A stretch of DNA of 64,000 bases from the IMG/VR virus record IMGVR_UViG_3300013126_000013; one strand, written 5' to 3'. Numbering within the stretch: the stretch's first letter is position 1; each line of letters begins with the position of its first letter. This stretch comes from a virus. Its lineage: Duplodnaviria; Heunggongvirae; Uroviricota; Caudoviricetes. This document shows positions 1 to 64,000 of the stretch, one piece after another. A model generated the notes under the pieces. The model did no database searches, was not told the origin of the DNA, and worked only from the letters and a program-made list of their open reading frames with translations. Made by a program: the position numbers and the translations under genes.

Positions 1-657
1 AAACCCATAGCAGCACCGGCATGGAATGCATCGATGTTTGCACCAAGGAACATGAAGCCCCAGTTCTTGCCTTCAGACTTTTCGACCATTGCTTTGATGT
101 CGTCGTTACGGAAGGTGCGAGACTGATTCTCTTCACCGTCGGTCAGAACAGTGATAATGACCGACTCGCGATCAGCTTTCTTCTTGTCAGCTAGAAGAAG
201 GTTGATCTTCATCATGACGCCACCCATAGCGTCAAGAAGGTTGGTGTCACCGCTTGGACGATAGCTGGATTTGTCGAGGGGTTGAACCTCAGCCACGTCT
301 TGACGATCAAAGATCGCCCGAACGTCGTAGCCGTTGAACTTGTAGAGAGAGACAAGAGTCTTGATGCCGGTCTTTTCAGCGTCTTCTTTCTGAGCCTTCA
401 GATATTCGTTGTAGCCAGAGATGGTTTGTTCCCAGCAGGACGACATCGAAGAGGACTCGTCAAGGACGAAGATGATGTGCGAGAGATTCGGATTCTTGCC
501 GGCACGCTTCGGTTTGAAAGCTTGGCCAAGATTTGCAGGTTGAGCGATTGCTTGAGTCGCGAATGAACTAGGAATTGCAGAAGTAGTAGGTTGAACGTAT
601 CCACCGATGTATGTTGGGATAACGGATTCTTGCGCAGTAATGCGACGTGAATTTGCC
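1..657 (-). CDS. von Willebrand factor A (vWA) domain protein, 5' part only (gene continues left of window)
   Basis: ATG at 657 with GAGG RBS; translation has MIDAS DxSxS (VLDESSSMSS), GDTNL and TDGEEN motifs; absent from ORF track because truncated. Confidence 0.6.
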
Positions 658-1039
658 ATGTAAATGCCTCATGTGTAAATGTGTGTTGTGTGTAAGCGGG
701 CCCGTTCTGTTTCTAGGTGGTGCCCATACCCACAGGATTATGCGGCTAGCGCGTAAGCCTTAGGAGCAAAGTTTTCGTTTGCAGTTATAATTTTCTTGCG
801 TTAACCGAGCTTGCGCCGGGTAGCTCCATCCTGCCTAGTCCGCCTGTCGATCCTATTTCGAGCCCATCAAAGATACACTCGGATAATCCTAATGTGCTGG
901 CAGGATTTTACAGGATAGCCAGCACCCTCTATTGGTATAGCCAAGTGAAACTTGGAACCCAACCGAGTGTATCTATGGTGGACCCGCTGGGTACCGCCCC
1001 CAGGTCCAGAACGTGTTCAGTGAACATCATCACTACAAG

Positions 1040-1075
1040 TCTATTTATATCATATTATTCGCGAATGTCAACTAA
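1040..1075 (-). promoter_or_regulatory. phage promoter (TTGACAT -35 + A/T-rich -10), minus strand
   Basis: revcomp GTTGACATTCGCG..TATGATATAAATAG; member of the 36-copy family. Confidence 0.55.
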
Positions 1076-1178
1076 ATAGTTTAGCCCTTTTCATATCGTC
1101 GTTGCTTCTCAAGGTATTCTTCGTGTCTAGGCGTGGATGGAGCTTCTTTTTGTTCTTCCTGTTTCTCCATTCATCACC

Positions 1179-1445
1179 TCAGATACTTGGGTGTTGATAG
1201 ATATGTGAAGCTCTTCCTTCCTTAAAGGCAGTACCAACGTAAATTGAGTGTTCTGGAACAGCTCCTCCGGTTGGTACTACAGTAAAGGTTACATCAATTG
1301 GCACTACAGGTTTTTCGAGCGTTTCGTACCATACAGTTGGAATACCATCTCGTTCATGTGCAGTAAGAACTTTGAAGGCCCCGGCAGATGTTCGGATAGT
1401 TGCACTATCACTGGTGATCTGTACTCTTTGTACGACTCGAGTCAT
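1179..1445 (-). CDS. hypothetical protein (88 aa)
   Basis: ORF with AAGGAG RBS 8 nt upstream of ATG. Confidence 0.5.
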   Translation of the reverse strand: MTRVVQRVQITSDSATIRTSAGAFKVLTAHERDGIPTVWYETLEKPVVPIDVTFTVVPTGGAVPEHSIYVGTAFKEGRASHIYQHPSI

Positions 1446-1455
1446 GCCTTACTCC

Positions 1456-1983
1456 TTAGCGATAAAAGATGTGATTTTCGATTTGAGTAGTCTCTTCAAA
1501 CGATTTGCGCCACTTCGGTTTTACAGAGTCGGCGTGGTACATAGTTGCACCCATCGTAGGGTCGAATGAAGCACCATACGTATTTATAACTACAGTGGCA
1601 ACCTGTAAAGCTTGTTCGTACGATTCTTGATTTTGAATTTCGTCTGATTTACCGTCACAATACCAAGAGAACTGACACTGATTGCGCTTAGGCTGACCAT
1701 CTTTGCCAAGACGAGCTTGCTTAACAACCCCACAGATATCGTCTGGATAGCGATCGTCTGCAGCTCTATTAAGAGTTACATATGCAACTGCTCTTTGACC
1801 AAGCTCGGATTCACCTTTTGCTTCGTGGTAGATGTTGAGAGCTAAGCACTCACGTTGTTCATTATAATCTTCAATCGCCGAAGTGTTGAAGTCTGGGTTA
1901 TACGACGATGCTACTGCATGCGGCAAAAGAGAGATTATGGCTGCAGCCGTGATGGCTGAGCTTACGTTTACTAGAAATTTCAC
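1456..1983 (-). CDS. SleB/CwlJ-like cell-wall hydrolase (endolysin candidate) with signal peptide
   Basis: Hydrolase_2-like motifs (VTLNRAADDRYPDDICGVV, QFSWYCDG); likely GTG start at 1983 (alt 2010) before signal peptide KFLVNVSSAITAAAIISLL. Confidence 0.6.
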   Translation of the reverse strand: MKFLVNVSSAITAAAIISLLPHAVASSYNPDFNTSAIEDYNEQRECLALNIYHEAKGESELGQRAVAYVTLNRAADDRYPDDICGVVKQARLGKDGQPKRNQCQFSWYCDGKSDEIQNQESYEQALQVATVVINTYGASFDPTMGATMYHADSVKPKWRKSFEETTQIENHIFYR

Positions 1984-2080
1984 GGGAAATACTACCTCTG
2001 TTGTTTCCACTTTGGTAAAAATATTTATTCCATAGAAGTCACTACATCAACATTTAATTCTACAACGAGCAGAATTCTGC

Positions 2081-2428
2081 TCATTCCTTGTCTTCAATTC
2101 CAATGATGTCGAATTTGACCAGAAGAGAAAGAATATTCGCAGAGCCTTGGATGATAAGCCATGGTAGAGCAACAAATGCAATATAGCTGTATGGGCTCAT
2201 GTATACGAGAGTTGCCATAGTGATATAAATCATGTACACCATCAACATATGCAAGACGTCAAAGTCAGTTGAAAGGGCAGCTTGAGACAAACCGGTAAAC
2301 AAGCGAACCGCTACAAAATAGAACATTGAAGCAAGTAAAGCAAGAAAGAAGGCAGTTACTTCAATCGCTCCTTCGATTCCATAAGTGGCAGCCAAAGCAG
2401 CTGCCACTCCAAGATACTTAATCATCAT
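2081..2428 (-). CDS. small 4-TM membrane protein (holin-like, next to hydrolase)
   Basis: 115 aa, hydrophobic segments throughout; position adjacent to cell-wall hydrolase. Confidence 0.45.
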   Translation of the reverse strand: MMIKYLGVAAALAATYGIEGAIEVTAFFLALLASMFYFVAVRLFTGLSQAALSTDFDVLHMLMVYMIYITMATLVYMSPYSYIAFVALPWLIIQGSANILSLLVKFDIIGIEDKE

Positions 2429-2433
2429 TTGCT

Positions 2434-3576
2434 TCAGAAAGGAGATTCGTTGCGGTAGTCGTCATCGGGGTTCGTCGTAATGTGCGACTTACCGCTCGGA
2501 GCCGATGCAAGAGCATCGATCTTAGTGTAGAGGTCGACAAAGGCTGCACGAGTATCTTCATCGAAGCGAGAGACGCAGAGGTCGATCGACTTCTTACGAT
2601 CCTTGAAGATCGCGAAGGTCTGAGCGATGTGGCACAGTCGACGAGTGGAGATGATCTCGTCAATGCCACCTTCATCAAAGGTCTTGCGAATGGCAGCCGA
2701 CCATTTCGTCAGGTTCTCAGCAAAGTCTTCGTCGACTTGGCCAAAGAGCTCCATGTGCTTGACGACGATCTTCTTCTCGACCTGAGCCGTCGGGTAGGGT
2801 TGCTCCATCGTGATGGTGAAGCGCTCAAGGAAAGCTTCGTCGATGATCGTAGCGGCGATGAAGCGGCCATCCTCGGAACCTTTACCTTTGGTGTTCGAGG
2901 TGGCGATGATGTTGAAGCCAGCAGCCGGAGTCACAAGCTCACCAGTCTTCTTGATGAGAACAGGCTTACCTTCGAGAACACCCTGAAGAGCCATCAGCTT
3001 GTTCGAACCACGGTCGATCTCGTCGACCAGCAGCATTGCGCCAGCTTCCATCGCTTTGATGACCGGACCTTTCGAGAAGATGGTCTCACCATTCACAAGG
3101 CGGAAGCCACCGATCAAGTCATCTTCGTCAGTCTCAGGAGTGATCTGAACCCGGATGTATTCGCGACCAGCTTCAGCGCAAGCCTGTTCGACCATCATAG
3201 TCTTGCCGTTACCCGACAAGCCGGTAAGATAAACAGGGTAGAACATGCGGGACTCAATGATGGTCGAGATGTCTTTGAAGTGACCCCACTTGACGTAGGT
3301 TTTCACGCGCTTGGGGATGTAGGTGCCTTCTTCCGAGAGGACGATCGTCGGCTGGGCGGTGGCAGTAGTGTTCAACGGAATAACTTTCGCAGAGAAGTCG
3401 ACCACTCCGCGCTTAACAGCAGGAACAGACTTGATCGCTTCCCAGACGGTTTTCGGACGAAAGCCATTTGCCTTTCCGAAGTCAAGAAGTTCTTTACGAG
3501 AGTAGGTTTCTTTACCGCCTTTAGCCGAGCGGATCGAGTCGATGAAAGTTTGGGCGTCAGACATAAGAGTCTCCAT
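2434..3576 (-). CDS. AAA+ ATPase, CobS/MoxR-like
   Basis: Walker A GLSGNGKT, Walker B LLVDEID, sensor ATSNTKG; 380 aa. Confidence 0.7.
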   Translation of the reverse strand: METLMSDAQTFIDSIRSAKGGKETYSRKELLDFGKANGFRPKTVWEAIKSVPAVKRGVVDFSAKVIPLNTTATAQPTIVLSEEGTYIPKRVKTYVKWGHFKDISTIIESRMFYPVYLTGLSGNGKTMMVEQACAEAGREYIRVQITPETDEDDLIGGFRLVNGETIFSKGPVIKAMEAGAMLLVDEIDRGSNKLMALQGVLEGKPVLIKKTGELVTPAAGFNIIATSNTKGKGSEDGRFIAATIIDEAFLERFTITMEQPYPTAQVEKKIVVKHMELFGQVDEDFAENLTKWSAAIRKTFDEGGIDEIISTRRLCHIAQTFAIFKDRKKSIDLCVSRFDEDTRAAFVDLYTKIDALASAPSGKSHITTNPDDDYRNESPF

Positions 3577-3589
3577 GATTTAGCCATTC

Positions 3590-3630
3590 ACTTATTCTAT
3601 ATAAGTCAGTTAAGGGGAAATGTCAACCCC
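3590..3630 (-). promoter_or_regulatory. phage promoter (TTGACAT family)
   Basis: revcomp GGGGTTGACATTTCCCCTTAACTGACTTATATAG. Confidence 0.6.
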
Positions 3631-5754
3631 TTAACTGATAATTTGTGCAAAATTTGCAGCGATCATTCGATCTTGCTTACGCTTGAAAGCCTTGTTAGTA
3701 AAGGCCGAAGCAATGTTACGAGTATCAGAATCAAGATCTTCGTCTTCATCTTCTTCGTCCTTAGTCGAAGAAGTGTTACCAAGAACAGTGAAGATCTGAC
3801 GGTCATATCCATCACGGTTATCCACCGCAATGCAACCATTCTTGTTAACCGTAGCAATAGCATCGGCTAGTTCTTGGCCATCAATGCCGAGGTAGCGCTT
3901 CAGCCCCGAAGTGCCGATCAGGTGGTAGTTCATAGTGCGAACACCCATAGCACGTAGGCCATTCAGGATGCAAGGAGTAGTCTTGCCATAGCCATAGCTG
4001 ACTTCGATCTTCTGGCCAAGGATCTCAATCACTCGCTTCCTGTAACCAGACTTATTGCCACCCAAATCGATGCCGTTTTCAATAAACAAGCCTTCGCCTG
4101 CGCCATCAGTCAACGTGATGAAGTTCATCTTTTGGACCTGATGTTTAGCCTTGAAGTCGGCGATGTGGTGGAACATGGCCAAGATCGAAGTGTCGAGAGG
4201 AGTGCCACCCATTTCTTCAAGTGCACCCTTCCATTGGCGACGGCCATTACCAGTCTGAGCAAAGAGAGCTTTGAAAGCTTCTTCATAGACCTTCTTCGGC
4301 ATTGACGAGTCGATCAGCTTGAAGAGGTGAGTGTTGCTCATGCCGACAGAGGTCAGATGATGCTTAGCAGCACGAACACGAACACCGAAGTCCGGACCAA
4401 CACCGTAGGGGTTGGTGAAGCCATAGACTTCAAACGGAATGTTCACACGCTTACAGAAGGTGGCAAGGATGAGAACCTGCTTGATCACTTTTGGCAGGAC
4501 AGTATCCATCGAGCAAGAGTAATCAATCAGCATCATCATACCGTGCGACTTGTCGTCGTCGAGATGAGTCACTTGTTTAAAGAGGTTGTCTTCGAACTTA
4601 TACTTGTGAAGCACGTTGACGTCAAGCGAACCTTTAGTCGATGTCCGTGCCCGAGCGAAGCGACGAGCAGTCTTACGCATCTCGAACTCTTTTACCATCA
4701 CGGTAACAGAGTCTTTGATATCAGAAAGAAAGCGAATATACTTTCTAGTAGGGAAGTCAGCCGAGTCGACTTTCTTCCAGCGACCTTTCTTCACAGCTTC
4801 GTAGGGAGAAGTGACAGCATTAGCCAATGCTTTGCTCGGCCCTTTGGCATAGAGAGTCGACCCACCGGCATTGATCGAGTCAACAAGCGAGCGAGCAATG
4901 GCTGAACGGAAGAGAGAGTCGGTCTCGACAACATCAGGGTTATCTTCAGTCGTGATGGTGATGGGAGCATCACCGTCTTCAGTCGACTTGTCTTCTTCGT
5001 TGAAGCTGTCGATGTCGACTTCAATCTCGACTTCGCCGCTGAGAATAGCTTCTTTCAGCTCTTCCGACATCGGCTCGGCTTCACCACCACCTTTGCCTTT
5101 CGTGATGATGATCTTTTCAGGGATCGGCTGAGGCATCTTGATGCCGGCTTCTTTAGCAGCTTTCTCAGCTTCTTCCTGAGCCTTGCGAGCAGCTTCGAGT
5201 TCTTCTTTCATGAACGCATAGAGTTCACTGCAGGAAGCCATAACATCTTCCCATGTTTCAACTGCCATGGCACGGTCAACGTAGGGTTGCTCTTTGCTGG
5301 AGAACCTGACGTTGACAAGGCCGCGGCTTTTCGCGAAGATGTTCAGACGGTTCATGAAAGAAAGACCGTTGACGTCTTCTTCTTTGATACCGAAGAAGTC
5401 GCGATCAAGAAGATCTTGATAGCCACGCATGAAAGAACCGAGAAGACCCGGAAACTCGCGAAGCACAAGCTTCTCGATGCGGATGTCTTCAACGATGTTG
5501 ATGTACGAGCGAGGGCAACCAGGAATTTGAGCAGTCGACTCGTGCCAACCTTCAGCCGGAGTGTGAAGGGCATGGCCAATTTCGTGGCCGACGAGCAGAT
5601 CGTAGAGGTCGTTCCCGACGTCTTTCCAATAAGGAAGACCAAGGATACGGCGTTCAACGTCAAAGAAAGCGGTGTGATGGTTAGTCTGTTCAACAGTGAT
5701 GTTCTCACGAGCGAGAAGACGAGCGAGGATAGACTTTTTTGCAAGTGCGGTCAT
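3631..5754 (-). CDS. CobT-like vWA-domain protein with HExxH metallopeptidase-like motif
   Basis: 707 aa; HEIGHALH; MIDAS DYSCSMD; paired with upstream CobS-like ATPase. Confidence 0.55.
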   Translation of the reverse strand: MTALAKKSILARLLARENITVEQTNHHTAFFDVERRILGLPYWKDVGNDLYDLLVGHEIGHALHTPAEGWHESTAQIPGCPRSYINIVEDIRIEKLVLREFPGLLGSFMRGYQDLLDRDFFGIKEEDVNGLSFMNRLNIFAKSRGLVNVRFSSKEQPYVDRAMAVETWEDVMASCSELYAFMKEELEAARKAQEEAEKAAKEAGIKMPQPIPEKIIITKGKGGGEAEPMSEELKEAILSGEVEIEVDIDSFNEEDKSTEDGDAPITITTEDNPDVVETDSLFRSAIARSLVDSINAGGSTLYAKGPSKALANAVTSPYEAVKKGRWKKVDSADFPTRKYIRFLSDIKDSVTVMVKEFEMRKTARRFARARTSTKGSLDVNVLHKYKFEDNLFKQVTHLDDDKSHGMMMLIDYSCSMDTVLPKVIKQVLILATFCKRVNIPFEVYGFTNPYGVGPDFGVRVRAAKHHLTSVGMSNTHLFKLIDSSMPKKVYEEAFKALFAQTGNGRRQWKGALEEMGGTPLDTSILAMFHHIADFKAKHQVQKMNFITLTDGAGEGLFIENGIDLGGNKSGYRKRVIEILGQKIEVSYGYGKTTPCILNGLRAMGVRTMNYHLIGTSGLKRYLGIDGQELADAIATVNKNGCIAVDNRDGYDRQIFTVLGNTSSTKDEEDEDEDLDSDTRNIASAFTNKAFKRKQDRMIAANFAQIIS

Positions 5755-5769
5755 GTCGGATTCCTTTCC

Positions 5770-5808
5770 TGAGACCAGTCTATACTATACACAAGTGAAT
5801 GTCAACAA
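5770..5808 (-). promoter_or_regulatory. phage promoter (TTGACAT family)
   Basis: GTGAATGTCAACAAAAAAG on plus; -10 TATAGTATAG on minus. Confidence 0.55.
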
Positions 5809-5819
5809 AAAAGTGCAGG

Positions 5820-6170
5820 TTATTTCACCTGCACGTAAGGTTTGCACCAGTCTCCTACAGAGAGCGAGAAGTAGTAGGCGGTATGAAAGTAGTCGACCAT
5901 CGAGTCTGAGTGATCGAACCAGTCTTGACTCTTGATGATGTCGAGCATTTTCGAGAACAGAGGTTCAAACTTACCCGACATGTAGAGGTGGTACTGGTTC
6001 ACTTGATGATGACCGTTGGTAGCGATCTCAGAGAAGTCGACCGGACCTTTCAGGATGTTAACGTCGACACTGGTGTGATGGCTCTTGCGTACCGAGAACT
6101 TGAAACCTGGAAACTCAGCTTTGAGACGATCGCGAATGTTCTTCACTTCTTCAGTCGAGATGTAGGCCAT
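5820..6170 (-). CDS. hypothetical protein (116 aa)
   Basis: ORF downstream of family promoter. Confidence 0.45.
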   Translation of the reverse strand: MAYISTEEVKNIRDRLKAEFPGFKFSVRKSHHTSVDVNILKGPVDFSEIATNGHHQVNQYHLYMSGKFEPLFSKMLDIIKSQDWFDHSDSMVDYFHTAYYFSLSVGDWCKPYVQVK

Positions 6171-6189
6171 GATGGCACCTTTCTGTTGT

Positions 6190-6232
6190 TTACTATATAG
6201 ATATAAACACTCACTTGCTAAATGTCAATAGC
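6190..6232 (-). promoter_or_regulatory. phage promoter (TTGACAT family)
   Basis: revcomp TATTGACATTTAGCAAGTGAGTGTTTATATCTATATAG. Confidence 0.55.
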
Positions 6233-6235
6233 TAA

Positions 6236-6580
6236 TCACACAAGTCCGTCGTATTTACCCATAGCGACCCAACCAAAATTGTCGCAGAAGTAGCAGACAC
6301 CATCCTTCACAGCGATATCACCGACAGAAGTACTCGACCCCGGGCGAACGCGAGTCACGAGATGATCGTTCCAGAGGTTCGTCGACTCGAAGGCTTGATC
6401 AAGATTATCAGTGTCGACTTCGTACACCTTCGAGAAGAACGGTACATACTCAGCTTTCCATCTATTAAAGCCAATCATCAGCGAAGTCTTTGCGTGCACG
6501 GCAGGAACTGCGCCGAACCCTTCAGCATTGGCTCGAGCGACGTCAGAGCCGTTCAGTAGAATTTGATAGATTGCGATCAT
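6236..6580 (-). CDS. hypothetical protein (114 aa)
   Basis: ORF. Confidence 0.45.
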   Translation of the reverse strand: MIAIYQILLNGSDVARANAEGFGAVPAVHAKTSLMIGFNRWKAEYVPFFSKVYEVDTDNLDQAFESTNLWNDHLVTRVRPGSSTSVGDIAVKDGVCYFCDNFGWVAMGKYDGLV

Positions 6581-6599
6581 GAGAAGCTCCTTTGCTTAC

Positions 6600-6637
6600 T
6601 ATTCAGATATAAGCACTCGCATTACAAATGTCAATAC
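6600..6637 (-). promoter_or_regulatory. phage promoter (TTGACAT family)
   Basis: CAAATGTCAATACC on plus; AT-rich -10 on minus. Confidence 0.5.
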
Positions 6638-6843
6638 CTTTCGATCAAAATTTGTACAATTTTTTGAATATCTTCCAGCGTACCAGACTCGATGAGCTTC
6701 ACCATCTCGGCTTTCTGTTTTTGACGGTAGATGTCCATGAAGTACTTCTTTGCTTCCATCATACTTACGCCGAACTGTTCGCGATACTGACGAACATCTT
6801 CGGCGCTGAAGCCATACTCATTTTTCACTTCACTGTAAACCAT
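6631..6843 (-). CDS. hypothetical protein (70 aa)
   Basis: ORF. Confidence 0.4.
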   Translation of the reverse strand: MVYSEVKNEYGFSAEDVRQYREQFGVSMMEAKKYFMDIYRQKQKAEMVKLIESGTLEDIQKIVQILIERY

Positions 6844-7424
6844 TCCGGCACCTCACGATTTGTCCAAGCCATCTTGAAACGTTCTTGTTTGGTTTGGTAG
6901 AACTCACGGTACGAACGAACAGGATCATTCGGATACATGCATTCAGGGTTCGACTTCATGGCAAGAGGCTGTTGAGTGAGAGGACCAACCTCGATGTTAC
7001 GAGGAAGCTGCTTCAGCTTCTCACGAAGAAGAGTATCAGTCGCATGCACCTTGCCATAGCGATAAGTGTATTCGTCACACAGAGCAGCAAAGTGAACCCA
7101 GTGCCAAGTGTAGTTGTTGTTTGACACCATCGTCCAGACTGTACACGGGTGGCCGACATGTACCGCTTTGTACAGCACATCTTCGCGATCATCTGGAAGA
7201 GTCCAGTGCTTCGACATAGTCTTGCCAGATTTAGAAGGTGCTCGCTTGAGTTTACCGTCGAGCATGCGATGCGCAGTTGATAGCATCTGAGCTGACTCGA
7301 CGATCATTTTTACTACATGTGCATTACATTGTAGTTGTGCTGCTTCAACTGGATCTTTCGAAAGTACGAAGATATTCATCAAGTTCATCCCAAAGTTTAG
7401 GGTCGTTGACCCCGTGTTCTTCAT
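6825..7424 (-). CDS. hypothetical protein (start uncertain, may be M13/M16)
   Basis: 199-aa ORF overlapping 3' end of upstream gene. Confidence 0.4.
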   Translation of the reverse strand: MKNTGSTTLNFGMNLMNIFVLSKDPVEAAQLQCNAHVVKMIVESAQMLSTAHRMLDGKLKRAPSKSGKTMSKHWTLPDDREDVLYKAVHVGHPCTVWTMVSNNNYTWHWVHFAALCDEYTYRYGKVHATDTLLREKLKQLPRNIEVGPLTQQPLAMKSNPECMYPNDPVRSYREFYQTKQERFKMAWTNREVPEWFTVK

Positions 7425-8040
7425 CTATGAAGACTATATCATAGCCTTGTTCGATTGTACATACCATTTTTGATATATTTAGATCTAGGTTTTGCTTCCA
7501 CGTCCAGTCGCTCTTGATTTCAACGATCAGATCGAGTTCAACAATGTAGAAGTCAGGGTAGTAGTGCCTTGACGTTCCTTCATGGGTGTATTCTATTCTA
7601 GACGGAACTTCTAAGGTGTACCCGCATTGTTCAGCAAAATCAACAAAAAGTTTTTCATAAGCAGACCTACACACAAATCCCTTGTATCTTTCTGCAACGG
7701 AATGTTTAGTTAAATATCCGTTTGAAACACCATATCGTTCAACCATTGTATCACGGCGCTTATCTATTAAGCTTTGCGGTTGAGTTCGCCCAGTCCAATA
7801 TGAGGTCGGTGCTATGTGATTAGATCTACACTTAGGTGAGCAATACTCGCGGTATCCTTCACCGAGATTACGAAACTTTTTAGCGGCACCACATTTGCAT
7901 ATCTGGCTAACCTCTTTTATGTATATATCGTAGTATTCTTTCTTTGAAATATTATGATTTCTAATGTGTTTGGCCAACCCATTCACATTATTGAATTCCT
8001 TTTTGCAAATATTACAAATAGCCATGCTAATCTCCTTCAT
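7345..8040 (-). CDS. Zn-finger + PD-(D/E)xK nuclease-like protein (homing-endonuclease-like)
   Basis: N-term CNICKKEF..HIRNH C2H2-like; C-term YYPDFYIVELDLIVEIK (PD..ExK); paralog of 58455..59117. Confidence 0.5.
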   Translation of the reverse strand: MKEISMAICNICKKEFNNVNGLAKHIRNHNISKKEYYDIYIKEVSQICKCGAAKKFRNLGEGYREYCSPKCRSNHIAPTSYWTGRTQPQSLIDKRRDTMVERYGVSNGYLTKHSVAERYKGFVCRSAYEKLFVDFAEQCGYTLEVPSRIEYTHEGTSRHYYPDFYIVELDLIVEIKSDWTWKQNLDLNISKMVCTIEQGYDIVFIDEEHGVNDPKLWDELDEYLRTFERSS

Positions 8041-8397
8041 GACTATTTATACAATTATGTATTTACAATGTGTTTGTCGAGGATGAAGAGGTTCATATTA
8101 TTTCCAGTACGTTTGACCGACGCCGAGAAGGCCTAGCTGTACAGATTTAATATGATAGCAGACATATGTCAACCGTTTTTTGCATGTGCAAGAAAAACCC
8201 TCATCATGCATGACAACCTCGCAGCCACGAAATGGCCAAGCTGTGCCAACAAGATGAGAGCCTTGAGTTAAGATTTTGTTATGCTGAAAGTATGTCATGA
8301 TAAGGCATAGACCATCATAAAGACTAGCACACCAAAACTAGCACCTAAAAAGATGCTGGCGATGAGTCCCCAGATAATTGCGTTGAGCAGGTCATCA

Positions 8398-8592
8398 TCA
8401 CTTAGTCGCATGGTAGTACGCGATCAGTTGTTTGTCTGCAGCCGTCAACTTCGAAAGCTCGCTCTTGTCTTTCAAGCGAGTCAGACGATCTGACAACGAG
8501 GCAAGAGCATTGCTGATCGTGTCGTTCTTGTGAGTAGCGGCCATGGCCGACATACCGTGCGAAAGTTCGAAGATGGTGCGTTCAAAAGTCAT
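8398..8592 (-). CDS. hypothetical protein (64 aa)
   Basis: ORF. Confidence 0.4.
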   Translation of the reverse strand: MTFERTIFELSHGMSAMAATHKNDTISNALASLSDRLTRLKDKSELSKLTAADKQLIAYYHATK

Positions 8593-8602
8593 ATCGTTCT
8601 CC

Positions 8603-8757
8603 TTAGAGGTCAGCCATGGTCATGATACGGTCAAGACGAAGTTCGAGGTTCTTGACCTTCATATTTGCAACATCTTTCTCGACGATAGTCGAGGCTTTCA
8701 TCAGGTCTTCTTTGGCTTTGATGAGGAGGTCGGTGAGGATCGTGACGATGTCAGACA
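8603..8757 (-). CDS. small hypothetical protein (50 aa)
   Basis: sub-threshold ORF; stop overlaps AAGGAG RBS of next gene. Confidence 0.3.
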
Positions 8758-8774
8758 TGTTCTACTCCATTGCT

Positions 8775-8815
8775 TACTAGTTAGATATAGTACTTGGCAA
8801 CGGAAATGTCAACCG
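8775..8815 (-). promoter_or_regulatory. phage promoter (extended consensus copy)
   Basis: CTTACTAGTTAGATATAGTACTTGGCAACGGAAATGTCAACC; near-identical to copies at 37575 and 61110. Confidence 0.6.
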
Positions 8816-8904
8816 GTAAAATGCACTTTTTGCAAATTATTTTCTTGTTGACAACTTTGGCAGGTTGTGTATAATACCTTTAAGGTCTTCAGAATACTTT
8901 GATA

Positions 8905-9249
8905 TTAGATTCCATTAATCTGCTGATACTTCTTCCGTAGATCCATAAACTGTGGTAGCCAGTTCAGTGGCTGTTCTACAAAGATCTGTGGTTGTTCATC
9001 ATCAACCATAACGAGAGTAACAATCTGTTTGATTGGAATACCAGTCAGCTCGTAGAACGCTGCAGCATAGAATGACTCTTGCATGAAGTAACCATTCGTA
9101 TAAATAGTACTGATCGCGGAGGTACCAGCTCCCATCAGCTCTAGAAAACAAAAGGAATTCCCAGCATGGCTATTTATTACACATACCTTATAGGTTGGTC
9201 GAAACTCAATAGATGGTATTATGGCGTTAGATATGCTAAAGATGCTCAT
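8905..9249 (-). pseudogene. truncated duplicate of the 3' end of nuclease gene 9802..10554
   Basis: last ~58 aa (AAFYELTGIPIKQIVTLVMVDDEQPQIF..RKKYQQINGI) parallel C-terminus of the 250-aa gene; N-terminal part unrelated. Confidence 0.55.
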
Positions 9250-9816
9250 CCAAATGAACTGTGGATGAGATATTTTACATCTTCTAAGGTTGTTAAGAAG
9301 TTTGTAGAGATCAATGGTGAACCAGACGTAATTGAAATTCGTAAAACCTTTGATTCGCCATCTAAAGCTCGTTTATGGGAATCTAGAGTTCTCACTAGAA
9401 TGAGAGTTTCTAGTGATAACAGATTTCTTAATATAACTACTAATGCTGCTCCAGTATCTCCTTCAGAATTACCTAAGGAAGTAGAAGATCTTAGACGATC
9501 AAAAATATCATCTTCGCATAAGATCGGAAATATACAATATCGATCACAAAAAGAATCATACCCAGATTCTGCTAAGTCAATTATTTCCCAAAAGACTAAA
9601 GATAGATGGGCCAAAACCGACAAAACCATTCTATCTGAAAAGATGAAACAGGGGTGGAAGAACATGACCCAAGAATCTGAAGAAATGAGAAAAGAATCTT
9701 GGAAGAAAGCGTACCACGCTAAACCATTGTTAGAGTGTCCACATTGCGGCAAAACTGGCAAAAACCGAAGCGCAATGAGTAGATGGCATTTCACAAACTG
9801 TTCATATACCCTTTAA
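9166..9816 (+). mobile_element. GIY-YIG homing endonuclease gene (216 aa)
   Basis: IYYTYLIGW..YYGVRY GIY-YIG motif; plus-strand insertion among minus genes; C-terminal CPHCGKTG Zn-finger-like. Confidence 0.75.
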
Positions 9817-10554
9817 TTCGAAGTATTTTCTACGCAAAGATATAAACTTTGGAAGCCATTCATATGTGTTAACAGTGAACACTTGCGGCAAATCATCGTC
9901 GACCATTACAAGAATTACGCCTTGTTTAATTGGGATTCCGGTTCTTTCATAAAAAGCTGCGGCGTAAAATGCTGTTTGTAGAAAATATCCTTCAATCCAC
10001 TCAGCCTTCTTTGGCTTACGAGATGTCTTAAAGTCAATGATGGATAGTTGACCATCAAACTCTGCAATCAAGTCGACTCGACCAGCAGTCTTGATCTTCC
10101 TTGAATACAACGGTGCTTCCTGAAAGTAGATGTTATCGACTCGAGCATCGAGCACTGGCTTGAGTGTGTTGAAAGTCATTACATTGATCGGCATGCGACC
10201 TTTGCCATAGTCGACTTCATTGTTCAGATAATTTTCAGCAATGAGGTGGACATCAGATCCACGATTCGCAGCCTGAACACTGATGCGCTTTGCTTCCTCT
10301 TCACCAACACGAGCTTTCCATGCTTCGAGTCCAGACTTGTCCTGCACGCTGAGCACAGTTGTAACTGAAGGAAACTTCTCGCCGGTTGGAGGAAAATAGA
10401 AACGCCCGGTTGGAGTAGTATCACAACCGAGCTGATCGAGTACAATTCCATGATTGACATGGTTAAACATTGGATTGGTTCTTTCGATATTTGGAAACAA
10501 GGAACTCAAGCGTATCTGGAATATGCTTGAAGAATCGTAGTCCTTCTTTTCCAT
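9802..10554 (-). CDS. PD-(D/E)xK-type nuclease (250 aa)
   Basis: IIDFKTSRK motif; full-length copy of gene whose 3' end is duplicated at 8905..9084. Confidence 0.45.
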   Translation of the reverse strand: MEKKDYDSSSIFQIRLSSLFPNIERTNPMFNHVNHGIVLDQLGCDTTPTGRFYFPPTGEKFPSVTTVLSVQDKSGLEAWKARVGEEEAKRISVQAANRGSDVHLIAENYLNNEVDYGKGRMPINVMTFNTLKPVLDARVDNIYFQEAPLYSRKIKTAGRVDLIAEFDGQLSIIDFKTSRKPKKAEWIEGYFLQTAFYAAAFYERTGIPIKQGVILVMVDDDLPQVFTVNTYEWLPKFISLRRKYFELKGI

Positions 10555-11158
10555 TCATTGCAAATGCTTCTTCACGAGTGACTTTTCGCCACTCATCAAA
10601 TGTTTTGGTCTGGCAATCAATACTTATATGATCGTCCATGATGGTTACATCGTAAGTAAAGCCAGTGAGCACGATGGGCTTCTGAGTCGTCTTACGAGTG
10701 ATGTTAGCATATCCATCAATTACAAAATCGCCATACACCCAAGCGTCATCATGCACCTTCGAGTGGCCTAAGATTTCAATCTTTCCGAATACTTGAGAAT
10801 TTCCATACACTGATGAAATACCATCAATAATAGCTTCATCATACACTAACGCGTTTTGAAAGACGTTTGTTTGACCAGTGACAAGAGCATCATCTGATAT
10901 CTTTGCGTTGCCATATACGTTCGCTTGATCTTTTACTTTTGCGTTTCGGTCGACTTGTGCTTTATCGTATACAAGTGCGCTGTCATATATCCAGCAATCG
11001 CCTTCATGTGAAAGGTTAGCTTCGCTTTCAACAAACCCACCGATATCACCAGCACTCACATCTGCAAAGTCTCGAAGTGCTTGAACAGCGTATAACCTCT
11101 TTTGACCAACTCGAATATCGATATCTCGATTCAGCTTGTACTTAGGTTGAAGCATCAT
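10463..11158 (-). CDS. hexapeptide-repeat (left-handed beta-helix) protein
   Basis: >12 tandem hexapeptides [LIVA]xxxxx (AKVKDQ ANVYGN AKISDD ALVTGQ TNVFQN ...). Confidence 0.55.
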   Translation of the reverse strand: MMLQPKYKLNRDIDIRVGQKRLYAVQALRDFADVSAGDIGGFVESEANLSHEGDCWIYDSALVYDKAQVDRNAKVKDQANVYGNAKISDDALVTGQTNVFQNALVYDEAIIDGISSVYGNSQVFGKIEILGHSKVHDDAWVYGDFVIDGYANITRKTTQKPIVLTGFTYDVTIMDDHISIDCQTKTFDEWRKVTREEAFAMNGKEGLRFFKHIPDTLEFLVSKYRKNQSNV

Positions 11159-11633
11159 CTACTTTAATTTCATTGAACGTTAATTCAAACGTTGGAAGTT
11201 TCACTTTGTTCATATCGGGCAAATCTTTCGAGTAGGATACAGACACATGTGGTTTATATTCAGGCCATGCATCTTTCATGTCATAGGTATCTTCATAGTA
11301 TTTTCTGAGTCTCGATATCGCTAGTGACTCTACCTTCAATACCGGTATGTCATTATTAGCTCCAAGCATCATAATGTCAACTACTTTTGCGCTGTTCGGA
11401 GGCGCAATTGTGTGTTTACGATTCGGTATATCATGCTTTGAAGTAGTGAAGAAGATCGTTGTATGAAAGTCGAAGTCTTCTTCGCCCTGCTTCGTACCAT
11501 CATACTTTGTGGTCAGATCAAAGCCGTTTTCTTTTGCCCACTTTCGAAGCTTACGTTGAGTTGCTTCATCATACTGTACAGCAACGTATTTTTCTACCGG
11601 AGCCTTTTCCATAAAATCTCTAAAACTAATCAT
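11142..11633 (-). CDS. hypothetical protein (163 aa)
   Basis: ORF. Confidence 0.45.
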   Translation of the reverse strand: MISFRDFMEKAPVEKYVAVQYDEATQRKLRKWAKENGFDLTTKYDGTKQGEEDFDFHTTIFFTTSKHDIPNRKHTIAPPNSAKVVDIMMLGANNDIPVLKVESLAISRLRKYYEDTYDMKDAWPEYKPHVSVSYSKDLPDMNKVKLPTFELTFNEIKVDDAST

Positions 11634-11637
11634 ATTG

Positions 11638-11937
11638 TTATCCTATGAATACGGATGATGCACCACTTGTTATGCTACCAGCATCACAACCATCACCAAC
11701 TTTTGCTGCTGATATTCCACCAATCTTTACACTTGACGTTGCACCGTTTATAAACTCTACATGCGGTACACAGTCATCGCCAACTAACACTGTATGCGAT
11801 ACTGTAGGGTCGCCTTGGCATGCCACAAGCTGACCCTCTACAAACACCGTCGATTGTGATGGTGTATTCAGCGTAGTCGACCCGGTACAGGCATGTCCAG
11901 TCGAAACAGAATCAGTTTTACGAGCGATCGCTGGCAT
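11638..11937 (-). CDS. PAAR-like protein (spike-tip type, cf. T4 gp5.4)
   Basis: MPAIARKTDSVSTGH.. and VKIGGISAAKVGD..GSITSGASSVFIG resemble PAAR repeats. Confidence 0.55.
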   Translation of the reverse strand: MPAIARKTDSVSTGHACTGSTTLNTPSQSTVFVEGQLVACQGDPTVSHTVLVGDDCVPHVEFINGATSSVKIGGISAAKVGDGCDAGSITSGASSVFIG

Positions 11938-12099
11938 CTTCTTTCTTTCTTATGATGGCCATGTTACCCATGATTTCCCATTCAAGAAGAGTTTGATCGT
12001 CCCAGCCCATTTGTTTCATGAGGGTAGCATTAAACTCTATGTAGGGCTCGCCATATTCATCTTCTTTTACTGTCGATACACCGATGATGTCTGCCATAT

Positions 12100-12846
12100 T
12101 TATAACCCCAATCTATCGCGTTCGATGATATAAGACTTGACTAATTTTGATCGAACAATGTCTTCTACTTGGAAGTCGACGAATTCAAACTCTTTCATTC
12201 GTTCAATGATTCTCATAAAGTCACGAAGGCCTGATAGTTCTTTCTTACGCTCAGACGTAAGGTCGTCTTGCTTCACGTCACCGCAAAAGATGATTCTGCA
12301 ATTTTCACCAACACGAGTCATGACTGTATGTAGTTCACCATCACCCATGTTTTGGACTTCGTCGACGAGAAGAATGCAATCGTCAAATGTCTCTCCGCGA
12401 AGATACGACGTCGTAATAAACTCTACGTAACCTTTACCCTTAAGTACTTCATACGCATCGCCTCTACCAAACAGCTTTGTCGCAATCGGCACATACGGAG
12501 CTTCAAAGACTTTCGCTTTGTCTTTCAATGATCCAGGTAAAAATCCTTGATCACGAGTTGATACTGTCGAACGAACAATGTAGACTTTTTTGTACGGCGA
12601 GTTTGCTTTCAATACTTCTTTGAGAGCAAAATGCAATCCAAGAAATGTTTTGCCGGTACCAGCGATACCGTGAAGCATCATATTGTATCCATCATCCCAA
12701 CGATCAAACGCAAGTCTTTGATTCTCTGTCATTGGTGATATATCAGACTTCATAGCAAACATCTTTGCTTCGCCTGATTCAACTGTTCCATCTTGCTTTA
12801 AGATTCTTTTTTGCCGCTTTGTTAGTCTTTGTTGTTGTAGAGGCAT
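12100..12846 (-). CDS. phoH: PhoH-like ATPase
   Basis: GIAGTGKTF Walker A, LLVDEVQN Walker B, PhoH-family length/organisation. Confidence 0.8.
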   Translation of the reverse strand: MPLQQQRLTKRQKRILKQDGTVESGEAKMFAMKSDISPMTENQRLAFDRWDDGYNMMLHGIAGTGKTFLGLHFALKEVLKANSPYKKVYIVRSTVSTRDQGFLPGSLKDKAKVFEAPYVPIATKLFGRGDAYEVLKGKGYVEFITTSYLRGETFDDCILLVDEVQNMGDGELHTVMTRVGENCRIIFCGDVKQDDLTSERKKELSGLRDFMRIIERMKEFEFVDFQVEDIVRSKLVKSYIIERDRLGL

Positions 12847-12860
12847 TATTGGTCCTTGTA

Positions 12861-13163
12861 TTAAAGTGTATCAATCGTAGAATACTTGTGCGCGGACTTA
12901 GCTTTGATAAGGACGTCGTTGAAGCTCTTGTCTATTTTGCGCACACCTAAGCGCACCGGGTCAGCAAAACCTGGAGTTGCTAGATTCTGTTTGATATGAG
13001 GATTGTTTGTAAGAAAATCATATCTTTCAGAGAGAGACATGATTTCGGTGAAAACTTCTTCAGTTTCAGTGTTTGTAAAGGTGTAGGTTGGCATAATAAC
13101 TCCGATAAAAGAAAAGGGTCCCATGATAGGGACCCATTCACTACCACGATAGTATTTATTCAA
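12861..13163 (-). CDS. hypothetical protein (100 aa)
   Basis: ORF. Confidence 0.45.
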   Translation of the reverse strand: MNKYYRGSEWVPIMGPFSFIGVIMPTYTFTNTETEEVFTEIMSLSERYDFLTNNPHIKQNLATPGFADPVRLGVRKIDKSFNDVLIKAKSAHKYSTIDTL

Positions 13164-13166
13164 TAC

Positions 13167-13748
13167 TCAGGTGATAAGTTCATAGATATGACGCCAATTT
13201 TGCACACGAGTGATATCGGCGTGGTGGTGACCTTTGTTGTGACCGTGATCGATCAGAAATGGAGTAAGACCGGCATTCAGCCCAGCAACTGCGTTTTCAA
13301 ACTTATCTTCAACCCAGATACAACCACTATCTTTGTACTCAGCAAGAGCTTCGTCTTTATCAGCGCCGGTATCAAGACACAAGATTTTTTCAAAAGCAGT
13401 CTCTCCGAACAACCGATGAATATTGCGTTTACGCAATTCACCAGCATATGGATCTTCACTGAGAGAAGTAATGCAATGGAACACATATCCATGTTCTTCG
13501 TGCAGTTTACGAACATACTTAATCGCATCTCTGAAAGGTGGAAGATATTCGATTCGAGCACTCTCATTGAAGTGTCGAGCGAGAGCTTTCGCTTTTTCCT
13601 TTGGGATATTAAACGACTTTTCGATTTGGTACTCGTCGTTTTGTACGATGGGATATCCGTGGAACTTCATCCATCCCGCAAAGGAATAGAACCAGTCAAG
13701 TAGAACCCCGTCAGCGTCGACAACGATAAGTTTTTCACTCAGTTTCAT
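13167..13748 (-). CDS. HAD-superfamily phosphatase (5'(3')-deoxyribonucleotidase / Pnk-phosphatase-like)
   Basis: N-terminal VVDADGVLLDW (DxDG(V/T)) motif. Confidence 0.5.
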   Translation of the reverse strand: MKLSEKLIVVDADGVLLDWFYSFAGWMKFHGYPIVQNDEYQIEKSFNIPKEKAKALARHFNESARIEYLPPFRDAIKYVRKLHEEHGYVFHCITSLSEDPYAGELRKRNIHRLFGETAFEKILCLDTGADKDEALAEYKDSGCIWVEDKFENAVAGLNAGLTPFLIDHGHNKGHHHADITRVQNWRHIYELIT

Positions 13749-13764
13749 GCTAAAGCCTTTCTTT

Positions 13765-13803
13765 ACATGACCAATATAATCACTTGCAGAAGAATGTCAA
13801 TGG
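13765..13803 (-). promoter_or_regulatory. phage promoter (TTGACAT family)
   Basis: GAAGAATGTCAATGG; -10 from CCAATATAATCAC. Confidence 0.5.
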
Positions 13804-14006
13804 CTATTATCACTATCAAAGAAACTATTTTTTCGGAGTGATTTTTGTTCGCGCTGTTGCTTCACGAATTCTTTTTTCGGATTATAGCGTTTACCATCTT
13901 TTTTAACATCGTCAGACGATCCCCATTCGTCGTCTTGCCAATCTTTAAACTTCTTCTGCTTTTTCGCCATTTTTTGGCTTTCGTCCTCTTTTAGGTTGTT
14001 AAGCAA
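13797..14006 (-). CDS. hypothetical basic protein (69 aa)
   Basis: ORF. Confidence 0.4.
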   Translation of the reverse strand: MLNNLKEDESQKMAKKQKKFKDWQDDEWGSSDDVKKDGKRYNPKKEFVKQQREQKSLRKNSFFDSDNSH

Positions 14007-14430
14007 TTACTGGTAGATTAAGACCAAGGCCTTCGTTGATTACGTCTGCGGTGAGTCCTTTTGGTGGTGTTTGTAGAAGAACGCGTTCCATAAGCTTAGC
14101 ATCTTCTTTATCAATACTTTCAAGTAACTCAATGAAGAGGAACTCTCTTCTGTACTGGTTAAGCCTGTCGCCGTCATATCCTTTGATGAAGTACCGAAGT
14201 TTACGAGTTTGACGATATAACATGCCTTGCGACTCAACATGTGGTGAAGGCTTGTAAGGTGGAACACTATCAGATGGAATATTCCATTTGAAGTTTTCCT
14301 TGTCAAACATTACCGTCATAAGAGTACGAAGAGACTGACTATTGTTTCTTTTCAGAAAGTCGACCTTCTCTTCTCGTGTCGGTAATGTTGCAGTTTTGTT
14401 CACGATCTCAGATAATGAAAGTGTTGCCAA
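13999..14430 (-). CDS. hypothetical protein (143 aa)
   Basis: ORF. Confidence 0.45.
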   Translation of the reverse strand: MATLSLSEIVNKTATLPTREEKVDFLKRNNSQSLRTLMTVMFDKENFKWNIPSDSVPPYKPSPHVESQGMLYRQTRKLRYFIKGYDGDRLNQYRREFLFIELLESIDKEDAKLMERVLLQTPPKGLTADVINEGLGLNLPVIA

Positions 14431-14452
14431 TATGGTTCTCCTTTGAGCTCAC

Positions 14453-15307
14453 TCAGAACTCATTCAAGGACTCCGTGAGCAGTTTAAGACGATTTTTGAT
14501 AAAGTAGTTGAGAAGCTGCGAACGATCTTTCGTGTTTTCTTTATTGTACTCATCAAGAATGCGCTCTTTAAGATGAGTGGGAACTTGAGAAAGATCAATA
14601 AGTGATTGATTACGAGCATAGTTTCGCTTAACTTCTGAACTCATTTTATTTATATCAATCCATTCTTCCAACCGCTTCTTCGTAACCGGCTTCTGACGGA
14701 TGTTCATGACAAAGGAATTGTCGACTGAGAGGATGTTCGGAATACCGTCCCCAGCATCACCTTTTACAATATGCTCATAAAGGTACTGCTCAGGATTTGA
14801 ATGTGTAACCCACTTCTTCATCACCGGGTTATACTGCTTCACATTTGCATACTTGTGAAGTTGGATGTAGTCCTTATCACCAGATAGGATAAGAAACTTC
14901 TCGCCAGTATTTAGCTCACGACCTTCTTGGTGGATGATAGTGCCAATGATGTCGTCGGCTTCACATGCGTCAATTTGAATTACTTTGTACGGAAAGATCG
15001 TCTTGAGCTCTTCACGAATCTTGTTCAGAGCATTGAAGATAGCAGTCCAGTCAAGTTCAGACTCTTCACGATTCTTACGACGAGATGCTTTGTAGTAGGG
15101 AAACTGCGTCCGCCGCCAGTAGTTTTTGTCGTCGGCACAGATGATGAGTTCGCCGAATTCATCTTTGAACTTCATACGATTAAAGCGAATTGAGTTGAGA
15201 ACCATGTGACGAATCATGTTCTCATCTACTTCTGCGTTGTGGTGATTGCCAATCTGCATCATAAGATTGGCAATCATTACCTGATTGAGGTCGACCAAGA
15301 TGGCCAT
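14453..15307 (-). CDS. rnh: RNase H / 5'-3' flap exonuclease (T4 rnh-like)
   Basis: FPYYKASRRK, ACEADDIIGT motifs of the T4 RNase H / FEN family; 284 aa. Confidence 0.7.
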   Translation of the reverse strand: MAILVDLNQVMIANLMMQIGNHHNAEVDENMIRHMVLNSIRFNRMKFKDEFGELIICADDKNYWRRTQFPYYKASRRKNREESELDWTAIFNALNKIREELKTIFPYKVIQIDACEADDIIGTIIHQEGRELNTGEKFLILSGDKDYIQLHKYANVKQYNPVMKKWVTHSNPEQYLYEHIVKGDAGDGIPNILSVDNSFVMNIRQKPVTKKRLEEWIDINKMSSEVKRNYARNQSLIDLSQVPTHLKERILDEYNKENTKDRSQLLNYFIKNRLKLLTESLNEF

Positions 15308-15324
15308 TGTATTTACTCCTATTC

Positions 15325-15366
15325 TAGACTATAAAATTATATATCAACTGCGGAGAATGTCAACGG
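15325..15366 (-). promoter_or_regulatory. phage promoter (TTGACAT family)
   Basis: GGAGAATGTCAACGG; upstream -10 in ATAAAATTATATATC. Confidence 0.55.
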
Positions 15367-16562
15367 TAAACTTTCAAAATAATTGTTTCCTCGTTGAGTC
15401 GACCATTTGCTTGTGCTGACTTTGTCTTCAGATCAAGGAAGATCTTTAGAGCCCGCGCCTTCGTTGCAGCGCCAATATCTTTCAGCACTTCTTCAGGCTT
15501 ACGCAAAGTCTTTTTCAAACAGGACTCTTCTCTCAAATTTGTGATCGTCGTACCCTTCACCGAGAAGCCATCCACAGAGGCTGCTACGAGCTGCACCAAT
15601 TGGCGATACTTAGTATTAAAGAGGTATACCTCAGACGCTCCTACAAGAGCTGCAGGATCAACTGAAGTCAGTTTATATTCAGCACTCTCTTTTTGATATT
15701 TTACTTTCACAACAAGCTTTTCAACCGGCACTTTCTTCTTTGCGCGTGGCTTGCGCACTGCTTGCACCTTCGCCGCAGTGGCAGCATTGATAAACTTTTG
15801 ACAGTCGTCGACGATGTTCTTAATGAAAGACAAATAATCTTTCTTATCTTTTGCTGTCTTTAGGTGCTTGTAGCCTTCAACCAGATCAGGAGTCTTTTGA
15901 GTAACAAGCTCTTCGATTTCGTCGTACAGCGGCTTGTAATAATCATACACCTTTTGTGCGAGTGGCTTAGGTGCGTTGATCTTCTTCAGTTCGTTGTATA
16001 CCGAATAGTTTTCACCATCAAGCCAGACCTTTGGATCATGATAAAGATCGATCACATGTTCAACTTCAGCGATAAAGTCACTTGTCTTTTCGGATAGAAT
16101 GTCTGCAGCAGTTTTTACGATTGTAGTTTTCGCTGAGTCATTCATAGCGCGATTCTTGCGGCCGGCATCGATAGCTTCTTGCAGCTTACCATTCAACCAA
16201 GCCATCCGCTTTTCGCTAAAGCGGGCACCCGCCGAAAGCATCTTGCATAGACCGCCAATTGCAGTATTCACTCGCCACTCTTCTGCTGCTTTAAAGTCGA
16301 CTAGATCTTGTGTGCGGTTCTTCTTGATCCAAGCTTCCGCCCACTTGTAAGCATCTTTGTAATCGTAGAAGTAGTTGTAATGCTTTAGGTTCTGGTATAA
16401 CACAACTTCAGCATCAGGAATATTCGTGAAGTTCGTAATCTCAGCACCAATATGTTTTTCTTCAAGAAGCTTCGAAGCGCCGGACTTCCGTTGAGGAACC
16501 GGCTTCAATTCGGGCTTTTTCTTTTTAGTAGTAAGCTTTTTCAGCGCAGCAGATTTTGCCAT
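15360..16562 (-). CDS. hypothetical protein (400 aa, Lys-rich N-terminus)
   Basis: ORF. Confidence 0.5.
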   Translation of the reverse strand: MAKSAALKKLTTKKKKPELKPVPQRKSGASKLLEEKHIGAEITNFTNIPDAEVVLYQNLKHYNYFYDYKDAYKWAEAWIKKNRTQDLVDFKAAEEWRVNTAIGGLCKMLSAGARFSEKRMAWLNGKLQEAIDAGRKNRAMNDSAKTTIVKTAADILSEKTSDFIAEVEHVIDLYHDPKVWLDGENYSVYNELKKINAPKPLAQKVYDYYKPLYDEIEELVTQKTPDLVEGYKHLKTAKDKKDYLSFIKNIVDDCQKFINAATAAKVQAVRKPRAKKKVPVEKLVVKVKYQKESAEYKLTSVDPAALVGASEVYLFNTKYRQLVQLVAASVDGFSVKGTTITNLREESCLKKTLRKPEEVLKDIGAATKARALKIFLDLKTKSAQANGRLNEETIILKVYR

Positions 16563-16574
16563 GAGAGGTCTCCT

Positions 16575-16614
16575 TTAAGGGCAGTATACACCATCACAGA
16601 AATGATGTCAACAG
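16575..16614 (-). promoter_or_regulatory. phage promoter (TTGACAT family)
   Basis: GAAATGATGTCAACAG. Confidence 0.5.
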
Positions 16615-17502
16615 TTCTTTCCACTGCCACCGCCTATTTTCCCACGAATATGTCTCGTTGAGAAAGTCGACTCGATCTTCCGACATCTCGTTGCCATCTA
16701 TTACGTCTTCGATAGCATCACGAAGATTCGCTTCAAACCGTGCCATATGGTGAGCATGATTCTCAGTATAACCATACATATAAGTGCATCCCATAGCAGT
16801 CTCTGGTAGGGCTGCGAGTGACGAATGAACACACACTAAACCTGCACACATAGCTTCAATCATCACTAGACAAGAGGTTTCCTGCCAGATCGACGGATAG
16901 GCGAGAATGTGCGAACGCTTGAGCTCTTCACGGATTACATCATTTGATACTGATTTCGAATAATTAATGCCAGGATGCGCTCTCAATTGTTCGAATAGCT
17001 TTTCATACGGTTTATCACGTACATCCCATCCATAAAGATCGAAAGATGAGTATACATTCAGTTCGATCTTATCACCGAATTCTTTGTATAGATTATCATA
17101 AACTGGATAAAGCAGCTCAAGCCCTCGATGAGGTGTTGAGAAGTACATAAGCCGGACTTTGTCCTGAGGCTTCGCGTGTTTCTCAATTGGCTTGATAGCA
17201 TTCTGTAGAACAATACCGGTGTCAAACGGAACACCTAGATAAGCGTTATACATCTGTTGTTGCCAATAGCTTACAAATACAAGCTTATCAAATCGTTTCC
17301 ACCCGCCATTCTTTAGGTGCTGTACTTCAGGATCACCTGGAAGATCGTGCAGCACAAGTATTTTGCGCTTAGTGGAATCAAGTTCACGCACTCGTGAATG
17401 AATGATTTGAAACGGCGAAAGCAACTCAGGCGGAAGGGAATTAATCCGATCCGCCATAAGTTCAGTTCCGCCTCGAGCGAAATTAGACAAAGACTGCTCC
17501 AT
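16594..17502 (-). CDS. glycosyltransferase-like protein (GT1/GT4-like C-terminal domain)
   Basis: weak similarity (..ILAYPSIWQETSCLVMIEAMCAGLVCV..). Confidence 0.35.
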   Translation of the reverse strand: MEQSLSNFARGGTELMADRINSLPPELLSPFQIIHSRVRELDSTKRKILVLHDLPGDPEVQHLKNGGWKRFDKLVFVSYWQQQMYNAYLGVPFDTGIVLQNAIKPIEKHAKPQDKVRLMYFSTPHRGLELLYPVYDNLYKEFGDKIELNVYSSFDLYGWDVRDKPYEKLFEQLRAHPGINYSKSVSNDVIREELKRSHILAYPSIWQETSCLVMIEAMCAGLVCVHSSLAALPETAMGCTYMYGYTENHAHHMARFEANLRDAIEDVIDGNEMSEDRVDFLNETYSWENRRWQWKELLTSFL

Positions 17503-17794
17503 TTACGCGTTTAAGACTATCCCAACGGAATGATCGCCAGCCTTGATTGATAATGTCAAAGACTGCAACCACATCCGGATTCGGAGTCTTCTTTTGCACA
17601 ACTTCTTCAAGGTCGACCTGCTTAGGAAGAGAATCTTCTTTGAGAGTGCAAGTCATAACTCGAATCGTCCCGTCTTTCTTTACGAATTCGACATCGACGA
17701 TTTCATTACGCAATAAAATAAGAACGTCAGATTTTTCCATCACCAAAACCTCCAGAGGTATTTTCAATTTCTGCAAGAAACGCGTCGTGGCCAC
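17483..17794 (-). CDS. hypothetical protein (103 aa)
   Basis: ORF. Confidence 0.4.
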   Translation of the reverse strand: MATTRFLQKLKIPLEVLVMEKSDVLILLRNEIVDVEFVKKDGTIRVMTCTLKEDSLPKQVDLEEVVQKKTPNPDVVAVFDIINQGWRSFRWDSLKRVNGAVFV

Positions 17795-17981
17795 CTATGT
17801 ATTGGTCATGCCAAAAAATTTGAGGGATTTTTGTAGTGCCCGACGGTACCTTCGACTTCATTTCTTCATACACAGCCAGATCTTCTACATCTTTCCAAAC
17901 GTGTTTCAGCCCACGGTCTTCTGCAAGCTTCTTTGCAGCTTTGCACCATTTGCACCACTCGGCGCCGTAGATGACGATCAT
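17727..17981 (-). CDS. glutaredoxin / NrdH-like redoxin
   Basis: MIVIYGAEWCKWCKAAK CxxC active site, 84 aa. Confidence 0.7.
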   Translation of the reverse strand: MIVIYGAEWCKWCKAAKKLAEDRGLKHVWKDVEDLAVYEEMKSKVPSGTTKIPQIFWHDQYIGGHDAFLAEIENTSGGFGDGKI

Positions 17982-18265
17982 TCGCCATCTGCCTTCTTTG
18001 CCGACTTATTCCAATCCTTCAGGCGAGCAACGTATTCACGACCGGACACTTTCACTTTGATGAAGCGCTTGTTCGTCTGCTCTTTGTTCGGATTTGCAAT
18101 AGTCATAACAACATCTTTACCTTGCTTCAAGGCGCGAAGCTGATTTGCAAGACGATCGCTCGATTGCAAGTATTCGGTACGCATTGCATTACGCACTTTC
18201 TTATCCACGTTCGAATGGATACCTTGCGAAATAAAGCCCTTCGACTTACCACCTTTTTTACCCAC
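17978..18265 (-). CDS. hypothetical basic protein (95 aa)
   Basis: ORF. Confidence 0.4.
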   Translation of the reverse strand: MGKKGGKSKGFISQGIHSNVDKKVRNAMRTEYLQSSDRLANQLRALKQGKDVVMTIANPNKEQTNKRFIKVKVSGREYVARLKDWNKSAKKADGE

Positions 18266-18515
18266 GGTCTTTCTCCTTCATTTCAAATTGAACGTCTTTA
18301 CGCAAGAACCAGTACAACCAACTGGTCATGCAATGATCTTTATCCCAGAAAAATATCTTGTCGAGAAGCCAAACTACATTCGGCTTTCTTGCTTTCTTTA
18401 AAGCGTAATTTCTTGCACTCAGTGTTTGATTACTTGATCCGCCAAGTATTACATTGAGCAGTACGGATATCGCTGTACCTACTCTTGAAAAATATCTTAT
18501 AACAAGATTTGTCAA
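18258..18515 (-). CDS. hypothetical protein (85 aa)
   Basis: ORF. Confidence 0.35.
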   Translation of the reverse strand: MTNLVIRYFSRVGTAISVLLNVILGGSSNQTLSARNYALKKARKPNVVWLLDKIFFWDKDHCMTSWLYWFLRKDVQFEMKEKDRG

Positions 18516-18525
18516 ATGTCAACTC
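18485..18525 (-). promoter_or_regulatory. phage promoter (tandem TGTCAA boxes)
   Basis: TTTGTCAAATGTCAACTCC. Confidence 0.5.
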
Positions 18526-18552
18526 CATAATGAAACCACTATAGAATATATA

Positions 18553-19125
18553 TCAAATCTCTTCGTCGATAGACCGTCTCATTTCTTCTAGAAGATCATC
18601 GTAAGATTCAACCATCTTGATACTGTATCGATCACATACCATCTTTACGTTTCCGTAGCGGTAGAACTCTTTCGGGCAACATACGATCACATTAAACGGT
18701 CCGGGTCCTAAACCTCGACCAAAGATACCAAGTTCAAGAAGCGTAATAGGAGCCTTTGATTCCGCAGCAAAGTAGTACACGAGCATGCTAGCATCTTCTT
18801 GTTGCTCGAGTTCCCAGTCGACTTGCTCATAGAACTGAGTGCCGGGTGTAGGGTCTTGAACCCAAGAAGAATCCCAATCATCACGGCGAGGATTTACAAG
18901 AATCAAATCATCGTTATAATCTGATAGATCTTTCGACAATCTATCCTGCCAATTCTCAGCAGCGCCCATGTCAATCGATCCGCCGAGAAAGACTGAGAAC
19001 TTTCCAGATGGAACCCAGTGTGGCGCCTTAATTACTTGAGTCAAAGGTTTTCTCCCAACAATCTCGAATCCACTCAATCTTCTTTTCAGTGGTCCAACCA
19101 GAAAGATAATCATTATCGCTGTCAA
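18553..19125 (-). CDS. hypothetical protein (possibly nucleoside 2-deoxyribosyltransferase-like Rossmann fold)
   Basis: weak pattern only. Confidence 0.35.
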   Translation of the reverse strand: MTAIMIIFLVGPLKRRLSGFEIVGRKPLTQVIKAPHWVPSGKFSVFLGGSIDMGAAENWQDRLSKDLSDYNDDLILVNPRRDDWDSSWVQDPTPGTQFYEQVDWELEQQEDASMLVYYFAAESKAPITLLELGIFGRGLGPGPFNVIVCCPKEFYRYGNVKMVCDRYSIKMVESYDDLLEEMRRSIDEEI

Positions 19126-19351
19126 AAAGATCGAGAACTTCTTTTTCGCTCATCGTGATTGTATCGGTGATATTTTCTCCAACATGTAATTGAGAAAATT
19201 CTTTTACCTCGTTACAAGTAACACAGTCATGAGCCCAAGTAGCATCTACTGTAGCGTCCGTATTTAGTTCTTGAAGTTTATCTTTTGGCATAACGTACCG
19301 ATGACGAAACGTTGAAACCGTCGTTACAACTATGTATTCATTATCACTCAT
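19028..19351 (-). CDS. hypothetical protein (107 aa)
   Basis: ORF. Confidence 0.4.
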   Translation of the reverse strand: MSDNEYIVVTTVSTFRHRYVMPKDKLQELNTDATVDATWAHDCVTCNEVKEFSQLHVGENITDTITMSEKEVLDLFDSDNDYLSGWTTEKKIEWIRDCWEKTFDSSN

Positions 19352-19372
19352 TTGATACCCATTTGTTAAGGT

Positions 19373-20638
19373 TCAGGCAGACTTAACCGCCTGAACACGT
19401 GCCTTAAACATACCGTCCTTGATCTTTGTCGTGTTCTTCTCGTCGTTTGGAAATACATCTGCAAACTTAACAGCACGAACACTATCGAAAACCCACCGCA
19501 CTTTCATCAGGTGCTCAGTCGGAGCATCCTCAGAACCCAGTCGGCCATTCTCATCACAAACACCAACAGCCCACAGCAGCAGTACAACCTCAGGATCACG
19601 AAAAGCATCCATGTCCTCGAACATGTGAACCCAAGTCTTCGGGTTCAGAGTGTCCAGCTTGTGCATATGCATATGGAACCGAGTAGTCTTCATCACTCGA
19701 TCTCGCATCTTTGCGGGAACAGTCAGACGATTACAGAAGTCACGAGCAACTGCAACACCAGTCACCTCATGCCCGTAGTGCTTAGGCAGCTGATCACGTG
19801 GTGTCAGACCCTTACCGAAGTCATGTACCAGACATGCCAGTCGAGTCTCCAGGTCAAAGTTGCTCTCAGCAGCTTGAGTCAGAACCAGCATAGTGTGCTC
19901 GTACGCATCGCCCTCAGGGTGCCAACGCCGAGCCTCCAGTGCAGTCTTCAGTCGATAGACCTCAGGAAACAGAACATGCAGAGCGTCGCACTCCAGCAGA
20001 GTATCGAAAAACAGTCGTGCATGATCCTCCATCAGAGCTCGACTCAGCTCCTTCCAAACGCGCTCAGCAGTCAGCTCGTTCAGAACACCCTTCTTTGCCA
20101 TCTGAGAAACCAGAGCAGCAGTCTCAGGAGCAACTGTCCAGTCAGAACCGAAGCGAGCCCGAAAACGTGCCAGCCGCAGAACCCGAACCGGATCCTCGAC
20201 AAAAGCATCAGAAGTGTGCCGCAGTACTTTGTTCTTCATATCTTCTTGACCACTGAAAGGGTCGACTATATTCATAATGCGAGTCTCAGCATCGTCAAAG
20301 AACTCTATCGCCATCGCGTTAATCGTCAGATCGCGACGAGACAGATCCTCTTCGATCGTAACCTCGGGTCCAAACTCAACATCGAAACCGTGATAGCCTT
20401 TGCCAGACTTACGCTCTCGCCGTGCGAGAGCCCACTCGTCACCTTGATCGCTCAGATACACCGGAAACTCAGCGCCGACTTTGGTAAACGACTTGATGTA
20501 AAACGGAGGGTTCGCCATCAGCTCAGCCTCAGTTGCACCGGTGACAACCCAGTCAACATCCTGAGAGCGTACACCCATCAGATAATCACGAACGTATCCG
20601 CCGACTTTGTAAAATCTCATGTTGTTCACCTTGTTCAT
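19373..20638 (-). CDS. cca: tRNA nucleotidyltransferase (CCA-adding enzyme) with HD domain
   Basis: GGYVRDYLMG..DVDW head motif; HD motif HPEGDAYEHT; 421 aa. Confidence 0.8.
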   Translation of the reverse strand: MNKVNNMRFYKVGGYVRDYLMGVRSQDVDWVVTGATEAELMANPPFYIKSFTKVGAEFPVYLSDQGDEWALARRERKSGKGYHGFDVEFGPEVTIEEDLSRRDLTINAMAIEFFDDAETRIMNIVDPFSGQEDMKNKVLRHTSDAFVEDPVRVLRLARFRARFGSDWTVAPETAALVSQMAKKGVLNELTAERVWKELSRALMEDHARLFFDTLLECDALHVLFPEVYRLKTALEARRWHPEGDAYEHTMLVLTQAAESNFDLETRLACLVHDFGKGLTPRDQLPKHYGHEVTGVAVARDFCNRLTVPAKMRDRVMKTTRFHMHMHKLDTLNPKTWVHMFEDMDAFRDPEVVLLLWAVGVCDENGRLGSEDAPTEHLMKVRWVFDSVRAVKFADVFPNDEKNTTKIKDGMFKARVQAVKSA

Positions 20639-20676
20639 AGATATAGTCTACACTACATGCAGATAGATGTCAACAA
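20635..20676 (-). promoter_or_regulatory. phage promoter (TTGACAT family)
   Basis: AGATAGATGTCAACAAC. Confidence 0.55.
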
Positions 20677-20679
20677 CTA

Positions 20680-20910
20680 TTATTCAAATTCACAATGAAG
20701 TTCTTCTTCATAATAGTAACAGTCGTCAACATATTCGGGGTCGTAACCGTGTTCGATTGCTTGCTGAACATGATATTGATGTCGTGCAAAATCGGCTTCA
20801 GCTTCAAGATGTGCTTGAAGTTCAGAATCTGCACAAGCCGACAAGAGTACGACCGAGATAAGAACGAGATATTTCATGTTGAGCTCCTTGCTATATAGAT
20901 AGCTTATCAT
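20680..20910 (-). CDS. small lipoprotein
   Basis: MKYLVLISVVLLSAC lipobox. Confidence 0.45.
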   Translation of the reverse strand: MISYLYSKELNMKYLVLISVVLLSACADSELQAHLEAEADFARHQYHVQQAIEHGYDPEYVDDCYYYEEELHCEFE

Positions 20911-20932
20911 GTGCTGAAACTGATGTCAACAG
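20890..20932 (-). promoter_or_regulatory. phage promoter (TTGACAT family)
   Basis: CTATATAGATAGC..CTGATGTCAACAG. Confidence 0.55.
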
Positions 20933-20935
20933 TTA

Positions 20936-21337
20936 TTATCGATGCAGGGACAATTTTTTGAGCTGCTCGAGGATTTCATCTGGAGTCAAGTCACAAGCAA
21001 AGACCCATGCACATGTTACTTCTGAAGTAAGAAACACCTTACCGTAGAAGTTACGCCACGGATACGTCGGGTCAACAGTAACACCGACAGGATGAGGTGT
21101 ACCCATTCCCATAGCTGCGATATCGCTGATCTGCTCAAGTGTAGCCTCAAGAACGAGAGTGCGTCCAAAAGAACGATCTTCTTTCCATTCTTCGATATAT
21201 GGCACATATTCATTCGGAGTTTTTGTGTTAACCCATTCATCGAAGTCTGCTTGAGCATGCATCGCTTGAGCCATACCTTTACCAGGATTCAAGTCTTGCA
21301 GGTCTTCTCGCATAAGGCAATAGAGAGTTGGTGTCAT
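20936..21337 (-). CDS. peptidyl-tRNA hydrolase, PTH2 family
   Basis: LYCLMREDLQDLNPGKGMAQAMHA resembles PTH2 core (..RTDLKMGKGKIAAQCSHA). Confidence 0.5.
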   Translation of the reverse strand: MTPTLYCLMREDLQDLNPGKGMAQAMHAQADFDEWVNTKTPNEYVPYIEEWKEDRSFGRTLVLEATLEQISDIAAMGMGTPHPVGVTVDPTYPWRNFYGKVFLTSEVTCAWVFACDLTPDEILEQLKKLSLHR

Positions 21338-21582
21338 TGTGTAAATGATCCTGTATTAGGTCTATGAGGGTGAGTAGAACTAGTTCTATTCGATTTCCAG
21401 TGTCCAAAGCCTGAGCTAGTAGTGCCATCATCCCAGGTTTCAACTGAATAGTATTTTTGTAACCATACAGTGTACCCGTCGTCAAGCTCAGTTGGGAGCA
21501 ATGCGAAATAAGTTACAATGCGCTGTTCACCAGATTTTGTTGTCTTCCATTTCATGATATATCTCTTTTTGCCGAATGTCAA
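21334..21582 (-). CDS. hypothetical protein (82 aa)
   Basis: ORF. Confidence 0.4.
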   Translation of the reverse strand: MTFGKKRYIMKWKTTKSGEQRIVTYFALLPTELDDGYTVWLQKYYSVETWDDGTTSSGFGHWKSNRTSSTHPHRPNTGSFTQ

Positions 21583-21585
21583 CAG
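21545..21585 (-). promoter_or_regulatory. phage promoter (TTGACAT family)
   Basis: GCCGAATGTCAACAG. Confidence 0.55.
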
Positions 21586-22257
21586 TTAATCCCAAAGAGA
21601 GAAATAATATTTTGCAAAGAGACGAAGGCCGTTTTGGATTCGATCATAGTGAGCCTTCTGCCCCACGCGATCAACCTTGAATGTGTGGTTAGGACCTTCG
21701 TTCATACGATAGAGTTCACTATCTTCTTCCTTATCGAACTTCAAGTCAACTTCACCGGAGTAAAACTGTTCATCGCCTTTATCATCTTTGGTGCACTGCT
21801 CAAAGGCCCAAATCATTTCATCGAGAACCCATGCCCAACGAGCATGTAGAGTATTATCGTGATCAGGATCGTCTGTAACAGGATGCCGAAGATGCTCTGG
21901 AACATCGGCATTATCGACGTATGGCGATCCATGTTTCTTTTCTTTTAGTTTCAAGAGAATAGGATGAACGACAAGTGCAATCGTATGATCTGCACCCCAT
22001 ACGTCATAATCATCAATGCGGATTTTGATTTTACGTTCATTCTTGTCAAGATACTTGTTAATGGTTTTGTTCAAAACATCCATCATAGCATCAGTGACTT
22101 TTGCGACTACGCGATCATACTGAGTGTAATCCGCCTCGCTGTAATCGTAGTTAAACTTACCGAAGCGCTTTGCAAAATACCAATCCTGGAGTTTCAAAGG
22201 CCAGGCGATTCGATCACGATAGGGTCCTATACGAGCTTTCATTCTTCTAGATTCCAT
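21586..22257 (-). CDS. hypothetical protein (223 aa)
   Basis: ORF. Confidence 0.45.
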   Translation of the reverse strand: MESRRMKARIGPYRDRIAWPLKLQDWYFAKRFGKFNYDYSEADYTQYDRVVAKVTDAMMDVLNKTINKYLDKNERKIKIRIDDYDVWGADHTIALVVHPILLKLKEKKHGSPYVDNADVPEHLRHPVTDDPDHDNTLHARWAWVLDEMIWAFEQCTKDDKGDEQFYSGEVDLKFDKEEDSELYRMNEGPNHTFKVDRVGQKAHYDRIQNGLRLFAKYYFSLWD

Positions 22258-22280
22258 ACAATTGTGTCACAGCCTATCAC

Positions 22281-22688
22281 TTAGCTGTAGTGAATGAGAT
22301 TTATCAGCTTTGGTTGTACACCTTCAAGTAGGTGAACGTGGTCTGGATACAGTCTTGCAAACTGTTCTTTGTAGTCGAACCACTTACCAAACAATCCAAC
22401 ATCCTCAATCTCTTGATAGTTGTTCATATCGTCGCAATAACGGAAGTCGCCAGAATCATATAGTATGAGTCCAAGAACCATATACTCACCCATCATAGCA
22501 TCCATGATTGTTTCGATCTGACGGTCAGCAGGTTGCGGTTTACCCCAGCCAAACTCATCAGTGAGTGCTTCTTCGATTTCTTCATATGCTTCATGAAAAG
22601 CATCATCCCAAGGAAGTTTCACACCATAGACGGTGTAGACATGCATGTTAATACCCATTATTTTATGATCCAATCCATATTCATCCAA
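22281..22688 (-). CDS. hypothetical protein (135 aa)
   Basis: ORF. Confidence 0.45.
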   Translation of the reverse strand: MDEYGLDHKIMGINMHVYTVYGVKLPWDDAFHEAYEEIEEALTDEFGWGKPQPADRQIETIMDAMMGEYMVLGLILYDSGDFRYCDDMNNYQEIEDVGLFGKWFDYKEQFARLYPDHVHLLEGVQPKLINLIHYS

Positions 22689-22981
22689 TCAGTATCTTCT
22701 GGCATCAGTTCAACGATATCACCATGTCGCTCTTGTAGCTGAGACCAAATATGTGCATTATTCATTCGAAGACAATATCCAGTCTTTCGGCACTCATAGC
22801 AAGATCCAGTTGAGCCATAGAACATAAACGCATGTTTAGTCTCTTCGACTCGAGTAATACCACTATTCATACGCCAAGAGTCACCGGTAGTGTAGCCACC
22901 AGACCAGCCAGCAAGAATGCGATAATGGGGATCGTCCCCTTTAATTTTGATTACGACCCAGTTATCAGGAGTGTATGTCAT
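22658..22981 (-). CDS. hypothetical protein (107 aa)
   Basis: ORF. Confidence 0.4.
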   Translation of the reverse strand: MTYTPDNWVVIKIKGDDPHYRILAGWSGGYTTGDSWRMNSGITRVEETKHAFMFYGSTGSCYECRKTGYCLRMNNAHIWSQLQERHGDIVELMPEDTDWMNMDWIIK

Positions 22982-23178
22982 AGCCCTAATGCCTTCCTCA
23001 TTTCATCTTGCGTGTCTTCTCGGCCAGCTCTGTATGCCATTCGGATCAACTCTGCAATTCTATTTGCAACACCTTCGTTTTGAGCCGGAAAGTTCCAATA
23101 CTTCGATCTAACTCCCCAGCCGGTTCCGTGTTCAGACACATATGCTTCACACTCTAAAAATGGACTACGTTCGTTCAT
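22978..23178 (-). CDS. hypothetical protein (66 aa)
   Basis: ORF, ATGA coupling. Confidence 0.35.
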   Translation of the reverse strand: MNERSPFLECEAYVSEHGTGWGVRSKYWNFPAQNEGVANRIAELIRMAYRAGREDTQDEMRKALGL

Positions 23179-23822
23179 AGTTCTACGTCCACATAGTCAT
23201 GAATACCCAAGCAATGGAACATTGTACGGCCGTGCTTGTACTGCATCGTGTTGTGCCAGTGGCCGAAGTACCACTCATCTGGTTGATGGATGTCGAGCAT
23301 TGTGCTGAACGCCATTGCAGTCCGTGTAGGAATAGTTTTAGCATTTCCTTTGAACAAAGCGAGCCCAGTTTGAATGAACATAGCAGTGCTCACCTCTTGC
23401 GGACAGTCATGGGTAATCATGACTCGAGGCTTGACCTGCTCATATATGTCGATCATACGATAAAACTCTTCCATCGAGAGCTCCTCATCAGCCCACCATG
23501 AAACACCTTCTGTACGAAGTGCATGATCGATCGACCAAGCACCACCGATAAACATCACATCATTCTCGATGAAGCCGTCTTTAATCCAGCCCGCCATTTT
23601 TGCACAGCGAGCAGGATCATCATGATTGCCACGAATGAAGCGATGAGTTCCATCCCAGTGGAACTCATCTGCACGGTCGTGCCAGTAAGGACCAGCGAAG
23701 CCTACGCCAAAGTCACCGACTTGAATCGTACGTTCGCATCCGCCAAAGTTGATTCCATCCATTGCGGTTTGGTGATAGAGTTCCCACTCGCCGTGGATGT
23801 CTCCAATGAGACGTGTTTTCAT
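23175..23822 (-). CDS. calcineurin-like metallophosphoesterase (ApaH/Ser-Thr phosphatase-like)
   Basis: GDIHG and GNHDD motifs. Confidence 0.6.
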   Translation of the reverse strand: MKTRLIGDIHGEWELYHQTAMDGINFGGCERTIQVGDFGVGFAGPYWHDRADEFHWDGTHRFIRGNHDDPARCAKMAGWIKDGFIENDVMFIGGAWSIDHALRTEGVSWWADEELSMEEFYRMIDIYEQVKPRVMITHDCPQEVSTAMFIQTGLALFKGNAKTIPTRTAMAFSTMLDIHQPDEWYFGHWHNTMQYKHGRTMFHCLGIHDYVDVEL

Positions 23823-24292
23823 TTGTCGAGTTCCTTCAGTTTGAAACTGATTTCAAGATAGAACCGATGATACTTCTCCATCCGAGCAATGTCCTTTTCT
23901 GAGACACCTTTCAGACGGCGTACATCGGTGTTATGGCGAAGGTCGGCCAACTTTACTTTCATCGCATCGACGTTAGCAAAGACACCTTCTTTGTATTCAT
24001 CGTAGGTCTGGCCTGGAACTTTCGTCAAAGCACGAATACCTTCGATGATGCGATCGGTCATACCGGCATCTCTTAGATCTTTGTACGTGACATCAGTATC
24101 TTCGATGACGTCATGGCCGAGTGCGATGCACTGTAGCTCTTCGTCTTCAGACTTGATGTAGTGCATCACTTTGATCGGATGCAGGATATAAGGATTACCG
24201 CCACGATCAAACTGCCCATGATGAGCGTTGGTCGCGATGTGAAGCATCTTGCTGAGGAGTTCACCTTTTTTCATACTATAGTCTCCTTCCAT
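23819..24292 (-). CDS. HD-domain (p)ppGpp hydrolase-like protein (small alarmone hydrolase type)
   Basis: HHGQFDRGGNPYILHP..ALGHDVIEDT matches RelA/SpoT HD hydrolase motif. Confidence 0.55.
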   Translation of the reverse strand: MEGDYSMKKGELLSKMLHIATNAHHGQFDRGGNPYILHPIKVMHYIKSEDEELQCIALGHDVIEDTDVTYKDLRDAGMTDRIIEGIRALTKVPGQTYDEYKEGVFANVDAMKVKLADLRHNTDVRRLKGVSEKDIARMEKYHRFYLEISFKLKELDK

Positions 24293-24331
24293 GGTTTTAC
24301 TCTATACCATGAAGTTATAAATGTCAATCAT
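24292..24331 (-). promoter_or_regulatory. phage promoter (TTGACAT family)
   Basis: TTATAAATGTCAATCA. Confidence 0.5.
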
Positions 24332-25082
24332 AAATATTCGACCAATGCTCAGGATTTACGACTCCTTCAGAGTCTTCATCGAGCTGTGGAAAGATATTAA
24401 GCCCCGTGAGTTCTTCTACTCGATTCACGGTGGTAAGATACTTAGGCATATCTTTGACTGGAAGTTCAGCGTTTGGCATAAGATATGCAATGGTCGAGTC
24501 TGTTGCCTTATCATATACGACCTTCCAGAGGTACGTAGGAACACCTACTTTACCATCACCAATGGTCTTATAACCTTCTTCGTAGATCGTGCCAGATACT
24601 ACATAGAGGTCACGATTCTCAAGCGCCCAGTTGCGCACCTTGAGTTCAAGCATCCGCCAGATACCACGATTGTTATTTGGAACTTGCGGTACCATGTTTG
24701 AGAGGAAGAAGCTCTCACTCATAACTTCTTGGCTAGCTTTATTATTCGCGCCTGCTGACAAGTGTCCACGATCATATGGCTCACCTGAGTAATCTTCAAG
24801 GCTTGCTGAGTGTTCTTTTGGAATTTGATAATCTGGCCGAAAATCGTCCCTGCGTTTAGCAACACCTGTAATATCTAAATTATCAAGATGTTCAACTACA
24901 TACTCAGCGGTCTTTGTGTCATAGCGGTAATGAATTGCGTAGTTAGTATGGCATACATACTGAGTGTTTTCAGTAATAGCCGAAATAGGAGCGCCGAAAA
25001 TCACGTGCTGAGAACAGTTCTCATCAATAGGATTTGCGAAAGTAACAGATGGTATAAGAGCAAGAAGATAAAGTAAGCGCAT
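24324..25082 (-). CDS. secreted DNA/RNA non-specific endonuclease (NucA/Serratia nuclease family)
   Basis: signal peptide; GYDRGHL active-site motif; NNNRG. Confidence 0.75.
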   Translation of the reverse strand: MRLLYLLALIPSVTFANPIDENCSQHVIFGAPISAITENTQYVCHTNYAIHYRYDTKTAEYVVEHLDNLDITGVAKRRDDFRPDYQIPKEHSASLEDYSGEPYDRGHLSAGANNKASQEVMSESFFLSNMVPQVPNNNRGIWRMLELKVRNWALENRDLYVVSGTIYEEGYKTIGDGKVGVPTYLWKVVYDKATDSTIAYLMPNAELPVKDMPKYLTTVNRVEELTGLNIFPQLDEDSEGVVNPEHWSNIYD

Positions 25083-25110
25083 GGATCCTCCATAATATTG
25101 TGCTTACTAT

Positions 25111-25440
25111 TTATTCCTCGCTCTTATAGAACAGATAGCTAGGATGCGTGCGGTTTTTCCACGCTTTATACTGTGAATCCATAAAATTCACTTTAGCCAC
25201 AATATAGCCATCGACGCATTCTTCTTTGTACCAGTCTCGAATGCGTCGATATTCGTCTGCAACTTGGTCAGCAGCCTCTTCAAGCGTGTTATCAACATGC
25301 CGACAGTCTCCGAGCACTCTGCAAAAATGCTGTTCAACAGTGATCTCGTCGTCTGGCCAGAAGGCAATATCCCAGCCTTTACCATTACACATTATGCTTC
25401 CTGCCCGAAAGGTAAGATTGCATTTCAAGAGTAAGTTCAC
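25111..25440 (-). CDS. hypothetical protein (109 aa)
   Basis: ORF. Confidence 0.4.
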   Translation of the reverse strand: MNLLLKCNLTFRAGSIMCNGKGWDIAFWPDDEITVEQHFCRVLGDCRHVDNTLEEAADQVADEYRRIRDWYKEECVDGYIVAKVNFMDSQYKAWKNRTHPSYLFYKSEE

Positions 25441-25576
25441 GAATTCTAGGTTTTACCGAAACATCGTTATCACGAATGAGCTTTTTCATAAGATTAGCTC
25501 GCTCTCTTCGCATATCTCCGATTTTTGATCCAACCCAGAGACCATTTACTACCTCATAGTTCTTTTCGTCGATCAT
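25385..25576 (-). CDS. hypothetical protein (63 aa)
   Basis: ORF. Confidence 0.3.
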   Translation of the reverse strand: MIDEKNYEVVNGLWVGSKIGDMRRERANLMKKLIRDNDVSVKPRIRELTLEMQSYLSGRKHNV

Positions 25577-25827
25577 GCAACCACCTTATCAAGAATTTTA
25601 CTCAAGTTCTCAAGTACCCACTCTTTTGCAACAATGAGTTGTGCAGCATCACCTTGTACTTCGGCATCTTTAAACTTTGCTGCAGTCAACACAATGTTAT
25701 AGTCGGTTGGTAGGCCCGCATCAACTTCGTATACAAAGAAGTCTGATTCTTTTGGCCTACAATATCTATATAGATAAGTGAAGGCCATAAAGTCTTCGAG
25801 GATATCAGTTATCACGCTTTCATCCAT
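25573..25827 (-). CDS. hypothetical protein (84 aa)
   Basis: ORF. Confidence 0.4.
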   Translation of the reverse strand: MDESVITDILEDFMAFTYLYRYCRPKESDFFVYEVDAGLPTDYNIVLTAAKFKDAEVQGDAAQLIVAKEWVLENLSKILDKVVA

Positions 25828-26312
25828 TCCATTAGAGCTTCATACTTCGGCGTCGAGCCGATGTTCTTCTTGCAGTGATCGAGGAGCAGGTCCCGAAGAA
25901 CACAACCGTCGATCAGCCGGAAGATGAAGCCGCCGTCGGCCTTGTTGATCAGGTTTGGCACCATCTCAAGCGCGATGCGCTTCTTGTCAGCACCATAAAT
26001 CGTCCGTGCCAGCAACTCTAGACCTTCCAGTCGACCTTCAGCATTGCGGAAAGCTTCCCAGAAAGCTGCTTCGACTGCATCAACACGAGCTAAGTCCGAC
26101 GGATCGAGCATAGCCCGAGTGTCGTCGATCGTTTCGTTCAGAACGAGCTCAACGATGTTACGATCAACTCGGACGATGTCCTTGGTCTTGTGGATCTGCA
26201 CATACTCATCGGCTTTGACCTTGAGCATGTGCCCGTCTGCAAACCGAATGATGATACCCTCTTCACCGCGAAGAGCCTTTACTTTTTCAAGAAGAGCTTC
26301 AATTTTCGTCAT
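25812..26312 (-). CDS. rnlA: RNA ligase (Rnl1-type), C-terminal segment (motifs IV-V)
   Basis: EGIIIRFADGHMLKVKADEYV = motif IV (EG..) + motif V (KxK); own RBS/promoter. Confidence 0.65.
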   Translation of the reverse strand: MTKIEALLEKVKALRGEEGIIIRFADGHMLKVKADEYVQIHKTKDIVRVDRNIVELVLNETIDDTRAMLDPSDLARVDAVEAAFWEAFRNAEGRLEGLELLARTIYGADKKRIALEMVPNLINKADGGFIFRLIDGCVLRDLLLDHCKKNIGSTPKYEALMEWMKA

Positions 26313-26339
26313 CGTTGTCTCTTTTCACATGGTCTCGAT

Positions 26340-26378
26340 ATAAATAGACTATACTGATCGTTGGAGGATGTCAACATG
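26340..26378 (-). promoter_or_regulatory. phage promoter serving the RNA-ligase C-terminal ORF
   Basis: revcomp GTTGACATCCTCCAACGATCAGTATAGTC; overlaps RBS/start of plus-strand HEG. Confidence 0.55.
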
Positions 26379-27089
26379 TTTTTGCTGTACAAGACAACAA
26401 ATTTGCTGAATGGTAAAGTGTACGTTGGTATTCATGAGTGTGGCGATACATGTCGACATCTTGTAGATTCTAAGTGTACGTACTTTGGGTCTGGCTCAGC
26501 CATTGGGCGGGCGCTGAAGAAGTACGGAAAGGAAAACTTTATACGAGAAACTTTAGCGGAATTTTCTACAGAGGCACAAGTTCTCGCAGAAGAAGCACGT
26601 ATCGTCGACAAAGCTTGGGTGAAGTCTTCTAATAACTACAACATGGCACTCGGAGGAGGTAAGCCGCCAAACCAATCTGGCTTTAAGATGTCACAGAAAG
26701 CTAAAGAGAAGATCAGTGAAGCATCTAAGCAAAGATCACAAAGTTTGTCATATACAGCCAAGAAGACTATGGATGCTAGGGTTTCAACGGGTGGTTGGAC
26801 TTCAGAAGAAATATCTAAAAGAGTCCAGACAAGAAGAACAACTGTTGGGTACTCGAGCGACATGACTGCATGTAACACCCAAGAATCTATAGCTAAACGT
26901 GTAGCTACTAAGAAGGCAAATGGTTACAAACAAGATGTATCTTACTTGCACTCAGAAGATGTTACTTTCCGCAAAACAAGAACCAGGATCATCAACCAGA
27001 TGAAGAAAGGCAAGACCTTCAATGAAGAGGTCTTGCTTAAGTACAACATTACTTCAGAAGATACTCAAGGTATTCTTCTACCGAGTTGA
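26376..27089 (+). mobile_element. GIY-YIG homing endonuclease gene inserted inside the RNA ligase gene
   Basis: MFLLYKTTNLLNGKVYVGIH GIY-YIG; GGAGG RBS; probable ATG 26376 (track gives 26361 TTG). Confidence 0.75.
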
Positions 27090-27705
27090 ATGTACGAACC
27101 AACTCAAAAGGTGCATCCCACTGACGCAAGCTACGGTACTCACCAGACACAGTCTCACGTATTGCAGTCAGGATCAACTTGGCTTCGGTATATTCGACAA
27201 CAATCTTGTTGGTCGGAGCAACATACTCGAAGATCGGTGTGAAGCCATCAATCATCATGTCCTCGAGCCAGTCATACTGGCCAGGATCAAGAAGCTTCTC
27301 GGCTTCCATCGCGATGTCGGTCACACCCATCTTCGTAGCAAGACGAACCATGCCGTGCATACGAACCGGGCGAATCATCGAACCGTCGAGCTTGTCCATC
27401 ACAATGTGAGCACGAGTCAAGTCCAGTCGATGCGACTGGGTTTCTTCTTTCTCGTTTATGTTGAAGAACTTGTGGAACGGACGAGACATGATGTTGCCTT
27501 CAGTGTCGAAGATCAGGCCGCGGCATTCACGACGAATGGCACCCATCACATCGTCAGGACCTTCCATCTTGAAAGTATCAGGCATAGCGACGAGATAGTT
27601 GATCACCGTACCAAACTCACGTTCAGCAACAACGAACTCATCACGACTAGCGATTGCCGGAAGAACGTCATTGATCGTACGAATTTCAGGGAACTGGTAG
27701 TGCAT
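27049..27705 (-). CDS. rnlA: RNA ligase (Rnl1-type), N-terminal segment (motifs I-IIIa)
   Basis: KLDGSM motif I at residue ~105 (T4 Rnl1 K99), FEYV motif III; ORF stops inside HEG region. Confidence 0.7.
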   Translation of the reverse strand: MHYQFPEIRTINDVLPAIASRDEFVVAEREFGTVINYLVAMPDTFKMEGPDDVMGAIRRECRGLIFDTEGNIMSRPFHKFFNINEKEETQSHRLDLTRAHIVMDKLDGSMIRPVRMHGMVRLATKMGVTDIAMEAEKLLDPGQYDWLEDMMIDGFTPIFEYVAPTNKIVVEYTEAKLILTAIRETVSGEYRSLRQWDAPFELVRTFNSVEEYLEYLLK

Positions 27706-27721
27706 AATGTACCTCTCTGTT

Positions 27722-27761
27722 ACTCGATAGATATAAGTAATCTACTCGGGAATGTCAACCA
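27722..27761 (-). promoter_or_regulatory. phage promoter (extended consensus copy)
   Basis: TTACTCGATAGATATAAGTAATCTACTCGGGAATGTCAACC. Confidence 0.6.
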
Positions 27762-27774
27762 GCAAAATGCAGAT

Positions 27775-27897
27775 TTATGCGTTATCTGCGTACCAGACGA
27801 TGAACTTCCACGAAGCAGCTTCGATCGCCTTGCCGAGGGCATAGAGCCCGCCGAACATGATGACGTTGGGGAGGACGTAGTAGATGATGGTTTCCAT
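27775..27897 (-). CDS. small hydrophobic protein (40 aa)
   Basis: sub-threshold ORF METIIYYVLPNVIMFGGLYALGKAIEAASWKFIVWYADNA; ATG overlaps upstream stop. Confidence 0.3.
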   Translation of the reverse strand: METIIYYVLPNVIMFGGLYALGKAIEAASWKFIVWYADNA

Positions 27898-27898
27898 A

Positions 27899-28066
27899 TC
27901 ACACCTGATAATCTTGGGGTTCAGAGTTTTTCATACGTTCGAGAAGAGGCTTGAGTTCAGCTCGACGAACTGCGTATTGCGCGATGCCGAGCTGATTACC
28001 TTCCGAGTCGAGCCACAGCGCAGTCCAGAGACGAAGGCTACGATCGTACCAGTGTTCGATTTTCAT
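27899..28066 (-). CDS. small hypothetical protein (55 aa)
   Basis: sub-threshold ORF with AGGAA RBS directly after promoter. Confidence 0.3.
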   Translation of the reverse strand: MKIEHWYDRSLRLWTALWLDSEGNQLGIAQYAVRRAELKPLLERMKNSEPQDYQV

Positions 28067-28082
28067 GCCGGATTCCTTCTCT

Positions 28083-28123
28083 TACTCGATAGATATAAGC
28101 AATCCGGCATGAAATGTCAACCA
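28083..28123 (-). promoter_or_regulatory. phage promoter (extended consensus copy)
   Basis: CTTACTCGATAGATATAAGCAATCCGGCATGAAATGTCAACC. Confidence 0.6.
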
Positions 28124-28187
28124 GCTAAACCAACAAAAATGATGCCCGCGGCTAAAATAATCACAAGAAGCGTAAAGGCATCCATGA

Positions 28188-29312
28188 TCAGTCTTCCCTC
28201 TTACCTTTGCCCCAGTCGATCACAACCGGGAACCGCGGAACACCATCCGGTGTCGGAGTGAAGTAACGCAGAGTGACCCAATCAGGCTTCTCTTGCTTTT
28301 TCCACATCACGGCGAGGGTATCCATATCACCACGAACACCAGCTTGGAAGGTCTTCTCAGAGTTGAGACGAAGAACGAAGTGCTTCACGCAACCCTGCCA
28401 GTTGCCTTGACCTTCGAGAACCTCGACGACTTCAAACTCGTCAGTCAAGAACTCCTTACGCTTGAGCAGGTTCTTCGTACGTTTGTTCTCGTACGGCTTG
28501 TCGATACGAACCATTTGGCCTTCGTATCCATGCTCAAGGTAGCCTTCATACAGAGAGTCAAGCCCCGTGCGAGTGGGCACGTGCACCGTGGGTACGATCC
28601 GCACGTACTCGAGAGGAGCTTCATAGCGAAGCAGCTCACGTTTGCTGAAAGGAAGATCGGGTTGATCGAGAACGATCACATCGTACACATGGTACTGAAC
28701 AAGTTCTTTCGACTTCACAAGATCTTCTGCTTTCGGCTTGGTCTTGCGGACCATAGAGGTGATCGAGTTGAAGTCATCTTTGAGCTCATGATTGTAGAGC
28801 TCACCGTCAAGGATCATGTTCGGATGCTTCTCAAAGAAAGGTTGTAGGGACTCCCAGATATGAGGCACCGCAACGATCTCTTTGCCGGACCGAGTCCACA
28901 ACCCATCTTTGCGAGCGATGCACCGGATGCCATCGAGCTTCGGCTGAGCATACACATTACCAGCGGCGAAGTTCACTTCAACATCTTCGAACTTCTCAGC
29001 CAGCATGGGCTTGAACTTGTCGAAGGTGTCAACGTTTTTCAAGTCAGAGAAGTATCCACGGTCTTTCTTCTTCTGCACTTCAGACTGCATCTCAGACGTT
29101 GCTTGCTCTTCCAAAGAAGTCTCATTCGAGCGACCGACGTTCTTTTGCTCGACGAAGGTCCATTCGGAAGTCACTTTCTTCCCGTCTTCGAGACCAGCGA
29201 TCGAACGAAGACCCCAGCGAGTCCCGTCAGTGCCAGTCTCAGCGTACCACACTCGAACCTTCCCTTTGGAATCGAGCTTGTAGAGGGTTTCACTAGTGAG
29301 TACAGTTTTCAT
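28188..29312 (-). CDS. ATP-dependent DNA ligase
   Basis: KLDGIR motif I, EGQMVR motif IV, LLKRK motif V; 374 aa. Confidence 0.8.
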   Translation of the reverse strand: MKTVLTSETLYKLDSKGKVRVWYAETGTDGTRWGLRSIAGLEDGKKVTSEWTFVEQKNVGRSNETSLEEQATSEMQSEVQKKKDRGYFSDLKNVDTFDKFKPMLAEKFEDVEVNFAAGNVYAQPKLDGIRCIARKDGLWTRSGKEIVAVPHIWESLQPFFEKHPNMILDGELYNHELKDDFNSITSMVRKTKPKAEDLVKSKELVQYHVYDVIVLDQPDLPFSKRELLRYEAPLEYVRIVPTVHVPTRTGLDSLYEGYLEHGYEGQMVRIDKPYENKRTKNLLKRKEFLTDEFEVVEVLEGQGNWQGCVKHFVLRLNSEKTFQAGVRGDMDTLAVMWKKQEKPDWVTLRYFTPTPDGVPRFPVVIDWGKGKRED

Positions 29313-29313
29313 A

Positions 29314-29847
29314 TTATCTCCAGAAGTTGATCAGTTTGGTCCAGAACGATTCTTTGATGCCACGAGCTTCCTTCCACTTCTTCATCATGGAGTAGGACAC
29401 TTCTCGAGCTTCGACTTCCCACGGGAAGTTTCTGTATTGGTTATAAGTCGGTTTAGTCAAGATGTCAACAGAATAGTGTACACCTCGATAGATTTCGCTT
29501 CCATCATGAAGACGCTGAAAGTCTCCACGTACTTCTTGCATCACATGAGTCATCTCATGAAAGATCACCTCGAGAATCTTGTTCATCGGAACACCGCGAG
29601 AAATTTTGATGACGAATCTCAAAGGCTTGAGTTTGCCACGATCATCGTAGAACTGAGTTTTACAGTAACCACTGGTGAGTCCGAATCCATTAACGGATTC
29701 AACTTCATATGGAAACTTGACATATACCGTGTAGTCGTACTTGTCAAGTTTGTGTTCCTTGATGTAGAACTCAAACGCTTCATGGATAGTAGTCCACGCT
29801 TCTTCAGCGAAGAAAATTTTTGCGCCAAGATGTAGACGCACTTTCAT
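29314..29847 (-). CDS. HExxH zinc-metallopeptidase-like protein (SprT/WLM-like)
   Basis: FHEMTHVMQE motif. Confidence 0.4.
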   Translation of the reverse strand: MKVRLHLGAKIFFAEEAWTTIHEAFEFYIKEHKLDKYDYTVYVKFPYEVESVNGFGLTSGYCKTQFYDDRGKLKPLRFVIKISRGVPMNKILEVIFHEMTHVMQEVRGDFQRLHDGSEIYRGVHYSVDILTKPTYNQYRNFPWEVEAREVSYSMMKKWKEARGIKESFWTKLINFWR

Positions 29848-30386
29848 GAGTAGTTCCTCACGAAATTAGTGACATATTCGTCAGAAGCTTCACCCATGTC
29901 CTTGCCGTCTTCCATCACGTGATGACTTGTACCACACTTAGCAAGCTTACGACCAGCACGGTCATTATCGCATACGGCCACAACAGGGCGAGTACGTCTC
30001 GCCAGCCAAAGCCATCGAGCAAGAGAATCATCAACGTCGTTGCTAAGGGTAGCGACAGCACTGTACCCAAGAGAAGTAAGTCGAGCAGCATCGAAGACAC
30101 CTTCCGTTACAAAGAGAGTGTTTGAGAAAGACCATGACTCGAGACCCCAGACGCCGACGACTTTAGCCTTGCGCCATGTGAAGTAACGAGAGTCACGAGG
30201 ATGATTGTCTCTCTTCTTGTCAGCAGCATGACGATACTGCTGAAAGCCGACCATTTGGCCAGAGAGATTCCAGAGAGGAAACGTTGCGACACCTTCGTCT
30301 TCGTCAACCCAAGCCGTGTGCACGCTCAGATCGAAGTGTCTGGACTTGAGATTTTCGAGGACGGTCATGGTATCACCTTTGCTCAC
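29844..30386 (-). CDS. Toprim-domain protein (primase-core-like)
   Basis: VAVCDNDRAGRK DxD motif. Confidence 0.4.
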   Translation of the reverse strand: MSKGDTMTVLENLKSRHFDLSVHTAWVDEDEGVATFPLWNLSGQMVGFQQYRHAADKKRDNHPRDSRYFTWRKAKVVGVWGLESWSFSNTLFVTEGVFDAARLTSLGYSAVATLSNDVDDSLARWLWLARRTRPVVAVCDNDRAGRKLAKCGTSHHVMEDGKDMGEASDEYVTNFVRNYS

Positions 30387-30424
30387 TGATCAGGTATAAG
30401 CAATCGACAAGAGAATGTCAACTG
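30385..30424 (-). promoter_or_regulatory. phage promoter (TTGACAT family)
   Basis: GGTATAAGCAATCGACAAGAGAATGTCAACTG. Confidence 0.55.
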
Positions 30425-30949
30425 TTATTCTGCAGCTTCCATCAGATCTTTCACTGGAACAAACTTACCTTCGCGGAAGATGTGAGTGATCTTGTTCAGG
30501 CCTTGCTCGGCCACTTGCCTAATGCTAGCAGACCACACTTTTTTGATGGTGCCATCCATCTGCTTCTCTTTGCGTTCAACCGCAACTCTTCCGAGGATGC
30601 CGCCGTAAGTAAACCCAGCGACCACTCGATACTTCCCGGCCCGGCTTCCCGTCACTTGAACAAGATCGCCGACCTTCAGCACTTGGGCCTTGTTGAGCCA
30701 CTCACCTGTCTTGTCGAGAAGTTGCTTACGGTCTTTGTAAGCAGCACGATTTCGAGCCTCATCTTCCAGCTCGAAGACTCGAAGCTTTGAAGTCAGATCT
30801 TTCATCGTCTCAGCGTGTCGCTTCTTCTCAGCGGCGATGGCGTCTTTGAGTTGCTGCTTGTTCATATCACTGTACCTCGCCGAACGGCACGTCAACAGGC
30901 CAAGGTTCCCAGCAATACGCCGGATAGCCATACTTCTGGTCCCACTCAC
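30425..30949 (-). CDS. hypothetical protein (start possibly M29 at 30865, GAGGT RBS)
   Basis: ORF. Confidence 0.45.
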   Translation of the reverse strand: MSGTRSMAIRRIAGNLGLLTCRSARYSDMNKQQLKDAIAAEKKRHAETMKDLTSKLRVFELEDEARNRAAYKDRKQLLDKTGEWLNKAQVLKVGDLVQVTGSRAGKYRVVAGFTYGGILGRVAVERKEKQMDGTIKKVWSASIRQVAEQGLNKITHIFREGKFVPVKDLMEAAE

Positions 30950-31027
30950 TCATGAGTTTACCGTGATCGGTATAAACGGCATGAAGTTCCCATTTACCGT
31001 TTACCATCTTAAAAACTGGAAAGCACA

Positions 31028-31282
31028 TCATTTCCTCGCAAGTGCTAGAGAAGATCCATCTTTGAAGAACATCTTGAGACCAGACATGGTCTGGAACTCA
31101 TCATCTCGCATGTCGTACTCGAACTTCCATTCGTTTATCAATGCTTCCCATGCACCAGAGAAGGGAAAGTCATGGAGTTTGAAATGAGTGAACTGCGCGA
31201 GTTCAGCAATTCCAACTTTATTGAGAGCATTGAGAGGCCGGGTTGTAGAGACTTTGAAGACTTCAGACAGACGAACTTTCAT
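31028..31282 (-). CDS. hypothetical protein (84 aa)
   Basis: GGAG RBS. Confidence 0.4.
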   Translation of the reverse strand: MKVRLSEVFKVSTTRPLNALNKVGIAELAQFTHFKLHDFPFSGAWEALINEWKFEYDMRDDEFQTMSGLKMFFKDGSSLALARK

Positions 31283-31292
31283 GATGAACTCC

Positions 31293-31421
31293 TTAGATCA
31301 GGCCAGTGACAACTTCGAGAACAACGCGGTTGATTGCCGCAGTCAGAGGATCGTAGATAGACGCAAGATGAGCGCAGTAGCACACGATGGCGGTGTTGAG
31401 GACGATCATGAAGGTTTTCAT
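31293..31421 (-). CDS. small membrane protein (42 aa)
   Basis: sub-threshold ORF MKTFMIVLNTAIVCYCAHLASIYDPLTAAINRVVLEVVTGLI, AGGTGA RBS. Confidence 0.3.
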   Translation of the reverse strand: MKTFMIVLNTAIVCYCAHLASIYDPLTAAINRVVLEVVTGLI

Positions 31422-31439
31422 TGTGTCACCTATTGTTGC

Positions 31440-31482
31440 CTTATAGATATGTTCTATACAGTTCTTCAGGTGATGTCAACAA
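31440..31482 (-). promoter_or_regulatory. phage promoter (TTGACAT family)
   Basis: TTATAGATATGTTCTATACAG..GTGATGTCAACAAAAAAAG. Confidence 0.55.
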
Positions 31483-31528
31483 AAAAAGAGCGCTTCGGCG
31501 CTCTTTTTCTGCACTTTTTTCATGTGCC

Positions 31529-32461
31529 TTACTTTTGTGCCATGTCCATGAATGGAACAGTCGAACCCGGGATCATAGTCGTCGGAAGCTTACCGTCCCA
31601 GCGCTCAGCTTGAGTCAGTGCGATCAGGCCGGCGTTGTCACGAAGAGCGTCAGCTTTTGCTCGGATCGCAGCAGCTTCAGCATCACCACGAAGACGAGTT
31701 GCTTCAGCCGCAGCTTTTGCCTGAGCCAGTTGAGCGTCAGCTTGCGCTTGTGCTTGAGTCACGACGATCTCAGCCTGAACCTTTTCACGCTCAGCGTTCT
31801 GACGAACCTTTGCGACTTCGACTTCAGCCTTCATACGATCAGCAACAGCCTCGACATAGTCTTCGGAGAACTTTGCGCCTTCGACCTGCACCGACTCGAT
31901 GATCACGGGACCAACGACACTCGACTGAAGAGCGGTTTGGATCTCAGCCGAGATACGTTCCCACTCGTTGATCGCAGTCGCAGCGGTGAACTTACCGAAG
32001 ACGTTCTTCGATGCTTCAAGCGCTTGACGATCGAGCAGTCGAGCCAAAAGGCCGTCTTCACCGCCGTACTCGCTATAGACTTTCTCGACCTGATCAGGCG
32101 GAAGACGATAGTTGACCGAGACAGTCAGGGTCGCTCGCTGTTGGTCTTTCGAGAACACGATCATGTCTTCATAGACGCGAGCGTTCGAACGAACCGAGAT
32201 CTCTTTGATCGAGTCGACGATCGGAAGCTTGAAGCCGAGCCCGGGTTCAGCCGTGCCAACGACTGCGCCGTTGCGCAGGATAACGCCGCGATCACCTGAG
32301 TCGATCGTATAGAAGGAACCACCAACGATGGTGAGAGCGAAGAGGCCGATGACAACTGCGGTGCTGCCGGCGATAATGGTACGTGCGTTCATGATCTTTT
32401 CCTTGGGTTTTTCAAAAGTAGAAGTACGTTGAGGGCGACGATCGAATGGTGACTTAATCAT
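31529..32461 (-). CDS. SPFH/band-7 (HflC/HflK/prohibitin-like) membrane protein
   Basis: N-terminal TM, SPFH core (RGVILRNGAVVGTAEPGLGFKLPIVDSIKEISVR), Ala-rich coiled coil. Confidence 0.7.
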   Translation of the reverse strand: MIKSPFDRRPQRTSTFEKPKEKIMNARTIIAGSTAVVIGLFALTIVGGSFYTIDSGDRGVILRNGAVVGTAEPGLGFKLPIVDSIKEISVRSNARVYEDMIVFSKDQQRATLTVSVNYRLPPDQVEKVYSEYGGEDGLLARLLDRQALEASKNVFGKFTAATAINEWERISAEIQTALQSSVVGPVIIESVQVEGAKFSEDYVEAVADRMKAEVEVAKVRQNAEREKVQAEIVVTQAQAQADAQLAQAKAAAEATRLRGDAEAAAIRAKADALRDNAGLIALTQAERWDGKLPTTMIPGSTVPFMDMAQK

Positions 32462-32597
32462 TTTCGTCGATCACCGTTTCATTACCGTCTTTGTCGACTT
32501 CATAGCGATAGCTACGAATCTTTACACGAGTCAGAAGGGCATAGACGCCCACGCCGATAAGCGCAGCGACAACACACATTCCGATAAAGGTTACCAT
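32454..32597 (-). CDS. small membrane protein (47 aa)
   Basis: sub-threshold ORF with GGAG RBS, ATGA overlap with SPFH gene. Confidence 0.3.
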   Translation of the reverse strand: MVTFIGMCVVAALIGVGVYALLTRVKIRSYRYEVDKDGNETVIDEND

Positions 32598-32599
32598 GT

Positions 32600-32872
32600 T
32601 CAACTCCAATCCATTTCGATTTCACGAGACTCTTGCCCGGATTTCAGCACTTCTCCGCTGAGACAAATGGAACCCGGGCCTTTCCACGTCCAGTTCATTC
32701 CGGTACGCCATGTGTTCTTCACAGCCATACCGTTATCACGAAAGTCGCCGATGCAGAGACCATATGCGTAGTAGCTTGCGTCGACGAGAGGAACGATGAC
32801 TCCGGCTTCCATGTCTTTGATGACAGAGTTGCGAAGGTTAACTCGTTCTTCCATCGTGAGAGTCTTGTTCAT
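32600..32872 (-). CDS. hypothetical protein (90 aa; ORF shortened to start after internal promoter)
   Basis: GGAAGAAGAGGA RBS before M40 of listed ORF. Confidence 0.4.
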   Translation of the reverse strand: MNKTLTMEERVNLRNSVIKDMEAGVIVPLVDASYYAYGLCIGDFRDNGMAVKNTWRTGMNWTWKGPGSICLSGEVLKSGQESREIEMDWS

Positions 32873-32889
32873 CTGTTCCTCTTCTTCCT

Positions 32890-32931
32890 TACAAGATAGA
32901 TATAATCTATCCTTCAGGAATGTCAACCACT
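32890..32931 (-). promoter_or_regulatory. phage promoter (TTGACAT family)
   Basis: CAAGATAGATATAATCTATCCTTCAGGAATGTCAACC. Confidence 0.6.
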
Positions 32932-33305
32932 TTTTTGTTGCGAAACGAAATTTTTCCTGCCCATGCTGCAGCGCAGTAGAACGTATCACCTACTTCGAGC
33001 TGGAACCCATTGAACTGAAACCGCTTGATCACACGATCTCCGTTCCAGCATGCGTACTCTGGAATGTCAATGTAGCCATGAGCTTTCAGCAATCGACGAA
33101 CTTCATCGAACGCAGGATGATCCTTGAAAGCAGCTATGGTGCCATAGTGACCTTCGAACTCGTAACGGATCAAGCAATCTGTTACGAGTTCATCGGGAAT
33201 CACCACTTTGGGATTCTCGATAGGCGGCTTTGGTGTGTGTTCAGAGAGGACGCGATCAGCGATCTCTTCTAACAGATGGGCTGGAAGTACGTTGTTCCAC
33301 GACAT
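32907..33305 (-). CDS. hypothetical protein (132 aa)
   Basis: ORF. Confidence 0.45.
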   Translation of the reverse strand: MSWNNVLPAHLLEEIADRVLSEHTPKPPIENPKVVIPDELVTDCLIRYEFEGHYGTIAAFKDHPAFDEVRRLLKAHGYIDIPEYACWNGDRVIKRFQFNGFQLEVGDTFYCAAAWAGKISFRNKKVVDIPEG

Positions 33306-33865
33306 CAGTCAGCGAACTCCTTGAGAAGTACCTTTGCCTGTGCGGTGATGTCCTCAAAGGCAATAGGTGTATAGTTGATCACCTCAACCGAGACGTTGAT
33401 GTAACGACCAACTGGTGTTGGGTTACCATGGATATGCCCATGGATGTTGCAGAAGAAGTTTTTGCTTCCCGGAGCACCGACCTCATGTTGCGAAGGATGA
33501 AGCGGGATATGAGAAATATGGATCTTTTCGTCACGGAACTTACGCTCAAGATACACTTCCTTGAAAAATCCACCGCTCGACAAATAGCGAATATCGTCGT
33601 GGTTACCAACAATCAATCGCTTACTACCGTTGAGCTTTGGCCACATCTTCGCAAAACGATCTTTGTCGCCAAACATGACGTCACCGAGATGATAAACCTT
33701 ATCACCGTTCTTTACAACAGAGTTCCAGTTCTCAACCATGCACTCGTCCATCTCATCAACATTTGCAAACCCTGGACGAACTTTGAGTCCAGTGCGAGAG
33801 TCGATAAAGTTCAAGATGTTTGCATGACCGAAGTGAGTGTCACTGATTAGCCAAATATTACTCAT
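33305..33865 (-). CDS. calcineurin-like metallophosphoesterase
   Basis: ISDTHFGH, GNHDD motifs; start set at MSNIW (AGGAA RBS). Confidence 0.6.
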   Translation of the reverse strand: MSNIWLISDTHFGHANILNFIDSRTGLKVRPGFANVDEMDECMVENWNSVVKNGDKVYHLGDVMFGDKDRFAKMWPKLNGSKRLIVGNHDDIRYLSSGGFFKEVYLERKFRDEKIHISHIPLHPSQHEVGAPGSKNFFCNIHGHIHGNPTPVGRYINVSVEVINYTPIAFEDITAQAKVLLKEFAD

Positions 33866-33905
33866 ATTATATTCCTTTGAGAAGAGGTGGAGCCGAAGCT
33901 CCACC

Positions 33906-34022
33906 TCATTTTTGTTTTAGACGATCGCAAAGTTCCAATTGTTTGCTCAACTGGTTTCGAAGATCGTTTGCTTTCCATACTGCAGCCATCCACTCTACAT
34001 ATTCTTTCGAGCGAGTATCCAT
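33906..34022 (-). CDS. small hypothetical protein (38 aa)
   Basis: sub-threshold ORF, AGGAAGGTG RBS, ATGA coupling to nadV stop. Confidence 0.3.
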   Translation of the reverse strand: MDTRSKEYVEWMAAVWKANDLRNQLSKQLELCDRLKQK

Positions 34023-35449
34023 CATACACCTTCCTTTGCACGTTCACGAATAGTTGCGAAGTCGTCTTCGATCAAAATAATACCGTTGTGGTATACTTTA
34101 CGAAGAAGGTTCTTTGCTGCGAACTCCCAGACGTAGTCTTCTGGTACAGTATGAATGTACGGGTTTACACCAAAGCCAGCCTCTTTCACGAGAGCCAAAC
34201 GACCCTCTTTCGACTTCTTACCGTGGTCAGTGATTGGATCTTTCGAGAATCCTTTCCATTCGCCGTTAGCGCCTTTGATCGCCGAAGCTTTCATAGCATA
34301 CTTAAGAGTATCACGGTTCCAAGCCTGCAGAAGACCACCACCCATACCGAATGCAATGTTATCGGCAGAAATGTTTTTCGCGATCATATTTTCCAGAATA
34401 ATGGGCAACGACTTCTCGTTAATACCATCACCCTGAATTACACGAATGTAAGGAGGAAGAACTTTGAAACCCTTACTGTTCACGGTGTAACCAAACTTCT
34501 CCATCAAGATCTCGATGATTTCGACTGGAACAGTCTCAGGGTCACCAGAGTCAGGGCGTACCACCAAGGTGCCGCCAGAAGCAATAATCTTATCTTTCAG
34601 AGCAGTACCCCAAAGATCTGAACATGCTTTGTAGATGTCGAAGCTGTCAGATACGCAAGCATAAAGTTTACCTTCACCTGCGAACTGATTAATCATGTTG
34701 TCGTAAGCTTTCACTTCGTCTTCTCGACCCCAAGAAGTGATCGTCGAGTGTTCAGAAGCAGGAATCGAAAAGCCAACGACTTCATCAGTGTTGTAGTATT
34801 CCATAACCCCGACAAGTGCTTCAGCCGTGTCAGTGCCCCAGAAGTTCACGAGGTGAGCCATACCACCAAGGATTGCGGTCTCACTTGAAGAAGCACCACG
34901 AGCACCGAAGTCATGCAACTTAAAGTTGATCTGAGCTTCTACCGGAACGTCAGACGTTTTCAATAGAGCAGCTTTGATGATCTTCTTCATCTTACGTGAC
35001 TTAGTCGCAACAGTCGAAGGGTACCAGACACCGCGCAGAAGTGCAGTCTCGAGGTATGAGGTCAGCCACCACAGGCGAGGATCAGTGTTCACCACCTGCA
35101 CCTGAACGTTGTGAGTCGGCATAACCGTACCTTCAGGAACAGCTTCGATTTCAACAGGAAGCATGCCATCATATTCGTTGACGATAACTTCCCAGCCTTC
35201 ACGGTTGAAAGGTAGACCGTGTGCAGTTACGATCTTCTCAGCACGGTCGACGTCCTCCATCGTGATAGGAGTCGTCATGTAGTCTTTCATGAAAGCCTGA
35301 AGACCGAAAAAGACCGATTCATCTTCGCCACCACGAGATTCGATGTACGAAGACACATGAGTCGTGCCGGCAGGATACTGCACCCACTGTGAAAATTTGT
35401 AGCTGTCAGTGCGGATAATTGCGGAGATTAGATTTAGTACGTTTTTCAT
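34022..35449 (-). CDS. nadV: nicotinamide phosphoribosyltransferase
   Basis: N-terminal IIRTDSYKFSQWVQYP hallmark of NAMPT; 475 aa. Confidence 0.8.
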   Translation of the reverse strand: MKNVLNLISAIIRTDSYKFSQWVQYPAGTTHVSSYIESRGGEDESVFFGLQAFMKDYMTTPITMEDVDRAEKIVTAHGLPFNREGWEVIVNEYDGMLPVEIEAVPEGTVMPTHNVQVQVVNTDPRLWWLTSYLETALLRGVWYPSTVATKSRKMKKIIKAALLKTSDVPVEAQINFKLHDFGARGASSSETAILGGMAHLVNFWGTDTAEALVGVMEYYNTDEVVGFSIPASEHSTITSWGREDEVKAYDNMINQFAGEGKLYACVSDSFDIYKACSDLWGTALKDKIIASGGTLVVRPDSGDPETVPVEIIEILMEKFGYTVNSKGFKVLPPYIRVIQGDGINEKSLPIILENMIAKNISADNIAFGMGGGLLQAWNRDTLKYAMKASAIKGANGEWKGFSKDPITDHGKKSKEGRLALVKEAGFGVNPYIHTVPEDYVWEFAAKNLLRKVYHNGIILIEDDFATIRERAKEGV

Positions 35450-35510
35450 AATAGAGCTCCTCTATTGTTAGGTTGATGCCAACTCTCTCTGAGCTGGGCT
35501 TTATCGGTTA

Positions 35511-36524
35511 TTAGCCGATATTGATAAAGTTGTCGATGATGTGGAAGTGATCCTCAAACATTTTTTCTTGTTTGACCTTGTTAAAGGGCACCCAGAACGC
35601 TTTAGCTGCATCATCAGAACCTTTCACTTTCGGCAGTTCGCCGACACCAAGATCGATCAAGAACGCTTGAGTGATAGTGCGGCCACGAGAAGAACGATTC
35701 GGAGCATCGAAGGTCTTAGACTCTTTGATAGAACCCTTCAGAACAGGAAGGGGAACCTTGATCTTGGTTTCTTCCTTGAGCTCACGGATAGCACCATCGA
35801 GCATTGTCTCTTCTTGGTTCAAGAACCCGCCCGGAAGAGCCCAAAGCCCTTTGCCCGGCATGTCACCGCGCTCGACAAGAAGGATGTGACCCGATTGTAC
35901 AACGACCGCGTCGACAGTCATGAACGTCGGAGGGAATGGCGCAGCTTTCCAAGCCTCCTTGTACTTCTTGACCATTTGGTATTCGTTGTACAGAGTATCC
36001 CAGTAGCCACCGATCTTTCCACCTGCGATGATGACTCTGTTCATTGCATCACGTGCAGCGTCAGGCATATTGTCAAGAGCCGCGAAGTCGCAGTTGCCGA
36101 ACAGGCAGTTACGAATGTCGGTCGCGTTGATACCACCAACGTCTGCGACTTCCACGTGGTTCTTCCAACGCGGGAAGATTTCCAAGTAGTAGCTGGTGCT
36201 ATCCTTCGAGTGACCGATCAGACCGATGTCTTCAGCATCAGGCACAGTGGATTCAACGATTCGCATAATCGCATTGATCCACTTGTTATCATCATACGGG
36301 TAGTCAGAGACTGGAACGACTTTTACACGATCAGTCGGGAACACCGCTTCGATCATCGCCTTGCGTTCTTGGAATGTAAAAGGATTTCGAATGTTGCGAG
36401 CTGCGAAACTGGAACCGACGACTACGACGACTTCCTTTGCTTGCTCAAGCGCGGCTTCGATAACCGCTTTGTGTCCATTGTGGAAGGGCTGGAACCGCCC
36501 GATAAAAACGAGTGCGTCACGCAT
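35511..36524 (-). CDS. natV: bifunctional NMN adenylyltransferase / Nudix hydrolase
   Basis: FIGRFQPFHNGH (H/T)xGH motif; Nudix box GGFLNQEETMLDGAIRELKEETKI; start at MRDALVFIG (AAGGAG RBS). Confidence 0.8.
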   Translation of the reverse strand: MRDALVFIGRFQPFHNGHKAVIEAALEQAKEVVVVVGSSFAARNIRNPFTFQERKAMIEAVFPTDRVKVVPVSDYPYDDNKWINAIMRIVESTVPDAEDIGLIGHSKDSTSYYLEIFPRWKNHVEVADVGGINATDIRNCLFGNCDFAALDNMPDAARDAMNRVIIAGGKIGGYWDTLYNEYQMVKKYKEAWKAAPFPPTFMTVDAVVVQSGHILLVERGDMPGKGLWALPGGFLNQEETMLDGAIRELKEETKIKVPLPVLKGSIKESKTFDAPNRSSRGRTITQAFLIDLGVGELPKVKGSDDAAKAFWVPFNKVKQEKMFEDHFHIIDNFINIG

Positions 36525-36564
36525 GCAAAAACTCCTTTTGCTACTATGTAGGAGCCTCACTGGC

Positions 36565-36606
36565 TCCTACTTCTATTTATATCACAAGTTAATCAGATGT
36601 CAACTT
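36565..36606 (-). promoter_or_regulatory. phage promoter (TTGACAT family)
   Basis: CTTCTATTTATATCACAAGTTAATCAGATGTCAACTT. Confidence 0.55.
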
Positions 36607-36761
36607 ATTTTTCATTCCGGCTCCATAACCAACATCATATGCAGCCTCTAGCCACCGAGTAATAATCTCAATGTTATCACCTTGGTAATCATTCAGATCT
36701 TCGTACAGCCGCTCGAGACGGCTGCTAAAGACTTCTGTCTCGTTTAACCACTCTTCAAAGG

Positions 36762-37288
36762 TCACTGCTTAATTCCCTTTTCGGCGATGGTATTACCAAA
36801 AAGATCGACGATGAGAATGTAGTCGAAGCCTTCATCAAGTTCAGGCTCAACATAAGAGTCAGCCATCGCTTTGATGATGTGATGAGGGATCGTCTTACCT
36901 TCGCGAAAAAGAAGACGAATTTCAAGTTCGGCCCACTCTTCAGGGGTGCGAGGAGGAGCGATGCATCGACAAGACTTGCGATACGCCTTTGGGAACTTTG
37001 ATAAGATGCCTCGCCGCTTCTTTGGCGACATGTTTGTCTGATCCCAGTAGACGTTAACACCAGCTGAAACAATCGCGTTCAGCACATCATTCATGTGCTT
37101 TGTAGCTGCTGCAATATTATCTTGAAACACATCGTTGTACGTAAGACCAAGTTCTTTAGCTTTGTCTTCGATGTAGTTATCAGTGCTGTAGACGAATACG
37201 TCACCGCCGAACTCAGGATCATCAACAAACGACAAGAAAGTCGACTTACCAGAACCCGGGAGTCCAACAAGAACTTCAACCTTAGACA
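36762..37288 (-). CDS. P-loop polynucleotide-kinase-like protein (T4 Pnk kinase-domain-like)
   Basis: MSKVEVLVGLPGSGKSTF Walker A at N-terminus (cf. T4 Pnk); start moved to M37. Confidence 0.5.
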
Positions 37289-37560
37289 TATTCATCTTCC
37301 ACTTCATCCTTGAAGACTTCGGTGAAGACCGCTTCGCCGTACTCACCAGTTGTGTACAGACCCAGTTCCCAGAACCGAGCCATAAGTTTCGCATCAGCTT
37401 CGTTCTTGATATACATCGTATTCACGAGTTCACCGTTCGGAAGACCCGAGACACTCGAGAAGAAGTCAACGACGTAGATCGTCTTGATGATAGAGCCGTC
37501 GAAGTCGCCGTAGCAAACATCGACATCAACTTCTTCAGGGGTCACGATCGCGATAGCCAT
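37282..37560 (-). CDS. hypothetical protein (92 aa)
   Basis: ORF. Confidence 0.4.
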   Translation of the reverse strand: MAIAIVTPEEVDVDVCYGDFDGSIIKTIYVVDFFSSVSGLPNGELVNTMYIKNEADAKLMARFWELGLYTTGEYGEAVFTEVFKDEVEDEYV

Positions 37561-37574
37561 GTTGTTCTCCGTTG

Positions 37575-37617
37575 CTTACTAGTTAGATATAAGCAACGGA
37601 GAAGCAAATGTCAACCT
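37575..37617 (-). promoter_or_regulatory. phage promoter (extended consensus copy)
   Basis: GTTGCTTACTAGTTAGATATAAGCAACGGAGAAGCAAATGTCAACC. Confidence 0.6.
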
Positions 37618-38303
37618 TTTTCTTGAGTTTCTTGCACTTTTTTTCGCGAAGATTTCTTTAGGCTTGTCATAACTACAGGTTCAGCTTCTTCGATATCGTT
37701 AGCTTCCTGCGCAGCTTTTTCTGCTTCCATCTTTGCTTTCTTTGCTTCAAGACGCTTGATTACTTCGTCGCCATCCATCCAAAGATCTTTGTTGTTCAAC
37801 ATAAGCCTGATTTCTTCTTCAGTCAAGAAGTCTTCATAGATGTCACGCAGAAGCTTCTCTGACCAAACACGCTCATGCTGCAATTGGTCAAGCATCTCGC
37901 CTCCTTTACCCATAACACCACCAGAATAGTTATGGAACATAAACATCGAGTGTTCAGATACTTCAAACTGATCAGCACAAAGGAAGATCATAGTTGCAGC
38001 AGACATACAAGCACCTTCAACTGATACTATCACGGTCGCATCGGTTTCAGAGAGTACTCGCATGAATTGAATCGCAGTGAACAGATCACCGCCATATGAG
38101 TTAATGAACAGACGAATTACGTCTGTTGCGCCCGAATGTCGAATCGTATCAAACCACTCAATATATTCATCGGCTGATTCGATGTTACCGCAAAGATAAA
38201 ATTCGTGGATATTAACAACAGCTCTCGATGTATAACGATCCTGCTGTTTGTTCTTTTGCTGGAACAAATCCATGATGTCGATCTGTTTCATTTTCTTTTG
38301 CAT
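37611..38303 (-). CDS. ClpP-family (S14) serine peptidase-like protein
   Basis: INSYGGDLFTA..GACMSAATMIFL resembles ClpP core; acidic coiled-coil C-terminus. Confidence 0.5.
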   Translation of the reverse strand: MQKKMKQIDIMDLFQQKNKQQDRYTSRAVVNIHEFYLCGNIESADEYIEWFDTIRHSGATDVIRLFINSYGGDLFTAIQFMRVLSETDATVIVSVEGACMSAATMIFLCADQFEVSEHSMFMFHNYSGGVMGKGGEMLDQLQHERVWSEKLLRDIYEDFLTEEEIRLMLNNKDLWMDGDEVIKRLEAKKAKMEAEKAAQEANDIEEAEPVVMTSLKKSSRKKVQETQEKG

Positions 38304-38320
38304 TATCGCTCCTTTTTTTG

Positions 38321-38349
38321 TTGACGTTCTTTGTAGTCTAAGTATAATA
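38321..38349 (+). promoter_or_regulatory. plus-strand sigma70-consensus promoter (TTGACG-17-TATAAT)
   Basis: TTGACGTTCTTTGTAGTCTAAGTATAAT; would produce transcript antisense to 38404..38757. Confidence 0.35.
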
Positions 38350-38403
38350 GCTTTAAGGCTATCAAATGTAATAGATTTGAGATTGAACCATTAATAGTTC
38401 AAT

Positions 38404-38757
38404 TTAGAGATTAAACCATTCCTTCGTAAACAGAACATTCGACGGTACGTCGAACTGCTTAAGCAGAGAGTAAATCTGCTCACGAGAGTATCCAGCCAAG
38501 CCGGTACCGATAGGAGTGAGCATGAAAATATCTTCAGGGTGTTCTTTTGCATAATCGATGAAGTCAGCTAAGTGCCGACCGATTGCATCGAGGGTAAGGA
38601 CGTTGAGAAGATAATCTTTGGTTGGAACTGCATACGAGTTCCCTTGGCGACCAATGCCTTCGCCATATTGCGCGCCATAGTGCGTTAACGCATGGAGTGC
38701 TGCACCTTTGCCGTGGCGGCCAGCAAGGTTACTCCCGAAGACGAAGACGTTCGCCAT
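38404..38757 (-). CDS. hypothetical protein (117 aa)
   Basis: ORF. Confidence 0.4.
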   Translation of the reverse strand: MANVFVFGSNLAGRHGKGAALHALTHYGAQYGEGIGRQGNSYAVPTKDYLLNVLTLDAIGRHLADFIDYAKEHPEDIFMLTPIGTGLAGYSREQIYSLLKQFDVPSNVLFTKEWFNL

Positions 38758-38971
38758 ATTCTTTCACTACCTCATCAGCAAATTCAATCACATCAAACGG
38801 CACCTTTATGCCAATCACTTGATGTTCCCAGAAGCCCACTGAGCCTCTCAATATGTATATCTTTGGCTTTTTAGAAAAGAAAAAACGACTCCACACTGAG
38901 ATTCTCTCCTCGATACGAAGAGTGAACTCATGAGAGCCGTGATAGGTCGTGTGAACTAATCTGTACTTCAT
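38729..38971 (-). CDS. hypothetical protein (80 aa)
   Basis: ORF. Confidence 0.3.
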   Translation of the reverse strand: MKYRLVHTTYHGSHEFTLRIEERISVWSRFFFSKKPKIYILRGSVGFWEHQVIGIKVPFDVIEFADEVVKEYGERLRLRE

Positions 38972-39011
38972 AGAGATATTTATATATCAGTTATGAAGGG
39001 ATGTCAACCCT
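38970..39011 (-). promoter_or_regulatory. phage promoter (TTGACAT family)
   Basis: TTATATATCAGTTATGAAGGGATGTCAACC. Confidence 0.55.
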
Positions 39012-39372
39012 GTTCGATACGGTCCATCTCTGCTTTGCGCTCCTCAAGCCAAGCGTCAGCCTCTTTTTCGTCGAGGAAGTAACCACTCCAATGATTGGCT
39101 TCATTAATGTTTCCTTCATCAATCATATTACCATCGTCAAGATAATACTCGTCGATATGATCTTCCATGCTTGGAACAAGACCTTCAACTACTTTTAGCA
39201 CGCGGCCGACGATCGTGTATTCAGTCTTTGTTTGAGCACGAAGCGGCTGATCATATCGAAACCACTCTATACCGTTTTGGTCTTTAAAGTAGATCTTCTT
39301 ACGATGAAAAGCATTGTTATCCTCTTCAACGTAATAAACTTTTGTACCGATTTCAAGCCGTTCATTAATCAT
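39004..39372 (-). CDS. hypothetical protein (122 aa)
   Basis: ORF. Confidence 0.4.
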   Translation of the reverse strand: MINERLEIGTKVYYVEEDNNAFHRKKIYFKDQNGIEWFRYDQPLRAQTKTEYTIVGRVLKVVEGLVPSMEDHIDEYYLDDGNMIDEGNINEANHWSGYFLDEKEADAWLEERKAEMDRIEQG

Positions 39373-39613
39373 CTGTTATCCTTATCCATTGTACATCGTC
39401 AAGGTAATCAAGATAGATGTTAGGATCATTCTCTTTTCCATACGCCATCACAATCGGCCCATCCATCGAGGGGCCAACAAAGATAGTATGAAAAATAAGA
39501 TCTTCTGCTTTCTCAAGGTCCTTGAATATGTATTCCAATTCAGGAAACACATACTCGAGTGTTTCTTCTACTTGAGGAGCACGATCAGACACCCAGACAA
39601 TCGGAAATTTCAT
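39365..39613 (-). CDS. hypothetical protein (82 aa)
   Basis: ORF. Confidence 0.4.
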   Translation of the reverse strand: MKFPIVWVSDRAPQVEETLEYVFPELEYIFKDLEKAEDLIFHTIFVGPSMDGPIVMAYGKENDPNIYLDYLDDVQWIRITDD

Positions 39614-39645
39614 ATCTCACCTATTTTTCTGTAGTTAGCCATTCA

Positions 39646-39801
39646 GGTACTATCTCTTTTTCCATCAAAAATTACTGAAGTACTTGGTCTAACAATACCA
39701 CAAGTTTTACAATATGTCAATATAACTTTGAAGCGAAAGTCGTCTTCAATGAAGAGTTCCTTCCGCTCCAGATCTACGTTATGACAACATCTTCCCGCCA
39801 T
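39646..39801 (-). CDS. small Zn-ribbon-like protein (51 aa)
   Basis: sub-threshold ORF MAGRCCHNV..CKTCG with AAGGAG RBS. Confidence 0.35.
39685..39723 (-). promoter_or_regulatory. phage promoter (TTGACAT family)
   Basis: revcomp ATTGACATATTGTAAAACTTGTGGTATTGT. Confidence 0.45.
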
Positions 39802-39868
39802 TAGAACTCCTTCGTCATAGGGTTCTGAATCACAGTGTAGTCCTTTGCAAGAAGCTGATTCGTGCTCA

Positions 39869-40150
39869 CTACATTACCTTTCCATCTTGATCGAGATGCT
39901 TTTCGATCTTGGGTCGACCAAGCCAAGTCTGCAGAGTTTCTTGGTACTCTTCATGAGACTTGATAGTTGCAATCATGCCATAGAAGTGGCCCACGCTCAG
40001 AACCTTTGAACCTTTGTAGACGAAGTGATTGCCGAAGCGATCCTCGAGGAAGTTCATGTGGGTGTATCCAAAGGTGTTCTGAAAGGTACGAGACTTCACG
40101 CACTTAACAAACACATACATACGTTCACCAATGGTTCCGACGTGTTTCAT
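39869..40150 (-). CDS. hypothetical protein (93 aa)
   Basis: ORF. Confidence 0.4.
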   Translation of the reverse strand: MKHVGTIGERMYVFVKCVKSRTFQNTFGYTHMNFLEDRFGNHFVYKGSKVLSVGHFYGMIATIKSHEEYQETLQTWLGRPKIEKHLDQDGKVM

Positions 40151-40164
40151 TTCGCATATCCGTT

Positions 40165-40208
40165 GCTTACCAGTTAGATATAAGTCATAGTCTCTCGAAT
40201 GTCAACCG
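40165..40208 (-). promoter_or_regulatory. phage promoter (extended consensus copy)
   Basis: GTTGCTTACCAGTTAGATATAAGTCATAGTCTCTCGAATGTCAACC. Confidence 0.6.
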
Positions 40209-40263
40209 GTAAAATGAAAAAAGTGCCCCGAAGGACACTTTTTCTTACATGGGTACTTTAAGA

Positions 40264-40761
40264 TTACGCGTGGTCCTTCAGACCACGACCGTGAGCAACA
40301 CCGTCTGCACCGAAGGATGCAGCCCAGCTCTCTGGCTTCAGCTTTGGTTCAATACCGGTCATACCGAGAACATAACCAGCGGCTTCGTTCGCAGCACAGT
40401 TTGAACCGAACTTTGGGTCGGTGTTAATATCGAGATGAATCTCTACATCGAACTCGTCGATGAAAGGTGCAAGCTGACTGTACAGCGCGCAGACCTTTGA
40501 AACCTCGTTCATCATACGCATCTTCGGACGATTCTTCTTCAAGTCGTAGTCAGGTTCGTGGTCGACGTGGCTGAAGATACGGCAGCCATTCTTACCGTTC
40601 ATATGAACAATAGCTACTGTTGCGTATCGAGCATGCCAGCGTTCGTCCTTGCGGTAACGAACAGAGTCACATCCGAGATAGATCTTTGTTTCTTGGCCCA
40701 ACGTGATGAGCAAGTTAACTATTTCTTCTACTTGTGATTGAGTAAACATTTCTAACTCCAT
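40264..40761 (-). CDS. hypothetical protein (165 aa; possibly RNase-H-fold)
   Basis: ORF. Confidence 0.45.
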   Translation of the reverse strand: MELEMFTQSQVEEIVNLLITLGQETKIYLGCDSVRYRKDERWHARYATVAIVHMNGKNGCRIFSHVDHEPDYDLKKNRPKMRMMNEVSKVCALYSQLAPFIDEFDVEIHLDINTDPKFGSNCAANEAAGYVLGMTGIEPKLKPESWAASFGADGVAHGRGLKDHA

Positions 40762-40769
40762 TATGTACC

Positions 40770-40809
40770 CATGCTTCCATTATATCTATATATCAGAAAA
40801 TGTCAACTG
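40770..40809 (-). promoter_or_regulatory. phage promoter (TTGACAT family); boundary with plus-strand block
   Basis: TATATCTATATATCAGAAAATGTCAACTG. Confidence 0.55.
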
Positions 40810-40840
40810 CTATAAATACTAAGTCAAAGAGGAGAGTGGT

Positions 40841-41119
40841 ATGGATTTTCTTAGCTTAGTATCTGATGTAGGATTTCCGATTGCGGCTTCTCTGGCTGGT
40901 GGGTTCTTTGTTTTTCTAACGCTTCGGTTTATTCTTGATGGCGTGTTAGGCAGCATCAAAACCCAACGCGGGTTTGTAATGGCTCTGAATAATCGCGTAA
41001 AGACTATGAACAACGAATTAGTTCGAATCGATGTTTTAATTTGTAATGCGTTCGGTGTAAGACCTGACCTTGATCGCATTGCTCGTGCAGATGGTCAGGC
41101 TGATGCAAGGAAAGACTGA
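40841..41119 (+). CDS. single-pass membrane protein (paralog of next gene)
   Basis: AGGAGAG RBS; GFPIAASLAGGFFVFL TM segment. Confidence 0.4.
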   Translation: MDFLSLVSDVGFPIAASLAGGFFVFLTLRFILDGVLGSIKTQRGFVMALNNRVKTMNNELVRIDVLICNAFGVRPDLDRIARADGQADARKD

Positions 41120-41421
41120 TGCAAGAAATAGCTAACGCGATTAATCAATACGGCTTTCCTATCATTGCTGCGTTTGGTTTAGGCTACTTCATTTACTATA
41201 TTTGGACATGGGTGACTGAACAAGTAGATCCTATCGTAAATGAATCCCATATGACTCTGATTGGTTTGATTGATCGTATTCGAATGCTAGACAATGATTT
41301 GATTCGTCTGCGGGCAAAGTTGGATATGATTCTACAGGAACAGGAAAGAGATAAACATGAGGCTGCTGCTACCAATAATACTAATGACGACAACTCCGGC
41401 AATCGCTCAGGAGGCGTATAA
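41119..41421 (+). CDS. single-pass membrane protein (paralog of previous gene)
   Basis: YGFPIIAAFGLGYFIYYIW TM + coiled coil; ATGA coupling. Confidence 0.4.
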   Translation: MQEIANAINQYGFPIIAAFGLGYFIYYIWTWVTEQVDPIVNESHMTLIGLIDRIRMLDNDLIRLRAKLDMILQEQERDKHEAAATNNTNDDNSGNRSGGV

Positions 41422-41794
41422 CTTCTCGAATCCTTCCTTTTCTGGACAAGGGTTTTCTCAGCATATTCTTACACTCGAACAGATGACTCAAAAGAATGAG
41501 CAGGCAATCGATGAACGTGAGAGAGCATTAGCTGAAGAAATTGAACGTGAGCTTCGAAACTCAAATCTAAATAAGTTCTTAAACAACGTCGAAGCAAGAA
41601 TTTACGCCGAGATGTCGAAGCAGCTTGTCGATGCTATCTTTGGAGACAATCCAAGCGCCTCTGGTACAATTGAACTTGGAGGCAATACTATAGAATACTA
41701 CAATGATGGTGTAGATGTTTATCTCACAATCACTGACCAGAATGGTAATTCAACAGAAATAGTTGTACCTTATGGAACGTTAGGAATCGGATGA
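41357..41794 (+). CDS. csgF: CsgF-like curli assembly protein
   Basis: signal peptide MRLLLPIILMTTTPAIAQ; YNFSNPSFSGQGF (cf. CsgF FQFRNPNFGG) and C-terminal LTITDQNGNSTEIVV (cf. NVTDRKTGQTSTIQV). Confidence 0.6.
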   Translation: MRLLLPIILMTTTPAIAQEAYNFSNPSFSGQGFSQHILTLEQMTQKNEQAIDERERALAEEIERELRNSNLNKFLNNVEARIYAEMSKQLVDAIFGDNPSASGTIELGGNTIEYYNDGVDVYLTITDQNGNSTEIVVPYGTLGIG

Positions 41795-42519
41795 TGAAAT
41801 ACCTTGTCATTCCACTTATGGTTGCTGGATGTGTAAATACGGCTGCAGTTCAAGAAGATCCTGAACTCGTAACGCCTACACAAAGCTACGAAGTGCCTGC
41901 ACCACGCAGTGGAAAGATTGTGGTTGGTGTATACGGCTTTGCTGATATGACTGGTCAGAGAACAGGTACAACTTTATCATCTGCTGTAACACAAGGCGCA
42001 GAGAACTATCTTATCACTGGACTCAAAGATTTCGATAATGGTGAATGGTTTCGTGTTGTTGATAGAAAAGCAATCGATAATTTAATCAAAGAGCGACAAA
42101 TCATTAAGTCAGCGAATCCTAGCTTCACCGACGCAGATATGCCAACAATGCTTTATGCCGGCATACTCATTGAAGGCGGAATTGTGGGGTATGACACAAA
42201 CGTTGTATCTGGTGGAGATGGTGTTCGGATATTTGGTATAGGAGCAAGCGGGAAATATTCGAAACATGTTGTTACGATATCGCTTAGAGCAGTATCAGTC
42301 GCAACAACAGAAGTTTTAGCGAGTGTATTAGTGCAAAAAACAATAGTGAGTAAATCGGAAAACACTACAGTTGTTGCATTCTTTGATCAAGACACTCAAA
42401 CCATTGAAATGGAATCGGGATCAAATTATAATGAACCCTCAAATTATGCTGTACAATCAGCGATTGAGAAGGGTATATATGAATTAGTTATAGAGGGAAA
42501 AAGGCAAAAAATCTGGTAA
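41791..42519 (+). CDS. csgG: CsgG-like curli secretion-channel lipoprotein
   Basis: lipobox MVAGC; IVVGVYGFADMTGQ and ILIEGGIVGYDTNVVSGGDGVRIFGIGA closely parallel E. coli CsgG core. Confidence 0.85.
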   Translation: MMKYLVIPLMVAGCVNTAAVQEDPELVTPTQSYEVPAPRSGKIVVGVYGFADMTGQRTGTTLSSAVTQGAENYLITGLKDFDNGEWFRVVDRKAIDNLIKERQIIKSANPSFTDADMPTMLYAGILIEGGIVGYDTNVVSGGDGVRIFGIGASGKYSKHVVTISLRAVSVATTEVLASVLVQKTIVSKSENTTVVAFFDQDTQTIEMESGSNYNEPSNYAVQSAIEKGIYELVIEGKRQKIW

Positions 42520-42528
42520 AGGAAAAAG

Positions 42529-43209
42529 ATGAAACATTTAGCTATTACAGCAGTGCTTGTAATGGTGCCTACTATAACATTTGCAGATCAGTCTGTGTAT
42601 ATTGACCAGGCAGGTGAAAATTTAAACGCTACTATTATCCAAAAATTGGGTGATAACAACACGATCGGTGATATCACTGCCACCGACAAATACTTCTATC
42701 TCGACGGTGATGACATGACACTCACCTTCGGAATGGAAGGTGATGCAAACAAATTAATCGGTTCGATCTCTGGTGATACCTTAGATTTTACTTTGTCACA
42801 AATTGGTGATAACAACCTATTTGAGATTTATGCTACGCTTTCATCAAGCAGTTCTTTGTTGTGGAATATTATTGGAAGCGCGAATGAAGTGTACCTCAAC
42901 ATGGGCCAAGTAGTAAGCGCTGAATATACAACGCTTGATTACAACATAACCGGCAATGACAATATCTTCAATATTGGTATTGATGCCGATGGGGCTACTC
43001 ATACTGTTGAGTTAACCGGTAATAGTAATGAATATACAATTACTCAAACTGGGTACGGGAGTTCATTAGAAGGTCACCTCATCACTGTCGATGCTACTGG
43101 CAACTTCAATAGTGTAACTATTCTGCAAGAAACTACAACTGCGCAATCGATCGTTAATATGGTGACCAATGGCTCGAATCAGGTTATTAGCATTACTCAG
43201 TCTGATTAA
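42529..43209 (+). CDS. secreted curlin-like repeat protein (putative amyloid subunit)
   Basis: signal peptide; imperfect repeats ..ITQ.G..N.. (TITQTGYGSS, ISITQSD, TIIQKLGDNN), Gln/Asn/Gly-rich. Confidence 0.5.
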   Translation: MKHLAITAVLVMVPTITFADQSVYIDQAGENLNATIIQKLGDNNTIGDITATDKYFYLDGDDMTLTFGMEGDANKLIGSISGDTLDFTLSQIGDNNLFEIYATLSSSSSLLWNIIGSANEVYLNMGQVVSAEYTTLDYNITGNDNIFNIGIDADGATHTVELTGNSNEYTITQTGYGSSLEGHLITVDATGNFNSVTILQETTTAQSIVNMVTNGSNQVISITQSD

Positions 43210-44215
43210 TCTGATTGCTGCACCATCGATAGCTGGCATTGGAGAAATAACTGAGTATAGTGGAACTGGGATGGTCGCGCGCTCTGAAGAAGAGATTAAC
43301 GCCGACCTCTCATTGCCTATTGAAATGAACGATTATATCCAGACTGCCAAAGGTGTTATTGGTATTACCTTTGATGATGAGACACAAATAAAAGTATCAG
43401 AACACTCTGAACTAACTATCGACGATTTTGTATATGACCCGAATACAAGTCAAGGGTCTCTTGGCCTCAAGGTTGCGATGGGTACCGTGAAATATGCTTC
43501 AGGAAATATTGCTCACTCGGATCCAGACAGCGTTGATATTGAAACTCCTTCAGCCACAATTGCTGTTCGTGGCACAGCATTCACTATGACGGTTGATGAA
43601 CTCGGTAAATCACTTATAATACTTGTTCCGAATATAGACGGATCTGTCGGTTCAATCGAAGTTTCAAACGATGTCGGGTTCGTTGTGCTAAACCGAGCAT
43701 TTGAATCTGTTCGTGTTAGCTCTCGAGATTCTGCTCCATCAAAACCAGTTATAGTTTCTATTGATGAAAGCAATATCGACAACTATATGATTATTAGTCC
43801 ACCGAAAGAAGTAAAGGATAAGATTATCAGAGAAGCAAAGAGTAGCAATCCTCTCGACGAAAACGAATTAGATGTTGACTTACTTAAAGCAGATTTTCTT
43901 GATACTCGAGATCTTGAATTTAACGAGCTCGATGTCACCTATCTCGATGAAGTTATCTTCGAAGACCTTTTAAGATCTACGGATGCATCTGCTACCGACG
44001 GCGTAGTTCCTGGCCAGAATTCAGTAACTGGTGTTATAACAATTAAACAAGATCCTTATGTTGAAGTAATAAGAATGAATTCAAAGGGTACATTTGGTAT
44101 TAAGTTTGTAGAAGAGACCGGTATAAACACGACTGCAACACAAGGCGAAATAACGATAAATATTATTACTCTCGATGGGCAATCAAGCAATTTTATAAGG
44201 TTAATACAACAATGA
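43169..44215 (+). CDS. FecR-domain-like secreted protein
   Basis: signal peptide; TPSATIAVRGTAFTM-type FecR motif. Confidence 0.45.
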   Translation: MARIRLLALLSLINLIAAPSIAGIGEITEYSGTGMVARSEEEINADLSLPIEMNDYIQTAKGVIGITFDDETQIKVSEHSELTIDDFVYDPNTSQGSLGLKVAMGTVKYASGNIAHSDPDSVDIETPSATIAVRGTAFTMTVDELGKSLIILVPNIDGSVGSIEVSNDVGFVVLNRAFESVRVSSRDSAPSKPVIVSIDESNIDNYMIISPPKEVKDKIIREAKSSNPLDENELDVDLLKADFLDTRDLEFNELDVTYLDEVIFEDLLRSTDASATDGVVPGQNSVTGVITIKQDPYVEVIRMNSKGTFGIKFVEETGINTTATQGEITINIITLDGQSSNFIRLIQQ

Positions 44216-46212
44216 AAATATTATTATCGCCGATGTGGGCAATCATTACAACCGCCGCTTTGACTTGGTTGACTCTATCAAATCCTACATTTCTACAAAA
44301 CGTCGAACTAAAACTCTTTGATCAGATGATTATTCAAGAGCCAATCAAAAACACCGACGCAGTTCTTGTCGATATATCAGAAAAGACACTTGACAAATAC
44401 GGGCAGTTTCCGTTCCCACGTGACACATACGCAGATATCATTACGCGATTAAGAGAATCAAACGCCGGTGTAATCGTACTTAACCTATCTTTCCCTGAAG
44501 AAGATAGAACTGGCAAAGATAGTAAATTCATCGAGGTACTTCCTCAGGGTGTAATACTTGCACACTTTCCATCTGAGAAGACTGAAGGAAGAGCTGCATA
44601 TGCTACGGGCATCGCAGAGGTCGGCGTTCCTGCTTCTAACTTTGTGCCTCGATATAAAGGCATAGCTGCGAACCTTCCACAATACGAATCAGCTGCTTCT
44701 GGCATCGGTATCGCAAACACTTTACCGGAAATAGACGGTGTTGTTCGTCGGCTTCCTATGATATCTGCAGTCGACGATAAACTATATCCTTCAATTGTTC
44801 TTGAAATATTTAAAGCTTACGCTGGTACTAACACGTATCAGATCAAGTCTTCTGATTTTGGTGTTGAGGCTGTTCGAGTAAAAGGATTTGATGCCATTAA
44901 AACTGACCAGTTATCTCGTATCTGGATCAATCCAAACTTTACGTTCCAACGATATGACGCTGCTGATAACTTTCCAGATCTTATGGGTGCTACAGTCTTT
45001 ATCGGTGTAACGGCTGAAGGTATATCCAATCCGGTTCCAACTGCAGCCGGAGCGTCATACGGTCATGATGTAGTAGCAAAAGCTTTTGCATCAGTAACAA
45101 GTGGTTACAACATTGTAACACCAATGGAAAGTGAACTATATAAGTTAGCTGCTATCATTGGTCTCGGGCTTGTGATCGTGTTAAGTAGTTATATAAGATT
45201 CGGCTGGGCACTTCCGATTATTCTTGTGATTGGTGCAATTGCCTATCCATTCTATCTGTTTGCTACTAGCTCGATTCTCATCAACACTGCAATTCCTGCA
45301 CTTATGTCGATTCTTGTCTTTGCTCATGTATACGGTGTAAAGTATGGCCAAGAATACTTCGCGAAGATGCAAATCAAGAAACAGTTTGGTACTTACCTAT
45401 CTCCAGCAATGGTTGAAAAACTACAAAAGAATCCTGATCTACTTAAGCTCGGTGGCGAGACTCGCGAACTCTCGATTATGTTTACAGACGTTCGTGGATT
45501 TACGACGATCTCTGAACATTACGGCGAAAACGTACAAGGGTTAACTCAAATCATGAATCGTTATATGACAGCCATGACTGCTAAGATTCTTGAGAATGAA
45601 GGTACTCTTGACAAATACATCGGCGACGCACAGATGGCGTTTTGGAATGCTCCACTTGACGACTCTCAACATGCAAAGAACGCAGTAAGAACTGCGCTTG
45701 CTATGCTCGAAGACTTGGAGAAGTTCAATGAAGAAATTGCTCAAGAAGGCGTGCCGGCTTTTGGAATGGGACTTGGGATTAATACTGCTCATGTGGTTGT
45801 GGGCAATATGGGTTCTTCTCAGCGTTTTGATTATACTTGCTTAGGCGACGGTGTTAACCTTGCTTCTCGTCTCGAAGGGCAGTCAAAACCATATGGCGTA
45901 AAGATGATTCTTGGTCCTGTGACTGCTGAACAGGTGAGAGACGAATTTGACGTATGCGAACTAGATTGTATAGCTGTGAAGGGTAAGACAGTTGGTGCAA
46001 AGATCTACACCATCCATAAGCAAACGGATGAACACAAAGCCTTCTTAAGAAGCTACTATGATGGCGATTGGGCTACTGCTATATATCGCTTAGAAAAGGC
46101 ACGAGCAATATCGCCGGGTCTTAGCACATATTACGATGCAATGTACGATCGTATTCAAAGCGGCAAAGCTCCAGCAAATTGGGATGGTACTTACCGCTCA
46201 AACTCAAAGTAA
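44212..46212 (+). CDS. CHASE2-sensor membrane adenylate/guanylate cyclase
   Basis: N-terminal TM + periplasmic CHASE2-like domain, TM bundle, class III cyclase core (SIMFTDVRGFTTISE..CLGDGVNLASRLEG). Confidence 0.75.
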   Translation: MKILLSPMWAIITTAALTWLTLSNPTFLQNVELKLFDQMIIQEPIKNTDAVLVDISEKTLDKYGQFPFPRDTYADIITRLRESNAGVIVLNLSFPEEDRTGKDSKFIEVLPQGVILAHFPSEKTEGRAAYATGIAEVGVPASNFVPRYKGIAANLPQYESAASGIGIANTLPEIDGVVRRLPMISAVDDKLYPSIVLEIFKAYAGTNTYQIKSSDFGVEAVRVKGFDAIKTDQLSRIWINPNFTFQRYDAADNFPDLMGATVFIGVTAEGISNPVPTAAGASYGHDVVAKAFASVTSGYNIVTPMESELYKLAAIIGLGLVIVLSSYIRFGWALPIILVIGAIAYPFYLFATSSILINTAIPALMSILVFAHVYGVKYGQEYFAKMQIKKQFGTYLSPAMVEKLQKNPDLLKLGGETRELSIMFTDVRGFTTISEHYGENVQGLTQIMNRYMTAMTAKILENEGTLDKYIGDAQMAFWNAPLDDSQHAKNAVRTALAMLEDLEKFNEEIAQEGVPAFGMGLGINTAHVVVGNMGSSQRFDYTCLGDGVNLASRLEGQSKPYGVKMILGPVTAEQVRDEFDVCELDCIAVKGKTVGAKIYTIHKQTDEHKAFLRSYYDGDWATAIYRLEKARAISPGLSTYYDAMYDRIQSGKAPANWDGTYRSNSK

Positions 46213-46222
46213 CGGAAACAAC

Positions 46223-46543
46223 ATGTCAGAAGATATAAAAATTGACGAATGCGAAGTGGTGGATGAAAAGTTGAATATGAAAGAAAAACAACTGAAAATT
46301 GAAAACGCTGACAAGAGAGAAGATGCTCAGCGCAGAATGGCTTGGTTTGCTCTTTTTGGGATGTTATTATATCCTATATCAGTTGTAATCGCAGCGTGCT
46401 ATGACCTAGATCACGCTGCTACAGTTCTAGGTGATATTGCTCCAACTTACTTCGTATCAGTCGCAGCGATCGTAGCAGCATTTTACGGTGCACAAGCGTA
46501 TAATACCGTTAAGGTGAATTCGAAGCCATCAGATGGTAATTAA
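46223..46543 (+). CDS. small membrane protein (106 aa)
   Basis: ORF shortened to MSEDIKIDE start after cyclase stop. Confidence 0.4.
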   Translation: MSEDIKIDECEVVDEKLNMKEKQLKIENADKREDAQRRMAWFALFGMLLYPISVVIAACYDLDHAATVLGDIAPTYFVSVAAIVAAFYGAQAYNTVKVNSKPSDGN

Positions 46544-46748
46544 GAACAAAGTTCTCTACTAACAATTTAGTTAATGCAGCAAGAGCTATAGTTTGGCGAT
46601 CAGCCGGATTATGGCTCTTCATCATTTCAATTACTTGCTCTGCCATCTTACGATATGCATCTTCTTCTTTAATAGGAATCATTCCCCAATCAATAGGATC
46701 ACCATTCTCTATTTCGTGCGCAAGCTCGACTAACTGATCAATATTCAT
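46509..46748 (-). CDS. hypothetical protein (79 aa)
   Basis: ORF. Confidence 0.4.
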   Translation of the reverse strand: MNIDQLVELAHEIENGDPIDWGMIPIKEEDAYRKMAEQVIEMMKSHNPADRQTIALAALTKLLVENFVLNYHLMASNSP

Positions 46749-46894
46749 GCTGTGTAATACGAAGTATGACCGGTTTTGTTCAACTCTTCAAATTTAACAA
46801 GCTTTCCGTCTTCATAGTATTCCCACAAATGTTCGATACCATCGACAAATGCTTCTTCTTTTTCCTCAAGCTTTTCTTTTACTTCTTCCGACAT
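46746..46894 (-). CDS. small acidic protein (49 aa)
   Basis: sub-threshold ORF, GAGGAA RBS, ATGA coupling. Confidence 0.35.
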
Positions 46895-46949
46895 GATTTC
46901 CTCTATTGAAACTACAAAGCGGCCAGAGACAAACTCTAGCCGCTACGAT

Positions 46950-47023
46950 TGGTGCTGAAGGAGAGAATCGAACTCTCATCGATGGGATACGAAGCCATTG
47001 TAATACCACTATACTACGTCAGC
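46950..47023 (-). tRNA. tRNA (probable Thr, anticodon CGU; one acceptor mismatch)
   Basis: T-arm GAGAGTTCGATTCTCTC, acceptor GCTGACG/CTTCAGC+A+CCA encoded. Confidence 0.45.
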
Positions 47024-47029
47024 ATGAAT

Positions 47030-47105
47030 TGGTGCTGCAAGAGGGAATCGAACCCCCGACCTGATGCTTACAAGGCAACTGCTCTACCGACTGAGCTACT
47101 ACAGC
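47030..47105 (-). tRNA. tRNA-Thr(UGU)
   Basis: cloverleaf: GCTGTAG..GCTCAGTCGGTAGAGC..loop CTTGTAA..GGGGGTTCGATTCCCTC..TTGCAGCACCA. Confidence 0.65.
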
Positions 47106-47112
47106 GTTATTT

Positions 47113-47185
47113 TGGAGCGGGTAGCCAGAATCGAACTGGTCTCCTACAGCTTGGAAGGCTGCCTGGCTACCATAGCCTTACCCGC
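47113..47185 (-). tRNA. tRNA-Gly(UCC)
   Basis: acceptor GCGGGTA/TACCCGC, anticodon loop CTTCCAA, T-loop TTCGATT, CCA encoded. Confidence 0.6.
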
Positions 47186-47263
47186 GTTATTCTTATTTAT
47201 ACTTCTCGCTCCGACCAGTCCATTTAGAGTTTGGACAAACTTGGGGCTAAAAAGCCACTCCAC

Positions 47264-47287
47264 CACCTGCTTTTACGAAAGCAGGAA
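47264..47287. other. perfect 8-bp hairpin (CCTGCTTT-TACG-AAAGCAGG)
   Basis: between HEG and tRNA-Gly; possible processing/termination structure. Confidence 0.3.
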
Positions 47288-47357
47288 AATTCGTCAGGAT
47301 CGTTTTGTCCGCTAAGACATCGAATATTATTTAGCGTTTTTGTTTGCTGAACCGATC

Positions 47358-47993
47358 CTATCTCTTACGACTTTTATACCATCCTTCTGGTATAATGTCA
47401 ACATCTTTTTTGATCTTCTTGTTCTCTTTACCGTCCGTTATCCACATCGTGCCGAACTGAGAATTTGAAGAACCAACATTCTTTGACTTACGCAACTTTT
47501 GTATCGTATCTTCTGAATGCTTCTTTCCTGTAAAGCCTCTACTGTTTTTGCCACCTAGAGAAGAATGAATTTTTCTTTTAGTTACAAAGTCATCATCTGT
47601 TTCCATAAGTCTTTTTATAACTCGTGCAGCTGCAGCAGATGCCTTTTTAGAAAAATTTGGATCTAACCTTCTTTGTTCATCTAAAGATACAGACTTTCCA
47701 CTCATGTTCAGATAACCAAATCCACCATTACCTCCTGGGCAAAGGTTGTAAGTGTCTTCTCTTAAGCAGAACTCTTCTGTTACCAACAGAGCTTCTTTAG
47801 CATTCATATCAGCTTCATTATCAAACTGGAAGAGAATTTCTTTCGTAAAGTTCTCGATTCCATGTTTGTTTTGAGCAGATTTTAGATGTTTACCAGAACC
47901 CATGTAACCATCATTCAAGTCTTTGGTCTGATGTTTTCCAATATAGATCTCGCCATTGATTAGGTTAGTGATCTTGTAGATTGTGTAGAACAT
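47358..47993 (-). mobile_element. GIY-YIG homing endonuclease gene (segB-like position in tRNA cluster)
   Basis: MFYTIYKITNLINGEIYIGKH GIY-YIG. Confidence 0.7.
47365..47404 (-). promoter_or_regulatory. phage promoter inside 3' end of HEG, driving tRNAs
   Basis: revcomp GTTGACATTATACCAGAAGGATGGTATAAA. Confidence 0.5.
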
Positions 47994-48048
47994 TGTTTGT
48001 ACTCATAGTTTTATGCCTTCGCTACTATTTATACAAACAATGTTCTCT

Positions 48049-48125
48049 GTGTCCGGATGGTGGGACTCGAACTCACGACCTACGGTACCCAAAACCGTCG
48101 CGCTACCAGACTGCGCTACACCCGG
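48049..48125 (-). tRNA. tRNA-Pro(UGG)
   Basis: CCGGGTG TA GCGC..loop TTTGGGT..TTCGAGT..CATCCGG A. Confidence 0.6.
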
Positions 48126-48243
48126 ATTATTCTTTGACGTACTCTCCCGTCTGAGTCACCTGGTGCCATCAGGTCAGAGTCAGTATAATCACCCAAACTA
48201 GTAATAGTCTTGCAGGGTTTTGGCGTATCTGACTACGCATATT

Positions 48244-48318
48244 TGGCAGGGGCCGTGGGAATTGAACCCACTTCTCAAGGTTTTGGAGACCTGCGGATTA
48301 CCACTTTCCTTGACCCCT
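48244..48318 (-). tRNA. tRNA-Trp(CCA)
   Basis: acceptor AGGGGTC/GGCCCCT, loop CTCCAAA, T-arm GTGGGTTCAATTCCCAC, CCA encoded. Confidence 0.55.
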
Positions 48319-48326
48319 ATAATCTT

Positions 48327-48402
48327 TGGCTCCCTGAGTAGGGCTTGAACCTACGACCCGCTGATTAACAGTCAGCTGCTCTACCAACTGAGCTATCAGG
48401 AA
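48327..48402 (-). tRNA. tRNA-Asn(GUU)
   Basis: GCTCAGTTGGTAGAGC D-arm, loop CTGTTAA, GTAGGTTCAAGCCCTAC. Confidence 0.65.
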
Positions 48403-48403
48403 T

Positions 48404-48800
48404 AAACTATTTGTCCATTGTACACCCGCAACGGACTAACGACTTGATAGGGTGACCCTCAGACTGAGTAGTTGAACTTCTGACATCTTTTAATGTTCAA
48501 CTTCTACGTGCCAACTCGTCTTCTCATGGTGTCGTCTTAACTTTATTCTCTGTTTTCAACGATACACCACCAAAGCGCTTGAAGCCCGAAGAGGTGGCAA
48601 CAGCTACTATGTCTACCCGCTTACATCTTTCGAATGGTGCACGTAGTGTATCTATGAAAACAGAGTACTCGTTATAACACTATTTATATTCGGGTCTTAC
48701 GGGTTTGTCCCTGCCCGATAATCAACTGGAACTTCTACCTTCATGATCTCGGATCGTCGTGGTTTTCTTGTTCCTTACTATTACAATCTATACTATTCTA
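48404..48800 (-). ncRNA. ~400-nt non-coding transcribed spacer (candidate small stable RNA(s))
   Basis: no ORF, no tRNA; lies between promoter at 48807 and tRNAs; near-repeats GTTGAACTTCT/GTTCAACTTCT. Confidence 0.3.
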
Positions 48801-48815
48801 CAGGAATGTCAACTA
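48775..48815 (-). promoter_or_regulatory. phage promoter (TTGACAT family) driving ncRNA/tRNA block
   Basis: CAATCTATACTATTCTACAGGAATGTCAACTAC. Confidence 0.6.
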
Positions 48816-49036
48816 CTATTTTTAGTTTTTCGCACTTTTTTCTTTTGATCTTGCATGAGGTGTAAATGCTTTTGATACAAGTGTTCTTCTTCTTGTTCTT
48901 CGCGAGTCTCGCGAATCGCTTTAATTGTTTTGATCAATTTACGATGCGCTCGAGCGACGAGTGATCGTTGGAATCGATCTTTACGAGAAGGTTTTTCGAA
49001 ATGGATTTCTACGTCTTCAGTAGTTACTTCAGTCAT
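48809..49036 (-). CDS. hypothetical Lys/Arg-rich protein (75 aa)
   Basis: GAGGTGAT RBS. Confidence 0.4.
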   Translation of the reverse strand: MTEVTTEDVEIHFEKPSRKDRFQRSLVARAHRKLIKTIKAIRETREEQEEEHLYQKHLHLMQDQKKKVRKTKNSS

Positions 49037-49059
49037 AACATCACCTCATTGTTGTTATA

Positions 49060-49147
49060 TGGCGGATGGAGGAGGAATCGAACCCCATAGGTTTCCCTAT
49101 GAACCGCTTTCCAGGCGGCCTCCCGCGCCAGCTAGGAGACTCCATCC
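49060..49147 (-). tRNA. tRNA-Ser(GGA), type II
   Basis: GGATGGA acceptor, loop CTGGAAA, long variable arm CATAGGGAAACCTATG, CCA encoded. Confidence 0.6.
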
Positions 49148-49171
49148 ATACTTTGAGGTTTGCTATATTTA

Positions 49172-49259
49172 TGGCAGAAGGTAGAAGCATCGAACTTCTG
49201 ACGAATTAACGTCACCCGGGCTTTCGAGACCCGTTGAGGAGCCAACCTCGGTACCTTCC
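49172..49259 (-). tRNA. tRNA-Ser(CGA), type II
   Basis: GGAAGGT/ACCTTCT acceptor, loop CTCGAAA, long variable arm, CCA encoded. Confidence 0.55.
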
Positions 49260-49263
49260 ATAT

Positions 49264-49353
49264 TGGCGGATACGGCAGGATTTGAACCTGCGGACCCCTT
49301 TCGGGATCGACGGTTTAGCAAACCGCTGGTTTAAGCCACTCACCCACGTATCC
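49264..49353 (-). tRNA. tRNA-Ser(GCU), type II
   Basis: GGATACG/CGTATCC acceptor, loop TTGCTAA, variable arm GATCCCGAAAGGGGTC, T-arm GCAGGTTCAAATCCTGC. Confidence 0.6.
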
Positions 49354-49357
49354 AATA

Positions 49358-49732
49358 TTATCCAGCAGATCGAGTAATGAAGTTCAATCTGATCTTTTCT
49401 GGGCTAAAGTACTTAGCGATAAGTTCTTCTGCAATCTTTACGTCAACAGTCTTGCACGAGAAGATGTCAATATATGCATCACCATTTGAGTCAACAAGAT
49501 GCCCAGAGATATTGCTTGTCTCGATCATCTGAATAAAGCTGATACCAGCCTTGTCAGGTGCATGTGTAGCAAAATGCTCGATCATTGGTTCGCCATATGC
49601 AATCATATCGATCGCTGGCACCAACTCTTTAATGAAGTTGTAAACGTTTTCTTTGCTTGTAATTTTGTCAATGTCACATGCGGCGCAGTCGAACATTGCG
49701 TGATAGCCCCAATAAGCCATAGTATCCTCCAT
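49358..49732 (-). CDS. speD: S-adenosylmethionine decarboxylase-like (SpeD class 1b, pyruvoyl-dependent) protein
   Basis: GYHAMFDCAACD and GISFIQMIETSNISGHL..IDIFSC parallel SpeH (HLVAEFYECD..VVVISESHLTIHTWPE..IDLFTCG). Confidence 0.5.
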   Translation of the reverse strand: MEDTMAYWGYHAMFDCAACDIDKITSKENVYNFIKELVPAIDMIAYGEPMIEHFATHAPDKAGISFIQMIETSNISGHLVDSNGDAYIDIFSCKTVDVKIAEELIAKYFSPEKIRLNFITRSAG

Positions 49733-49738
49733 TATTGT

Positions 49739-49815
49739 TGGTGCCCTTGGTGAGACTCGAACTCACACTTTCCGGAGTTTGAAGCCGGTGACTCTACCAA
49801 TTGGCCTACAAGGGC
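49739..49815 (-). tRNA. tRNA, type-I body with anticodon CAA (Leu codon UUG) - atypical
   Basis: acceptor GCCCTTG/CAAGGGC A CCA; D-arm GGCCAATTGGTAGAGTC; stem CCGGC/TCCGG, loop TTCAAAC; no long variable arm. Confidence 0.45.
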
Positions 49816-49816
49816 G

Positions 49817-50092
49817 TTATCTACGATTGTCTTTCAGTTGCTCGAGAACTCGTTTCGCCTTTTCACGAAACGCTGCATCAGTAACGGTATCAGAGTCAAC
49901 GTCATTGCGAAGAGTGTACTTGATGCCTTCGTACCGATACAGCGCTTCTTCCATCGCCGAAGCATGAAACTGAATCCGCTCAACTGTTGCTTTGAGCATC
50001 GAGAAATCGTACGTTTCTAACATCTTTCGAATAGTATCAAGTTCGGAACAAATGTAACGGTTCACATCAATTGTGTACGGTACTTTCGACAT
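49817..50092 (-). CDS. hypothetical protein (91 aa; start moved downstream of tRNA)
   Basis: GAGGATGAG RBS before MSKVPY. Confidence 0.4.
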   Translation of the reverse strand: MSKVPYTIDVNRYICSELDTIRKMLETYDFSMLKATVERIQFHASAMEEALYRYEGIKYTLRNDVDSDTVTDAAFREKAKRVLEQLKDNRR

Positions 50093-50117
50093 CTCATCCT
50101 CATTTTGATTTTGAATT

Positions 50118-50193
50118 GGTGCGGATAGAGGGACTCGAACCCCCAACATGCGCGTTCTAAGCGCGCCGACTCTACCAATTGGCCTATATCCGC
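50118..50193 (-). tRNA. tRNA, type-I body with anticodon UAG (Leu codon CUA) - atypical
   Basis: acceptor GCGGATA/TATCCGC A CCA; same D-arm as 49739..49815; perfect stem GCGCG/CGCGC, loop CTTAGAA. Confidence 0.5.
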
Positions 50194-50298
50194 GATATCT
50201 GGTCGGTTTTAAGTTATCCGAAAACTATCAACCCATACTATGCCCAAGCAGCTTGGAAGCCGGCTATCTATTCTCTGGTTGTCCGAACATTCGATCTT

Positions 50299-50374
50299 TG
50301 GTGCGGAATGAGAGGGTCGAACTCCCGACATCTTCGGTGTAAACGAAGCGCTACTACCACTGAGCTAATTCCGC
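50299..50374 (-). tRNA. tRNA-Val(UAC)
   Basis: GCGGAAT..loop TTTACAC..GGGAGTTCGACCCTCTC..ATTCCGC A CCA. Confidence 0.6.
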
Positions 50375-50538
50375 TTAAGTTTATTCCTCAAGTCATTCAG
50401 ACTTGTTTCTCTTTGCTGTGCTTCTACGTTAACCTTTGGTTCTTCGACATCATTATGAATGACTGCATTACCTTCAATTCGGCTTCGCAACTCAGCAATT
50501 CGTTTACGTAAAGAAGCAATTTCAGTTTGAAAATCCAT
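50365..50538 (-). CDS. small coiled-coil protein (57 aa)
   Basis: sub-threshold ORF, GGAGATG RBS; stop lies in tRNA-Val 5' end. Confidence 0.3.
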   Translation of the reverse strand: MDFQTEIASLRKRIAELRSRIEGNAVIHNDVEEPKVNVEAQQRETSLNDLRNKLKRN

Positions 50539-50552
50539 TGCATCTCCAATTT

Positions 50553-50626
50553 TGGCGACCTATGAGGGACTCGAACCCTCTTCACCCGGTGGACAGCCGA
50601 GCGTAATACCCATATACGAATAGGCC
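50553..50626 (-). tRNA. tRNA-Asp(GUC)
   Basis: GGCCTAT/ATAGGTC, loop CTGTCCA, GAGGGTTCGAGTCCCTC, CCA encoded. Confidence 0.55.
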
Positions 50627-50629
50627 AAT

Positions 50630-50669
50630 TCTTGTTTAATCTATACTATCTACTTGGTAGTGTCAACTA
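50630..50669 (-). promoter_or_regulatory. phage promoter (TTGACAT family)
   Basis: CTATACTATCTACTTGGTAGTGTCAACTAC. Confidence 0.5.
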
Positions 50670-50910
50670 CTTTTTTCAAGTAGTCGTAAGTTTCTTCATA
50701 AGTCTTAAAGACCTTCGTTCCATGCTTGCTCATGACTCTCACTGACGATCCAAAGCATTGAACACGTCCAAAACCTGGGTACCTACCGTTGCCAAGGAAT
50801 CGAGAGTTCCATCGGGTACGGCGACGTACAGGATCATGAAACAGATGAGGTATGCTAAGAATAGTGCTGCAATTTGCATAGAACTCTTCTTTCTCTTGAA
50901 TTGTTTTCAT
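50650..50910 (-). CDS. hypothetical protein (86 aa; start after tRNA)
   Basis: ORF; listed 110-aa ORF overlaps tRNA-Gly. Confidence 0.4.
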   Translation of the reverse strand: MKTIQEKEEFYANCSTILSIPHLFHDPVRRRTRWNSRFLGNGRYPGFGRVQCFGSSVRVMSKHGTKVFKTYEETYDYLKKVVDTTK

Positions 50911-50921
50911 ATTATACTTTC

Positions 50922-50996
50922 TGGAGCGGAGAATGGGGATCGAACCCACGACCATCTCGTTGGCAACGAGAAGCTCTACCACTGAGCTACCTCCGC
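50922..50996 (-). tRNA. tRNA-Gly(GCC)
   Basis: GCGGAGG TA GCTCAGTGGTAGAGC, loop TTGCCAA, GTGGGTTCGATCCCCAT, CCA encoded. Confidence 0.65.
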
Positions 50997-51002
50997 GTTA
51001 TT

Positions 51003-51041
51003 TGGTGGACCCTAGCGGGATCGAACCGCTAACTCCTAATT
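51003..51041 (-). pseudogene. tRNA 3' half (positions ~37-76 of a split tRNA-Ala-like gene)
   Basis: AATTAGGAGTTAGCGGTTCGATCCCGCTAGGGTCCACCA; acceptor 3' strand pairs with 5' half at 51668..51698 incl. G3:U70. Confidence 0.55.
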
Positions 51042-51617
51042 TATGGTGGAGGATAAGGGAGTCGAACCCTTGACTCTGCCTTGCAAGGGCAGCGTGTTCC
51101 CACTAGCACCAATCCCCCATTTGTCTTTTACTAATTCCTCAATCAAAGGAACTACTTCATTTGACCATTTACTATGAACCATTTCGTGATGATTTGGACA
51201 TAAGGGTATCAAATTTTTTGGTTCATTATTGTAATGATTTTCATCAATGTGATGAACCGCAACTACTTTATCAAATCCACAAATTGCACATTCACATTTC
51301 CAATTTTGAAATGCTATAGTTCTGTAGTGTGTAGCATTATCCTTCCACCATTCTTGCCTATTGTTTGCGCAAGACCTAGAGCAATAATACTTATCTTTCT
51401 GAGGATGAAGTTTTTCTCGTTCTGTTACTAAAAACTTATTAGAACAACATAAACATTCAACTTCAAATTCCTTTAATTCACCAAACTGACTAATAGTTCC
51501 TTGCGCTTTATTCCAATTATCCCTTTTAGGATTATGTTCACACCAACGACTATGATTAGCCTTTTCCGAAGTAGTTGAGAAATTAAACTCTATTTTGCAA
51601 TGTTTGCATTTCCACAT
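51036..51617 (-). mobile_element. HNH homing endonuclease gene with N-terminal Zn-finger
   Basis: CECAICGFDKVVAVHHIDENHYNNEPKNLIPLCPNHHEMVH; ORF 3' end reads through tRNA-Ala. Confidence 0.65.
51044..51118 (-). tRNA. tRNA-Ala(UGC) (intact; G3:U70)
   Basis: GGGGGAT..loop CTTGCAA..AAGGGTTCGACTCCCTT..ATCCTCC A CCA. Confidence 0.65.
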
Positions 51618-51667
51618 TCGAATTACCTCCTATTATGGAGTATTTATAATTCGCATATTTTCAGCAA

Positions 51668-51698
51668 ATCAGGCGCTCTCCCAACTGAGCTAAGAGCC
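51668..51698 (-). pseudogene. tRNA 5' half (acceptor + canonical D-arm + 5' anticodon stem) of split tRNA-Ala-like gene
   Basis: GGGCTCT TA GCTCAGTTGGGAGAGC G CCTGA TTTGC..; near-identical to E. coli tRNA-Ala(UGC) 5' half. Confidence 0.55.
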
Positions 51699-51702
51699 CG
51701 AA

Positions 51703-51725
51703 ACTATCTAGAGGGGACCTATTCC
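51703..51725. other. perfect 7-bp hairpin CTAGAGG-9nt-CCTCTAG beside split tRNA half
   Basis: inverted repeat in sequence. Confidence 0.3.
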
Positions 51726-51812
51726 TCTAGCAGGTAGATGATGCGTGATCGCCTCAACGAGTCAGGTCGAGAACTCTCAGCAGTGATCAGTGGGATCATC
51801 TACAATATTGGC

Positions 51813-51900
51813 AGAGAGCGGGTGGTATCGAACCCCAACCGGGTACTAGCCGGTCCACTAGTTTTCAAGACTAGGCTGCAGACCTCTGCAGATCACTCTC
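51813..51900 (-). tRNA. tRNA-Ser(UGA), type II (weak T-stem)
   Basis: GAGAGTG, D-stem CTGC/GCAG, perfect stem CTAGT/ACTAG loop CTTGAAA, long variable arm; CCA not encoded. Confidence 0.45.
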
Positions 51901-51908
51901 CATGGAAT

Positions 51909-51983
51909 TGGCACCAGTGGAAGGAATCGAACCCTCTACGCGCGGTTTTGGAGACCGCCGCTCTACCACTGAGCTACACCGAT
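51909..51983 (-). tRNA. tRNA-Trp(CCA), second copy
   Basis: ATCGGTG TA GCTCAGTGGTAGAGC, stem GCGGT/ACCGC loop CTCCAAA, GAGGGTTCGATTCCTTC, CCA encoded. Confidence 0.55.
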
Positions 51984-52051
51984 ATAAAATTTCAGCCGGT
52001 GAATTCTTTTGTACGTGCGGCCGGATCCGTCACAATTTCTGACTAAAGACA

Positions 52052-52124
52052 AAACTGTAATAGGGATCGAACCCATATCTCCCCGCCGTTCCGCAAGGCG
52101 TGCTATCCATTGCACCATACAGTC
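52052..52124 (-). tRNA. tRNA-like gene, anticodon arm non-canonical (8-nt loop or 6-bp stem); anticodon unresolved
   Basis: acceptor GACTGTA/TACAGTT, D-arm GTGCAATGGATAGCAC, T-arm ATGGGTTCGATCCCTAT. Confidence 0.35.
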
Positions 52125-52338
52125 TACTAGTTCGCTTTCTCGGCAAAGACTGCTACTGTAGTTCTCTAGTCAAGGCAATTGCCGCTGCCTATATAAATTC
52201 CTGGGCATCTCGCAATTGGGACTCTTACCCCTGCATCCAAGCTATGACTCAGACCGTGTTTCCCGATACGCCGAGTAGCCCTGTGGCGTATGTAGTGTTC
52301 TCATTGTAGTAGATGTCGACCTCTTCTACAACGTTTTA
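52125..52338 (-). ncRNA. ~210-nt non-coding spacer within tRNA cluster (candidate stable RNA)
   Basis: no ORF/tRNA; GGCAATTGCC palindrome. Confidence 0.25.
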
Positions 52339-52412
52339 TTGGTGCTCCTGGAATGAGTCGAACATTCGTAAGCAGGCTTCGTAGACCCGCCACCGGATCC
52401 GCCGGCAGAAGC
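52339..52412 (-). tRNA. tRNA-Arg(ACG)-like with compact D-region
   Basis: acceptor GCTTCTG/CAGGAGC A CCA, loop CTACGAA, perfect T-arm GAATGTTCGACTCATTC; D region CCGGCGGATCCGG. Confidence 0.45.
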
Positions 52413-52413
52413 G

Positions 52414-52719
52414 TTATGGCATATAAAGACCTTCGATCTGTGGATCAACAATCATTTCAGGCATGTCATCAATCCAAACATCGATATTAATCTTGTGAAC
52501 GTGAAGCATAAAGTCTCGTTTAGGGCGTAGGCCTGTTCCGAAGCAATTCTCAGCACCGATGATACGACCAATAGTATACTTGGGATCATCCATGTGTTGA
52601 ATGCCACGAGCAGATACACAGTAAACTTTATGTCCACGGTCAAGAGCTTGTTGTGCGAACCAATTCCACAACAGTGGATCTTTGGTGTAGGTGTCATCGT
52701 AGTCAATCGAGATATTCAT
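52414..52719 (-). CDS. hypothetical protein (101 aa; start after internal promoter)
   Basis: GAGGAG RBS before MNISIDYDD. Confidence 0.45.
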   Translation of the reverse strand: MNISIDYDDTYTKDPLLWNWFAQQALDRGHKVYCVSARGIQHMDDPKYTIGRIIGAENCFGTGLRPKRDFMLHVHKINIDVWIDDMPEMIVDPQIEGLYMP

Positions 52720-52724
52720 CTTTT

Positions 52725-52769
52725 TCTCCTCTACACCATCATAATCTAAACTGTTCCACATGTCAACCT
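52725..52769 (-). promoter_or_regulatory. phage promoter (TTGACA-17-TATGAT)
   Basis: revcomp GTTGACATGTGGAACAGTTTAGATTATGAT. Confidence 0.6.
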
Positions 52770-52774
52770 CTAAA

Positions 52775-52848
52775 TGGTGCTGCTAGAAAGAATCGAACTT
52801 TCTTCTCATCCGTACCAAGGACGTATAATACCAGTATACTATAGCAGC
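52775..52848 (-). tRNA. tRNA-Thr(GGU)
   Basis: GCTGCTA/TAGCAGC, loop TTGGTAC, AAAGTTCGATTCTTTC, CCA encoded. Confidence 0.6.
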
Positions 52849-52853
52849 GTTAT

Positions 52854-52927
52854 TGGTGTTCCCACCAGGAATCGAGCCTGGGCCTTCTCCGTGTCGAGGA
52901 GATGAGCTTCCATTACACCATGGGAAC
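52854..52927 (-). tRNA. tRNA (anticodon GAC, Val?) with irregular D-stem
   Basis: GTTCCCA/TGGGAAC A CCA, stem TCTCC/GGAGA loop TCGACAC, T-arm CCAGGCTCGATTCCTGG. Confidence 0.4.
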
Positions 52928-52932
52928 ATTGT

Positions 52933-53010
52933 TGGTGCGGCCACCGGGAATCGAACCCGGTTCTCAAGCTTGAGAGGCCGGCGACCATCGCCAAGTAGTC
53001 CTACGCGAGT
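52933..53010 (-). pseudogene. tRNA-like 3' fragment containing perfect palindrome TCTCAAGCTTGAGA
   Basis: good T-arm CCGGGTTCGATTCCCGG + TGGCCGC A CCA, but no complementary 5' acceptor strand. Confidence 0.4.
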
Positions 53011-53088
53011 TGGTACAGCGTACGGGTATCGAACCCGTCATCTCCGAATTGAAAGTACGGCGACCACCCCATCTAGTCCGACGCTGCA
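53011..53088 (-). tRNA. tRNA-Glu(UUC)
   Basis: GCAGCGT/ACGCTGT A CCA, loop CTTTCAA, ACGGGTTCGATACCCGT. Confidence 0.55.
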
Positions 53089-53146
53089 TAAATTTCAGGG
53101 GCATGATTGCTTTGAAATGCCGAAGCCCAGCGGCATTGGGGTTTAT

Positions 53147-53234
53147 TGGTGGGAGTGAAGGGAATCGAACCCAACATGCGTTACCGCGACAGATTTACAG
53201 TCTGCTGCCTCACCTTGAGGCGTCACTCCCAAAC
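53147..53234 (-). tRNA. tRNA-Tyr(GUA), type II
   Basis: GGGAGTG/CACTCCC A CCA, loop CTGTAAA, variable arm CGCGGTAACGCA. Confidence 0.55.
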
Positions 53235-53239
53235 TTGGT

Positions 53240-53310
53240 AGCGCCAGATGGACTCGAACCATCCCTACGGGCTTATGAGACCCATGTCAGCACCTGCTGT
53301 GTCGCCATAA
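53240..53310 (-). tRNA. tRNA-Met(CAU), initiator-like (GGG:CCC anticodon stem, acceptor mismatch)
   Basis: stem TGGGT/GCCCG, loop CTCATAA, GATGGTTCGAGTCCATC, TGGCGCT A CCA. Confidence 0.5.
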
Positions 53311-53316
53311 TTTGGT

Positions 53317-53390
53317 GTTCCTACAAGGTAACGATCCTTGGTCTCTCGCTTATCAGGCGAACGCTCTACCTTTGAGCTATAGGAACATGT
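53317..53390 (-). tRNA. tRNA-Ile(GAU)
   Basis: GTTCCTA TA GCTCAAAGGTAGAGC, loop CTGATAA, T-loop ATCGTTA, TAGGAAC A CCA. Confidence 0.6.
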
Positions 53391-53392
53391 TA

Positions 53393-53433
53393 ATCTAACA
53401 CTATACTAATTGAAGACGAATGTCAACAACTAT
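53393..53433 (-). promoter_or_regulatory. phage promoter (TTGACAT family)
   Basis: CACTATACTAATTGAAGACGAATGTCAACAAC. Confidence 0.55.
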
Positions 53434-53454
53434 TTTCATAGTACTTAATTTGGT

Positions 53455-53530
53455 GCACTTGGAGAGAATCGAACTCCCGACACCAGGATCTTCAATCCCG
53501 TGCTCTACCGTCTGAGCTACAAGTGCGTTA
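53455..53530 (-). tRNA. tRNA-Phe(GAA)
   Basis: GCACTTG TA GCTCAGACGGTAGAGC A CGGGA TTGAAGA TCCTG..GGGAGTTCGATTCTCTC CAAGTGC A CCA. Confidence 0.7.
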
Positions 53531-53535
53531 TTGGT

Positions 53536-53605
53536 CAGGATGGCGGGAATCGAACCCACGCCGGAAGCTTCCAAGGCCGCCACGCTACCACTACGCTACA
53601 TCCTG
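53536..53605 (-). pseudogene. tRNA-like gene with anticodon arm replaced by palindrome GGAAGCTTCC
   Basis: perfect acceptor CAGGATG/CATCCTG A CCA, D-arm and T-arm present; no 5-7-5 anticodon stem-loop can be drawn. Confidence 0.4.
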
Positions 53606-53680
53606 TTTATGAGTTTGGCTCTACCTCCTCGTAGGCGACTTAGCTACACTTCAAGTTTGCAGTACCGTGAATGTGTTTTG

Positions 53681-53760
53681 CTCGGTCGGCTGGGATCGAA
53701 CCAGCGCCATATTGGGTCTCCGGTTAACAGCCGGGCGCATTACCACTCTGCCACGACCGA
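53681..53760 (-). tRNA. tRNA (anticodon GUU?, extended variable region)
   Basis: perfect acceptor TCGGTCG/CGACCGA, loop CTGTTAA in CCGG stem, T-arm GCTGGTTCGATCCCAGC; CCA not encoded. Confidence 0.4.
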
Positions 53761-53777
53761 GCAAAACACACTTTATT

Positions 53778-53853
53778 TGGCTGCCCCTCGTGGACTCGAA
53801 CCACGGTTTCCTGTTTCAGAGACAGGCGTCCTACCGGCATAGACGAAGGGGCA
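53778..53853 (-). tRNA. tRNA-Gln(CUG)
   Basis: TGCCCCT/AGGGGCA G CCA, perfect stem CCTGT/ACAGG loop CTCTGAA, CGTGGTTCGAGTCCACG. Confidence 0.65.
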
Positions 53854-53860
53854 AAAGTAT

Positions 53861-53935
53861 TGGCTGGGAAGGGTGGATTCGAACCACCGGCCTGCTGATT
53901 CAAAGTCAGTTATTCTACCACTGAACTACTTCCCA
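53861..53935 (-). tRNA. tRNA-Gln(UUG)
   Basis: TGGGAAG/CTTCCCA G CCA, loop CTTTGAA, GGTGGTTCGAATCCACC. Confidence 0.65.
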
Positions 53936-53941
53936 ACATTT

Positions 53942-54016
53942 TGGTCCTGACGGTTGGTTACGATCCAACTCTACCGAGTCCACAGCTCAGCGTGCTACCA
54001 TTATCACTACATCAGG
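53942..54016 (-). tRNA. tRNA-His(GUG)
   Basis: CCTGATG/CGTCAGG A CCA, loop CTGTGGA, GTTGGATCGTAACCAAC. Confidence 0.55.
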
Positions 54017-54022
54017 ATATTC

Positions 54023-54097
54023 TGGTGTACCGGGTGGGGATCGAACCCACGACTTACGGATTAAGAGTCCGCCGTTCTACCGCTGAACTACCGGTGC
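54023..54097 (-). tRNA. tRNA-Lys(CUU)
   Basis: GTTCAGCGGTAGAAC D-arm, stem GCGGA/TCCGT loop CTCTTAA, GTGGGTTCGATCCCCAC, CCA encoded. Confidence 0.6.
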
Positions 54098-54201
54098 ATT
54101 ACTTAGAAGATACACTACAACGGATTCGCACCGTCTCCCCTTTCATTCCGCAGAAACCGCCTACTGACGCTTGGGTGCCTACTAGTGTATCATCAAAGTA
54201 A

Positions 54202-54240
54202 TGGTGAATCCGGTCAGACTCGAACTGACGTATTCCGATT
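54202..54240 (-). pseudogene. tRNA 3' half (T-arm + acceptor 3' strand + CCA) of a split tRNA
   Basis: TCGGA ATAC GTCAGTTCGAGTCTGAC CGGATTC A CCA; pairs 7/7 with 5' half at 55051..55088. Confidence 0.5.
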
Positions 54241-54245
54241 AATCT

Positions 54246-54329
54246 TGGTGAACGGGGTGAGATTCGAACTCACGAAGCTAGTGCGACTGATTAAAAGTCA
54301 GTTCCCTTTGTCCACTTGGGTACCCGTCC
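54246..54329 (-). tRNA. tRNA-Lys(UUU) (12-nt variable region)
   Basis: GGACGGG/CCCGTTC A CCA, perfect stem ACTGA/TCAGT loop CTTTTAA, GTGAGTTCGAATCTCAC. Confidence 0.55.
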
Positions 54330-55017
54330 GTATATCTTCCATTACAGAATCAATATAAGCTTTTCTATCTTGTTTGTCAACTAATTTTTTGTAGTCAGAC
54401 CATTTTATCCGTATTATTTTCCACCCAAGATTTTCAAGATATTGATTTCTTCTTTTGTCACTCTCTATAATGCGGTCATCTAAGTAATGTTGATCACCAT
54501 CTATTTCAATGTCAATCTTTTTTTCAACTAAAGCAAAGTCAAGTTGATAGGTGTGTATTTGATATTGCTCAACATAGTTTAAACTTACTTTATCAAAAAT
54601 TTTCTTCCAGTATCTTTCTGGATATGATAGGCCTTTGCTATAATGATTTAGTTTATATGGTACCATATCTGGGTTTTCAGAAAGAAATTTTCTCCTAGAA
54701 TTGGAAATTTTGTTTTTAGTTTCTTGGGTATGCTTTCGTCCGACATTAGCGTTACGCAATTTAATTATTGTTTGTTCAGATCTAATAGGTTTTGGTAAGC
54801 CTAATTTATTAGCTTTTGTATATTGGTTTTCACCCTTATATCCAGGTTTCCTACCAGATTTCGATTTAGGCTTAGGAAAGGGATTGCTTACACAACGATT
54901 TTCATGTGCTTTATTTGCACCAGGATTAGTAGTTTCTCTGCCACAAAATTGGCAAATAAATAGTTTCATGCTGGAAATCTCCGTTTGTGTTTCTAGAGTA
55001 GGTAGATGTTGGCGCAT
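54298..55017 (-). mobile_element. homing-endonuclease-like gene: N-terminal Zn-finger + C-terminal Vsr/DUF559-like (PD-(D/E)xK) nuclease domain
   Basis: CQFCGRETTNPGANKAHENRC; ..DFALVEKKIDIEIDGDQHYL..; 3' end overlaps tRNA-Lys(UUU). Confidence 0.5.
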
Positions 55018-55050
55018 CGTGACCTACATTATTATTTATACAAACAAAGA

Positions 55051-55088
55051 TTTTAGTCGGGTGCTAAAACCACCTCAGCTACGGATCC
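55051..55088 (-). pseudogene. tRNA 5' half of the split tRNA whose 3' half is 54202..54240
   Basis: GGATCCG TA GCTGAGGTGGTTTTAGC A CCCGA CTAAAA.. Confidence 0.5.
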
Positions 55089-55218
55089 ACTCTTTGCGAA
55101 GCGCCATCTTATCGTTACGGCGTTCCACTTTCTTAGTCTTTCCATGCGCACCAGAAGGACGTTTGGAAAGATGAAGGACGAAAGGATTTCGTGCCTTCGG
55201 GAGTTCCTTATGTTTCAT
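55078..55218 (-). CDS. small basic peptide (46 aa) directly after promoter; stop inside tRNA 5' half
   Basis: AGGAAAGGGAA RBS; MKHKELPKARNPFVLHLSKRPSGAHGKTKKVERR.. Confidence 0.3.
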
Positions 55219-55232
55219 TTCCCTTTCCTCGT

Positions 55233-55273
55233 TACTTACTCAGTTATAAACAGTCTTTTCAGAATGTCAACAA
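55233..55273 (-). promoter_or_regulatory. phage promoter (TTGACAT family)
   Basis: TTATAAACAGTCTTTTCAGAATGTCAACAAC. Confidence 0.55.
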
Positions 55274-55300
55274 CTATTTTCGTTTTCCATAAATATTTTT

Positions 55301-55789
55301 ATGAAATATCTTATTCTCATATTCGCCCTTGCCGGCTGTTCGAACAATATGTTCTTGAGCCGTGTCATACCACCAGTTGAGCCGGTAGATACTGCTGCAT
55401 CTATGATTGGCCTACATGAAAAAACCTCAAGAAAAGAGATTCGCAAATTCATAGGTCTCGACCCAGTTAGGTATCAATGGTGTGCAGCATTTGTCAACTC
55501 GGTACTTCACTATCATGATATTCCTGGGTCTGAAACCGTAAGCCGCCATCCGCTTCTTGCAAGAAGCTTTTTGAAGTGGGGTGAGCCGGTTCAAGAGCCA
55601 GAGTTCGGAGATATCGTAATATTTACTCGAAACAACAATAACTGGCAAGGTCACGTTGGTTTCTATATAGAGTCTGCTATCGTAGATGGTGTCCCAAGCT
55701 ACATTGTGTTAGGTGGAAACCAAGACGATGAGATTAAGTACAAAGCGTACCCAACATCAAGATTGCTTGGAATCCGAAGAATACCTTGA
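55301..55789 (+). CDS. NlpC/P60-like (TIGR02594-type) cysteine peptidase lipoprotein
   Basis: lipobox LAGC; YQWCAAFVNSVLH..GDIVIFTR..GHVGFY Cys/His motifs. Confidence 0.45.
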   Translation: MKYLILIFALAGCSNNMFLSRVIPPVEPVDTAASMIGLHEKTSRKEIRKFIGLDPVRYQWCAAFVNSVLHYHDIPGSETVSRHPLLARSFLKWGEPVQEPEFGDIVIFTRNNNNWQGHVGFYIESAIVDGVPSYIVLGGNQDDEIKYKAYPTSRLLGIRRIP

Positions 55790-55802
55790 TTCTGTTTTCA
55801 AC

Positions 55803-55882
55803 TGCACAATCACGAATCGAACGTGTTTTCTTGTCACTGACTATATAGTCCACTACCCAGTAGCTACAATGGGTTATTGTGC
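55803..55882 (-). pseudogene. tRNA-like gene with anticodon arm replaced by palindrome GACTATATAGTC
   Basis: perfect acceptor GCACAAT/ATTGTGC, D-stem CCCA/TGGG, T-arm CACGTTCGATTCGTG. Confidence 0.4.
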
Positions 55883-55991
55883 ATGTGAAAACAGAATCGC
55901 TTCTGTTTCCAGTTCCATCATCGGGCCTCCCCTAGGAACAAAGCTTAAATTTTCAATGAGCTGGGATGATTGATACGATCTCTTCGATCCC

Positions 55992-56031
55992 GAGTTTTTC
56001 TTCTATATTAGATCGACACGAATGTCAACCG
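55992..56031 (-). promoter_or_regulatory. phage promoter (TTGACAT family)
   Basis: TTCTATATTAGATCGACACGAATGTCAACCG. Confidence 0.55.
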
Positions 56032-56036
56032 TTATT

Positions 56037-56118
56037 TTGGAGGTGAGTGTCAGAATCGAACTGACTACTTGCGTGCTTCGGATTTGCAATCCGACCCCTT
56101 ACCATCCGGGCCACTCAC
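56037..56118 (-). tRNA. tRNA-Cys(GCA) (13-nt variable region)
   Basis: GGTGAGT/ACTCACC T CCA, perfect stem TCGGA/TCCGA loop TTGCAAA, GTCAGTTCGATTCTGAC. Confidence 0.55.
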
Positions 56119-56121
56119 CGA

Positions 56122-56165
56122 ATAAGAAACCCCTCCAGACCTTTCGATCGGAGGGGTTGGTTTTC
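56122..56165. terminator. GC-rich 9-bp hairpin with T-runs on both strands (bidirectional terminator-like)
   Basis: AACCCCTCC-13nt-GGAGGGGTTGGTTTTCTT. Confidence 0.4.
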
Positions 56166-56350
56166 TTGAACCATGTACTCTAGCTTGTTAGCTGTTGTAC
56201 CCCCTCATGTTCATAATATTAAGTTCTTCACAACGCACGGTAAAGCGATAGCCAGGCTGTGCCTGCATATGCTTTGAGACTGATGCGATAGTGGGTTTCA
56301 TTGAAGGATAGTTCCTGTTAGTTTGTTTCTTATACTATTTATACACTGAT
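56166..56350 (-). ncRNA. ~190-nt non-coding segment between promoter and hairpin (candidate small RNA)
   Basis: no ORF/tRNA; bounded by promoter 56360 and hairpin 56165. Confidence 0.3.
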
Positions 56351-56368
56351 TCTTGATGATGTCAACAA
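56328..56368 (-). promoter_or_regulatory. phage promoter (TTGACAT family)
   Basis: TTATACTATTTATACACTGATTCTTGATGATGTCAACAAAAAAG. Confidence 0.55.
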
Positions 56369-56393
56369 AAAAGTGTAAGTTTTTGAAAATAAT

Positions 56394-56834
56394 TTAGATG
56401 AAAGCTTTGAGCATCCAGCGGTGCTTTTCATGAGCAGCGATACGATCCTCGATGAAGTTCACAACACCTGCTTGTTCGAGTTGGTCTGCAATTGTACGAA
56501 CTTCATATAGCGTCGTAATGACTACATCATTATCGCGAGCAAGGCGAGCAAACATAAGAGGAGGTTCTGGAATCATAAGCTCATCTTCGATTCGGCTCAG
56601 CTCCTTGAAGCGAGACAACGAACCTGGAGCAAACGATCCTGCAATACGAATCATTTCTGCGATGTCGTCAATAGAACCGTCAACCTCTTCGTAGAAGTCA
56701 CCGAAGAACTCGTGGTACTGGGCAAAGTTTGGCCCAGTCACGTTCCAATGATAGTTCTGGGCTTTGATCGAAAGCCCATACACTGTTCCAAGTAGAACCT
56801 TCAATGCTTCTGCAATTTGATCCATGATACTCAT
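56394..56834 (-). CDS. dps: Dps-like ferritin-fold protein
   Basis: HWNVTGPNFAQYHEFFGDFYEEV..IAEMI ferroxidase-centre pattern. Confidence 0.7.
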   Translation of the reverse strand: MSIMDQIAEALKVLLGTVYGLSIKAQNYHWNVTGPNFAQYHEFFGDFYEEVDGSIDDIAEMIRIAGSFAPGSLSRFKELSRIEDELMIPEPPLMFARLARDNDVVITTLYEVRTIADQLEQAGVVNFIEDRIAAHEKHRWMLKAFI

Positions 56835-56865
56835 CCTTTGTTATTGTTCTTGAGTATTTATACTA

Positions 56866-56904
56866 TGGTGCTCCCGCAGGGATTCGAACCTACGATCAAG
56901 ACGG
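56866..56904 (-). pseudogene. tRNA 3' half (degenerate T-stem) of a split Cys(GCA)-like tRNA
   Basis: CGTCT TGATC GTAGGTTCGAATCCCTG CGGGAGC A CCA; pairs with 5' half 57547..57584. Confidence 0.5.
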
Positions 56905-56977
56905 TAGTTCCCCAGAGACTCGAACTCTGACCTGAAGCGTTATGAGCGCTTAGTGCTGACCTTTACACCAGAGAACC
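56905..56977 (-). tRNA. tRNA-Met(CAU) (elongator or Ile-lysidine type)
   Basis: GGTTCTC/GGGAACT A, perfect stem AAGCG/CGCTT loop CTCATAA, perfect T-arm CAGAGTTCGAGTCTCTG. Confidence 0.6.
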
Positions 56978-57490
56978 ACTTTTTTGTTTCTTCTTTCTCC
57001 AAATTTCGCGAAGATGCTCTTTACGTTCTTCTGAAAGTGGAGCACGTTTTTGGCCTTTGTTTGCCAACCCACCTTTGCGACCAACTTCTTTAGCAGATTC
57101 ACTGTTCCACACTTTTCCGGCTTTTACTGCACCAGCACCACCTGCCAATGAGCGTTTGTGCTGACCGTTTATATAACCTTTGTGTGCAGCTTCTTTGCTG
57201 AAACCACCGTGACCAGTTTCTTCTCGAAAGTTGGCCCACTCTTTAGATTCAACGATGTTGAAAAGTTTGCTAAAGAATATAGCAGTTTCTTTGAACTCGG
57301 CTTCATCTTCAGTAGCCAAAAGAATCTGAGTATCTAGGTTTAAGCCGTGTTCTTTCAGATGTCTTTTCCAATATAGACCTGATCCATTATAGCACATTGG
57401 GTCTCTTATGGTTTTGCCGAGATACTTTAATCCTGTCGTACGATGGGTTTTAACGTACAAATAAATAGTCATGCTGGAATTCCCTTTCAT
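56963..57490 (-). mobile_element. GIY-YIG homing endonuclease gene
   Basis: MTIYLYVKTHRTTGLKYLGKT GIY-YIG; 3' end overlaps tRNA-Met. Confidence 0.7.
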
Positions 57491-57546
57491 TCTAGAGTTA
57501 GTGGACGTTGGCCCGGCGCGACTAACACTATTTATATGATCAAGAA

Positions 57547-57584
57547 TTTGCAGCGCCCAGCTCTAACCGCTGAGCTACAGGAGC
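57547..57584 (-). pseudogene. tRNA 5' half (acceptor, canonical D-arm, anticodon stem + loop CTGCAAA) of split tRNA
   Basis: GCTCCTG TA GCTCAGCGGTTAGAGC T GGGCG CTGCAAA. Confidence 0.5.
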
Positions 57585-57684
57585 AGATTGGTAGAAGTGC
57601 TGGGTTACGCTCCCAGTCGAGAACAGTCATCTACTGCTGAAGGGTTTATAAGGCCCTCTTGCGTCTAACGCCCACTTCCATAAT

Positions 57685-57729
57685 TGGTGTCCCCGGTCGG
57701 ACTCGAACCGACACTGAGATGTAAAATTA
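57685..57729 (-). pseudogene. tRNA 3' fragment (T-arm + acceptor 3' strand + CCA)
   Basis: GTCGGTTCGAGTCCGAC CGGGGAC A CCA with no local 5' strand; possible partner 5' half at 59189..59226. Confidence 0.4.
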
Positions 57730-57737
57730 TATAAATA

Positions 57738-57820
57738 GTGGTAGGCATGGTCGGACTCGAACCGACACGGATTAACCAGCGAATTTTAAGTCCGCCGCGG
57801 CTACCATTTCGCCACACGCC
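57738..57820 (-). tRNA. tRNA-Leu(UAA), type II
   Basis: GGGCGTG/CATGCCT A CCA, stem GCGGA/TTCGC loop CTTAAAA, variable arm TGGTTAATCCG, GTCGGTTCGAGTCCGAC. Confidence 0.55.
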
Positions 57821-57835
57821 CATGGAGATATTTAT

Positions 57836-58429
57836 ATGATTCCTAAGAAAATACTAACACAGTTCAAACTAACTGTCAACTATAATTGTTCAAAATGTAA
57901 TATTTCTTCTTGGTTAGAAAATAAGATTACATTAGAAGTTGACCACATTGATGGTGACAACACTAATCATAGCTTATCAAATCTAAGATATCTTTGCCCG
58001 AATTGTCACAGCCAGACAGATACGTGGAGAGGTCGAAACAAAAATACTGGAAAGGTAAAAGTTTCGGATGAAGAACTATTGAGTGCTATTCATGAAACTG
58101 CAAATATAAGACAGGCTCTCATTAAAGTAGGATTGTCTCCTAGAGGACCAAACTATAACAGAGTTTCAAAGTTGTTAAATACATATGAAATAGACTTCAA
58201 AAATTCTCAATATAATACTGTTTGGATAAATGATGGAACACTCAACAAAAAAGTTAAACATGAAGTATTAAATGAATATTTAGCTACTGGATATAAGATT
58301 GGTAGAATTGGAATTACTCAACCATCAGTTAAAGGAAAGGTATGGGTAACTAATGGAATTATTAATAAAATGTGCAACCCAGACTCTATTCCAGATGGAT
58401 TTTGGAGAGGAAAATTCCACAGAAATTAA
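57836..58429 (+). mobile_element. HNH homing endonuclease gene
   Basis: LEVDHIDGDNTNHSLSNLRYLCPNCHSQTD HNH motif; plus strand. Confidence 0.65.
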
Positions 58430-58454
58430 GTGTCCTGCCTTTGGCCTACGAGGA

Positions 58455-59117
58455 CTATATCGTAAAATTTTCACATTTTTTTAACGTGTCTATTATCTCG
58501 ATATTTTTATATTGTTTAAGTAATATTTTTAATTTTTTATCTTGTACTTTGGCCGCATGTGGATTTTTAGGATCAATATATCTATTATACTTTGGAAGGT
58601 AAAAATCTGGAAAGTAATTATGAATTATTCCATTTTCATCAATCCATGGTAAGGGATCGGGCCTAATCCACTCTATATTTAACTCATCTAATCTTTTAGC
58701 TAAAGCTAATTCCCAAGACGAATCTAATAAAATTCCTTTGTACTCAACAACACCTTTTCTCAATCTTCTATGGGTAGATGCTAAAGCTTTCTCTTTTATT
58801 AGGAGTTTACTTTTTTCAGTATGCCTTTTACCAGTCGATGCGACTCTTTGTTTTTCTCTTGTTGCTTCAGATACAATAGCACCATAAGTGAATTGATTAT
58901 TAAAATTCCTTTTTGCTGATCTAGCTTTAATTAGATCTTTGTTATAAGAATCTTTTTTTGGGTTTTCTGAACACCATCTACTATGATTCGCCATCCATCC
59001 CTTAGATTTATCGGATATATCGAATTCTTTCTGACAGTGTTTACATATTCCCTTATTCACTAAAATACTCCTATATGGAAGCCCCTGGAGGAATCGAACC
59101 TCGTACCGTCCATCCAC
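58455..59117 (-). mobile_element. Zn-finger + PD-(D/E)xK homing-endonuclease-like gene (paralog of 7345..8040)
   Basis: CKHCQKEF..ANHSRWC Zn-finger shared with 51036 HNH; NYFPDFYLPKYN PD motif. Confidence 0.5.
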
Positions 59118-59159
59118 CTTTAAGGACTCGTTTAGAAGACGAGGAGTGGGGCAGGAGCC
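59076..59159 (-). tRNA. tRNA-like gene, anticodon UCU (Arg) candidate, atypical (no room for D-arm, long variable region)
   Basis: GGCTCCT/AGGGGCT T CCA, perfect stem CTCGT/ACGAG loop CTTCTAA, T-arm CGAGGTTCGATTCCTCC. Confidence 0.35.
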
Positions 59160-59188
59160 TTGATATAAAAGTATTTATAGTTTTGTAA

Positions 59189-59226
59189 ATTTAGGCAGTT
59201 GCTCTATCCAACTGAGCTACGGAAGC
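59189..59226 (-). pseudogene. tRNA 5' half (acceptor + canonical D-arm + 5' anticodon stem)
   Basis: GCTTCCG TA GCTCAGTTGGATAGAGC A ACTGC CTAAATT; no adjacent 3' half. Confidence 0.45.
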
Positions 59227-59233
59227 GTTATCT

Positions 59234-59641
59234 TTATTTGTAGAAGTCAAACGAATAGGTTTGACCATTCTGTTTGAAAGTAATGGTACTGTGTGAATAC
59301 ACTTGTGTGCTTTCGTATCGGTATGTTGTTTCTTCCCAACACTTTTTACCGCCTTTATCAGCACCAATTACGCCTCCAATGACGGCACCGGCGGCGGCGC
59401 CTTTATCGTCACCAGTAACACCTTTGCCGATAATACCACCGATAATCATCCCAGCCAGAGCGTCACCACCTGCCGAACCATTGCGGCAAAATGTTTGAGT
59501 GATGGGAACACTGACTTCTTGCCATATGTAATGATCTTTAACCGTAGCCCGAACCGTATCGGCTGATGCTGATGTCGTAATGAGAGTTACTGCAATTGCT
59601 AGTACGATTTTCATTGACCGAGCCTTTCGTCCCAAAAGCAA
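59234..59641 (-). CDS. secreted glycine-zipper protein
   Basis: signal peptide; GMIIGGIIGKGVTGDDKGAAAGAVIGGVIG. Confidence 0.5.
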   Translation of the reverse strand: MLLGRKARSMKIVLAIAVTLITTSASADTVRATVKDHYIWQEVSVPITQTFCRNGSAGGDALAGMIIGGIIGKGVTGDDKGAAAGAVIGGVIGADKGGKKCWEETTYRYESTQVYSHSTITFKQNGQTYSFDFYK

Positions 59642-59661
59642 TATTTTTATTTATAGACGTT

Positions 59662-59862
59662 TCACTTTTTTCGAATATCAATAGCGATCAAGATACCGGC
59701 AACAAAAATGACAAATAGCCAGGTAATCCAAATCGGCGAAAGAACCCACCACCAAGACCACGTAATATAGTTTGTAAGCTTGAGTGTGATGAACACAATA
59801 GTAAGAAGACCAATGAAGCCAATGCCACTCGAAGACGAGCTACTATTCGTGTTGTTTGCCAT
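59662..59862 (-). CDS. small 2-TM membrane protein
   Basis: ORF. Confidence 0.4.
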   Translation of the reverse strand: MANNTNSSSSSSGIGFIGLLTIVFITLKLTNYITWSWWWVLSPIWITWLFVIFVAGILIAIDIRKK

Positions 59863-59863
59863 A

Positions 59864-60079
59864 TTAGTTCAGCCTTTCGTTCCAGAAAGCAGTATACATT
59901 TCTTTGTCAGTTTTCCAGCGAGGACGTACCGACACTGGAGAATCGTAAAGACCTACACGTTCGATAAACGCAGCGACTTCTTTATCAATTGCTAGCTCAA
60001 ATTCAGATTTAACTGGCTTAGCATTTACTCGACGCATTTCGTCGACGACTGGGTTATATTCGGTATTCATACGATCCAT
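59864..60079 (-). CDS. hypothetical protein (71 aa)
   Basis: ORF. Confidence 0.4.
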   Translation of the reverse strand: MDRMNTEYNPVVDEMRRVNAKPVKSEFELAIDKEVAAFIERVGLYDSPVSVRPRWKTDKEMYTAFWNERLN

Positions 60080-60270
60080 TCACGTTTTTCTTTCATTGCA
60101 TCGTGGGCGCAATCAACATAGTCTTTGTCTTCGTCTGTCATATGCGCCCAATACTTAGACAAAGACTCAATCAATTCAGCGACAGCATTAGGTGTTTCGA
60201 TGTGCATTTGAGCATTCATCAAATGCTCTAGAGCCTGCATCTTTCGTTCGACTTTTTCAGCGATACTCAT
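60067..60270 (-). CDS. hypothetical protein (67 aa)
   Basis: ORF. Confidence 0.4.
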   Translation of the reverse strand: MSIAEKVERKMQALEHLMNAQMHIETPNAVAELIESLSKYWAHMTDEDKDYVDCAHDAMKEKREWIV

Positions 60271-60443
60271 GCTGCCATACTCTTAATCATTTTCTCTTCT
60301 TCAAGACTTTGTTCAAGCTGAAGATCTTCTACGAAGAATTCAATCCGCATCATAAGATCTTCTTTCGTGTGGCCATAAGTTTTGGCGCGACGAACGATGT
60401 CTTTCAGGCGGATGATCACGGTGTCGTAGTCTTGCATCTGCAT
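60267..60443 (-). CDS. small hypothetical protein (59 aa)
   Basis: sub-threshold ORF, ATGA coupling. Confidence 0.3.
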   Translation of the reverse strand: MQMQDYDTVIIRLKDIVRRAKTYGHTKEDLMMRIEFFVEDLQLEQSLEEEKMIKSMAA

Positions 60444-60457
60444 CTTTTTTCTCCGGT

Positions 60458-60499
60458 TTACTTATATAGAGTATACTAAACTCTGCCATATGTCAACAG
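60458..60499 (-). promoter_or_regulatory. phage promoter (TTGACAT family)
   Basis: TATATAGAGTATACTAAACTCTGCCATATGTCAACAGG. Confidence 0.55.
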
Positions 60500-60514
60500 G
60501 AAAAATCACTAAGT

Positions 60515-60772
60515 TCACGCATTCTTTTTACCCTTCTTGTTTTTCTTGTCTTCAACAATACGAGCTGCAAGTGCTTTGCTCTTGTCCCACATTTCTTGGA
60601 CGTCTTTGTACCGCTGAGTCGTAATCCACTCGCCGGTCATAAAGCCCCAAGACTGAATTGCGCGGGTCTTCGTTCGATGACTTTGGATAAGACGAGACTT
60701 CATACAAACCGGTTCTTTAATCTCGTCAATCACGTCGAATTGTACGCCGAAGTCGATGTTTTTCGTATTCAT
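60515..60772 (-). CDS. hypothetical protein (85 aa)
   Basis: ORF. Confidence 0.4.
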   Translation of the reverse strand: MNTKNIDFGVQFDVIDEIKEPVCMKSRLIQSHRTKTRAIQSWGFMTGEWITTQRYKDVQEMWDKSKALAARIVEDKKNKKGKKNA

Positions 60773-60780
60773 CTTTTACC

Positions 60781-61089
60781 TCAAAAGTTGTAGTCATAGA
60801 AGCGCTTGGGCTTGTCGGACAGACGATGTTCGCCGTGGATCGACTTCCACTTTCCGCTTTTCTGCAGGCGAGCACGAACAACGGGCGAACCTTCGCGGGG
60901 GCTGTAGGTGTACTCTTGAGTGCTGTTGTTTACACAGTGAGCGCTAAAGCCGCCGGCGATCATCTCGGGTTTCCACCCGTCGACGAGCTTGGCATTCATC
61001 TCACGGATTTCGATGGTTTTGTCAGAAACAACACGAACAACTTCATAGGGGACGATGTCAGAGTAACCGATCAGATTCGCGAATTTCAT
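60781..61089 (-). CDS. hypothetical protein (102 aa)
   Basis: ORF. Confidence 0.45.
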   Translation of the reverse strand: MKFANLIGYSDIVPYEVVRVVSDKTIEIREMNAKLVDGWKPEMIAGGFSAHCVNNSTQEYTYSPREGSPVVRARLQKSGKWKSIHGEHRLSDKPKRFYDYNF

Positions 61090-61109
61090 GGTGTAGCCTT
61101 TCGTTGCCT

Positions 61110-61151
61110 TACTAGTTAAATATAGTACTTAGCTACGGAAATGTCAACCAG
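61110..61151 (-). promoter_or_regulatory. phage promoter (extended consensus copy)
   Basis: CTTACTAGTTAAATATAGTACTTAGCTACGGAAATGTCAACC. Confidence 0.6.
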
Positions 61152-61421
61152 TTATTTTCGATTTTCGTTAATTTTTTTCGCTTGTCTTGCTGCCCATGCA
61201 GCTTCAAATCCAATCTCATGTACAACATTCTCGTGGTTGCCCCAGATCCTCTGGATGTATGAGTGATACGTATCCTCAATATCTTTTTCAGACCATGACT
61301 CGGGAATGAGCTGACCCTTAACAATCCAGTAAAATCGATTCGCTTCTTTAATTTGAAACAATGTCATAACGTTTCCTACAAATGTGTTCCGGAAAGAAAA
61401 ATATAGTTGTCGTGTGCCCAC
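61152..61421 (-). CDS. hypothetical protein (89 aa)
   Basis: ORF. Confidence 0.4.
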   Translation of the reverse strand: MGTRQLYFSFRNTFVGNVMTLFQIKEANRFYWIVKGQLIPESWSEKDIEDTYHSYIQRIWGNHENVVHEIGFEAAWAARQAKKINENRK

Positions 61422-61494
61422 ACTGCAAGAAAACAGGAGGTGCCGGTGTCATGCAGCGTTGGCACTTCGACAGGTGCAGATCACTTAACGATTA
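61396..61494 (+). pseudogene. remnant of a HEG C-terminal Zn-finger module
   Basis: plus frame ..CPHCKKTGGAGVMQRWHFDRC.. parallels C-terminus CPHCGKTGKNRSAMSRWHFTNC of the 9166 GIY-YIG gene; preceded by in-frame stop. Confidence 0.35.
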
Positions 61495-61903
61495 AGTGTT
61501 TTAAGTGGCTCCTATTAATGCGGCCACCAATAAAGGCGTTATAGTATTCATCCGGTTTGAGTAGAACATCATTTACTACTTGTTCACGGAGTTCATAGTA
61601 ACTCATTTCGGCAGTAGTCTTACATAGACGTAAGATTTTTCTTTGAAACCGATCAGGGCCAAACTCTTCTATAAGCGACCTTACTTCCTCGCTTGAGCCG
61701 TAGTAATCCATCCAATCAGATTCAGAAACAACCTTGCGTTTCCGTTTTTGACCCTTCAGAGGTTTCAACGTACGAGTTGAACTGAGTTTTTTCTTTCCGA
61801 CATATTTTTTACCATTCAACGTATCGGTTATTTCATAGACGAAACCAGCATGTCCATTAATATCTTCCGAAGAGAATGGCTTCCCTTCGTACGTCCAGCT
61901 CAT
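61481..61903 (-). mobile_element. GIY-YIG homing endonuclease gene
   Basis: GFVYEITDTLNGKKYVGKK GIY-YIG. Confidence 0.65.
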
Positions 61904-62058
61904 TCTTCGTCTAGCTCTTCATCCCTCTCTTCTTCGTCGTCATCGTCATGAAAAAGAGATTCTCCACAAAATGGGCAGAAACAAATCTCACCGTCTTCAT
62001 AATGTTCAATCGAAAATTCTGAGTCGCAAACTTCGCAGACTAAATCTTCTTTGTTCAT
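61900..62058 (-). CDS. small Zn-ribbon acidic protein (52 aa)
   Basis: sub-threshold ORF, GAAGGAG RBS, CEVCD..CPFCGE, ATGA coupling. Confidence 0.35.
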   Translation of the reverse strand: MNKEDLVCEVCDSEFSIEHYEDGEICFCPFCGESLFHDDDDEEERDEELDEE

Positions 62059-62119
62059 GATAGTCTCCTTCAAATAAAATGGGCAGGATTTGCTCCTGCC
62101 CTATTTATCTTTCCGGATA

Positions 62120-63769
62120 TTAGGCTTCACACGCCTGGCAATTCATAATATCACGCACAAGCTGCTGTGCCGGATTTGTCGATCGCTGATAGTAGAAAGT
62201 CTTTACACCAAGTCTCCAACCTTCGATAATAAGAGCATTCACATCCTTTGGTGATACATCAGGAGCAATCAACAAGTTCAATGACTGTGCTTGGTCGACA
62301 TACTTTTGACGAGCTGCTGCTTGCTGAACGATGCTAATAGGTGCAATCTCAGAGAAAGTCTTGAATACATCCTTTTCAGTCTGAGTAAGGAACTCGAGGT
62401 GTTGCACTGATCCACCATGCTGAAGAACAGACATCCAAGTTTCATCGTCATTCTTGCCATGCGCTTCAAGAACATATACGAGGTAAGGATTCTTGTAGGT
62501 GAACTTACCTTTTGCAAGGTCCTTCGTAAAATAATTCGAAGCAAGCGGTTCGATAGAAGGTGATACCTGACCAAGAATAAAACTAGATGAGGTTGTAGGA
62601 GCAATTGCGCAACGAGTAAGATTGCGTACACCATATCCAAGTAATCCTTCTGGTTCGCCATACTCTTCTGCAAGCTCTTTCGAAGCAGAAAGAGAACGGT
62701 CGTCAATGAACTTGGAGATCTTAATCGAAAGCATGTGAGCGTCAAATGATTCAAACGGAATCATCTTTGATTGAAGATATGAATGCCAACCAAGCTGGCC
62801 AAGACCAAGCGCTCTCCAGTGGCGAGCAAAGTTATTTGATGCTTCCATATACTTTACGCCATCGGTCTTTTCGATGTATTCTTCCATAACGGCGTCAAGG
62901 AACCAGATCATGACCTCGACTGCGTCGGTATTCACCCATTCGTCGAAAGTAAGAATATTCATTGAAGCAAGATTACAAACAAACGACCAATCTTTCGATG
63001 AAGGAAGCGCAATCTCCGAGCAAAGATTTGAAGCCCAGATCGGAATATTCTTATCTTTCAAGGCTTGTGGTTTGTTGTTGTTCACAGTATCGGTAAAGAA
63101 CAGGTAAGGATAGCCGGTCTCTTTACGCTTACGAAGAACACGAGCCCATACGGTGCGCTTTTCTGCATCGCCAGCAATCATTTCTTCCATCCACTTGTCA
63201 GTGATGGTTACACCCATCGAGACATTCTGAATAGGACTGCCAACTTCACGAATATCAAGAAACTCCATAATGTCCGGATGTTCGATCGGAAGATATGCCG
63301 CGAACGAGCCACGACGAGTCGACCCTTGGCTGATGACGTCAACACCTGTATCCCAGAGTGCGAGGTAGTAGGCAGGACCGTTTGCCTTACCATTTGCTCC
63401 ACCTTTGATGTCAGTACCGCGAGGGCGAATAGCACCAAGGTAACCTGAAGTACCAGCGCCGAGTTTGCTCTGTGTACAAACTTCACCAAACTTATCGAGG
63501 AAGCTTTCAACCGAGTCTTCGATGAATACTCCATTACAAGAGATAGGAAGACCCTTCTTCGTACCAAAGTTTGACCAGACCGGTGAGGAGAGGGAATAGA
63601 ACCCTCTGCTCATATAGTCATAGAACTTATCAGCGAAACCTTCTTTATCGAGAATACGTTCAGCTGCTTTTGCAATCTCGCGAACTCTCTCTTCAACCGT
63701 CATATTACCGTCAATATATCCACGCGAAAGAAATGTACGTGAATCTTCATTTGCCCATGCAAATCCCAT
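62120..63769 (-). CDS. nrdA: ribonucleotide reductase class I alpha subunit, C-terminal ~550-aa segment
   Basis: ISCNGVFIEDS, NLCSEIALPS catalytic region, KTFYYQRS, C-terminal CQACEA redox tail. Confidence 0.8.
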   Translation of the reverse strand: MGFAWANEDSRTFLSRGYIDGNMTVEERVREIAKAAERILDKEGFADKFYDYMSRGFYSLSSPVWSNFGTKKGLPISCNGVFIEDSVESFLDKFGEVCTQSKLGAGTSGYLGAIRPRGTDIKGGANGKANGPAYYLALWDTGVDVISQGSTRRGSFAAYLPIEHPDIMEFLDIREVGSPIQNVSMGVTITDKWMEEMIAGDAEKRTVWARVLRKRKETGYPYLFFTDTVNNNKPQALKDKNIPIWASNLCSEIALPSSKDWSFVCNLASMNILTFDEWVNTDAVEVMIWFLDAVMEEYIEKTDGVKYMEASNNFARHWRALGLGQLGWHSYLQSKMIPFESFDAHMLSIKISKFIDDRSLSASKELAEEYGEPEGLLGYGVRNLTRCAIAPTTSSSFILGQVSPSIEPLASNYFTKDLAKGKFTYKNPYLVYVLEAHGKNDDETWMSVLQHGGSVQHLEFLTQTEKDVFKTFSEIAPISIVQQAAARQKYVDQAQSLNLLIAPDVSPKDVNALIIEGWRLGVKTFYYQRSTNPAQQLVRDIMNCQACEA

Positions 63770-63779
63770 TTTATTCTCC

Positions 63780-64000
63780 TTAGAATAGATCTTCAGCTGT
63801 AATTGCTTTGCCCTTCGAATATTCGACCGGTCTCTTTTGGAAGAAGTCAGTCATATTCGCGCCGTAGAGTTCTTCATCGAACCAATGCGTTTTCTTTACG
63901 AGTTCAGCATCATATACAATCGCAGAGCTGTCAAAACCGATTTGATCGATAGACTCTTTCATGCGCTTAGCGATAAAGGCTTTCAAAATGCTTGCATCAA
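63780..64000 (-). CDS. nrdA: ribonucleotide reductase alpha, N-terminal segment (partial; ORF continues beyond window)
   Basis: no in-frame stop to window edge; stop TAA sits in AAGGAGAA RBS of downstream segment. Confidence 0.5.
   Translation of the reverse strand, partial: DASILKAFIAKRMKESIDQIGFDSSAIVYDAELVKKTHWFDEELYGANMTDFFQKRPVEYSKGKAITAEDLF

Follow-up and report, generated by a model that had tools for sequence, protein, structure and literature searches.

A homing endonuclease gene cassette in the anticodon loop of a phage tRNA-Lys(UUU) gene appears to carry a replacement tRNA

Homing endonuclease genes (HEGs) normally enter essential genes only within a self-splicing intron or an intein, and free-standing HEGs are usually intergenic. 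The closest precedents for the locus described here are SegB of phage T4 and the protein genes fractured by free-standing HEGs. SegB makes its cut within tRNA genes of HEG-free relatives, and neighbouring tRNA genes spread along with it (PMC2330249, PMC13096335). The fractured genes include those of the Vsr-like/EDxHD family (Dassa et al. 2009, PMC2677866; PMC3239194; Aeh1 nrdA-mobE cited there). I-Bth0305I is a dimer and recognises a 14-bp pseudo-palindrome (PMC3239194).

We analysed a 64,000-nucleotide stretch of viral DNA (Caudoviricetes; IMG/VR record IMGVR_UViG_3300013126_000013), referred to here as the window. A sequence-only reading had described a module of a tRNA 5' half, an HEG, an intact tRNA-Lys(UUU) and a tRNA 3' half, and all four elements were confirmed where it had placed them. 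Two minus-strand remnants, 55088-55055 and 54242-54202, come from a single tRNA-Lys(UUU) gene and are separated by an inserted cassette of 812 bp (54243..55054, minus strand), which has no counterpart in related phages and whose boundaries were taken from the allele alignment. The 5' remnant (55055..55088, minus strand; GGATCCGTAGCTGAGGTGGTTTTAGCACCCGACT) comprises the 5' strand of the acceptor stem, the D arm, the 5' strand of the anticodon stem, C32 and U33. The reading had extended this half to 55051; the half is present, but it ends with C32-U33 at 55055, and the trailing AAAA is insert sequence. The 3' remnant (54202..54242, minus strand; TTAATCGGAATACGTCAGTTCGAGTCTGACCGGATTCACCA) comprises the loop residues TTAA, the 3' strand of the anticodon stem, the variable loop, the T arm, the 3' strand of the acceptor stem, A73 and CCA. 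It is indeed close to the intact tRNA (hereafter the cargo), but seven rather than six nucleotides separate the CCA of the cargo from TCGGA, and four of the seven, TTAA, belong to the anticodon loop of the split gene. Downstream of the 5' half the sequence continues with AAAATCTTTG..., and immediately before the 3' half stand the CCA of the cargo and AGA, the insert ending in ...CCAAGA. At the junction, six of the seven nucleotides of the anticodon loop CTTTTAA are left, and one T is gone.

The identity of the split gene was supported by several comparisons. The acceptor strands of the halves can pair 7/7, as had been proposed. Four of the five proposed CCCGA/TCGGA pairs are formed, but C27-A43 is a mismatch, which is also present in every intact allele. 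The two halves joined with one T gave a tRNA 71/76 identical to the gene of a related phage contig (L014), and ARAGORN called the rejoined gene tRNA-Lys(ttt). In a random-join control, random 34-mers attached to the real 3' half yielded any tRNA in only 2 of 3000 cases. Covariance-model support was obtained for the 3' half alone, as a 5'-truncated Rfam tRNA match (19.8 bits, E=0.027), but the 5' half alone had no tRNA match in Rfam and only one weak match, to an antisense tRNA-like plastid UTR model. The 5' half was therefore validated through relatives: L014 and 18 metagenome contigs share its sequence exactly over nucleotides 1-28 of their intact gene. The 3' remnant also agrees with the intact alleles of L014 and the metagenome contigs.

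In L014 and 18 of 19 metagenome contigs, the same tRNA-Lys(UUU) gene stands between the same flanks without interruption, the intact alleles having been retrieved with a query of the T arm and acceptor strand and with a query of the 5' part. These alleles bear out the view that the pattern is no coincidence. The blastn match between the window and L014 stops at 55061 and restarts at 54242. Relative to the HEG-free relatives, the HEG and the tRNA together are a single 812-bp indel within the tRNA-Lys(UUU) gene, which supports the earlier suggestion that these HEGs target tRNA genes. Occupied alleles were found only in the window and in the remaining metagenome contig (L088), which matched the window at 100% in three HEG proteins. 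The site is thus polymorphic for presence and absence of the insert among close relatives, as is a mobile free-standing HEG. In L014 and the 18 metagenome contigs, 19 intact-gene contigs in all, the conserved downstream flank follows directly after the tRNA, with no second copy adjoining.

The intact allele carries, for example, ...AGCACCCGACTTTTAATCGGAGTACGTCAG..., and the type found in L083 and L085 carries ...GCACCCGACTTTTAATCGGAGTACGTCAG.... An exact search of viral contigs for the predicted intact allele CACCCGACTNNNAATCGGAATAC gave no match; the intact alleles have GTAC, not ATAC, after the stem. Five differences from L014 are clustered in the anticodon stem and were first taken as a donor-derived co-conversion tract. 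This was rejected because 11 intact metagenome alleles have the same CCCGA/TCGGA stem, and the stem of the rejoined gene is that of the commonest intact allele. The left flank is marked by a conserved, syntenic 47-aa ORF (55075..55218, minus strand), whose stop codon lies within the D arm of the tRNA-Lys 5' part. A resemblance of this ORF to ArfA-like rescue factors was dropped because it had no family match in Pfam or NCBIfam, even with permissive thresholds. A nucleotide search of the locus against GenBank phages gave generic tRNA matches only and no close cultured relative, and the nearest proteins, at about 30% identity, were in T4-like cyanophages.

The cargo tRNA-Lys(UUU) (54246..54329, minus strand; ARAGORN and Rfam) is 84 nt long, has an extended variable region and is the sole intact tRNA-Lys(UUU) in the tRNA array. 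It scored 56.3 bits against Rfam RF00005, for which the gathering score is 29, and it folds as a cloverleaf. Among 13 cargo homologues, the CTTTTAA loop was invariant and compensatory changes were found in 16 of 17 pairs. The cargo tRNA looks functional. It has a UUU anticodon and A73 and is predicted to be charged with lysine; however, its D arm and 12-nt variable region look class-II-like. In sequence, the cargo diverges strongly from the split gene, with differences in the D, variable and T arms and in the acceptor stem. The central TGACTTTTAATCA is common to the cargo and the intact L014 allele; a core site present in both cargo and target cannot explain the putative immunity of the cargo.

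The HEG ORF (54298..55017, minus strand) contains a putative C2HC zinc finger, a possible NUMOD3-like motif and a Vsr-like/EDxHD nuclease domain. Its probable start is the ATG at 54969 (MKLFICQFCGR), with GGAG 10 nt upstream, giving a protein of 223 aa. In Pfam, MTES_1575 (4e-11) and DUF559 (4e-10) matched over their cut-offs and RAP matched at about 1e-10, while NUMOD3 fell just below its cut-off (E=1.1e-3; 19.3 vs 20.4 bits). In NCBIfam, DUF559 gave 2e-7 but 31.1 bits against a curated cut-off of 218 bits, and the vsr match was weak. The zinc-finger-like motif, C-x2-C-x12-H-x3-C, was recognised by eye only. Residues 113-199 matched PDB 3r3p, the catalytic domain of I-Bth0305I ("mobile intron protein"), with E=3e-4. 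In 10 homologues at 30-62% identity, D160, E171, D173, D175 and H177 (QLDFA...EIDGDQHY) were invariant; these residues include putative equivalents of Asp51, His69 and Asp97 of Vsr. The C-terminal domain is thus homologous to Vsr and I-Bth0305I, and the catalytic acidic/histidine motif (E, D, H, D) of the EDxHD family appears to be conserved. At the left end of the cassette lies the T4-type late-promoter-like motif TATAAATA (55033..55040, minus strand), which by T4 biology is a putative late promoter. This motif occurs 22 times in the window against 1.8 expected and stands upstream of each of the six HEG ORFs there; it is also conserved upstream of HEG homologues in L001-L006, L012, L015, L022 and L055.

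In our judgement it is highly probable that a free-standing HEG cassette was inserted right after U33 in the anticodon loop of tRNA-Lys(UUU) in a T4-like environmental phage, and that its own isoacceptor replaces what was lost. The cassette would consist of the late promoter, the EDxHD/Vsr-like HEG and its own tRNA-Lys(UUU). The endonuclease is predicted to cut HEG-free tRNA-Lys(UUU) alleles within the anticodon loop or close beside it; the anticodon arm, a natural pseudo-palindrome of the form GA-T---A-TC, would suit a dimeric EDxHD enzyme. Repair of the break would use an occupied genome as template and so copy in the cassette, and of the interrupted gene only two stubs, one 5' and one 3', would remain, unable to make a tRNA. 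The cassette isoacceptor, whose gene would be resistant to the nuclease, would supply the lost function, so that the insertion would cost the phage little. Neutrality would be reached through replacement, as against splicing for introns and inteins. The Lys locus may thus represent a third solution for HEGs, which is to break the gene and bring a spare.

Like SegB, a GIY-YIG enzyme, the Lys HEG is a free-standing phage HEG in the tRNA array of a T4-like phage, in a late-promoter context. Unlike it, the Lys HEG has an EDxHD/Vsr-like fold and a junction at U33 of the anticodon loop, whereas SegB recognises a T-psi-C stem-loop motif and sits between tRNA genes. SegB has not been reported inside a tRNA gene, leaving both halves, or paired with an isoacceptor of the destroyed gene. 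With the fractured genes, the Lys cassette shares the HEG family (the PDB 3r3p match), the placement of the HEG between two collinear pieces, HEG control elements of its own and an occurrence mainly in environmental phages. However, the fractured targets are protein genes, rescued by split inteins or by assembly of two polypeptides, whereas at the Lys locus the target is a tRNA gene, the pieces are apparently dead and the rescue would come from a second complete gene in the insert. A full-text literature search, which turned up SegB, the fractured genes and I-Bth0305I, found no description of anticodon-loop HEG cassettes with isoacceptor cargo, which is absence of evidence only.

Two further systems were compared. 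In integrase insertion, a phage or ICE whose attP holds a copy of the tRNA 3' end keeps the tRNA intact and leaves a partial copy at the other end. The Lys element likewise brings tRNA sequence, keeps an intact tRNA and leaves a partial one. Unlike integrase insertion, it involves no integrase or att recombination, carries a whole divergent isoacceptor rather than an identical 3' segment, and presumably spreads by double-strand-break repair. In ClvR/toxin-antidote drives, which are synthetic, RNA-guided and used in diploid eukaryotes, a nuclease destroys a needed resident gene and the element carries a working copy. The logic of the Lys cassette would be the same, with the resistance of the cargo and the cost of tRNA-Lys(UUU) loss in the phage both putative.

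Similar cassettes were found at other loci in the window. The Ala locus (51003..51699, minus strand) has the same architecture, as the sequence-only reading had noted. Its tRNA-Ala(UGC) gene is split after C36 into a 5' part (51699-51664, through C36) and a 3' part (51041-51003) by a 622-bp insert (51663-51042) with TATAAATA, a zinc-finger/HNH ORF (51617-51036) and a cargo tRNA-Ala(UGC) (51118-51044). Intact tRNA-Ala(UGC) alleles with the same acceptor, D and T arms as the halves were found in L072-L075. The Met and Leu(UAA) loci, and probably the Arg(UCU) locus, repeat the pattern. At the Met locus (56866..57584, minus strand), a 5' part to C32-U33 (57584-57552) is followed by TATAAATA, a GIY-YIG ORF (57490-56963) identified as a homing endonuclease by PHROG, a cargo tRNA-Met(CAU) (56977-56903) and a shortened 3' remnant (56902-56866) with a mutated T stem. 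The blastn match to L014 stops at 57558 and restarts at 56890. Direct repeats flank two cassettes, AATC on both sides of the Lys cassette and TCTTGATC on both sides of the Met cassette. These repeats are too short or too isolated to indicate target-site duplication and were set aside.

The fourth case is a composite (57685..59226, minus strand). It begins with a tRNA-Arg(UCU) 5' part to C32-U33 (59226-59193), TATAAATA and a tRNA-like element with a UCU loop, continues with a zinc-finger/PD-(D/E)XK-like ORF (about 59060-58455) and an inverted HNH ORF (57836-58429, plus strand), and ends with a cargo tRNA-Leu(UAA) (57821-57739) and a tRNA-Leu(UAA) 3' part (57720-57685). The Arg(UCU) and Leu(UAA) genes are intact and adjacent in L014, and the alignment stops at 59199 and restarts at 57715. 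The cargo anticodon equals that of the split gene at the Lys, Ala, Met and Leu(UAA) loci and possibly also at Arg(UCU), which makes four to five cassettes in the window. The Arg tRNA-like element (59159-59076) was rejected as functional cargo, having no D arm and a fold no better than that of shuffled sequence. The window also holds duplicated specificities, with two each of Pro(UGG), Trp and Asn.

The cassette also occurs outside this group of phages. In phage L015, a homologous junction, promoter, ORF (about 78% nucleotide identity) and cargo tRNA (92% identical, with compensatory T-stem changes) lie between tRNA-Lys halves of a different sequence (GGACCAT...) and amid flanks without homology to those of the window, so the same element occurs in unrelated genomic backgrounds. 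The proposal that the HEG travels with a neighbouring tRNA was right in that a tRNA moves along, but this is not any neighbour; its anticodon is that of the destroyed gene. HEG homologues were found at 57 viral loci. At 33 of the 36 viral loci with at least 43% HEG identity, a tRNA-Lys(UUU) lay no more than 130 nt away on the same strand, and more distant HEG clades adjoin Asn(GUU), Lys(CUU) or Ser tRNAs. In the window and 12 other loci (L015, L001, L002, L004, L005, L006, L020, L022, L030, L052, L026 and L040), the HEG stop overlaps the cargo start by 0-32 nt or lies within 3 nt of it. Orphan 5' halves ending in ...CT(T) just before TATAAATA were found in L001, L002, L004, L005, L012, L015, L020, L022 and L055, and 3' remnants with an acceptor strand that pairs with the 5' half were found in L001, L012, L015 and L020.

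The layout of the cassette is not uniform, since in about half of the homologous loci the tRNA-Lys(UUU) precedes the HEG and no 5' half is obvious. Some neighbouring tRNAs may therefore be targets rather than cargo. In addition, 3' remnants are frequently absent, which indicates that the right-hand junction is variable; illegitimate joining, recombination within the cargo and later deletion are alternative causes. Both features would be expected if the tRNA were a passive hitch-hiker in intronless homing, that is, if an ordinary free-standing HEG beside the donor's tRNA-Lys, as with segB, were copied together with this tRNA, and the halves were accidental repair scars between diverged genomes with no design of replacement. 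SegB behaves exactly so for tRNA clusters (PMC2330249). However, in about ten loci with all-different 5' halves, the left junction is positioned after U33, and a homologous leader and TATAAATA come next, which argues for a site-specific insertion inherited with the element and not for random scars. Moreover, the ORF stop lies inside or abuts the tRNA in more than 12 loci, and in the window the target gene encloses the whole HEG and tRNA, and its two halves are essentially complete. We consider passive hitch-hiking unlikely, and its difference from the cut-and-replace explanation is mainly one of emphasis.

The halves could also be read as parts of a tRNA that is restored at the RNA level, by a self-splicing group I or group II intron with an HEG or as a functional split tRNA joined or assembled by a phage RNA ligase or as in Nanoarchaeum equitans. 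In N. equitans, the halves are likewise separated close to the anticodon loop, with acceptor strands that can pair; they are separately transcribed, carry complementary leaders, are joined by a splicing endonuclease and ligase and are essential. The Lys halves are undamaged and could pair in the acceptor stem (7/7) and the anticodon stem (4/5). Unlike those of N. equitans, however, they have no complementary leader or trailer in the sequences adjoining either half, their loop lacks a nucleotide and most alleles in the population are intact. Anticodon loops of bacterial and cyanobacterial tRNA genes do host group I introns, one of them with a PD-(D/E)XK HEG (I-Ssp6803I; cited in PMC2677866), and the Lys cassette resembles these in placing a restriction-enzyme-fold HEG in the anticodon loop. 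Such introns restore the tRNA by self-splicing, whereas the Lys cassette has no detectable ribozyme and one loop nucleotide has been lost. Sensitive Rfam scans gave no intron family (45000-60000 at E<=1; 54200-55095 at E<=10), with the caveat that ORF-containing introns can escape the models. A leader of 37-85 nt, the ORF and the complete tRNA fill the insert and leave no space for a ribozyme core, and the insert ends in AGA after the cargo CCA, not in the 3'-terminal G of a group I intron. Exact joining would not rebuild the UUU anticodon loop, 3' parts are truncated or absent at sister and related loci, as in the Met remnant, and an intact isoacceptor lies within the insert. The intron reading was rejected on the Rfam scans and the junction sequences, and restoration as RNA in any form is very improbable. 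Because one loop nucleotide is gone and the 3' halves are shortened or absent at related loci, the Lys halves appear to be inactive remnants, and "split tRNA" does not here mean a functional split gene. Least probable of all is a local tandem duplication of tRNA-Lys(UUU) with HEG insertion in one copy, or an HEG-induced segmental amplification, for although SegB-driven amplification of tRNA segments is documented (PMC13096335) and the window has the duplicated specificities given above, the intact tRNA lies inside the interrupted gene and not beside it, differs greatly from it in sequence, has its closest relative in the unrelated contig L015, and has no adjoining counterpart in the 19 intact-gene contigs.

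The cut-and-replace explanation could be extended further, although we hold the extension only tentatively and regard it as somewhat doubtful. Phage tRNA arrays might host widespread elements of this kind, with HEGs of EDxHD, HNH, GIY-YIG and PD-(D/E)XK folds that have leader and zinc-finger modules in common. Each HEG would be dedicated to the anticodon loop of a single tRNA species and joined to a nuclease-resistant isoacceptor, and the elements would act as cleave-and-rescue drives. They would then be a main engine of phage tRNA turnover, horizontal spread and structural oddity, such as a tRNA-Lys(UUU) with a class-II-like variable arm. At the least, cassettes of the Lys type would explain the orphan tRNA halves or "pseudo-tRNAs" of phage arrays, which are a nuisance in annotation and are open to confusion with split or permuted tRNAs. 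They would also offer a concrete mechanism for tRNA gene swaps between unrelated phages. Such swapping matters because phage tRNAs are now regarded as counter-defence cargo against anticodon nucleases.

The HEG family may in addition provide an EDxHD clade whose natural target is predictable and highly conserved, the predicted one being the tRNA-Lys(UUU) anticodon arm. Specificity studies or engineering could make use of relatives apparently retargeted to Asn, Lys(CUU) and Ser. Finally, the last 32 nt of the HEG ORF overlap the cargo tRNA, which places the HEG stop codon within the 5' end of the tRNA. This arrangement, which is conserved, suggests a coupling of tRNA processing with HEG expression; if so, cleavage by RNase P would yield a non-stop HEG mRNA.

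On the minus strand of the window, a resident tRNA-Lys gene is divided into two pieces. The 5' piece (55088-55055; GGATCCG TA GCTGAGGTGGTTTTAGC A CCCGA CT) comprises the acceptor 5' strand, the D arm, the anticodon-stem 5' strand, and C32-U33. It is followed by the leader AAAATCTTTGTTTG, the promoter motif TATAAATA (55040-55033), and a homing endonuclease gene (HEG; 55017-54298), whose probable start codon is the ATG at 54969 (MKLFICQFCGR...), with GGAG 10 nt upstream. The final 32 nt of this ORF overlap the 5' end of an intact 84-nt tRNA-Lys(UUU) (54329-54246), which was called by both ARAGORN and Rfam and is referred to here as the cargo tRNA. AGA lies between the cargo tRNA and the 3' piece (54242-54202; TTAA TCGGA ATAC GTCAG TTCGAGT CTGAC CGGATTC A CCA). 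The sequence-only reading described these elements correctly, apart from small boundary details: the AAAA with which it ended the 5' half is not tRNA sequence, and the spacer before TCGGA is 7 nt rather than 6 nt, including four loop residues.

The 3' piece alone matched Rfam as a 5'-truncated tRNA (19.8 bits, E = 0.027), and the 5' piece alone gave no tRNA match in Rfam. When the two pieces were joined with a single T, ARAGORN called tRNA-Lys(ttt); with random 34-mers in place of the 5' piece, only 2 of 3,000 joins gave any tRNA. The decisive test that the Lys halves exceed chance is the comparison with relatives. With the T arm and acceptor strand as the query, a search of viral contigs identified a HEG-free relative (L014) with 84 to 97% identity to the window across long collinear blocks. 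At the syntenic position, L014 carries a single uninterrupted tRNA-Lys(UUU), with the same small ORF upstream and the same ttactttgatgatacact downstream, and the rebuilt tRNA-Lys of the window is identical to this gene at 71 of 76 positions. In the split gene, one T of the CTTTTAA loop is lost and G44 is an A. A metagenome scan with the 5' piece as the query yielded 19 contigs, 18 of which contained an intact tRNA-Lys, with anticodon stems of CCCGA/TCGGA as in the window (11 contigs), CGCGA/TCGCA (6 contigs), or CGTGA/TCACA as in L014 (1 contig). The remaining contig (L088) was occupied, and its three HEG proteins were 100% identical to those of the window. The insert boundaries, 55054-54243 (812 bp), were therefore taken from the intact alleles. 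These results confirmed the previously proposed split-tRNA module as an insertion polymorphism, and the halves are scars, not a working split tRNA. Because the occupied allele is infrequent and the halves are undamaged, the data indicate a recent invasion of this lineage.

Intron models gave no match across the Lys region, and the insert is filled by the leader, the ORF, and the tRNA. The motif TATAAATA, the T4 late-promoter consensus, occurs in 22 copies in the window versus 1.8 expected and lies upstream of every HEG ORF of the tRNA array; this abundance and placement fit the T4-like, cyanophage-related gene content. The cargo tRNA, the only intact tRNA-Lys(UUU) of the array, has a cloverleaf fold, and its 12-nt variable region forms a small additional hairpin. 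Among tRNAs at the equivalent position in other phages (n = 13), CTTTTAA was invariant and compensatory changes were found in 16 of 17 stem pairs; selection maintains these genes as tRNAs. The cargo tRNA and the intact L014 allele have the same central TGACTTTTAATCA. Most cargo tRNAs have noncanonical D arms, and 6 of the 13 have extended variable regions; we speculate that these features might disturb the outer contacts of an approximately 60-bp footprint, thereby allowing escape from cleavage. Because the HEG stop codon lies within the cargo tRNA, RNase P processing would sever it from the HEG mRNA and may thereby restrain expression of the HEG. In addition, a conserved basic 47-aa ORF (MKHKELPKARNPFVLHLSKRPSGAHGKTKKVERRNDKMALRKEWIRS; 55218-55075, minus strand), present in L014 and metagenome relatives and without a family match, has its last codons and stop within the acceptor stem and D arm of the tRNA-Lys 5' piece; RNase P processing of intact alleles would therefore remove that stop.

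The HEG ORF is intact. Its C-terminal domain matched MTES_1575, DUF559, and RAP in Pfam above the cut-offs (E about 1e-10), with NUMOD3 borderline, and the protein also matched the catalytic-domain crystal structure of I-Bth0305I (3r3p; E = 3e-4). In NCBIfam, the DUF559 match was below the model's curated cut-off and the vsr match was weaker still. Residues D160, E171, D173, D175, and H177 were invariant in an alignment of 10 sequences. On the basis of these domain matches and residues, the protein is a predicted member of the Vsr-like/EDxHD homing endonuclease family (PMC2677866, PMC3239194).

Next, viral contigs were searched with the HEG protein and then by alignment, yielding 57 loci. At 33 of the 36 loci with HEG identity of at least 43%, a tRNA-Lys(UUU) lay within 130 nt on the same strand. 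The tRNA starts inside or directly after the HEG stop codon at about half of the loci, as in the window, and 23 to 124 nt upstream of the HEG at the others; more distant HEG clades adjoin tRNA-Asn(GUU), tRNA-Lys(CUU), or tRNA-Ser instead. The closest HEG homologue (67% amino acid identity) is in another phage, L015, whose cassette homology starts at the junction (ACT(T)AAATCT...TTTGTATAAATAATA), with about 78% nucleotide identity in the ORF and 92% in the cargo tRNA, including compensatory T-stem changes. The halves around this cassette are not those of the window: the tRNA-Lys 5' half reads GGACCAT...GCGGA CT, and the 3' remnant, which is displaced, carries the acceptor strand that matches it (ATGGTTC). 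Orphan 5' halves ending in CT(T) precede the leader and TATAAATA in L001, L002, L004, L005, L020 (truncated), L022, L055 (Asn type), and L012 (another tRNA). L012 and L020 also have 3' remnants with complementary acceptor strands, as does L001, where only 11 nt are left. Thus, the left junction is constant and the right junction is variable or erased. The distribution of these loci marks a mobile unit linked to tRNA-Lys(UUU). In L012 (2925-3740), a 5' half ending in TT before GAAAT precedes a HEG whose N terminus is the same (38% identity) and whose nuclease domain differs, then a tRNA-like cargo (UU-AAA-AG loop) and the matching 3' remnant. In L055 (1420-2200), the Asn-type 5' half (U1) precedes a HEG and a tRNA-Asn(GUU) cargo.

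The same design recurs within the window. In the Ala case, GGGCTCT...CCTGA TTTGC is separated from AA TTAGG...AGGGTCC ACCA by a zinc-finger/HNH HEG and tRNA-Ala(UGC), and the same arms are found in uninterrupted tRNA-Ala(UGC) genes of four contigs (L072-L075). A GIY-YIG HEG and a tRNA-Met(CAU) interrupt the window's counterpart of the L014 tRNA-Met(CAU) after C32-U33; the 3' remnant of that counterpart is shortened, and the T-stem 5' strand is mutated. Where L014 has adjacent tRNA-Arg(UCU) and tRNA-Leu(UAA) genes, the window has a composite. In it, an Arg 5' half (ending in C32-U33) is followed by a zinc-finger/PD-(D/E)XK-like HEG, then by an HNH HEG in inverted orientation and a new tRNA-Leu(UAA), and finally by a Leu 3' half. 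Wherever the case is clear, the broken gene and the intact tRNA within the insert share their anticodon, and four such matches among about 27 anticodons in the array would be very unlikely by chance. Together with the homologous loci in other phages, these cases bear out the earlier argument that the recurrence is not coincidence. Because the U33 junction and similar leaders are common to three cassettes with different nuclease folds, and an N-terminal CxxC...HxxxC motif is common to the Lys, Arg, and Ala HEGs, their sequences suggest that nuclease domains are exchanged modularly on a common targeting and leader module. Between the promoter and HEG of the Arg cassette lies an element (59076-59159, minus strand) with a 7-bp acceptor-like stem, a T arm, CCA, a CU-UCU-AA anticodon loop, no D arm, and a 23-nt "variable" segment. 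Its folding did not set it apart from shuffled sequence, and it could represent a tRNA-Arg(UCU) cargo that is degenerate or unconventional. The Met cassette is flanked by the 8-nt direct repeat TCTTGATC (57537-57544 and 56894-56901, minus strand) and the Lys cassette by AATC (55048-55051 and 54237-54240, minus strand), which may be microhomologies or target-site duplications of the original insertions.

An anticodon arm is inherently an inverted repeat. I-Bth0305I acts as a dimer that reads a 14-bp pseudo-palindrome centered on its own cut (PMC3239194). The insertion polymorphism, its junctions, and the cassette content and conservation were observed here; from the known biology of the family (PMC3239194, PMC2330249), we infer that the endonuclease would cut HEG-free tRNA-Lys(UUU) genes in or beside the anticodon loop. 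During coinfection, the break would be repaired off an occupied genome, copying in the promoter, HEG, and tRNA and leaving the resident gene as two stubs. Because the cassette tRNA would preserve UUU decoding, selection against insertion would be weak. The variable right junctions suggest that right-side repair often resolves in or beyond the cargo tRNA or via microhomology, or that the 3' stub is soon deleted. We consider this account of insertion and replacement at the Lys locus likely. It supports the earlier idea that these HEGs target tRNA genes and travel with a tRNA, with the refinement that the halves are scars and the companion is a same-anticodon replacement.

The nearest functional precedent, T4 SegB, is likewise a HEG in a tRNA cluster that cuts tRNA genes and spreads with neighboring tRNAs (PMC2330249), but it targets a T-loop motif and sits between genes. 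The nearest architectural precedent, "fractured genes" or genes-in-pieces, includes the same HEG family; however, those are protein genes, and their rescue is by subunit assembly or split inteins. Group I introns of tRNA genes have the insertion site in common with the Lys cassette but achieve rescue by splicing, and tRNA-targeting integrases have the logic of bringing the tRNA sequence along in common with it. In a literature search, HEG cassettes in anticodon loops with an isoacceptor cargo were not found to have been described. Therefore, the protein was filed in the EDxHD family, and the arrangement as an apparently unreported variant form of free-standing HEG gene fracturing. This cut-and-replace arrangement is not categorically new but is a clean and recurrent strategy that is apparently undescribed, with practical consequences for phage tRNA-array annotation and for understanding phage tRNA gene movement.

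Several other elements were observed in the array (minus strand). ARAGORN did not call an unannotated tRNA at 51812-51902, in which the acceptor stem is 8 bp, the D stem 6 bp around a 4-nt loop, and the variable arm long. This architecture is tRNA-Sec-like, and the Rfam tRNA-Sec model scored 50.6 bits (gathering score, 47), but the anticodon reads UGA (for the serine codon UCA) instead of UCA; the gene may encode a serine tRNA resembling allo-tRNAs. For the tRNA-Ser(GGA) called at 49060-49147, too, the tRNA-Sec model gave the best score (42 bits). An unannotated cloverleaf at 49168-49258 (fold z-score, -3.0), between two called tRNA-Ser genes, has a CGA (Ser) anticodon, a long variable arm, and a short T stem (4 to 5 bp). 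A 73-nt tRNA-like gene at 52340-52412, 97% conserved in L014 (13757-13829) and without an ARAGORN or Rfam call, has a CU-ACG-AA loop (Arg ACG), a T arm, CCA, and an odd D region. Between it and tRNA-Thr(GGU) lies a 115-aa ORF (52414-52761; PHROG of unknown function) that is absent in L014. A mini tRNA-like element at 52937-52985 gave a weak match to the mascRNA model (27 bits); its parts are a GGCC/GGCC stem, the perfect TCTCAAG/CTTGAGA hairpin, a T arm, and GCACCA. The corresponding position in L014 is occupied by about 215 nt of unrelated sequence. The ARAGORN "tRNA-???" at 52051-52125, with a 4-nt anticodon (gaac), a poor anticodon stem, no CCA, and 41 bits in Rfam, is probably a decaying or unusual tRNA. 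A further tRNA 5' fragment (CACCAGG TG ACTCAGACGGGAGAGT A CGTCA), in the region 47993-48160, is separated by 10 nt from the tRNA-Pro(UGG) downstream of it (48125-48051); TATAAATA and a GIY-YIG HEG (47993-47358) follow this tRNA. The Pro-Trp-Asn block (48051-48402) duplicates specificities that the array also has at other places, which points to a further HEG-borne import. The genome also encodes a CHASE2-sensor adenylate/guanylate cyclase (44212-46212, plus strand) and, on the minus strand, a CCA-adding-enzyme-like protein with PolyA_pol and HD domains (19373-20638), NAMPT (34022-35449), and, inside the tRNA array, a Dps/ferritin-like protein (56394-56834).

Follow-up and report, generated by a model that had tools for sequence, protein, structure and literature searches.

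A candidate homing-endonuclease cassette carrying its own tRNA-Met gene in the anticodon loop of a resident phage tRNA-Met gene

Homing endonucleases usually spare their host, residing within self-splicing introns or inteins, or between genes. In Aeromonas phage Aeh1, mobE splits nrdA, and the gene pieces stay functional as separate subunits. Integrase-driven islands and prophages enter tRNA genes, in many cases at the anticodon loop, and rebuild the 3′ part of the gene. In animals, engineered Cas9 systems serve as synthetic “home-and-rescue” or “cleave-and-rescue” gene drives. In the tRNA cluster of phage T4, the GIY-YIG homing endonuclease SegB cuts tRNA genes (PMC2330249), and a wide association of segB with tRNA genes has been reported (PMC13096335). 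Current work considers phage tRNAs as counter-measures to tRNA-cleaving bacterial defences, to which the turnover of tRNA arrays is relevant (PMC13096335). We found no prior description, in the literature searched, of a phage tRNA split by a homing endonuclease.

We analyzed a 64,000-nt stretch of DNA from a Caudoviricetes virus (IMG/VR record IMGVR_UViG_3300013126_000013), hereafter called the window. On its minus strand, two pieces of a tRNA gene enclose a nuclease gene and a second, intact tRNA-Met(CAU) gene (Table 1). Our interpretation, which we hold to be quite probable, is that a homing-endonuclease cassette occupies the anticodon loop of a resident tRNA-Met gene (S-type) and carries its own rescue tRNA-Met (R-type). 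A preliminary description, made from the sequence alone, had outlined this arrangement, and all of its features are present on the minus strand where it had placed them, with the 3′ piece counted from 56903.

Table 1. Features of the nested tRNA-Met locus (window coordinates)
Feature	Coordinates	Strand	Basis
5′ fragment (positions 1-33) of resident S-type tRNA-Met(CAU)	57552..57584	-	33/33 match to intact tRNA-Met of L003, L081 and L082 at the syntenic site
Junction scar GCAAA replacing CATAA (anticodon and positions 37-38)	57547..57551	-	Intact alleles read CT-CATAA-CG
TATAAATA, T4-type late-promoter consensus at the cassette 5′ end	57529..57536	-	Sequence match, predicted promoter
Conserved 5′UTR hairpin between promoter and ribosome-binding site	57493..57530	-	RNAalifold
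Homing-endonuclease ORF, 169 aa, GIY-YIG-fold N-terminal domain	56963..57472	-	ORF, phrog_314, AF2, Foldseek
Intact R-type tRNA-Met(CAU), followed by CC at 56904-56903	56905..56977	-	ARAGORN, Rfam
3′ fragment (positions 39-76 and CCA) of S-type tRNA-Met, two-allele mosaic	56866..56903	-	Allele comparison

The 5′ piece (57584-57547, minus strand) reads GCTCCTG TA GCTCAGCGGTTAGAGC T GGGCG CTGCAAA, and the 3′ piece (56903-56866, minus strand) reads CGTCTTGATCGTAGGTTCGAATCCCTGCGGGAGCACCA. Direct reading of these sequences confirms two pairings proposed earlier: the acceptor stem of the joined halves is paired at 7/7 positions (one G-U), and GGGCG pairs with CGTCT at 5/5 positions (two G-U). The T stem of the 3′ piece, GTAGG/CCCTG, is paired at 2/5 positions only. 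Informative relatives were found by exact-protein look-ups and DNA patterns. In L001 to L005, L081 and L082, all from uncultured T4-like phages, an intact tRNA-Met gene lies between tRNA-Leu(TAA) and a ferritin-like gene, and the gene order of the empty site is tRNA-Arg, tRNA-Leu, tRNA-Met, ferritin-like gene. The last 25 nt of the 3′ piece are identical (25/25) to the intact tRNA-Met of L001, L002 and L003 and, judging from these alignments, the tRNA-Met matches of both pieces at the syntenic site far exceed chance. The preliminary description had looked for its possible undoing in homologous phages, as an uninterrupted gene of unrelated sequence at this position; the gene found there is uninterrupted and its sequence matches both pieces, which upholds the view that they belong together, as one tRNA gene whose anticodon loop is interrupted by a nuclease gene and an intact tRNA-Met.

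The identity first proposed for the split tRNA, Cys(GCA)-like, is rejected. The joined halves are identical to allele A of the relatives' intact tRNA-Met(CAU) at 69/76 positions, versus 47/82 for the window's own tRNA-Cys, the very comparison that had been suggested as a check, and all orthologous intact genes at the site have the anticodon CAT. The tRNA of the cassette had also been thought to differ in identity from the disrupted one, unlike in the Ala cassette of the window; on the contrary, both carry CAU, and the locus is in this respect like the Ala case. The match to the intact alleles ends after position 33 (CT), and the next five bases are GCAAA instead of CATAA. At the same position, related cassettes have GCAAA, GTAAA, GTGAA or (C)CATAA, and in light of this comparison the apparent GCA anticodon is a spurious one, a junction scar. 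Since homology stops after position 33 and GCAAA replaces CATAA, placing the break at the loop's 3′ edge, as had been stated, is one possible reading rather than an established fact.

On both flanks the window aligns with L001 and L002, which have 18 nt where it has 661 nt, while the site is occupied in the window, L160, L100 and L125; these alignments document a presence/absence polymorphism of the nuclease at a syntenic site. The nested layout recurs in independent contigs with nucleases that are 93%, 89%, 81% and 61% identical, on at least four S-type backgrounds (D, A, the A1-U72 allele and a fourth allele) with differing neighbourhoods. None of the nuclease-bearing loci compared has an intact S-type gene. 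When metagenomes were scanned for a 17-mer of the cassette UTR, 93 loci were returned, only 3 of which have the nuclease.

Comparison with the intact alleles also clarifies the state of the pieces. The 5′ piece agrees with allele A at all 8 informative sites. In the 3′ piece, the informative sites of positions 41-51 (6/6) agree with allele C/D, represented by L004, L005 and the L094 halves, and those of positions 59-66 (5/5) agree with allele A. The T stem had been described as decayed; it does have only 2 bp, but this allele pattern identifies the mismatch as a recombinant join of two natural alleles, with a crossover in the T loop and a co-conversion-like tract, instead of random decay. The mosaic 3′ piece fits co-conversion of flanking markers. 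An 8-nt direct repeat, TCTTGATC, is found at both junctions (57545-57538 and 56901-56894, 8/8 in the window). We do not regard it as a target-site duplication, given that the repeat reaches only about 6/8 in L094 and occurs a third time at 59693-59686. Since the 3′ piece still begins with (C)ATAACG in L114 and L103, positions 34-38 may have undergone a short duplication during the ancestral insertion.

The insert of about 650 bp consists of a predicted late promoter (TATAAATA, the T4 late-promoter consensus), a 5′UTR hairpin, the nuclease ORF and a divergent intact tRNA-Met(CAU) gene. The same octamer precedes the other nuclease ORFs and the ferritin-like gene. RNAalifold predicted 13 pairs in the hairpin from four cassettes, one of them with a compensatory change. 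The full ORF (57490-56963, minus strand) would encode 175 aa with a start at 57490; homologues start at the second ATG, at 57472. Its TAA stop codon (56965-56963) lies within the D loop of the downstream cassette tRNA, which overlaps the last 13-15 nt of the ORF.

The nuclease matches phrog_314 “homing endonuclease” (E = 4.5e-6) and has homologues in number (n=488). Neither the Pfam GIY-YIG model nor the SegE model matches it or any of 31 homologues. Pfam (E <= 10) and a sequence-profile search of the PDB returned no match to the nuclease, whose identity came from fold comparison only. Residues 1-78 of the AF2 model, the N-terminal domain, have pLDDT >90, and the top three Foldseek matches in the PDB are to the I-TevI catalytic domain (1mk0, 1ln0; probability 1.00, target TM 0.61-0.64, E = 6e-3 to 3e-2). 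According to this model the nuclease has an I-TevI-like GIY-YIG fold, which bears out the GIY-YIG assignment of the preliminary description. The motifs IYLY and YLGKT are present; Y12, Y23, G25, N87 and E91 are invariant in 31 homologues, and pairwise BLASTP with the SegE-like GIY-YIG protein of the window gives E = 3e-4. NUMOD3 occurs in 17/31 family members and the I-TevI DNA-binding domain in 2/31. Megablast of the region against sequenced phages gave no match, hence no cultured relative, and tblastn in sequenced phages found nuclease matches in six Vibrio phages only, at 39-44% identity over half the protein. In SRILMA and D486, the two of these six that were inspected, the free-standing copy has replication genes on both sides, and no tRNA is annotated within 1.5 kb of it. 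An IMG/VR search with the nuclease protein returned distant homologues only, with no tRNAs nearby.

The tRNA within the cassette is called tRNA-Met(cat) by ARAGORN and scores 54.8 bits with RF00005 (gathering threshold 29). This R-type tRNA is also located downstream of the nuclease in L094-L103 and L125, and is nearly invariant among cassettes whose nucleases share only 61-93% identity. In L109, L111, L113 and L115 it is the resident tRNA-Met, without nuclease, at the syntenic site. Because the R-type is resident at that site in phages lacking the homing-endonuclease gene, S and R behave as alleles. Both have the same 13-nt anticodon stem-loop, GCGCTCATAACGC. With CAU in the two of them, both may be elongator Met, or one may be Ile2-type.

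The reading that we favour, homing with rescue, would operate as follows. In a mixed infection, the endonuclease would cut the still intact S-type gene for tRNA-Met in a phage that lacks the cassette, and repair would copy the cassette-bearing genome, the two tRNA pieces and the DNA beyond them acting as homology arms. The recipient would gain the nuclease gene along with the R-type tRNA, which would take over the function of the destroyed gene, making splicing unneeded and leaving the S-type pieces as non-functional leftovers. Far from the junction, the pieces would stay pristine, each homing event re-deriving them from a functional allele; near the junction, they would decay or turn mosaic through co-conversion of donor sequence. 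We infer that the nuclease cuts the S-type gene and where it would do so, that the R-type gene would escape cutting, and that the R-type would functionally replace the S-type. Several points count against this interpretation. Should the cut or the recognition fall within the shared GCGCTCATAACGC stem-loop, the self-immunity of the R-type would be left without explanation. Moreover, L101 lacks a 3′ piece and holds its 5′ piece, nuclease and tRNA outside a tRNA neighbourhood, and L136 has the 5′ piece and nuclease with neither tRNA nor 3′ piece, which implies that rescue is not obligatory.

The 5′ piece is identical (33/33) among the window, L125 and L136, though the surrounding DNA is about 80% and the L136 nuclease about 60% identical; the neutral expectation for 33/33 at 80% identity is 0.8^33, or ~ 6e-4. 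Repeated homing can explain this conservation, and a function of the 5′ piece could also. The piece might be kept because it is useful to the cassette, either as a nuclease binding site near the promoter, providing autorepression of the kind that I-TevI exerts at its own promoter, or as an element of RNA processing or stability, and such a role would be compatible with homing and rescue. Consistent with it, the piece is preserved at 33/33 across cassettes with diverged nucleases and flanks, stays with the nuclease family even in loci that lack the 3′ piece or the tRNA (L101, L136), and ends 15 nt upstream of TATAAATA. Nevertheless, we consider it unlikely, given that lineages differ in the allele of their pieces, which follows the intact alleles present locally, as repeated homing predicts. 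Besides, among the turnover derivatives of the cassette, the 5′ piece is missing from L108, L110 and L112, where a different GIY-YIG gene, also ending in GSLV*, is fused to the same tRNA, and only 16 nt of it are kept in L114, which lost the nuclease via a 7-nt microhomology (AGTGGTT).

Three further cassettes in the window (Lys, Ala and Arg/Leu) are also broken in the anticodon loop, and the four carry unrelated nuclease genes. Independent target specificities do not readily explain four breaks in this loop, which counts against homing and rescue and hints at a nuclease-independent hotspot. The nuclease could then be a passenger: nesting would have arisen through nuclease-independent illegitimate recombination among tRNA genes, for instance through breaks or template switches at the anticodon-stem hairpin, with ordinary vertical inheritance and recombination thereafter. 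L109 also points in this direction: there, a full UAU-type tRNA precedes a 3′ remnant of the other allele, and no nuclease is close by. However, every nested case in the window holds a nuclease ORF under its own predicted late promoter, the cassette is found in several allele backgrounds and contexts, and the dN/dS of the nuclease gene (0.05-0.29) indicates strong purifying selection. An origin by tandem S/R duplication was itself ruled out, on the reasoning that such an ancestor could not give the order S5′-HEG-R-S3′ without two separate deletions. Altogether, we regard a passenger nuclease as decidedly improbable.

Another explanation is that the split tRNA still functions, with the insert acting as an intron or with the halves joined as RNA, and with GCA or CAU as its anticodon. 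Bacterial group I introns typically lie in tRNA anticodon loops (PMC3984707), the acceptor stem is fully paired (7/7), and permissive ARAGORN calls the joined halves tRNA-Cys(gca). On the other hand, Rfam covariance models detected no intron family over 13 kb (E <= 1) and neither an intron nor a ribozyme family in the isolated 901-nt region (E <= 10), and the 61-79 nt of cassette sequence outside the ORF and tRNA are too few for a ribozyme core. The “anticodon” differs among cassettes (GCA, GTA, GTG, CAT), the T stem is paired at 2/5 in L103 as in the window, L094 and L100 have an anticodon stem with a degraded 3′ strand, and the 3′ half is truncated in L125 and absent from L101 and L136. Excision would not restore a functional tRNA, the joined halves giving GCA and not CAU with a 2/5 T stem; nor is the locus of the Nanoarchaeum split-tRNA type, with an anticodon that varies, stems broken in a lineage-specific manner and a 3′ half absent in two loci. 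This explanation is close to refuted, and we give it very little credence. Finally, an assembly chimera, a concern for any metagenome-derived sequence with a repetitive tRNA array, has a negligible probability: L160, assembled independently, matches the window at 99.98% identity across 4,651 bp that span the whole structure, and the same layout recurs in over 10 further contigs, which come from different samples and sources.

Homing with rescue might extend beyond this locus. We see an even chance that the window reveals an unrecognised mobile class of “home-and-rescue” cassettes, in which a nuclease and a same-anticodon tRNA are nested in the anticodon loop of a destroyed tRNA, assembled independently around at least four unrelated nucleases (GIY-YIG-fold, HNH, DUF559/Vsr-like and a further endonuclease-like ORF) in one tRNA array. 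If this is true, such cassettes would drive phage tRNA allele replacement and would possibly spread tRNA variants escaping host tRNA-targeting defences, and the shared breakpoint at or after U33 would reflect one common mechanism. The cassette described here would provide a concrete mechanism by which large phage tRNA arrays turn over quickly and have their alleles replaced. Annotators who meet orphan tRNA halves around a nuclease-plus-tRNA unit should not take them for novel split or intron-containing tRNAs, and the anticodons that such halves seem to carry can be junction scars.

Among known systems, SegB is alike in being a GIY-YIG-fold nuclease gene in the tRNA array of a T4-like phage, with tRNA genes as target (here a putative one), co-inherited with neighbouring tRNA genes and with a 3′ end that abuts or overlaps the 5′ end of a tRNA. 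Unlike the cassette, SegB sits between intact tRNA genes and recognises a T-psi-C motif, whereas here nuclease and tRNA lie inside another tRNA gene of the same anticodon, with halves on both sides, and the protein is not a close SegB homologue. Group I introns with homing-endonuclease genes (PMC3984707), such as the T4 td intron with I-TevI, share the anticodon-loop insertion, the I-TevI-like catalytic fold, the late promoter (here a predicted one) and 5′UTR hairpin ahead of the nuclease ORF, and host-gene flanks as homology arms; in contrast, the cassette has no ribozyme, a second tRNA gene would stand in for splicing, and the interrupted gene is dead. As with mobE in nrdA of Aeh1, a free-standing nuclease lies inside a functional gene of a T4-like phage without intron or intein, but the pieces of the tRNA gene are inert, and the nuclease brings along a complete substitute gene. 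Islands that integrate into tRNA genes likewise target a tRNA gene, supply tRNA sequence and keep its function; they use tyrosine integrases, duplicate the 3′ segment only and rebuild the same gene, whereas the cassette has no integrase and supplies a whole different tRNA gene, the old one staying split. Synthetic rescue drives also consist of a nuclease element that disrupts a useful gene while bringing a rescue copy of diverged sequence, whereas the cassette is natural, protein-guided and found in a phage, the resistance of its rescue copy to cutting being putative. Beside residence in self-splicing elements and residence between genes, the cassette would represent a third way, in which the target gene is destroyed and a diverged spare is supplied, the logic of home-and-rescue in nature.

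Relatives were retrieved with the ferritin-like gene downstream of the cassette as an anchor, and the related viral contigs share the gene order tRNA-Arg(TCT), tRNA-Leu(TAA), tRNA-Met(CAT), ferritin-like gene, tRNA-Cys. The initial 25 nt of the split tRNA gene's 5′ piece matched the start of the syntenic tRNA-Met in three contigs, and alignment revealed no differences between positions 1–33 of this piece and the intact tRNA-Met genes of loci L003, L081 and L082. The agreement ends at position 33; CATAA-CGCCT comes next in the intact genes, GCAAA and then unrelated sequence in the window. Once joined, the halves are identical to the relatives' intact tRNA-Met at 69/76 positions, as opposed to 47/82 for the window's own tRNA-Cys. 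Loci L001/L002 align with the window at 96% identity up to 57552 and at 88% resuming at 56890, with a gap of 18 nt versus 661 nt in the window. Based on these comparisons, we identify the split gene as a resident tRNA-Met(CAU), hereafter S-type, interrupted by a ~650-bp insert, and not as the Cys(GCA)-like gene proposed in the preliminary description. ARAGORN does name the joined halves tRNA-Cys(gca), but this program is permissive and the gca triplet is not conserved; the same “anticodon” position in related cassettes reads GTA, GTG or CAT. The “GCA” of the 5′ piece is a junction scar.

The architecture initially described is real and reproducible, and all of the pairings listed for it are readable directly in the sequence: 7/7 in the acceptor stem, 5/5 in the anticodon stem (two G-U) and 2/5 in the T stem. 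The first element of the insert is TATAAATA, which is the T4 late-promoter consensus and here a putative promoter. The nuclease ORF ends with a TAA stop codon (56965–56963) inside the D loop of the intact tRNA-Met carried by the insert (R-type). This tRNA had been thought to differ in identity from the disrupted one; its anticodon is in fact that of the gene split by the cassette, and the corrected identity thus strengthens the general pattern. R-type is identical to the joined S-type halves at only 52/76 positions. S and R have a 13-nt anticodon stem-loop in common and may be elongator Met or Ile2-type CAU tRNAs. The octamer TCTTGATC lies at both junctions (57545–57538 and 56901–56894), with a third copy elsewhere (59693–59686); it may be a target-duplication remnant or occur by chance.

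Features of the nested tRNA cassettes and of the neighbouring UAU tRNA-like gene (window coordinates unless a locus is named)
Feature	Position	Strand	Remarks
Met 5′ piece	57584-57547	-	GCTCCTG TA GCTCAGCGGTTAGAGC T GGGCG CTGCAAA
TATAAATA, putative late promoter	57536-57529	-	motif match
Hairpin between TATAAATA and ORF		-	conserved; 1 compensatory pair
Nuclease ORF	57490-56963	-	homologues' start is ATG at 57472
R-type tRNA-Met(CAT)	56977-56903/5	-	Rfam tRNA, 54.8 bits
Met 3′ piece (38 nt)	56903-56866	-	CGTCTTGATCGTAGGTTCGAATCCCTGCGGGAGCACCA
Ferritin-like gene	56394-56834		just downstream of Met cassette
Second nested cassette, tRNA-Lys(TTT)	55088-54202	-	
Lys 5′ piece	55088-55055	-	matches relatives through position 33, where it ends
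Lys-cassette ORF after TATAAATA	55017-54298	-	DUF559/REase_MTES_1575 + NUMOD3
Intact 84-nt tRNA-Lys(TTT)	54329-54246	-	ORF overlaps its first 32 nt
Lys 3′ piece	54242-54202	-	starts at position 35; 31 nt 100% identical to L002 tRNA-Lys
Third nested cassette, tRNA-Ala(TGC)	51699-51003	-	
Ala 5′ piece	51699-51664	-	ends at position 36
Ala-cassette HNH ORF after TATAAATA	51617-51036	-	reads through entire internal tRNA
Internal tRNA-Ala(TGC)	51118-51044	-	
Ala 3′ piece	51041-51003	-	starts at position 37
Arg/Leu composite	59226-57685		
Arg 5′ piece, tRNA-Arg(TCT)	59226-59193		broken after position 33
Endonuclease-like ORF after TATAAATA	59117-58455	-	
HNH ORF	57836-58429	+	
83-nt tRNA-Leu(TAA)	57821-57739		
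3′ piece of relatives' 76-nt tRNA-Leu(TAA)	57720-57685		starts about position 39; 100% identical over 31 nt
UAU tRNA-like gene	57679-57589	-	
UAU tRNA-like gene in relatives	L004 5049-5139; L094 2795-2885; L100 2550-2643; L109 5635-5728		

For the nuclease ORF, Pfam gave no hit up to E = 10; phrog_314 “homing endonuclease” did match. Among 31 homologues, 17 carry NUMOD3 and two the I-TevI DNA-binding domain. Its AlphaFold2 (AF2) model is confident for the N-terminal domain, for which the GIY-YIG catalytic domain of I-TevI supplies the best three PDB matches. The initial assignment to GIY-YIG is therefore backed by the predicted fold, not by sequence profiles. Pairwise dN/dS values of 0.05–0.29 among five cassette copies show that the protein is maintained by selection.

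Exact-protein look-ups of close nuclease homologues (93%, 81%, 66% and 61% identity to the window's protein) gave access to contigs from other samples. Loci of the 93%, 81% and 61% homologues (L094–L100 and L103–L106) have the same nested order as the window, that is, 5′ piece, promoter/UTR, nuclease, R-type tRNA overlapping the stop codon and 3′ piece, with S-type pieces from different alleles and different neighbours. In L101/L102 (66% homologue), which lie in non-tRNA surroundings, the 3′ piece is missing, with nuclease, tRNA and 5′ piece all retained. A metagenome scan added L125 (allele-A 5′ piece, 89% nuclease, truncated 3′ piece), L136 (allele-A 5′ piece, same UTR, a different, longer nuclease and no tRNA) and L160, whose 99.98% identity to the window across 4,651 bp rules out an assembly artefact. 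No intact S-type gene was found at nuclease-bearing loci. R-type is the resident syntenic tRNA-Met in L109, L111, L113 and L115, without nuclease or halves, and S and R therefore behave as two natural alleles. L114 (8555–8700) is a nuclease-less derivative in which AGTGGTT microhomology joins the R-type tRNA to 16 nt from the 5′ end of S-type; in the 3′ piece that follows, the CAT anticodon is still present at the start (CATAACGCC). In L108, L110 (2260–2836) and L112, a different, SegE-like GIY-YIG gene, homologous to window 47358–47993, lies upstream of the same R-type tRNA-Met, a nuclease swap. It is fused to this tRNA, with the tRNA-encoded ending GSLV* as in the window; the S-type 3′ remnant is present and the 5′ piece absent.

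We scored informative sites of the window halves against intact S-type alleles. Positions 1–29 follow allele A (L081 type, 8/8 sites), positions 41–51 allele C/D (L004/L005 type, also L094 halves, 6/6) and positions 59–66 again allele A (5/5). Given these last two matches, the 5′ and 3′ strands of the T stem come from different alleles, with a crossover in the conserved T loop. The broken T stem, previously attributed to decay, is thus a recombination mosaic of alleles C/D and A, a pattern that looks like a co-conversion tract beside a homing site. Remnant damage clusters by the junction (anticodon, 3′ strand of the anticodon stem, variable loop and 5′ strand of the T stem) and no difference from functional alleles is seen in the distal parts; we infer that homing into intact alleles has recurred. 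The 5′ piece is identical (33/33) among the window, L125 and L136, while the surrounding DNA is ~20% diverged. Homing can account for this identity; alternatively, the 5′ piece may have a role of its own, for example as an operator beside the late promoter by analogy with I-TevI, which represses its own expression. A functional split tRNA is rejected because CAU is unobtainable from the joined halves, stems are broken in a lineage-specific manner and the 3′ half is missing in some lineages. An intron is also rejected: searches for intron and ribozyme families were negative, both across 13 kb (E ≤ 1) and in the isolated 901 nt (E ≤ 10), and a ribozyme core would not fit into the non-coding space.

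Protein similarity marks the phage as an uncultured T4-like myovirus, with only ~30% identity to cyanomyoviruses. ARAGORN predicts 33 tRNAs in a single minus-strand array (46950–57821) with nuclease-like ORFs in between. The other nuclease cassettes of the window have breakpoints very close to that of the Met cassette, although their nuclease genes are unrelated. The Ala halves pair 7/7 in the acceptor stem, G3-U70 included. Since Arg and Leu are adjacent in relatives, the composite insert replaced the 3′ half of Arg and the 5′ half of Leu; no tRNA-Arg is called by ARAGORN in the whole window.

Several other tRNA-like genes were observed. A 91–94-nt gene with a CTTATAA loop (anticodon UAU) and a long variable arm, missed in the window by both ARAGORN and Rfam, exists as two allelic types; in relatives, covariation is seen in the acceptor, variable arm and T arm (compensatory changes at 11/16 pairs), and the T loop of the window copy, AGCGTAA, is aberrant. 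L109, L111 and L115 contain a complete type-2 copy followed by a type-1 3′ remnant, with no nuclease nearby. Minus-strand 51812–51902, an Rfam tRNA-Sec (50.6 bits, gathering score 47) with no ARAGORN call, may be a class II tRNA-Ser(UGA), its loop reading by eye CT-TGA-AA (Ser UGA) rather than UCA. ARAGORN's “tRNA-???” at 52051–52125 (minus strand; four-base anticodon gaac; Rfam tRNA, 41.2 bits) could have an 8-nt anticodon loop or be damaged. An unannotated 59-nt tRNA-Glu(CTC) at 52951–53009 (minus strand), apparently truncated or degenerate, adjoins tRNA-Glu(TTC) and is 91.5% identical to positions 1–59 of the L003 gene.

We propose that the Met cassette is a homing-endonuclease cassette with its own rescue tRNA. 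When a cassette-free phage co-infects, the S-type tRNA-Met gene of that phage would be cut by the nuclease, repair would copy the nuclease and R-type tRNA in between the two S-type pieces, and CAU decoding would be kept by the R-type tRNA. The R-type gene would have to escape the nuclease despite the anticodon stem-loop that it has in common with S-type. In our literature search, no account emerged of a nuclease-plus-tRNA unit lying inside a same-anticodon tRNA gene. Among characterised systems, T4 SegB comes closest: this GIY-YIG homing endonuclease of the tRNA cluster cuts tRNA genes and drives co-inheritance of its own gene and neighbouring tRNAs (PMC2330249). For segB and tRNAs, a broad association and microhomology were described in 2026 (PMC13096335). 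We rate the Met cassette as a variant belonging with the free-standing homing endonucleases of phage tRNA clusters.
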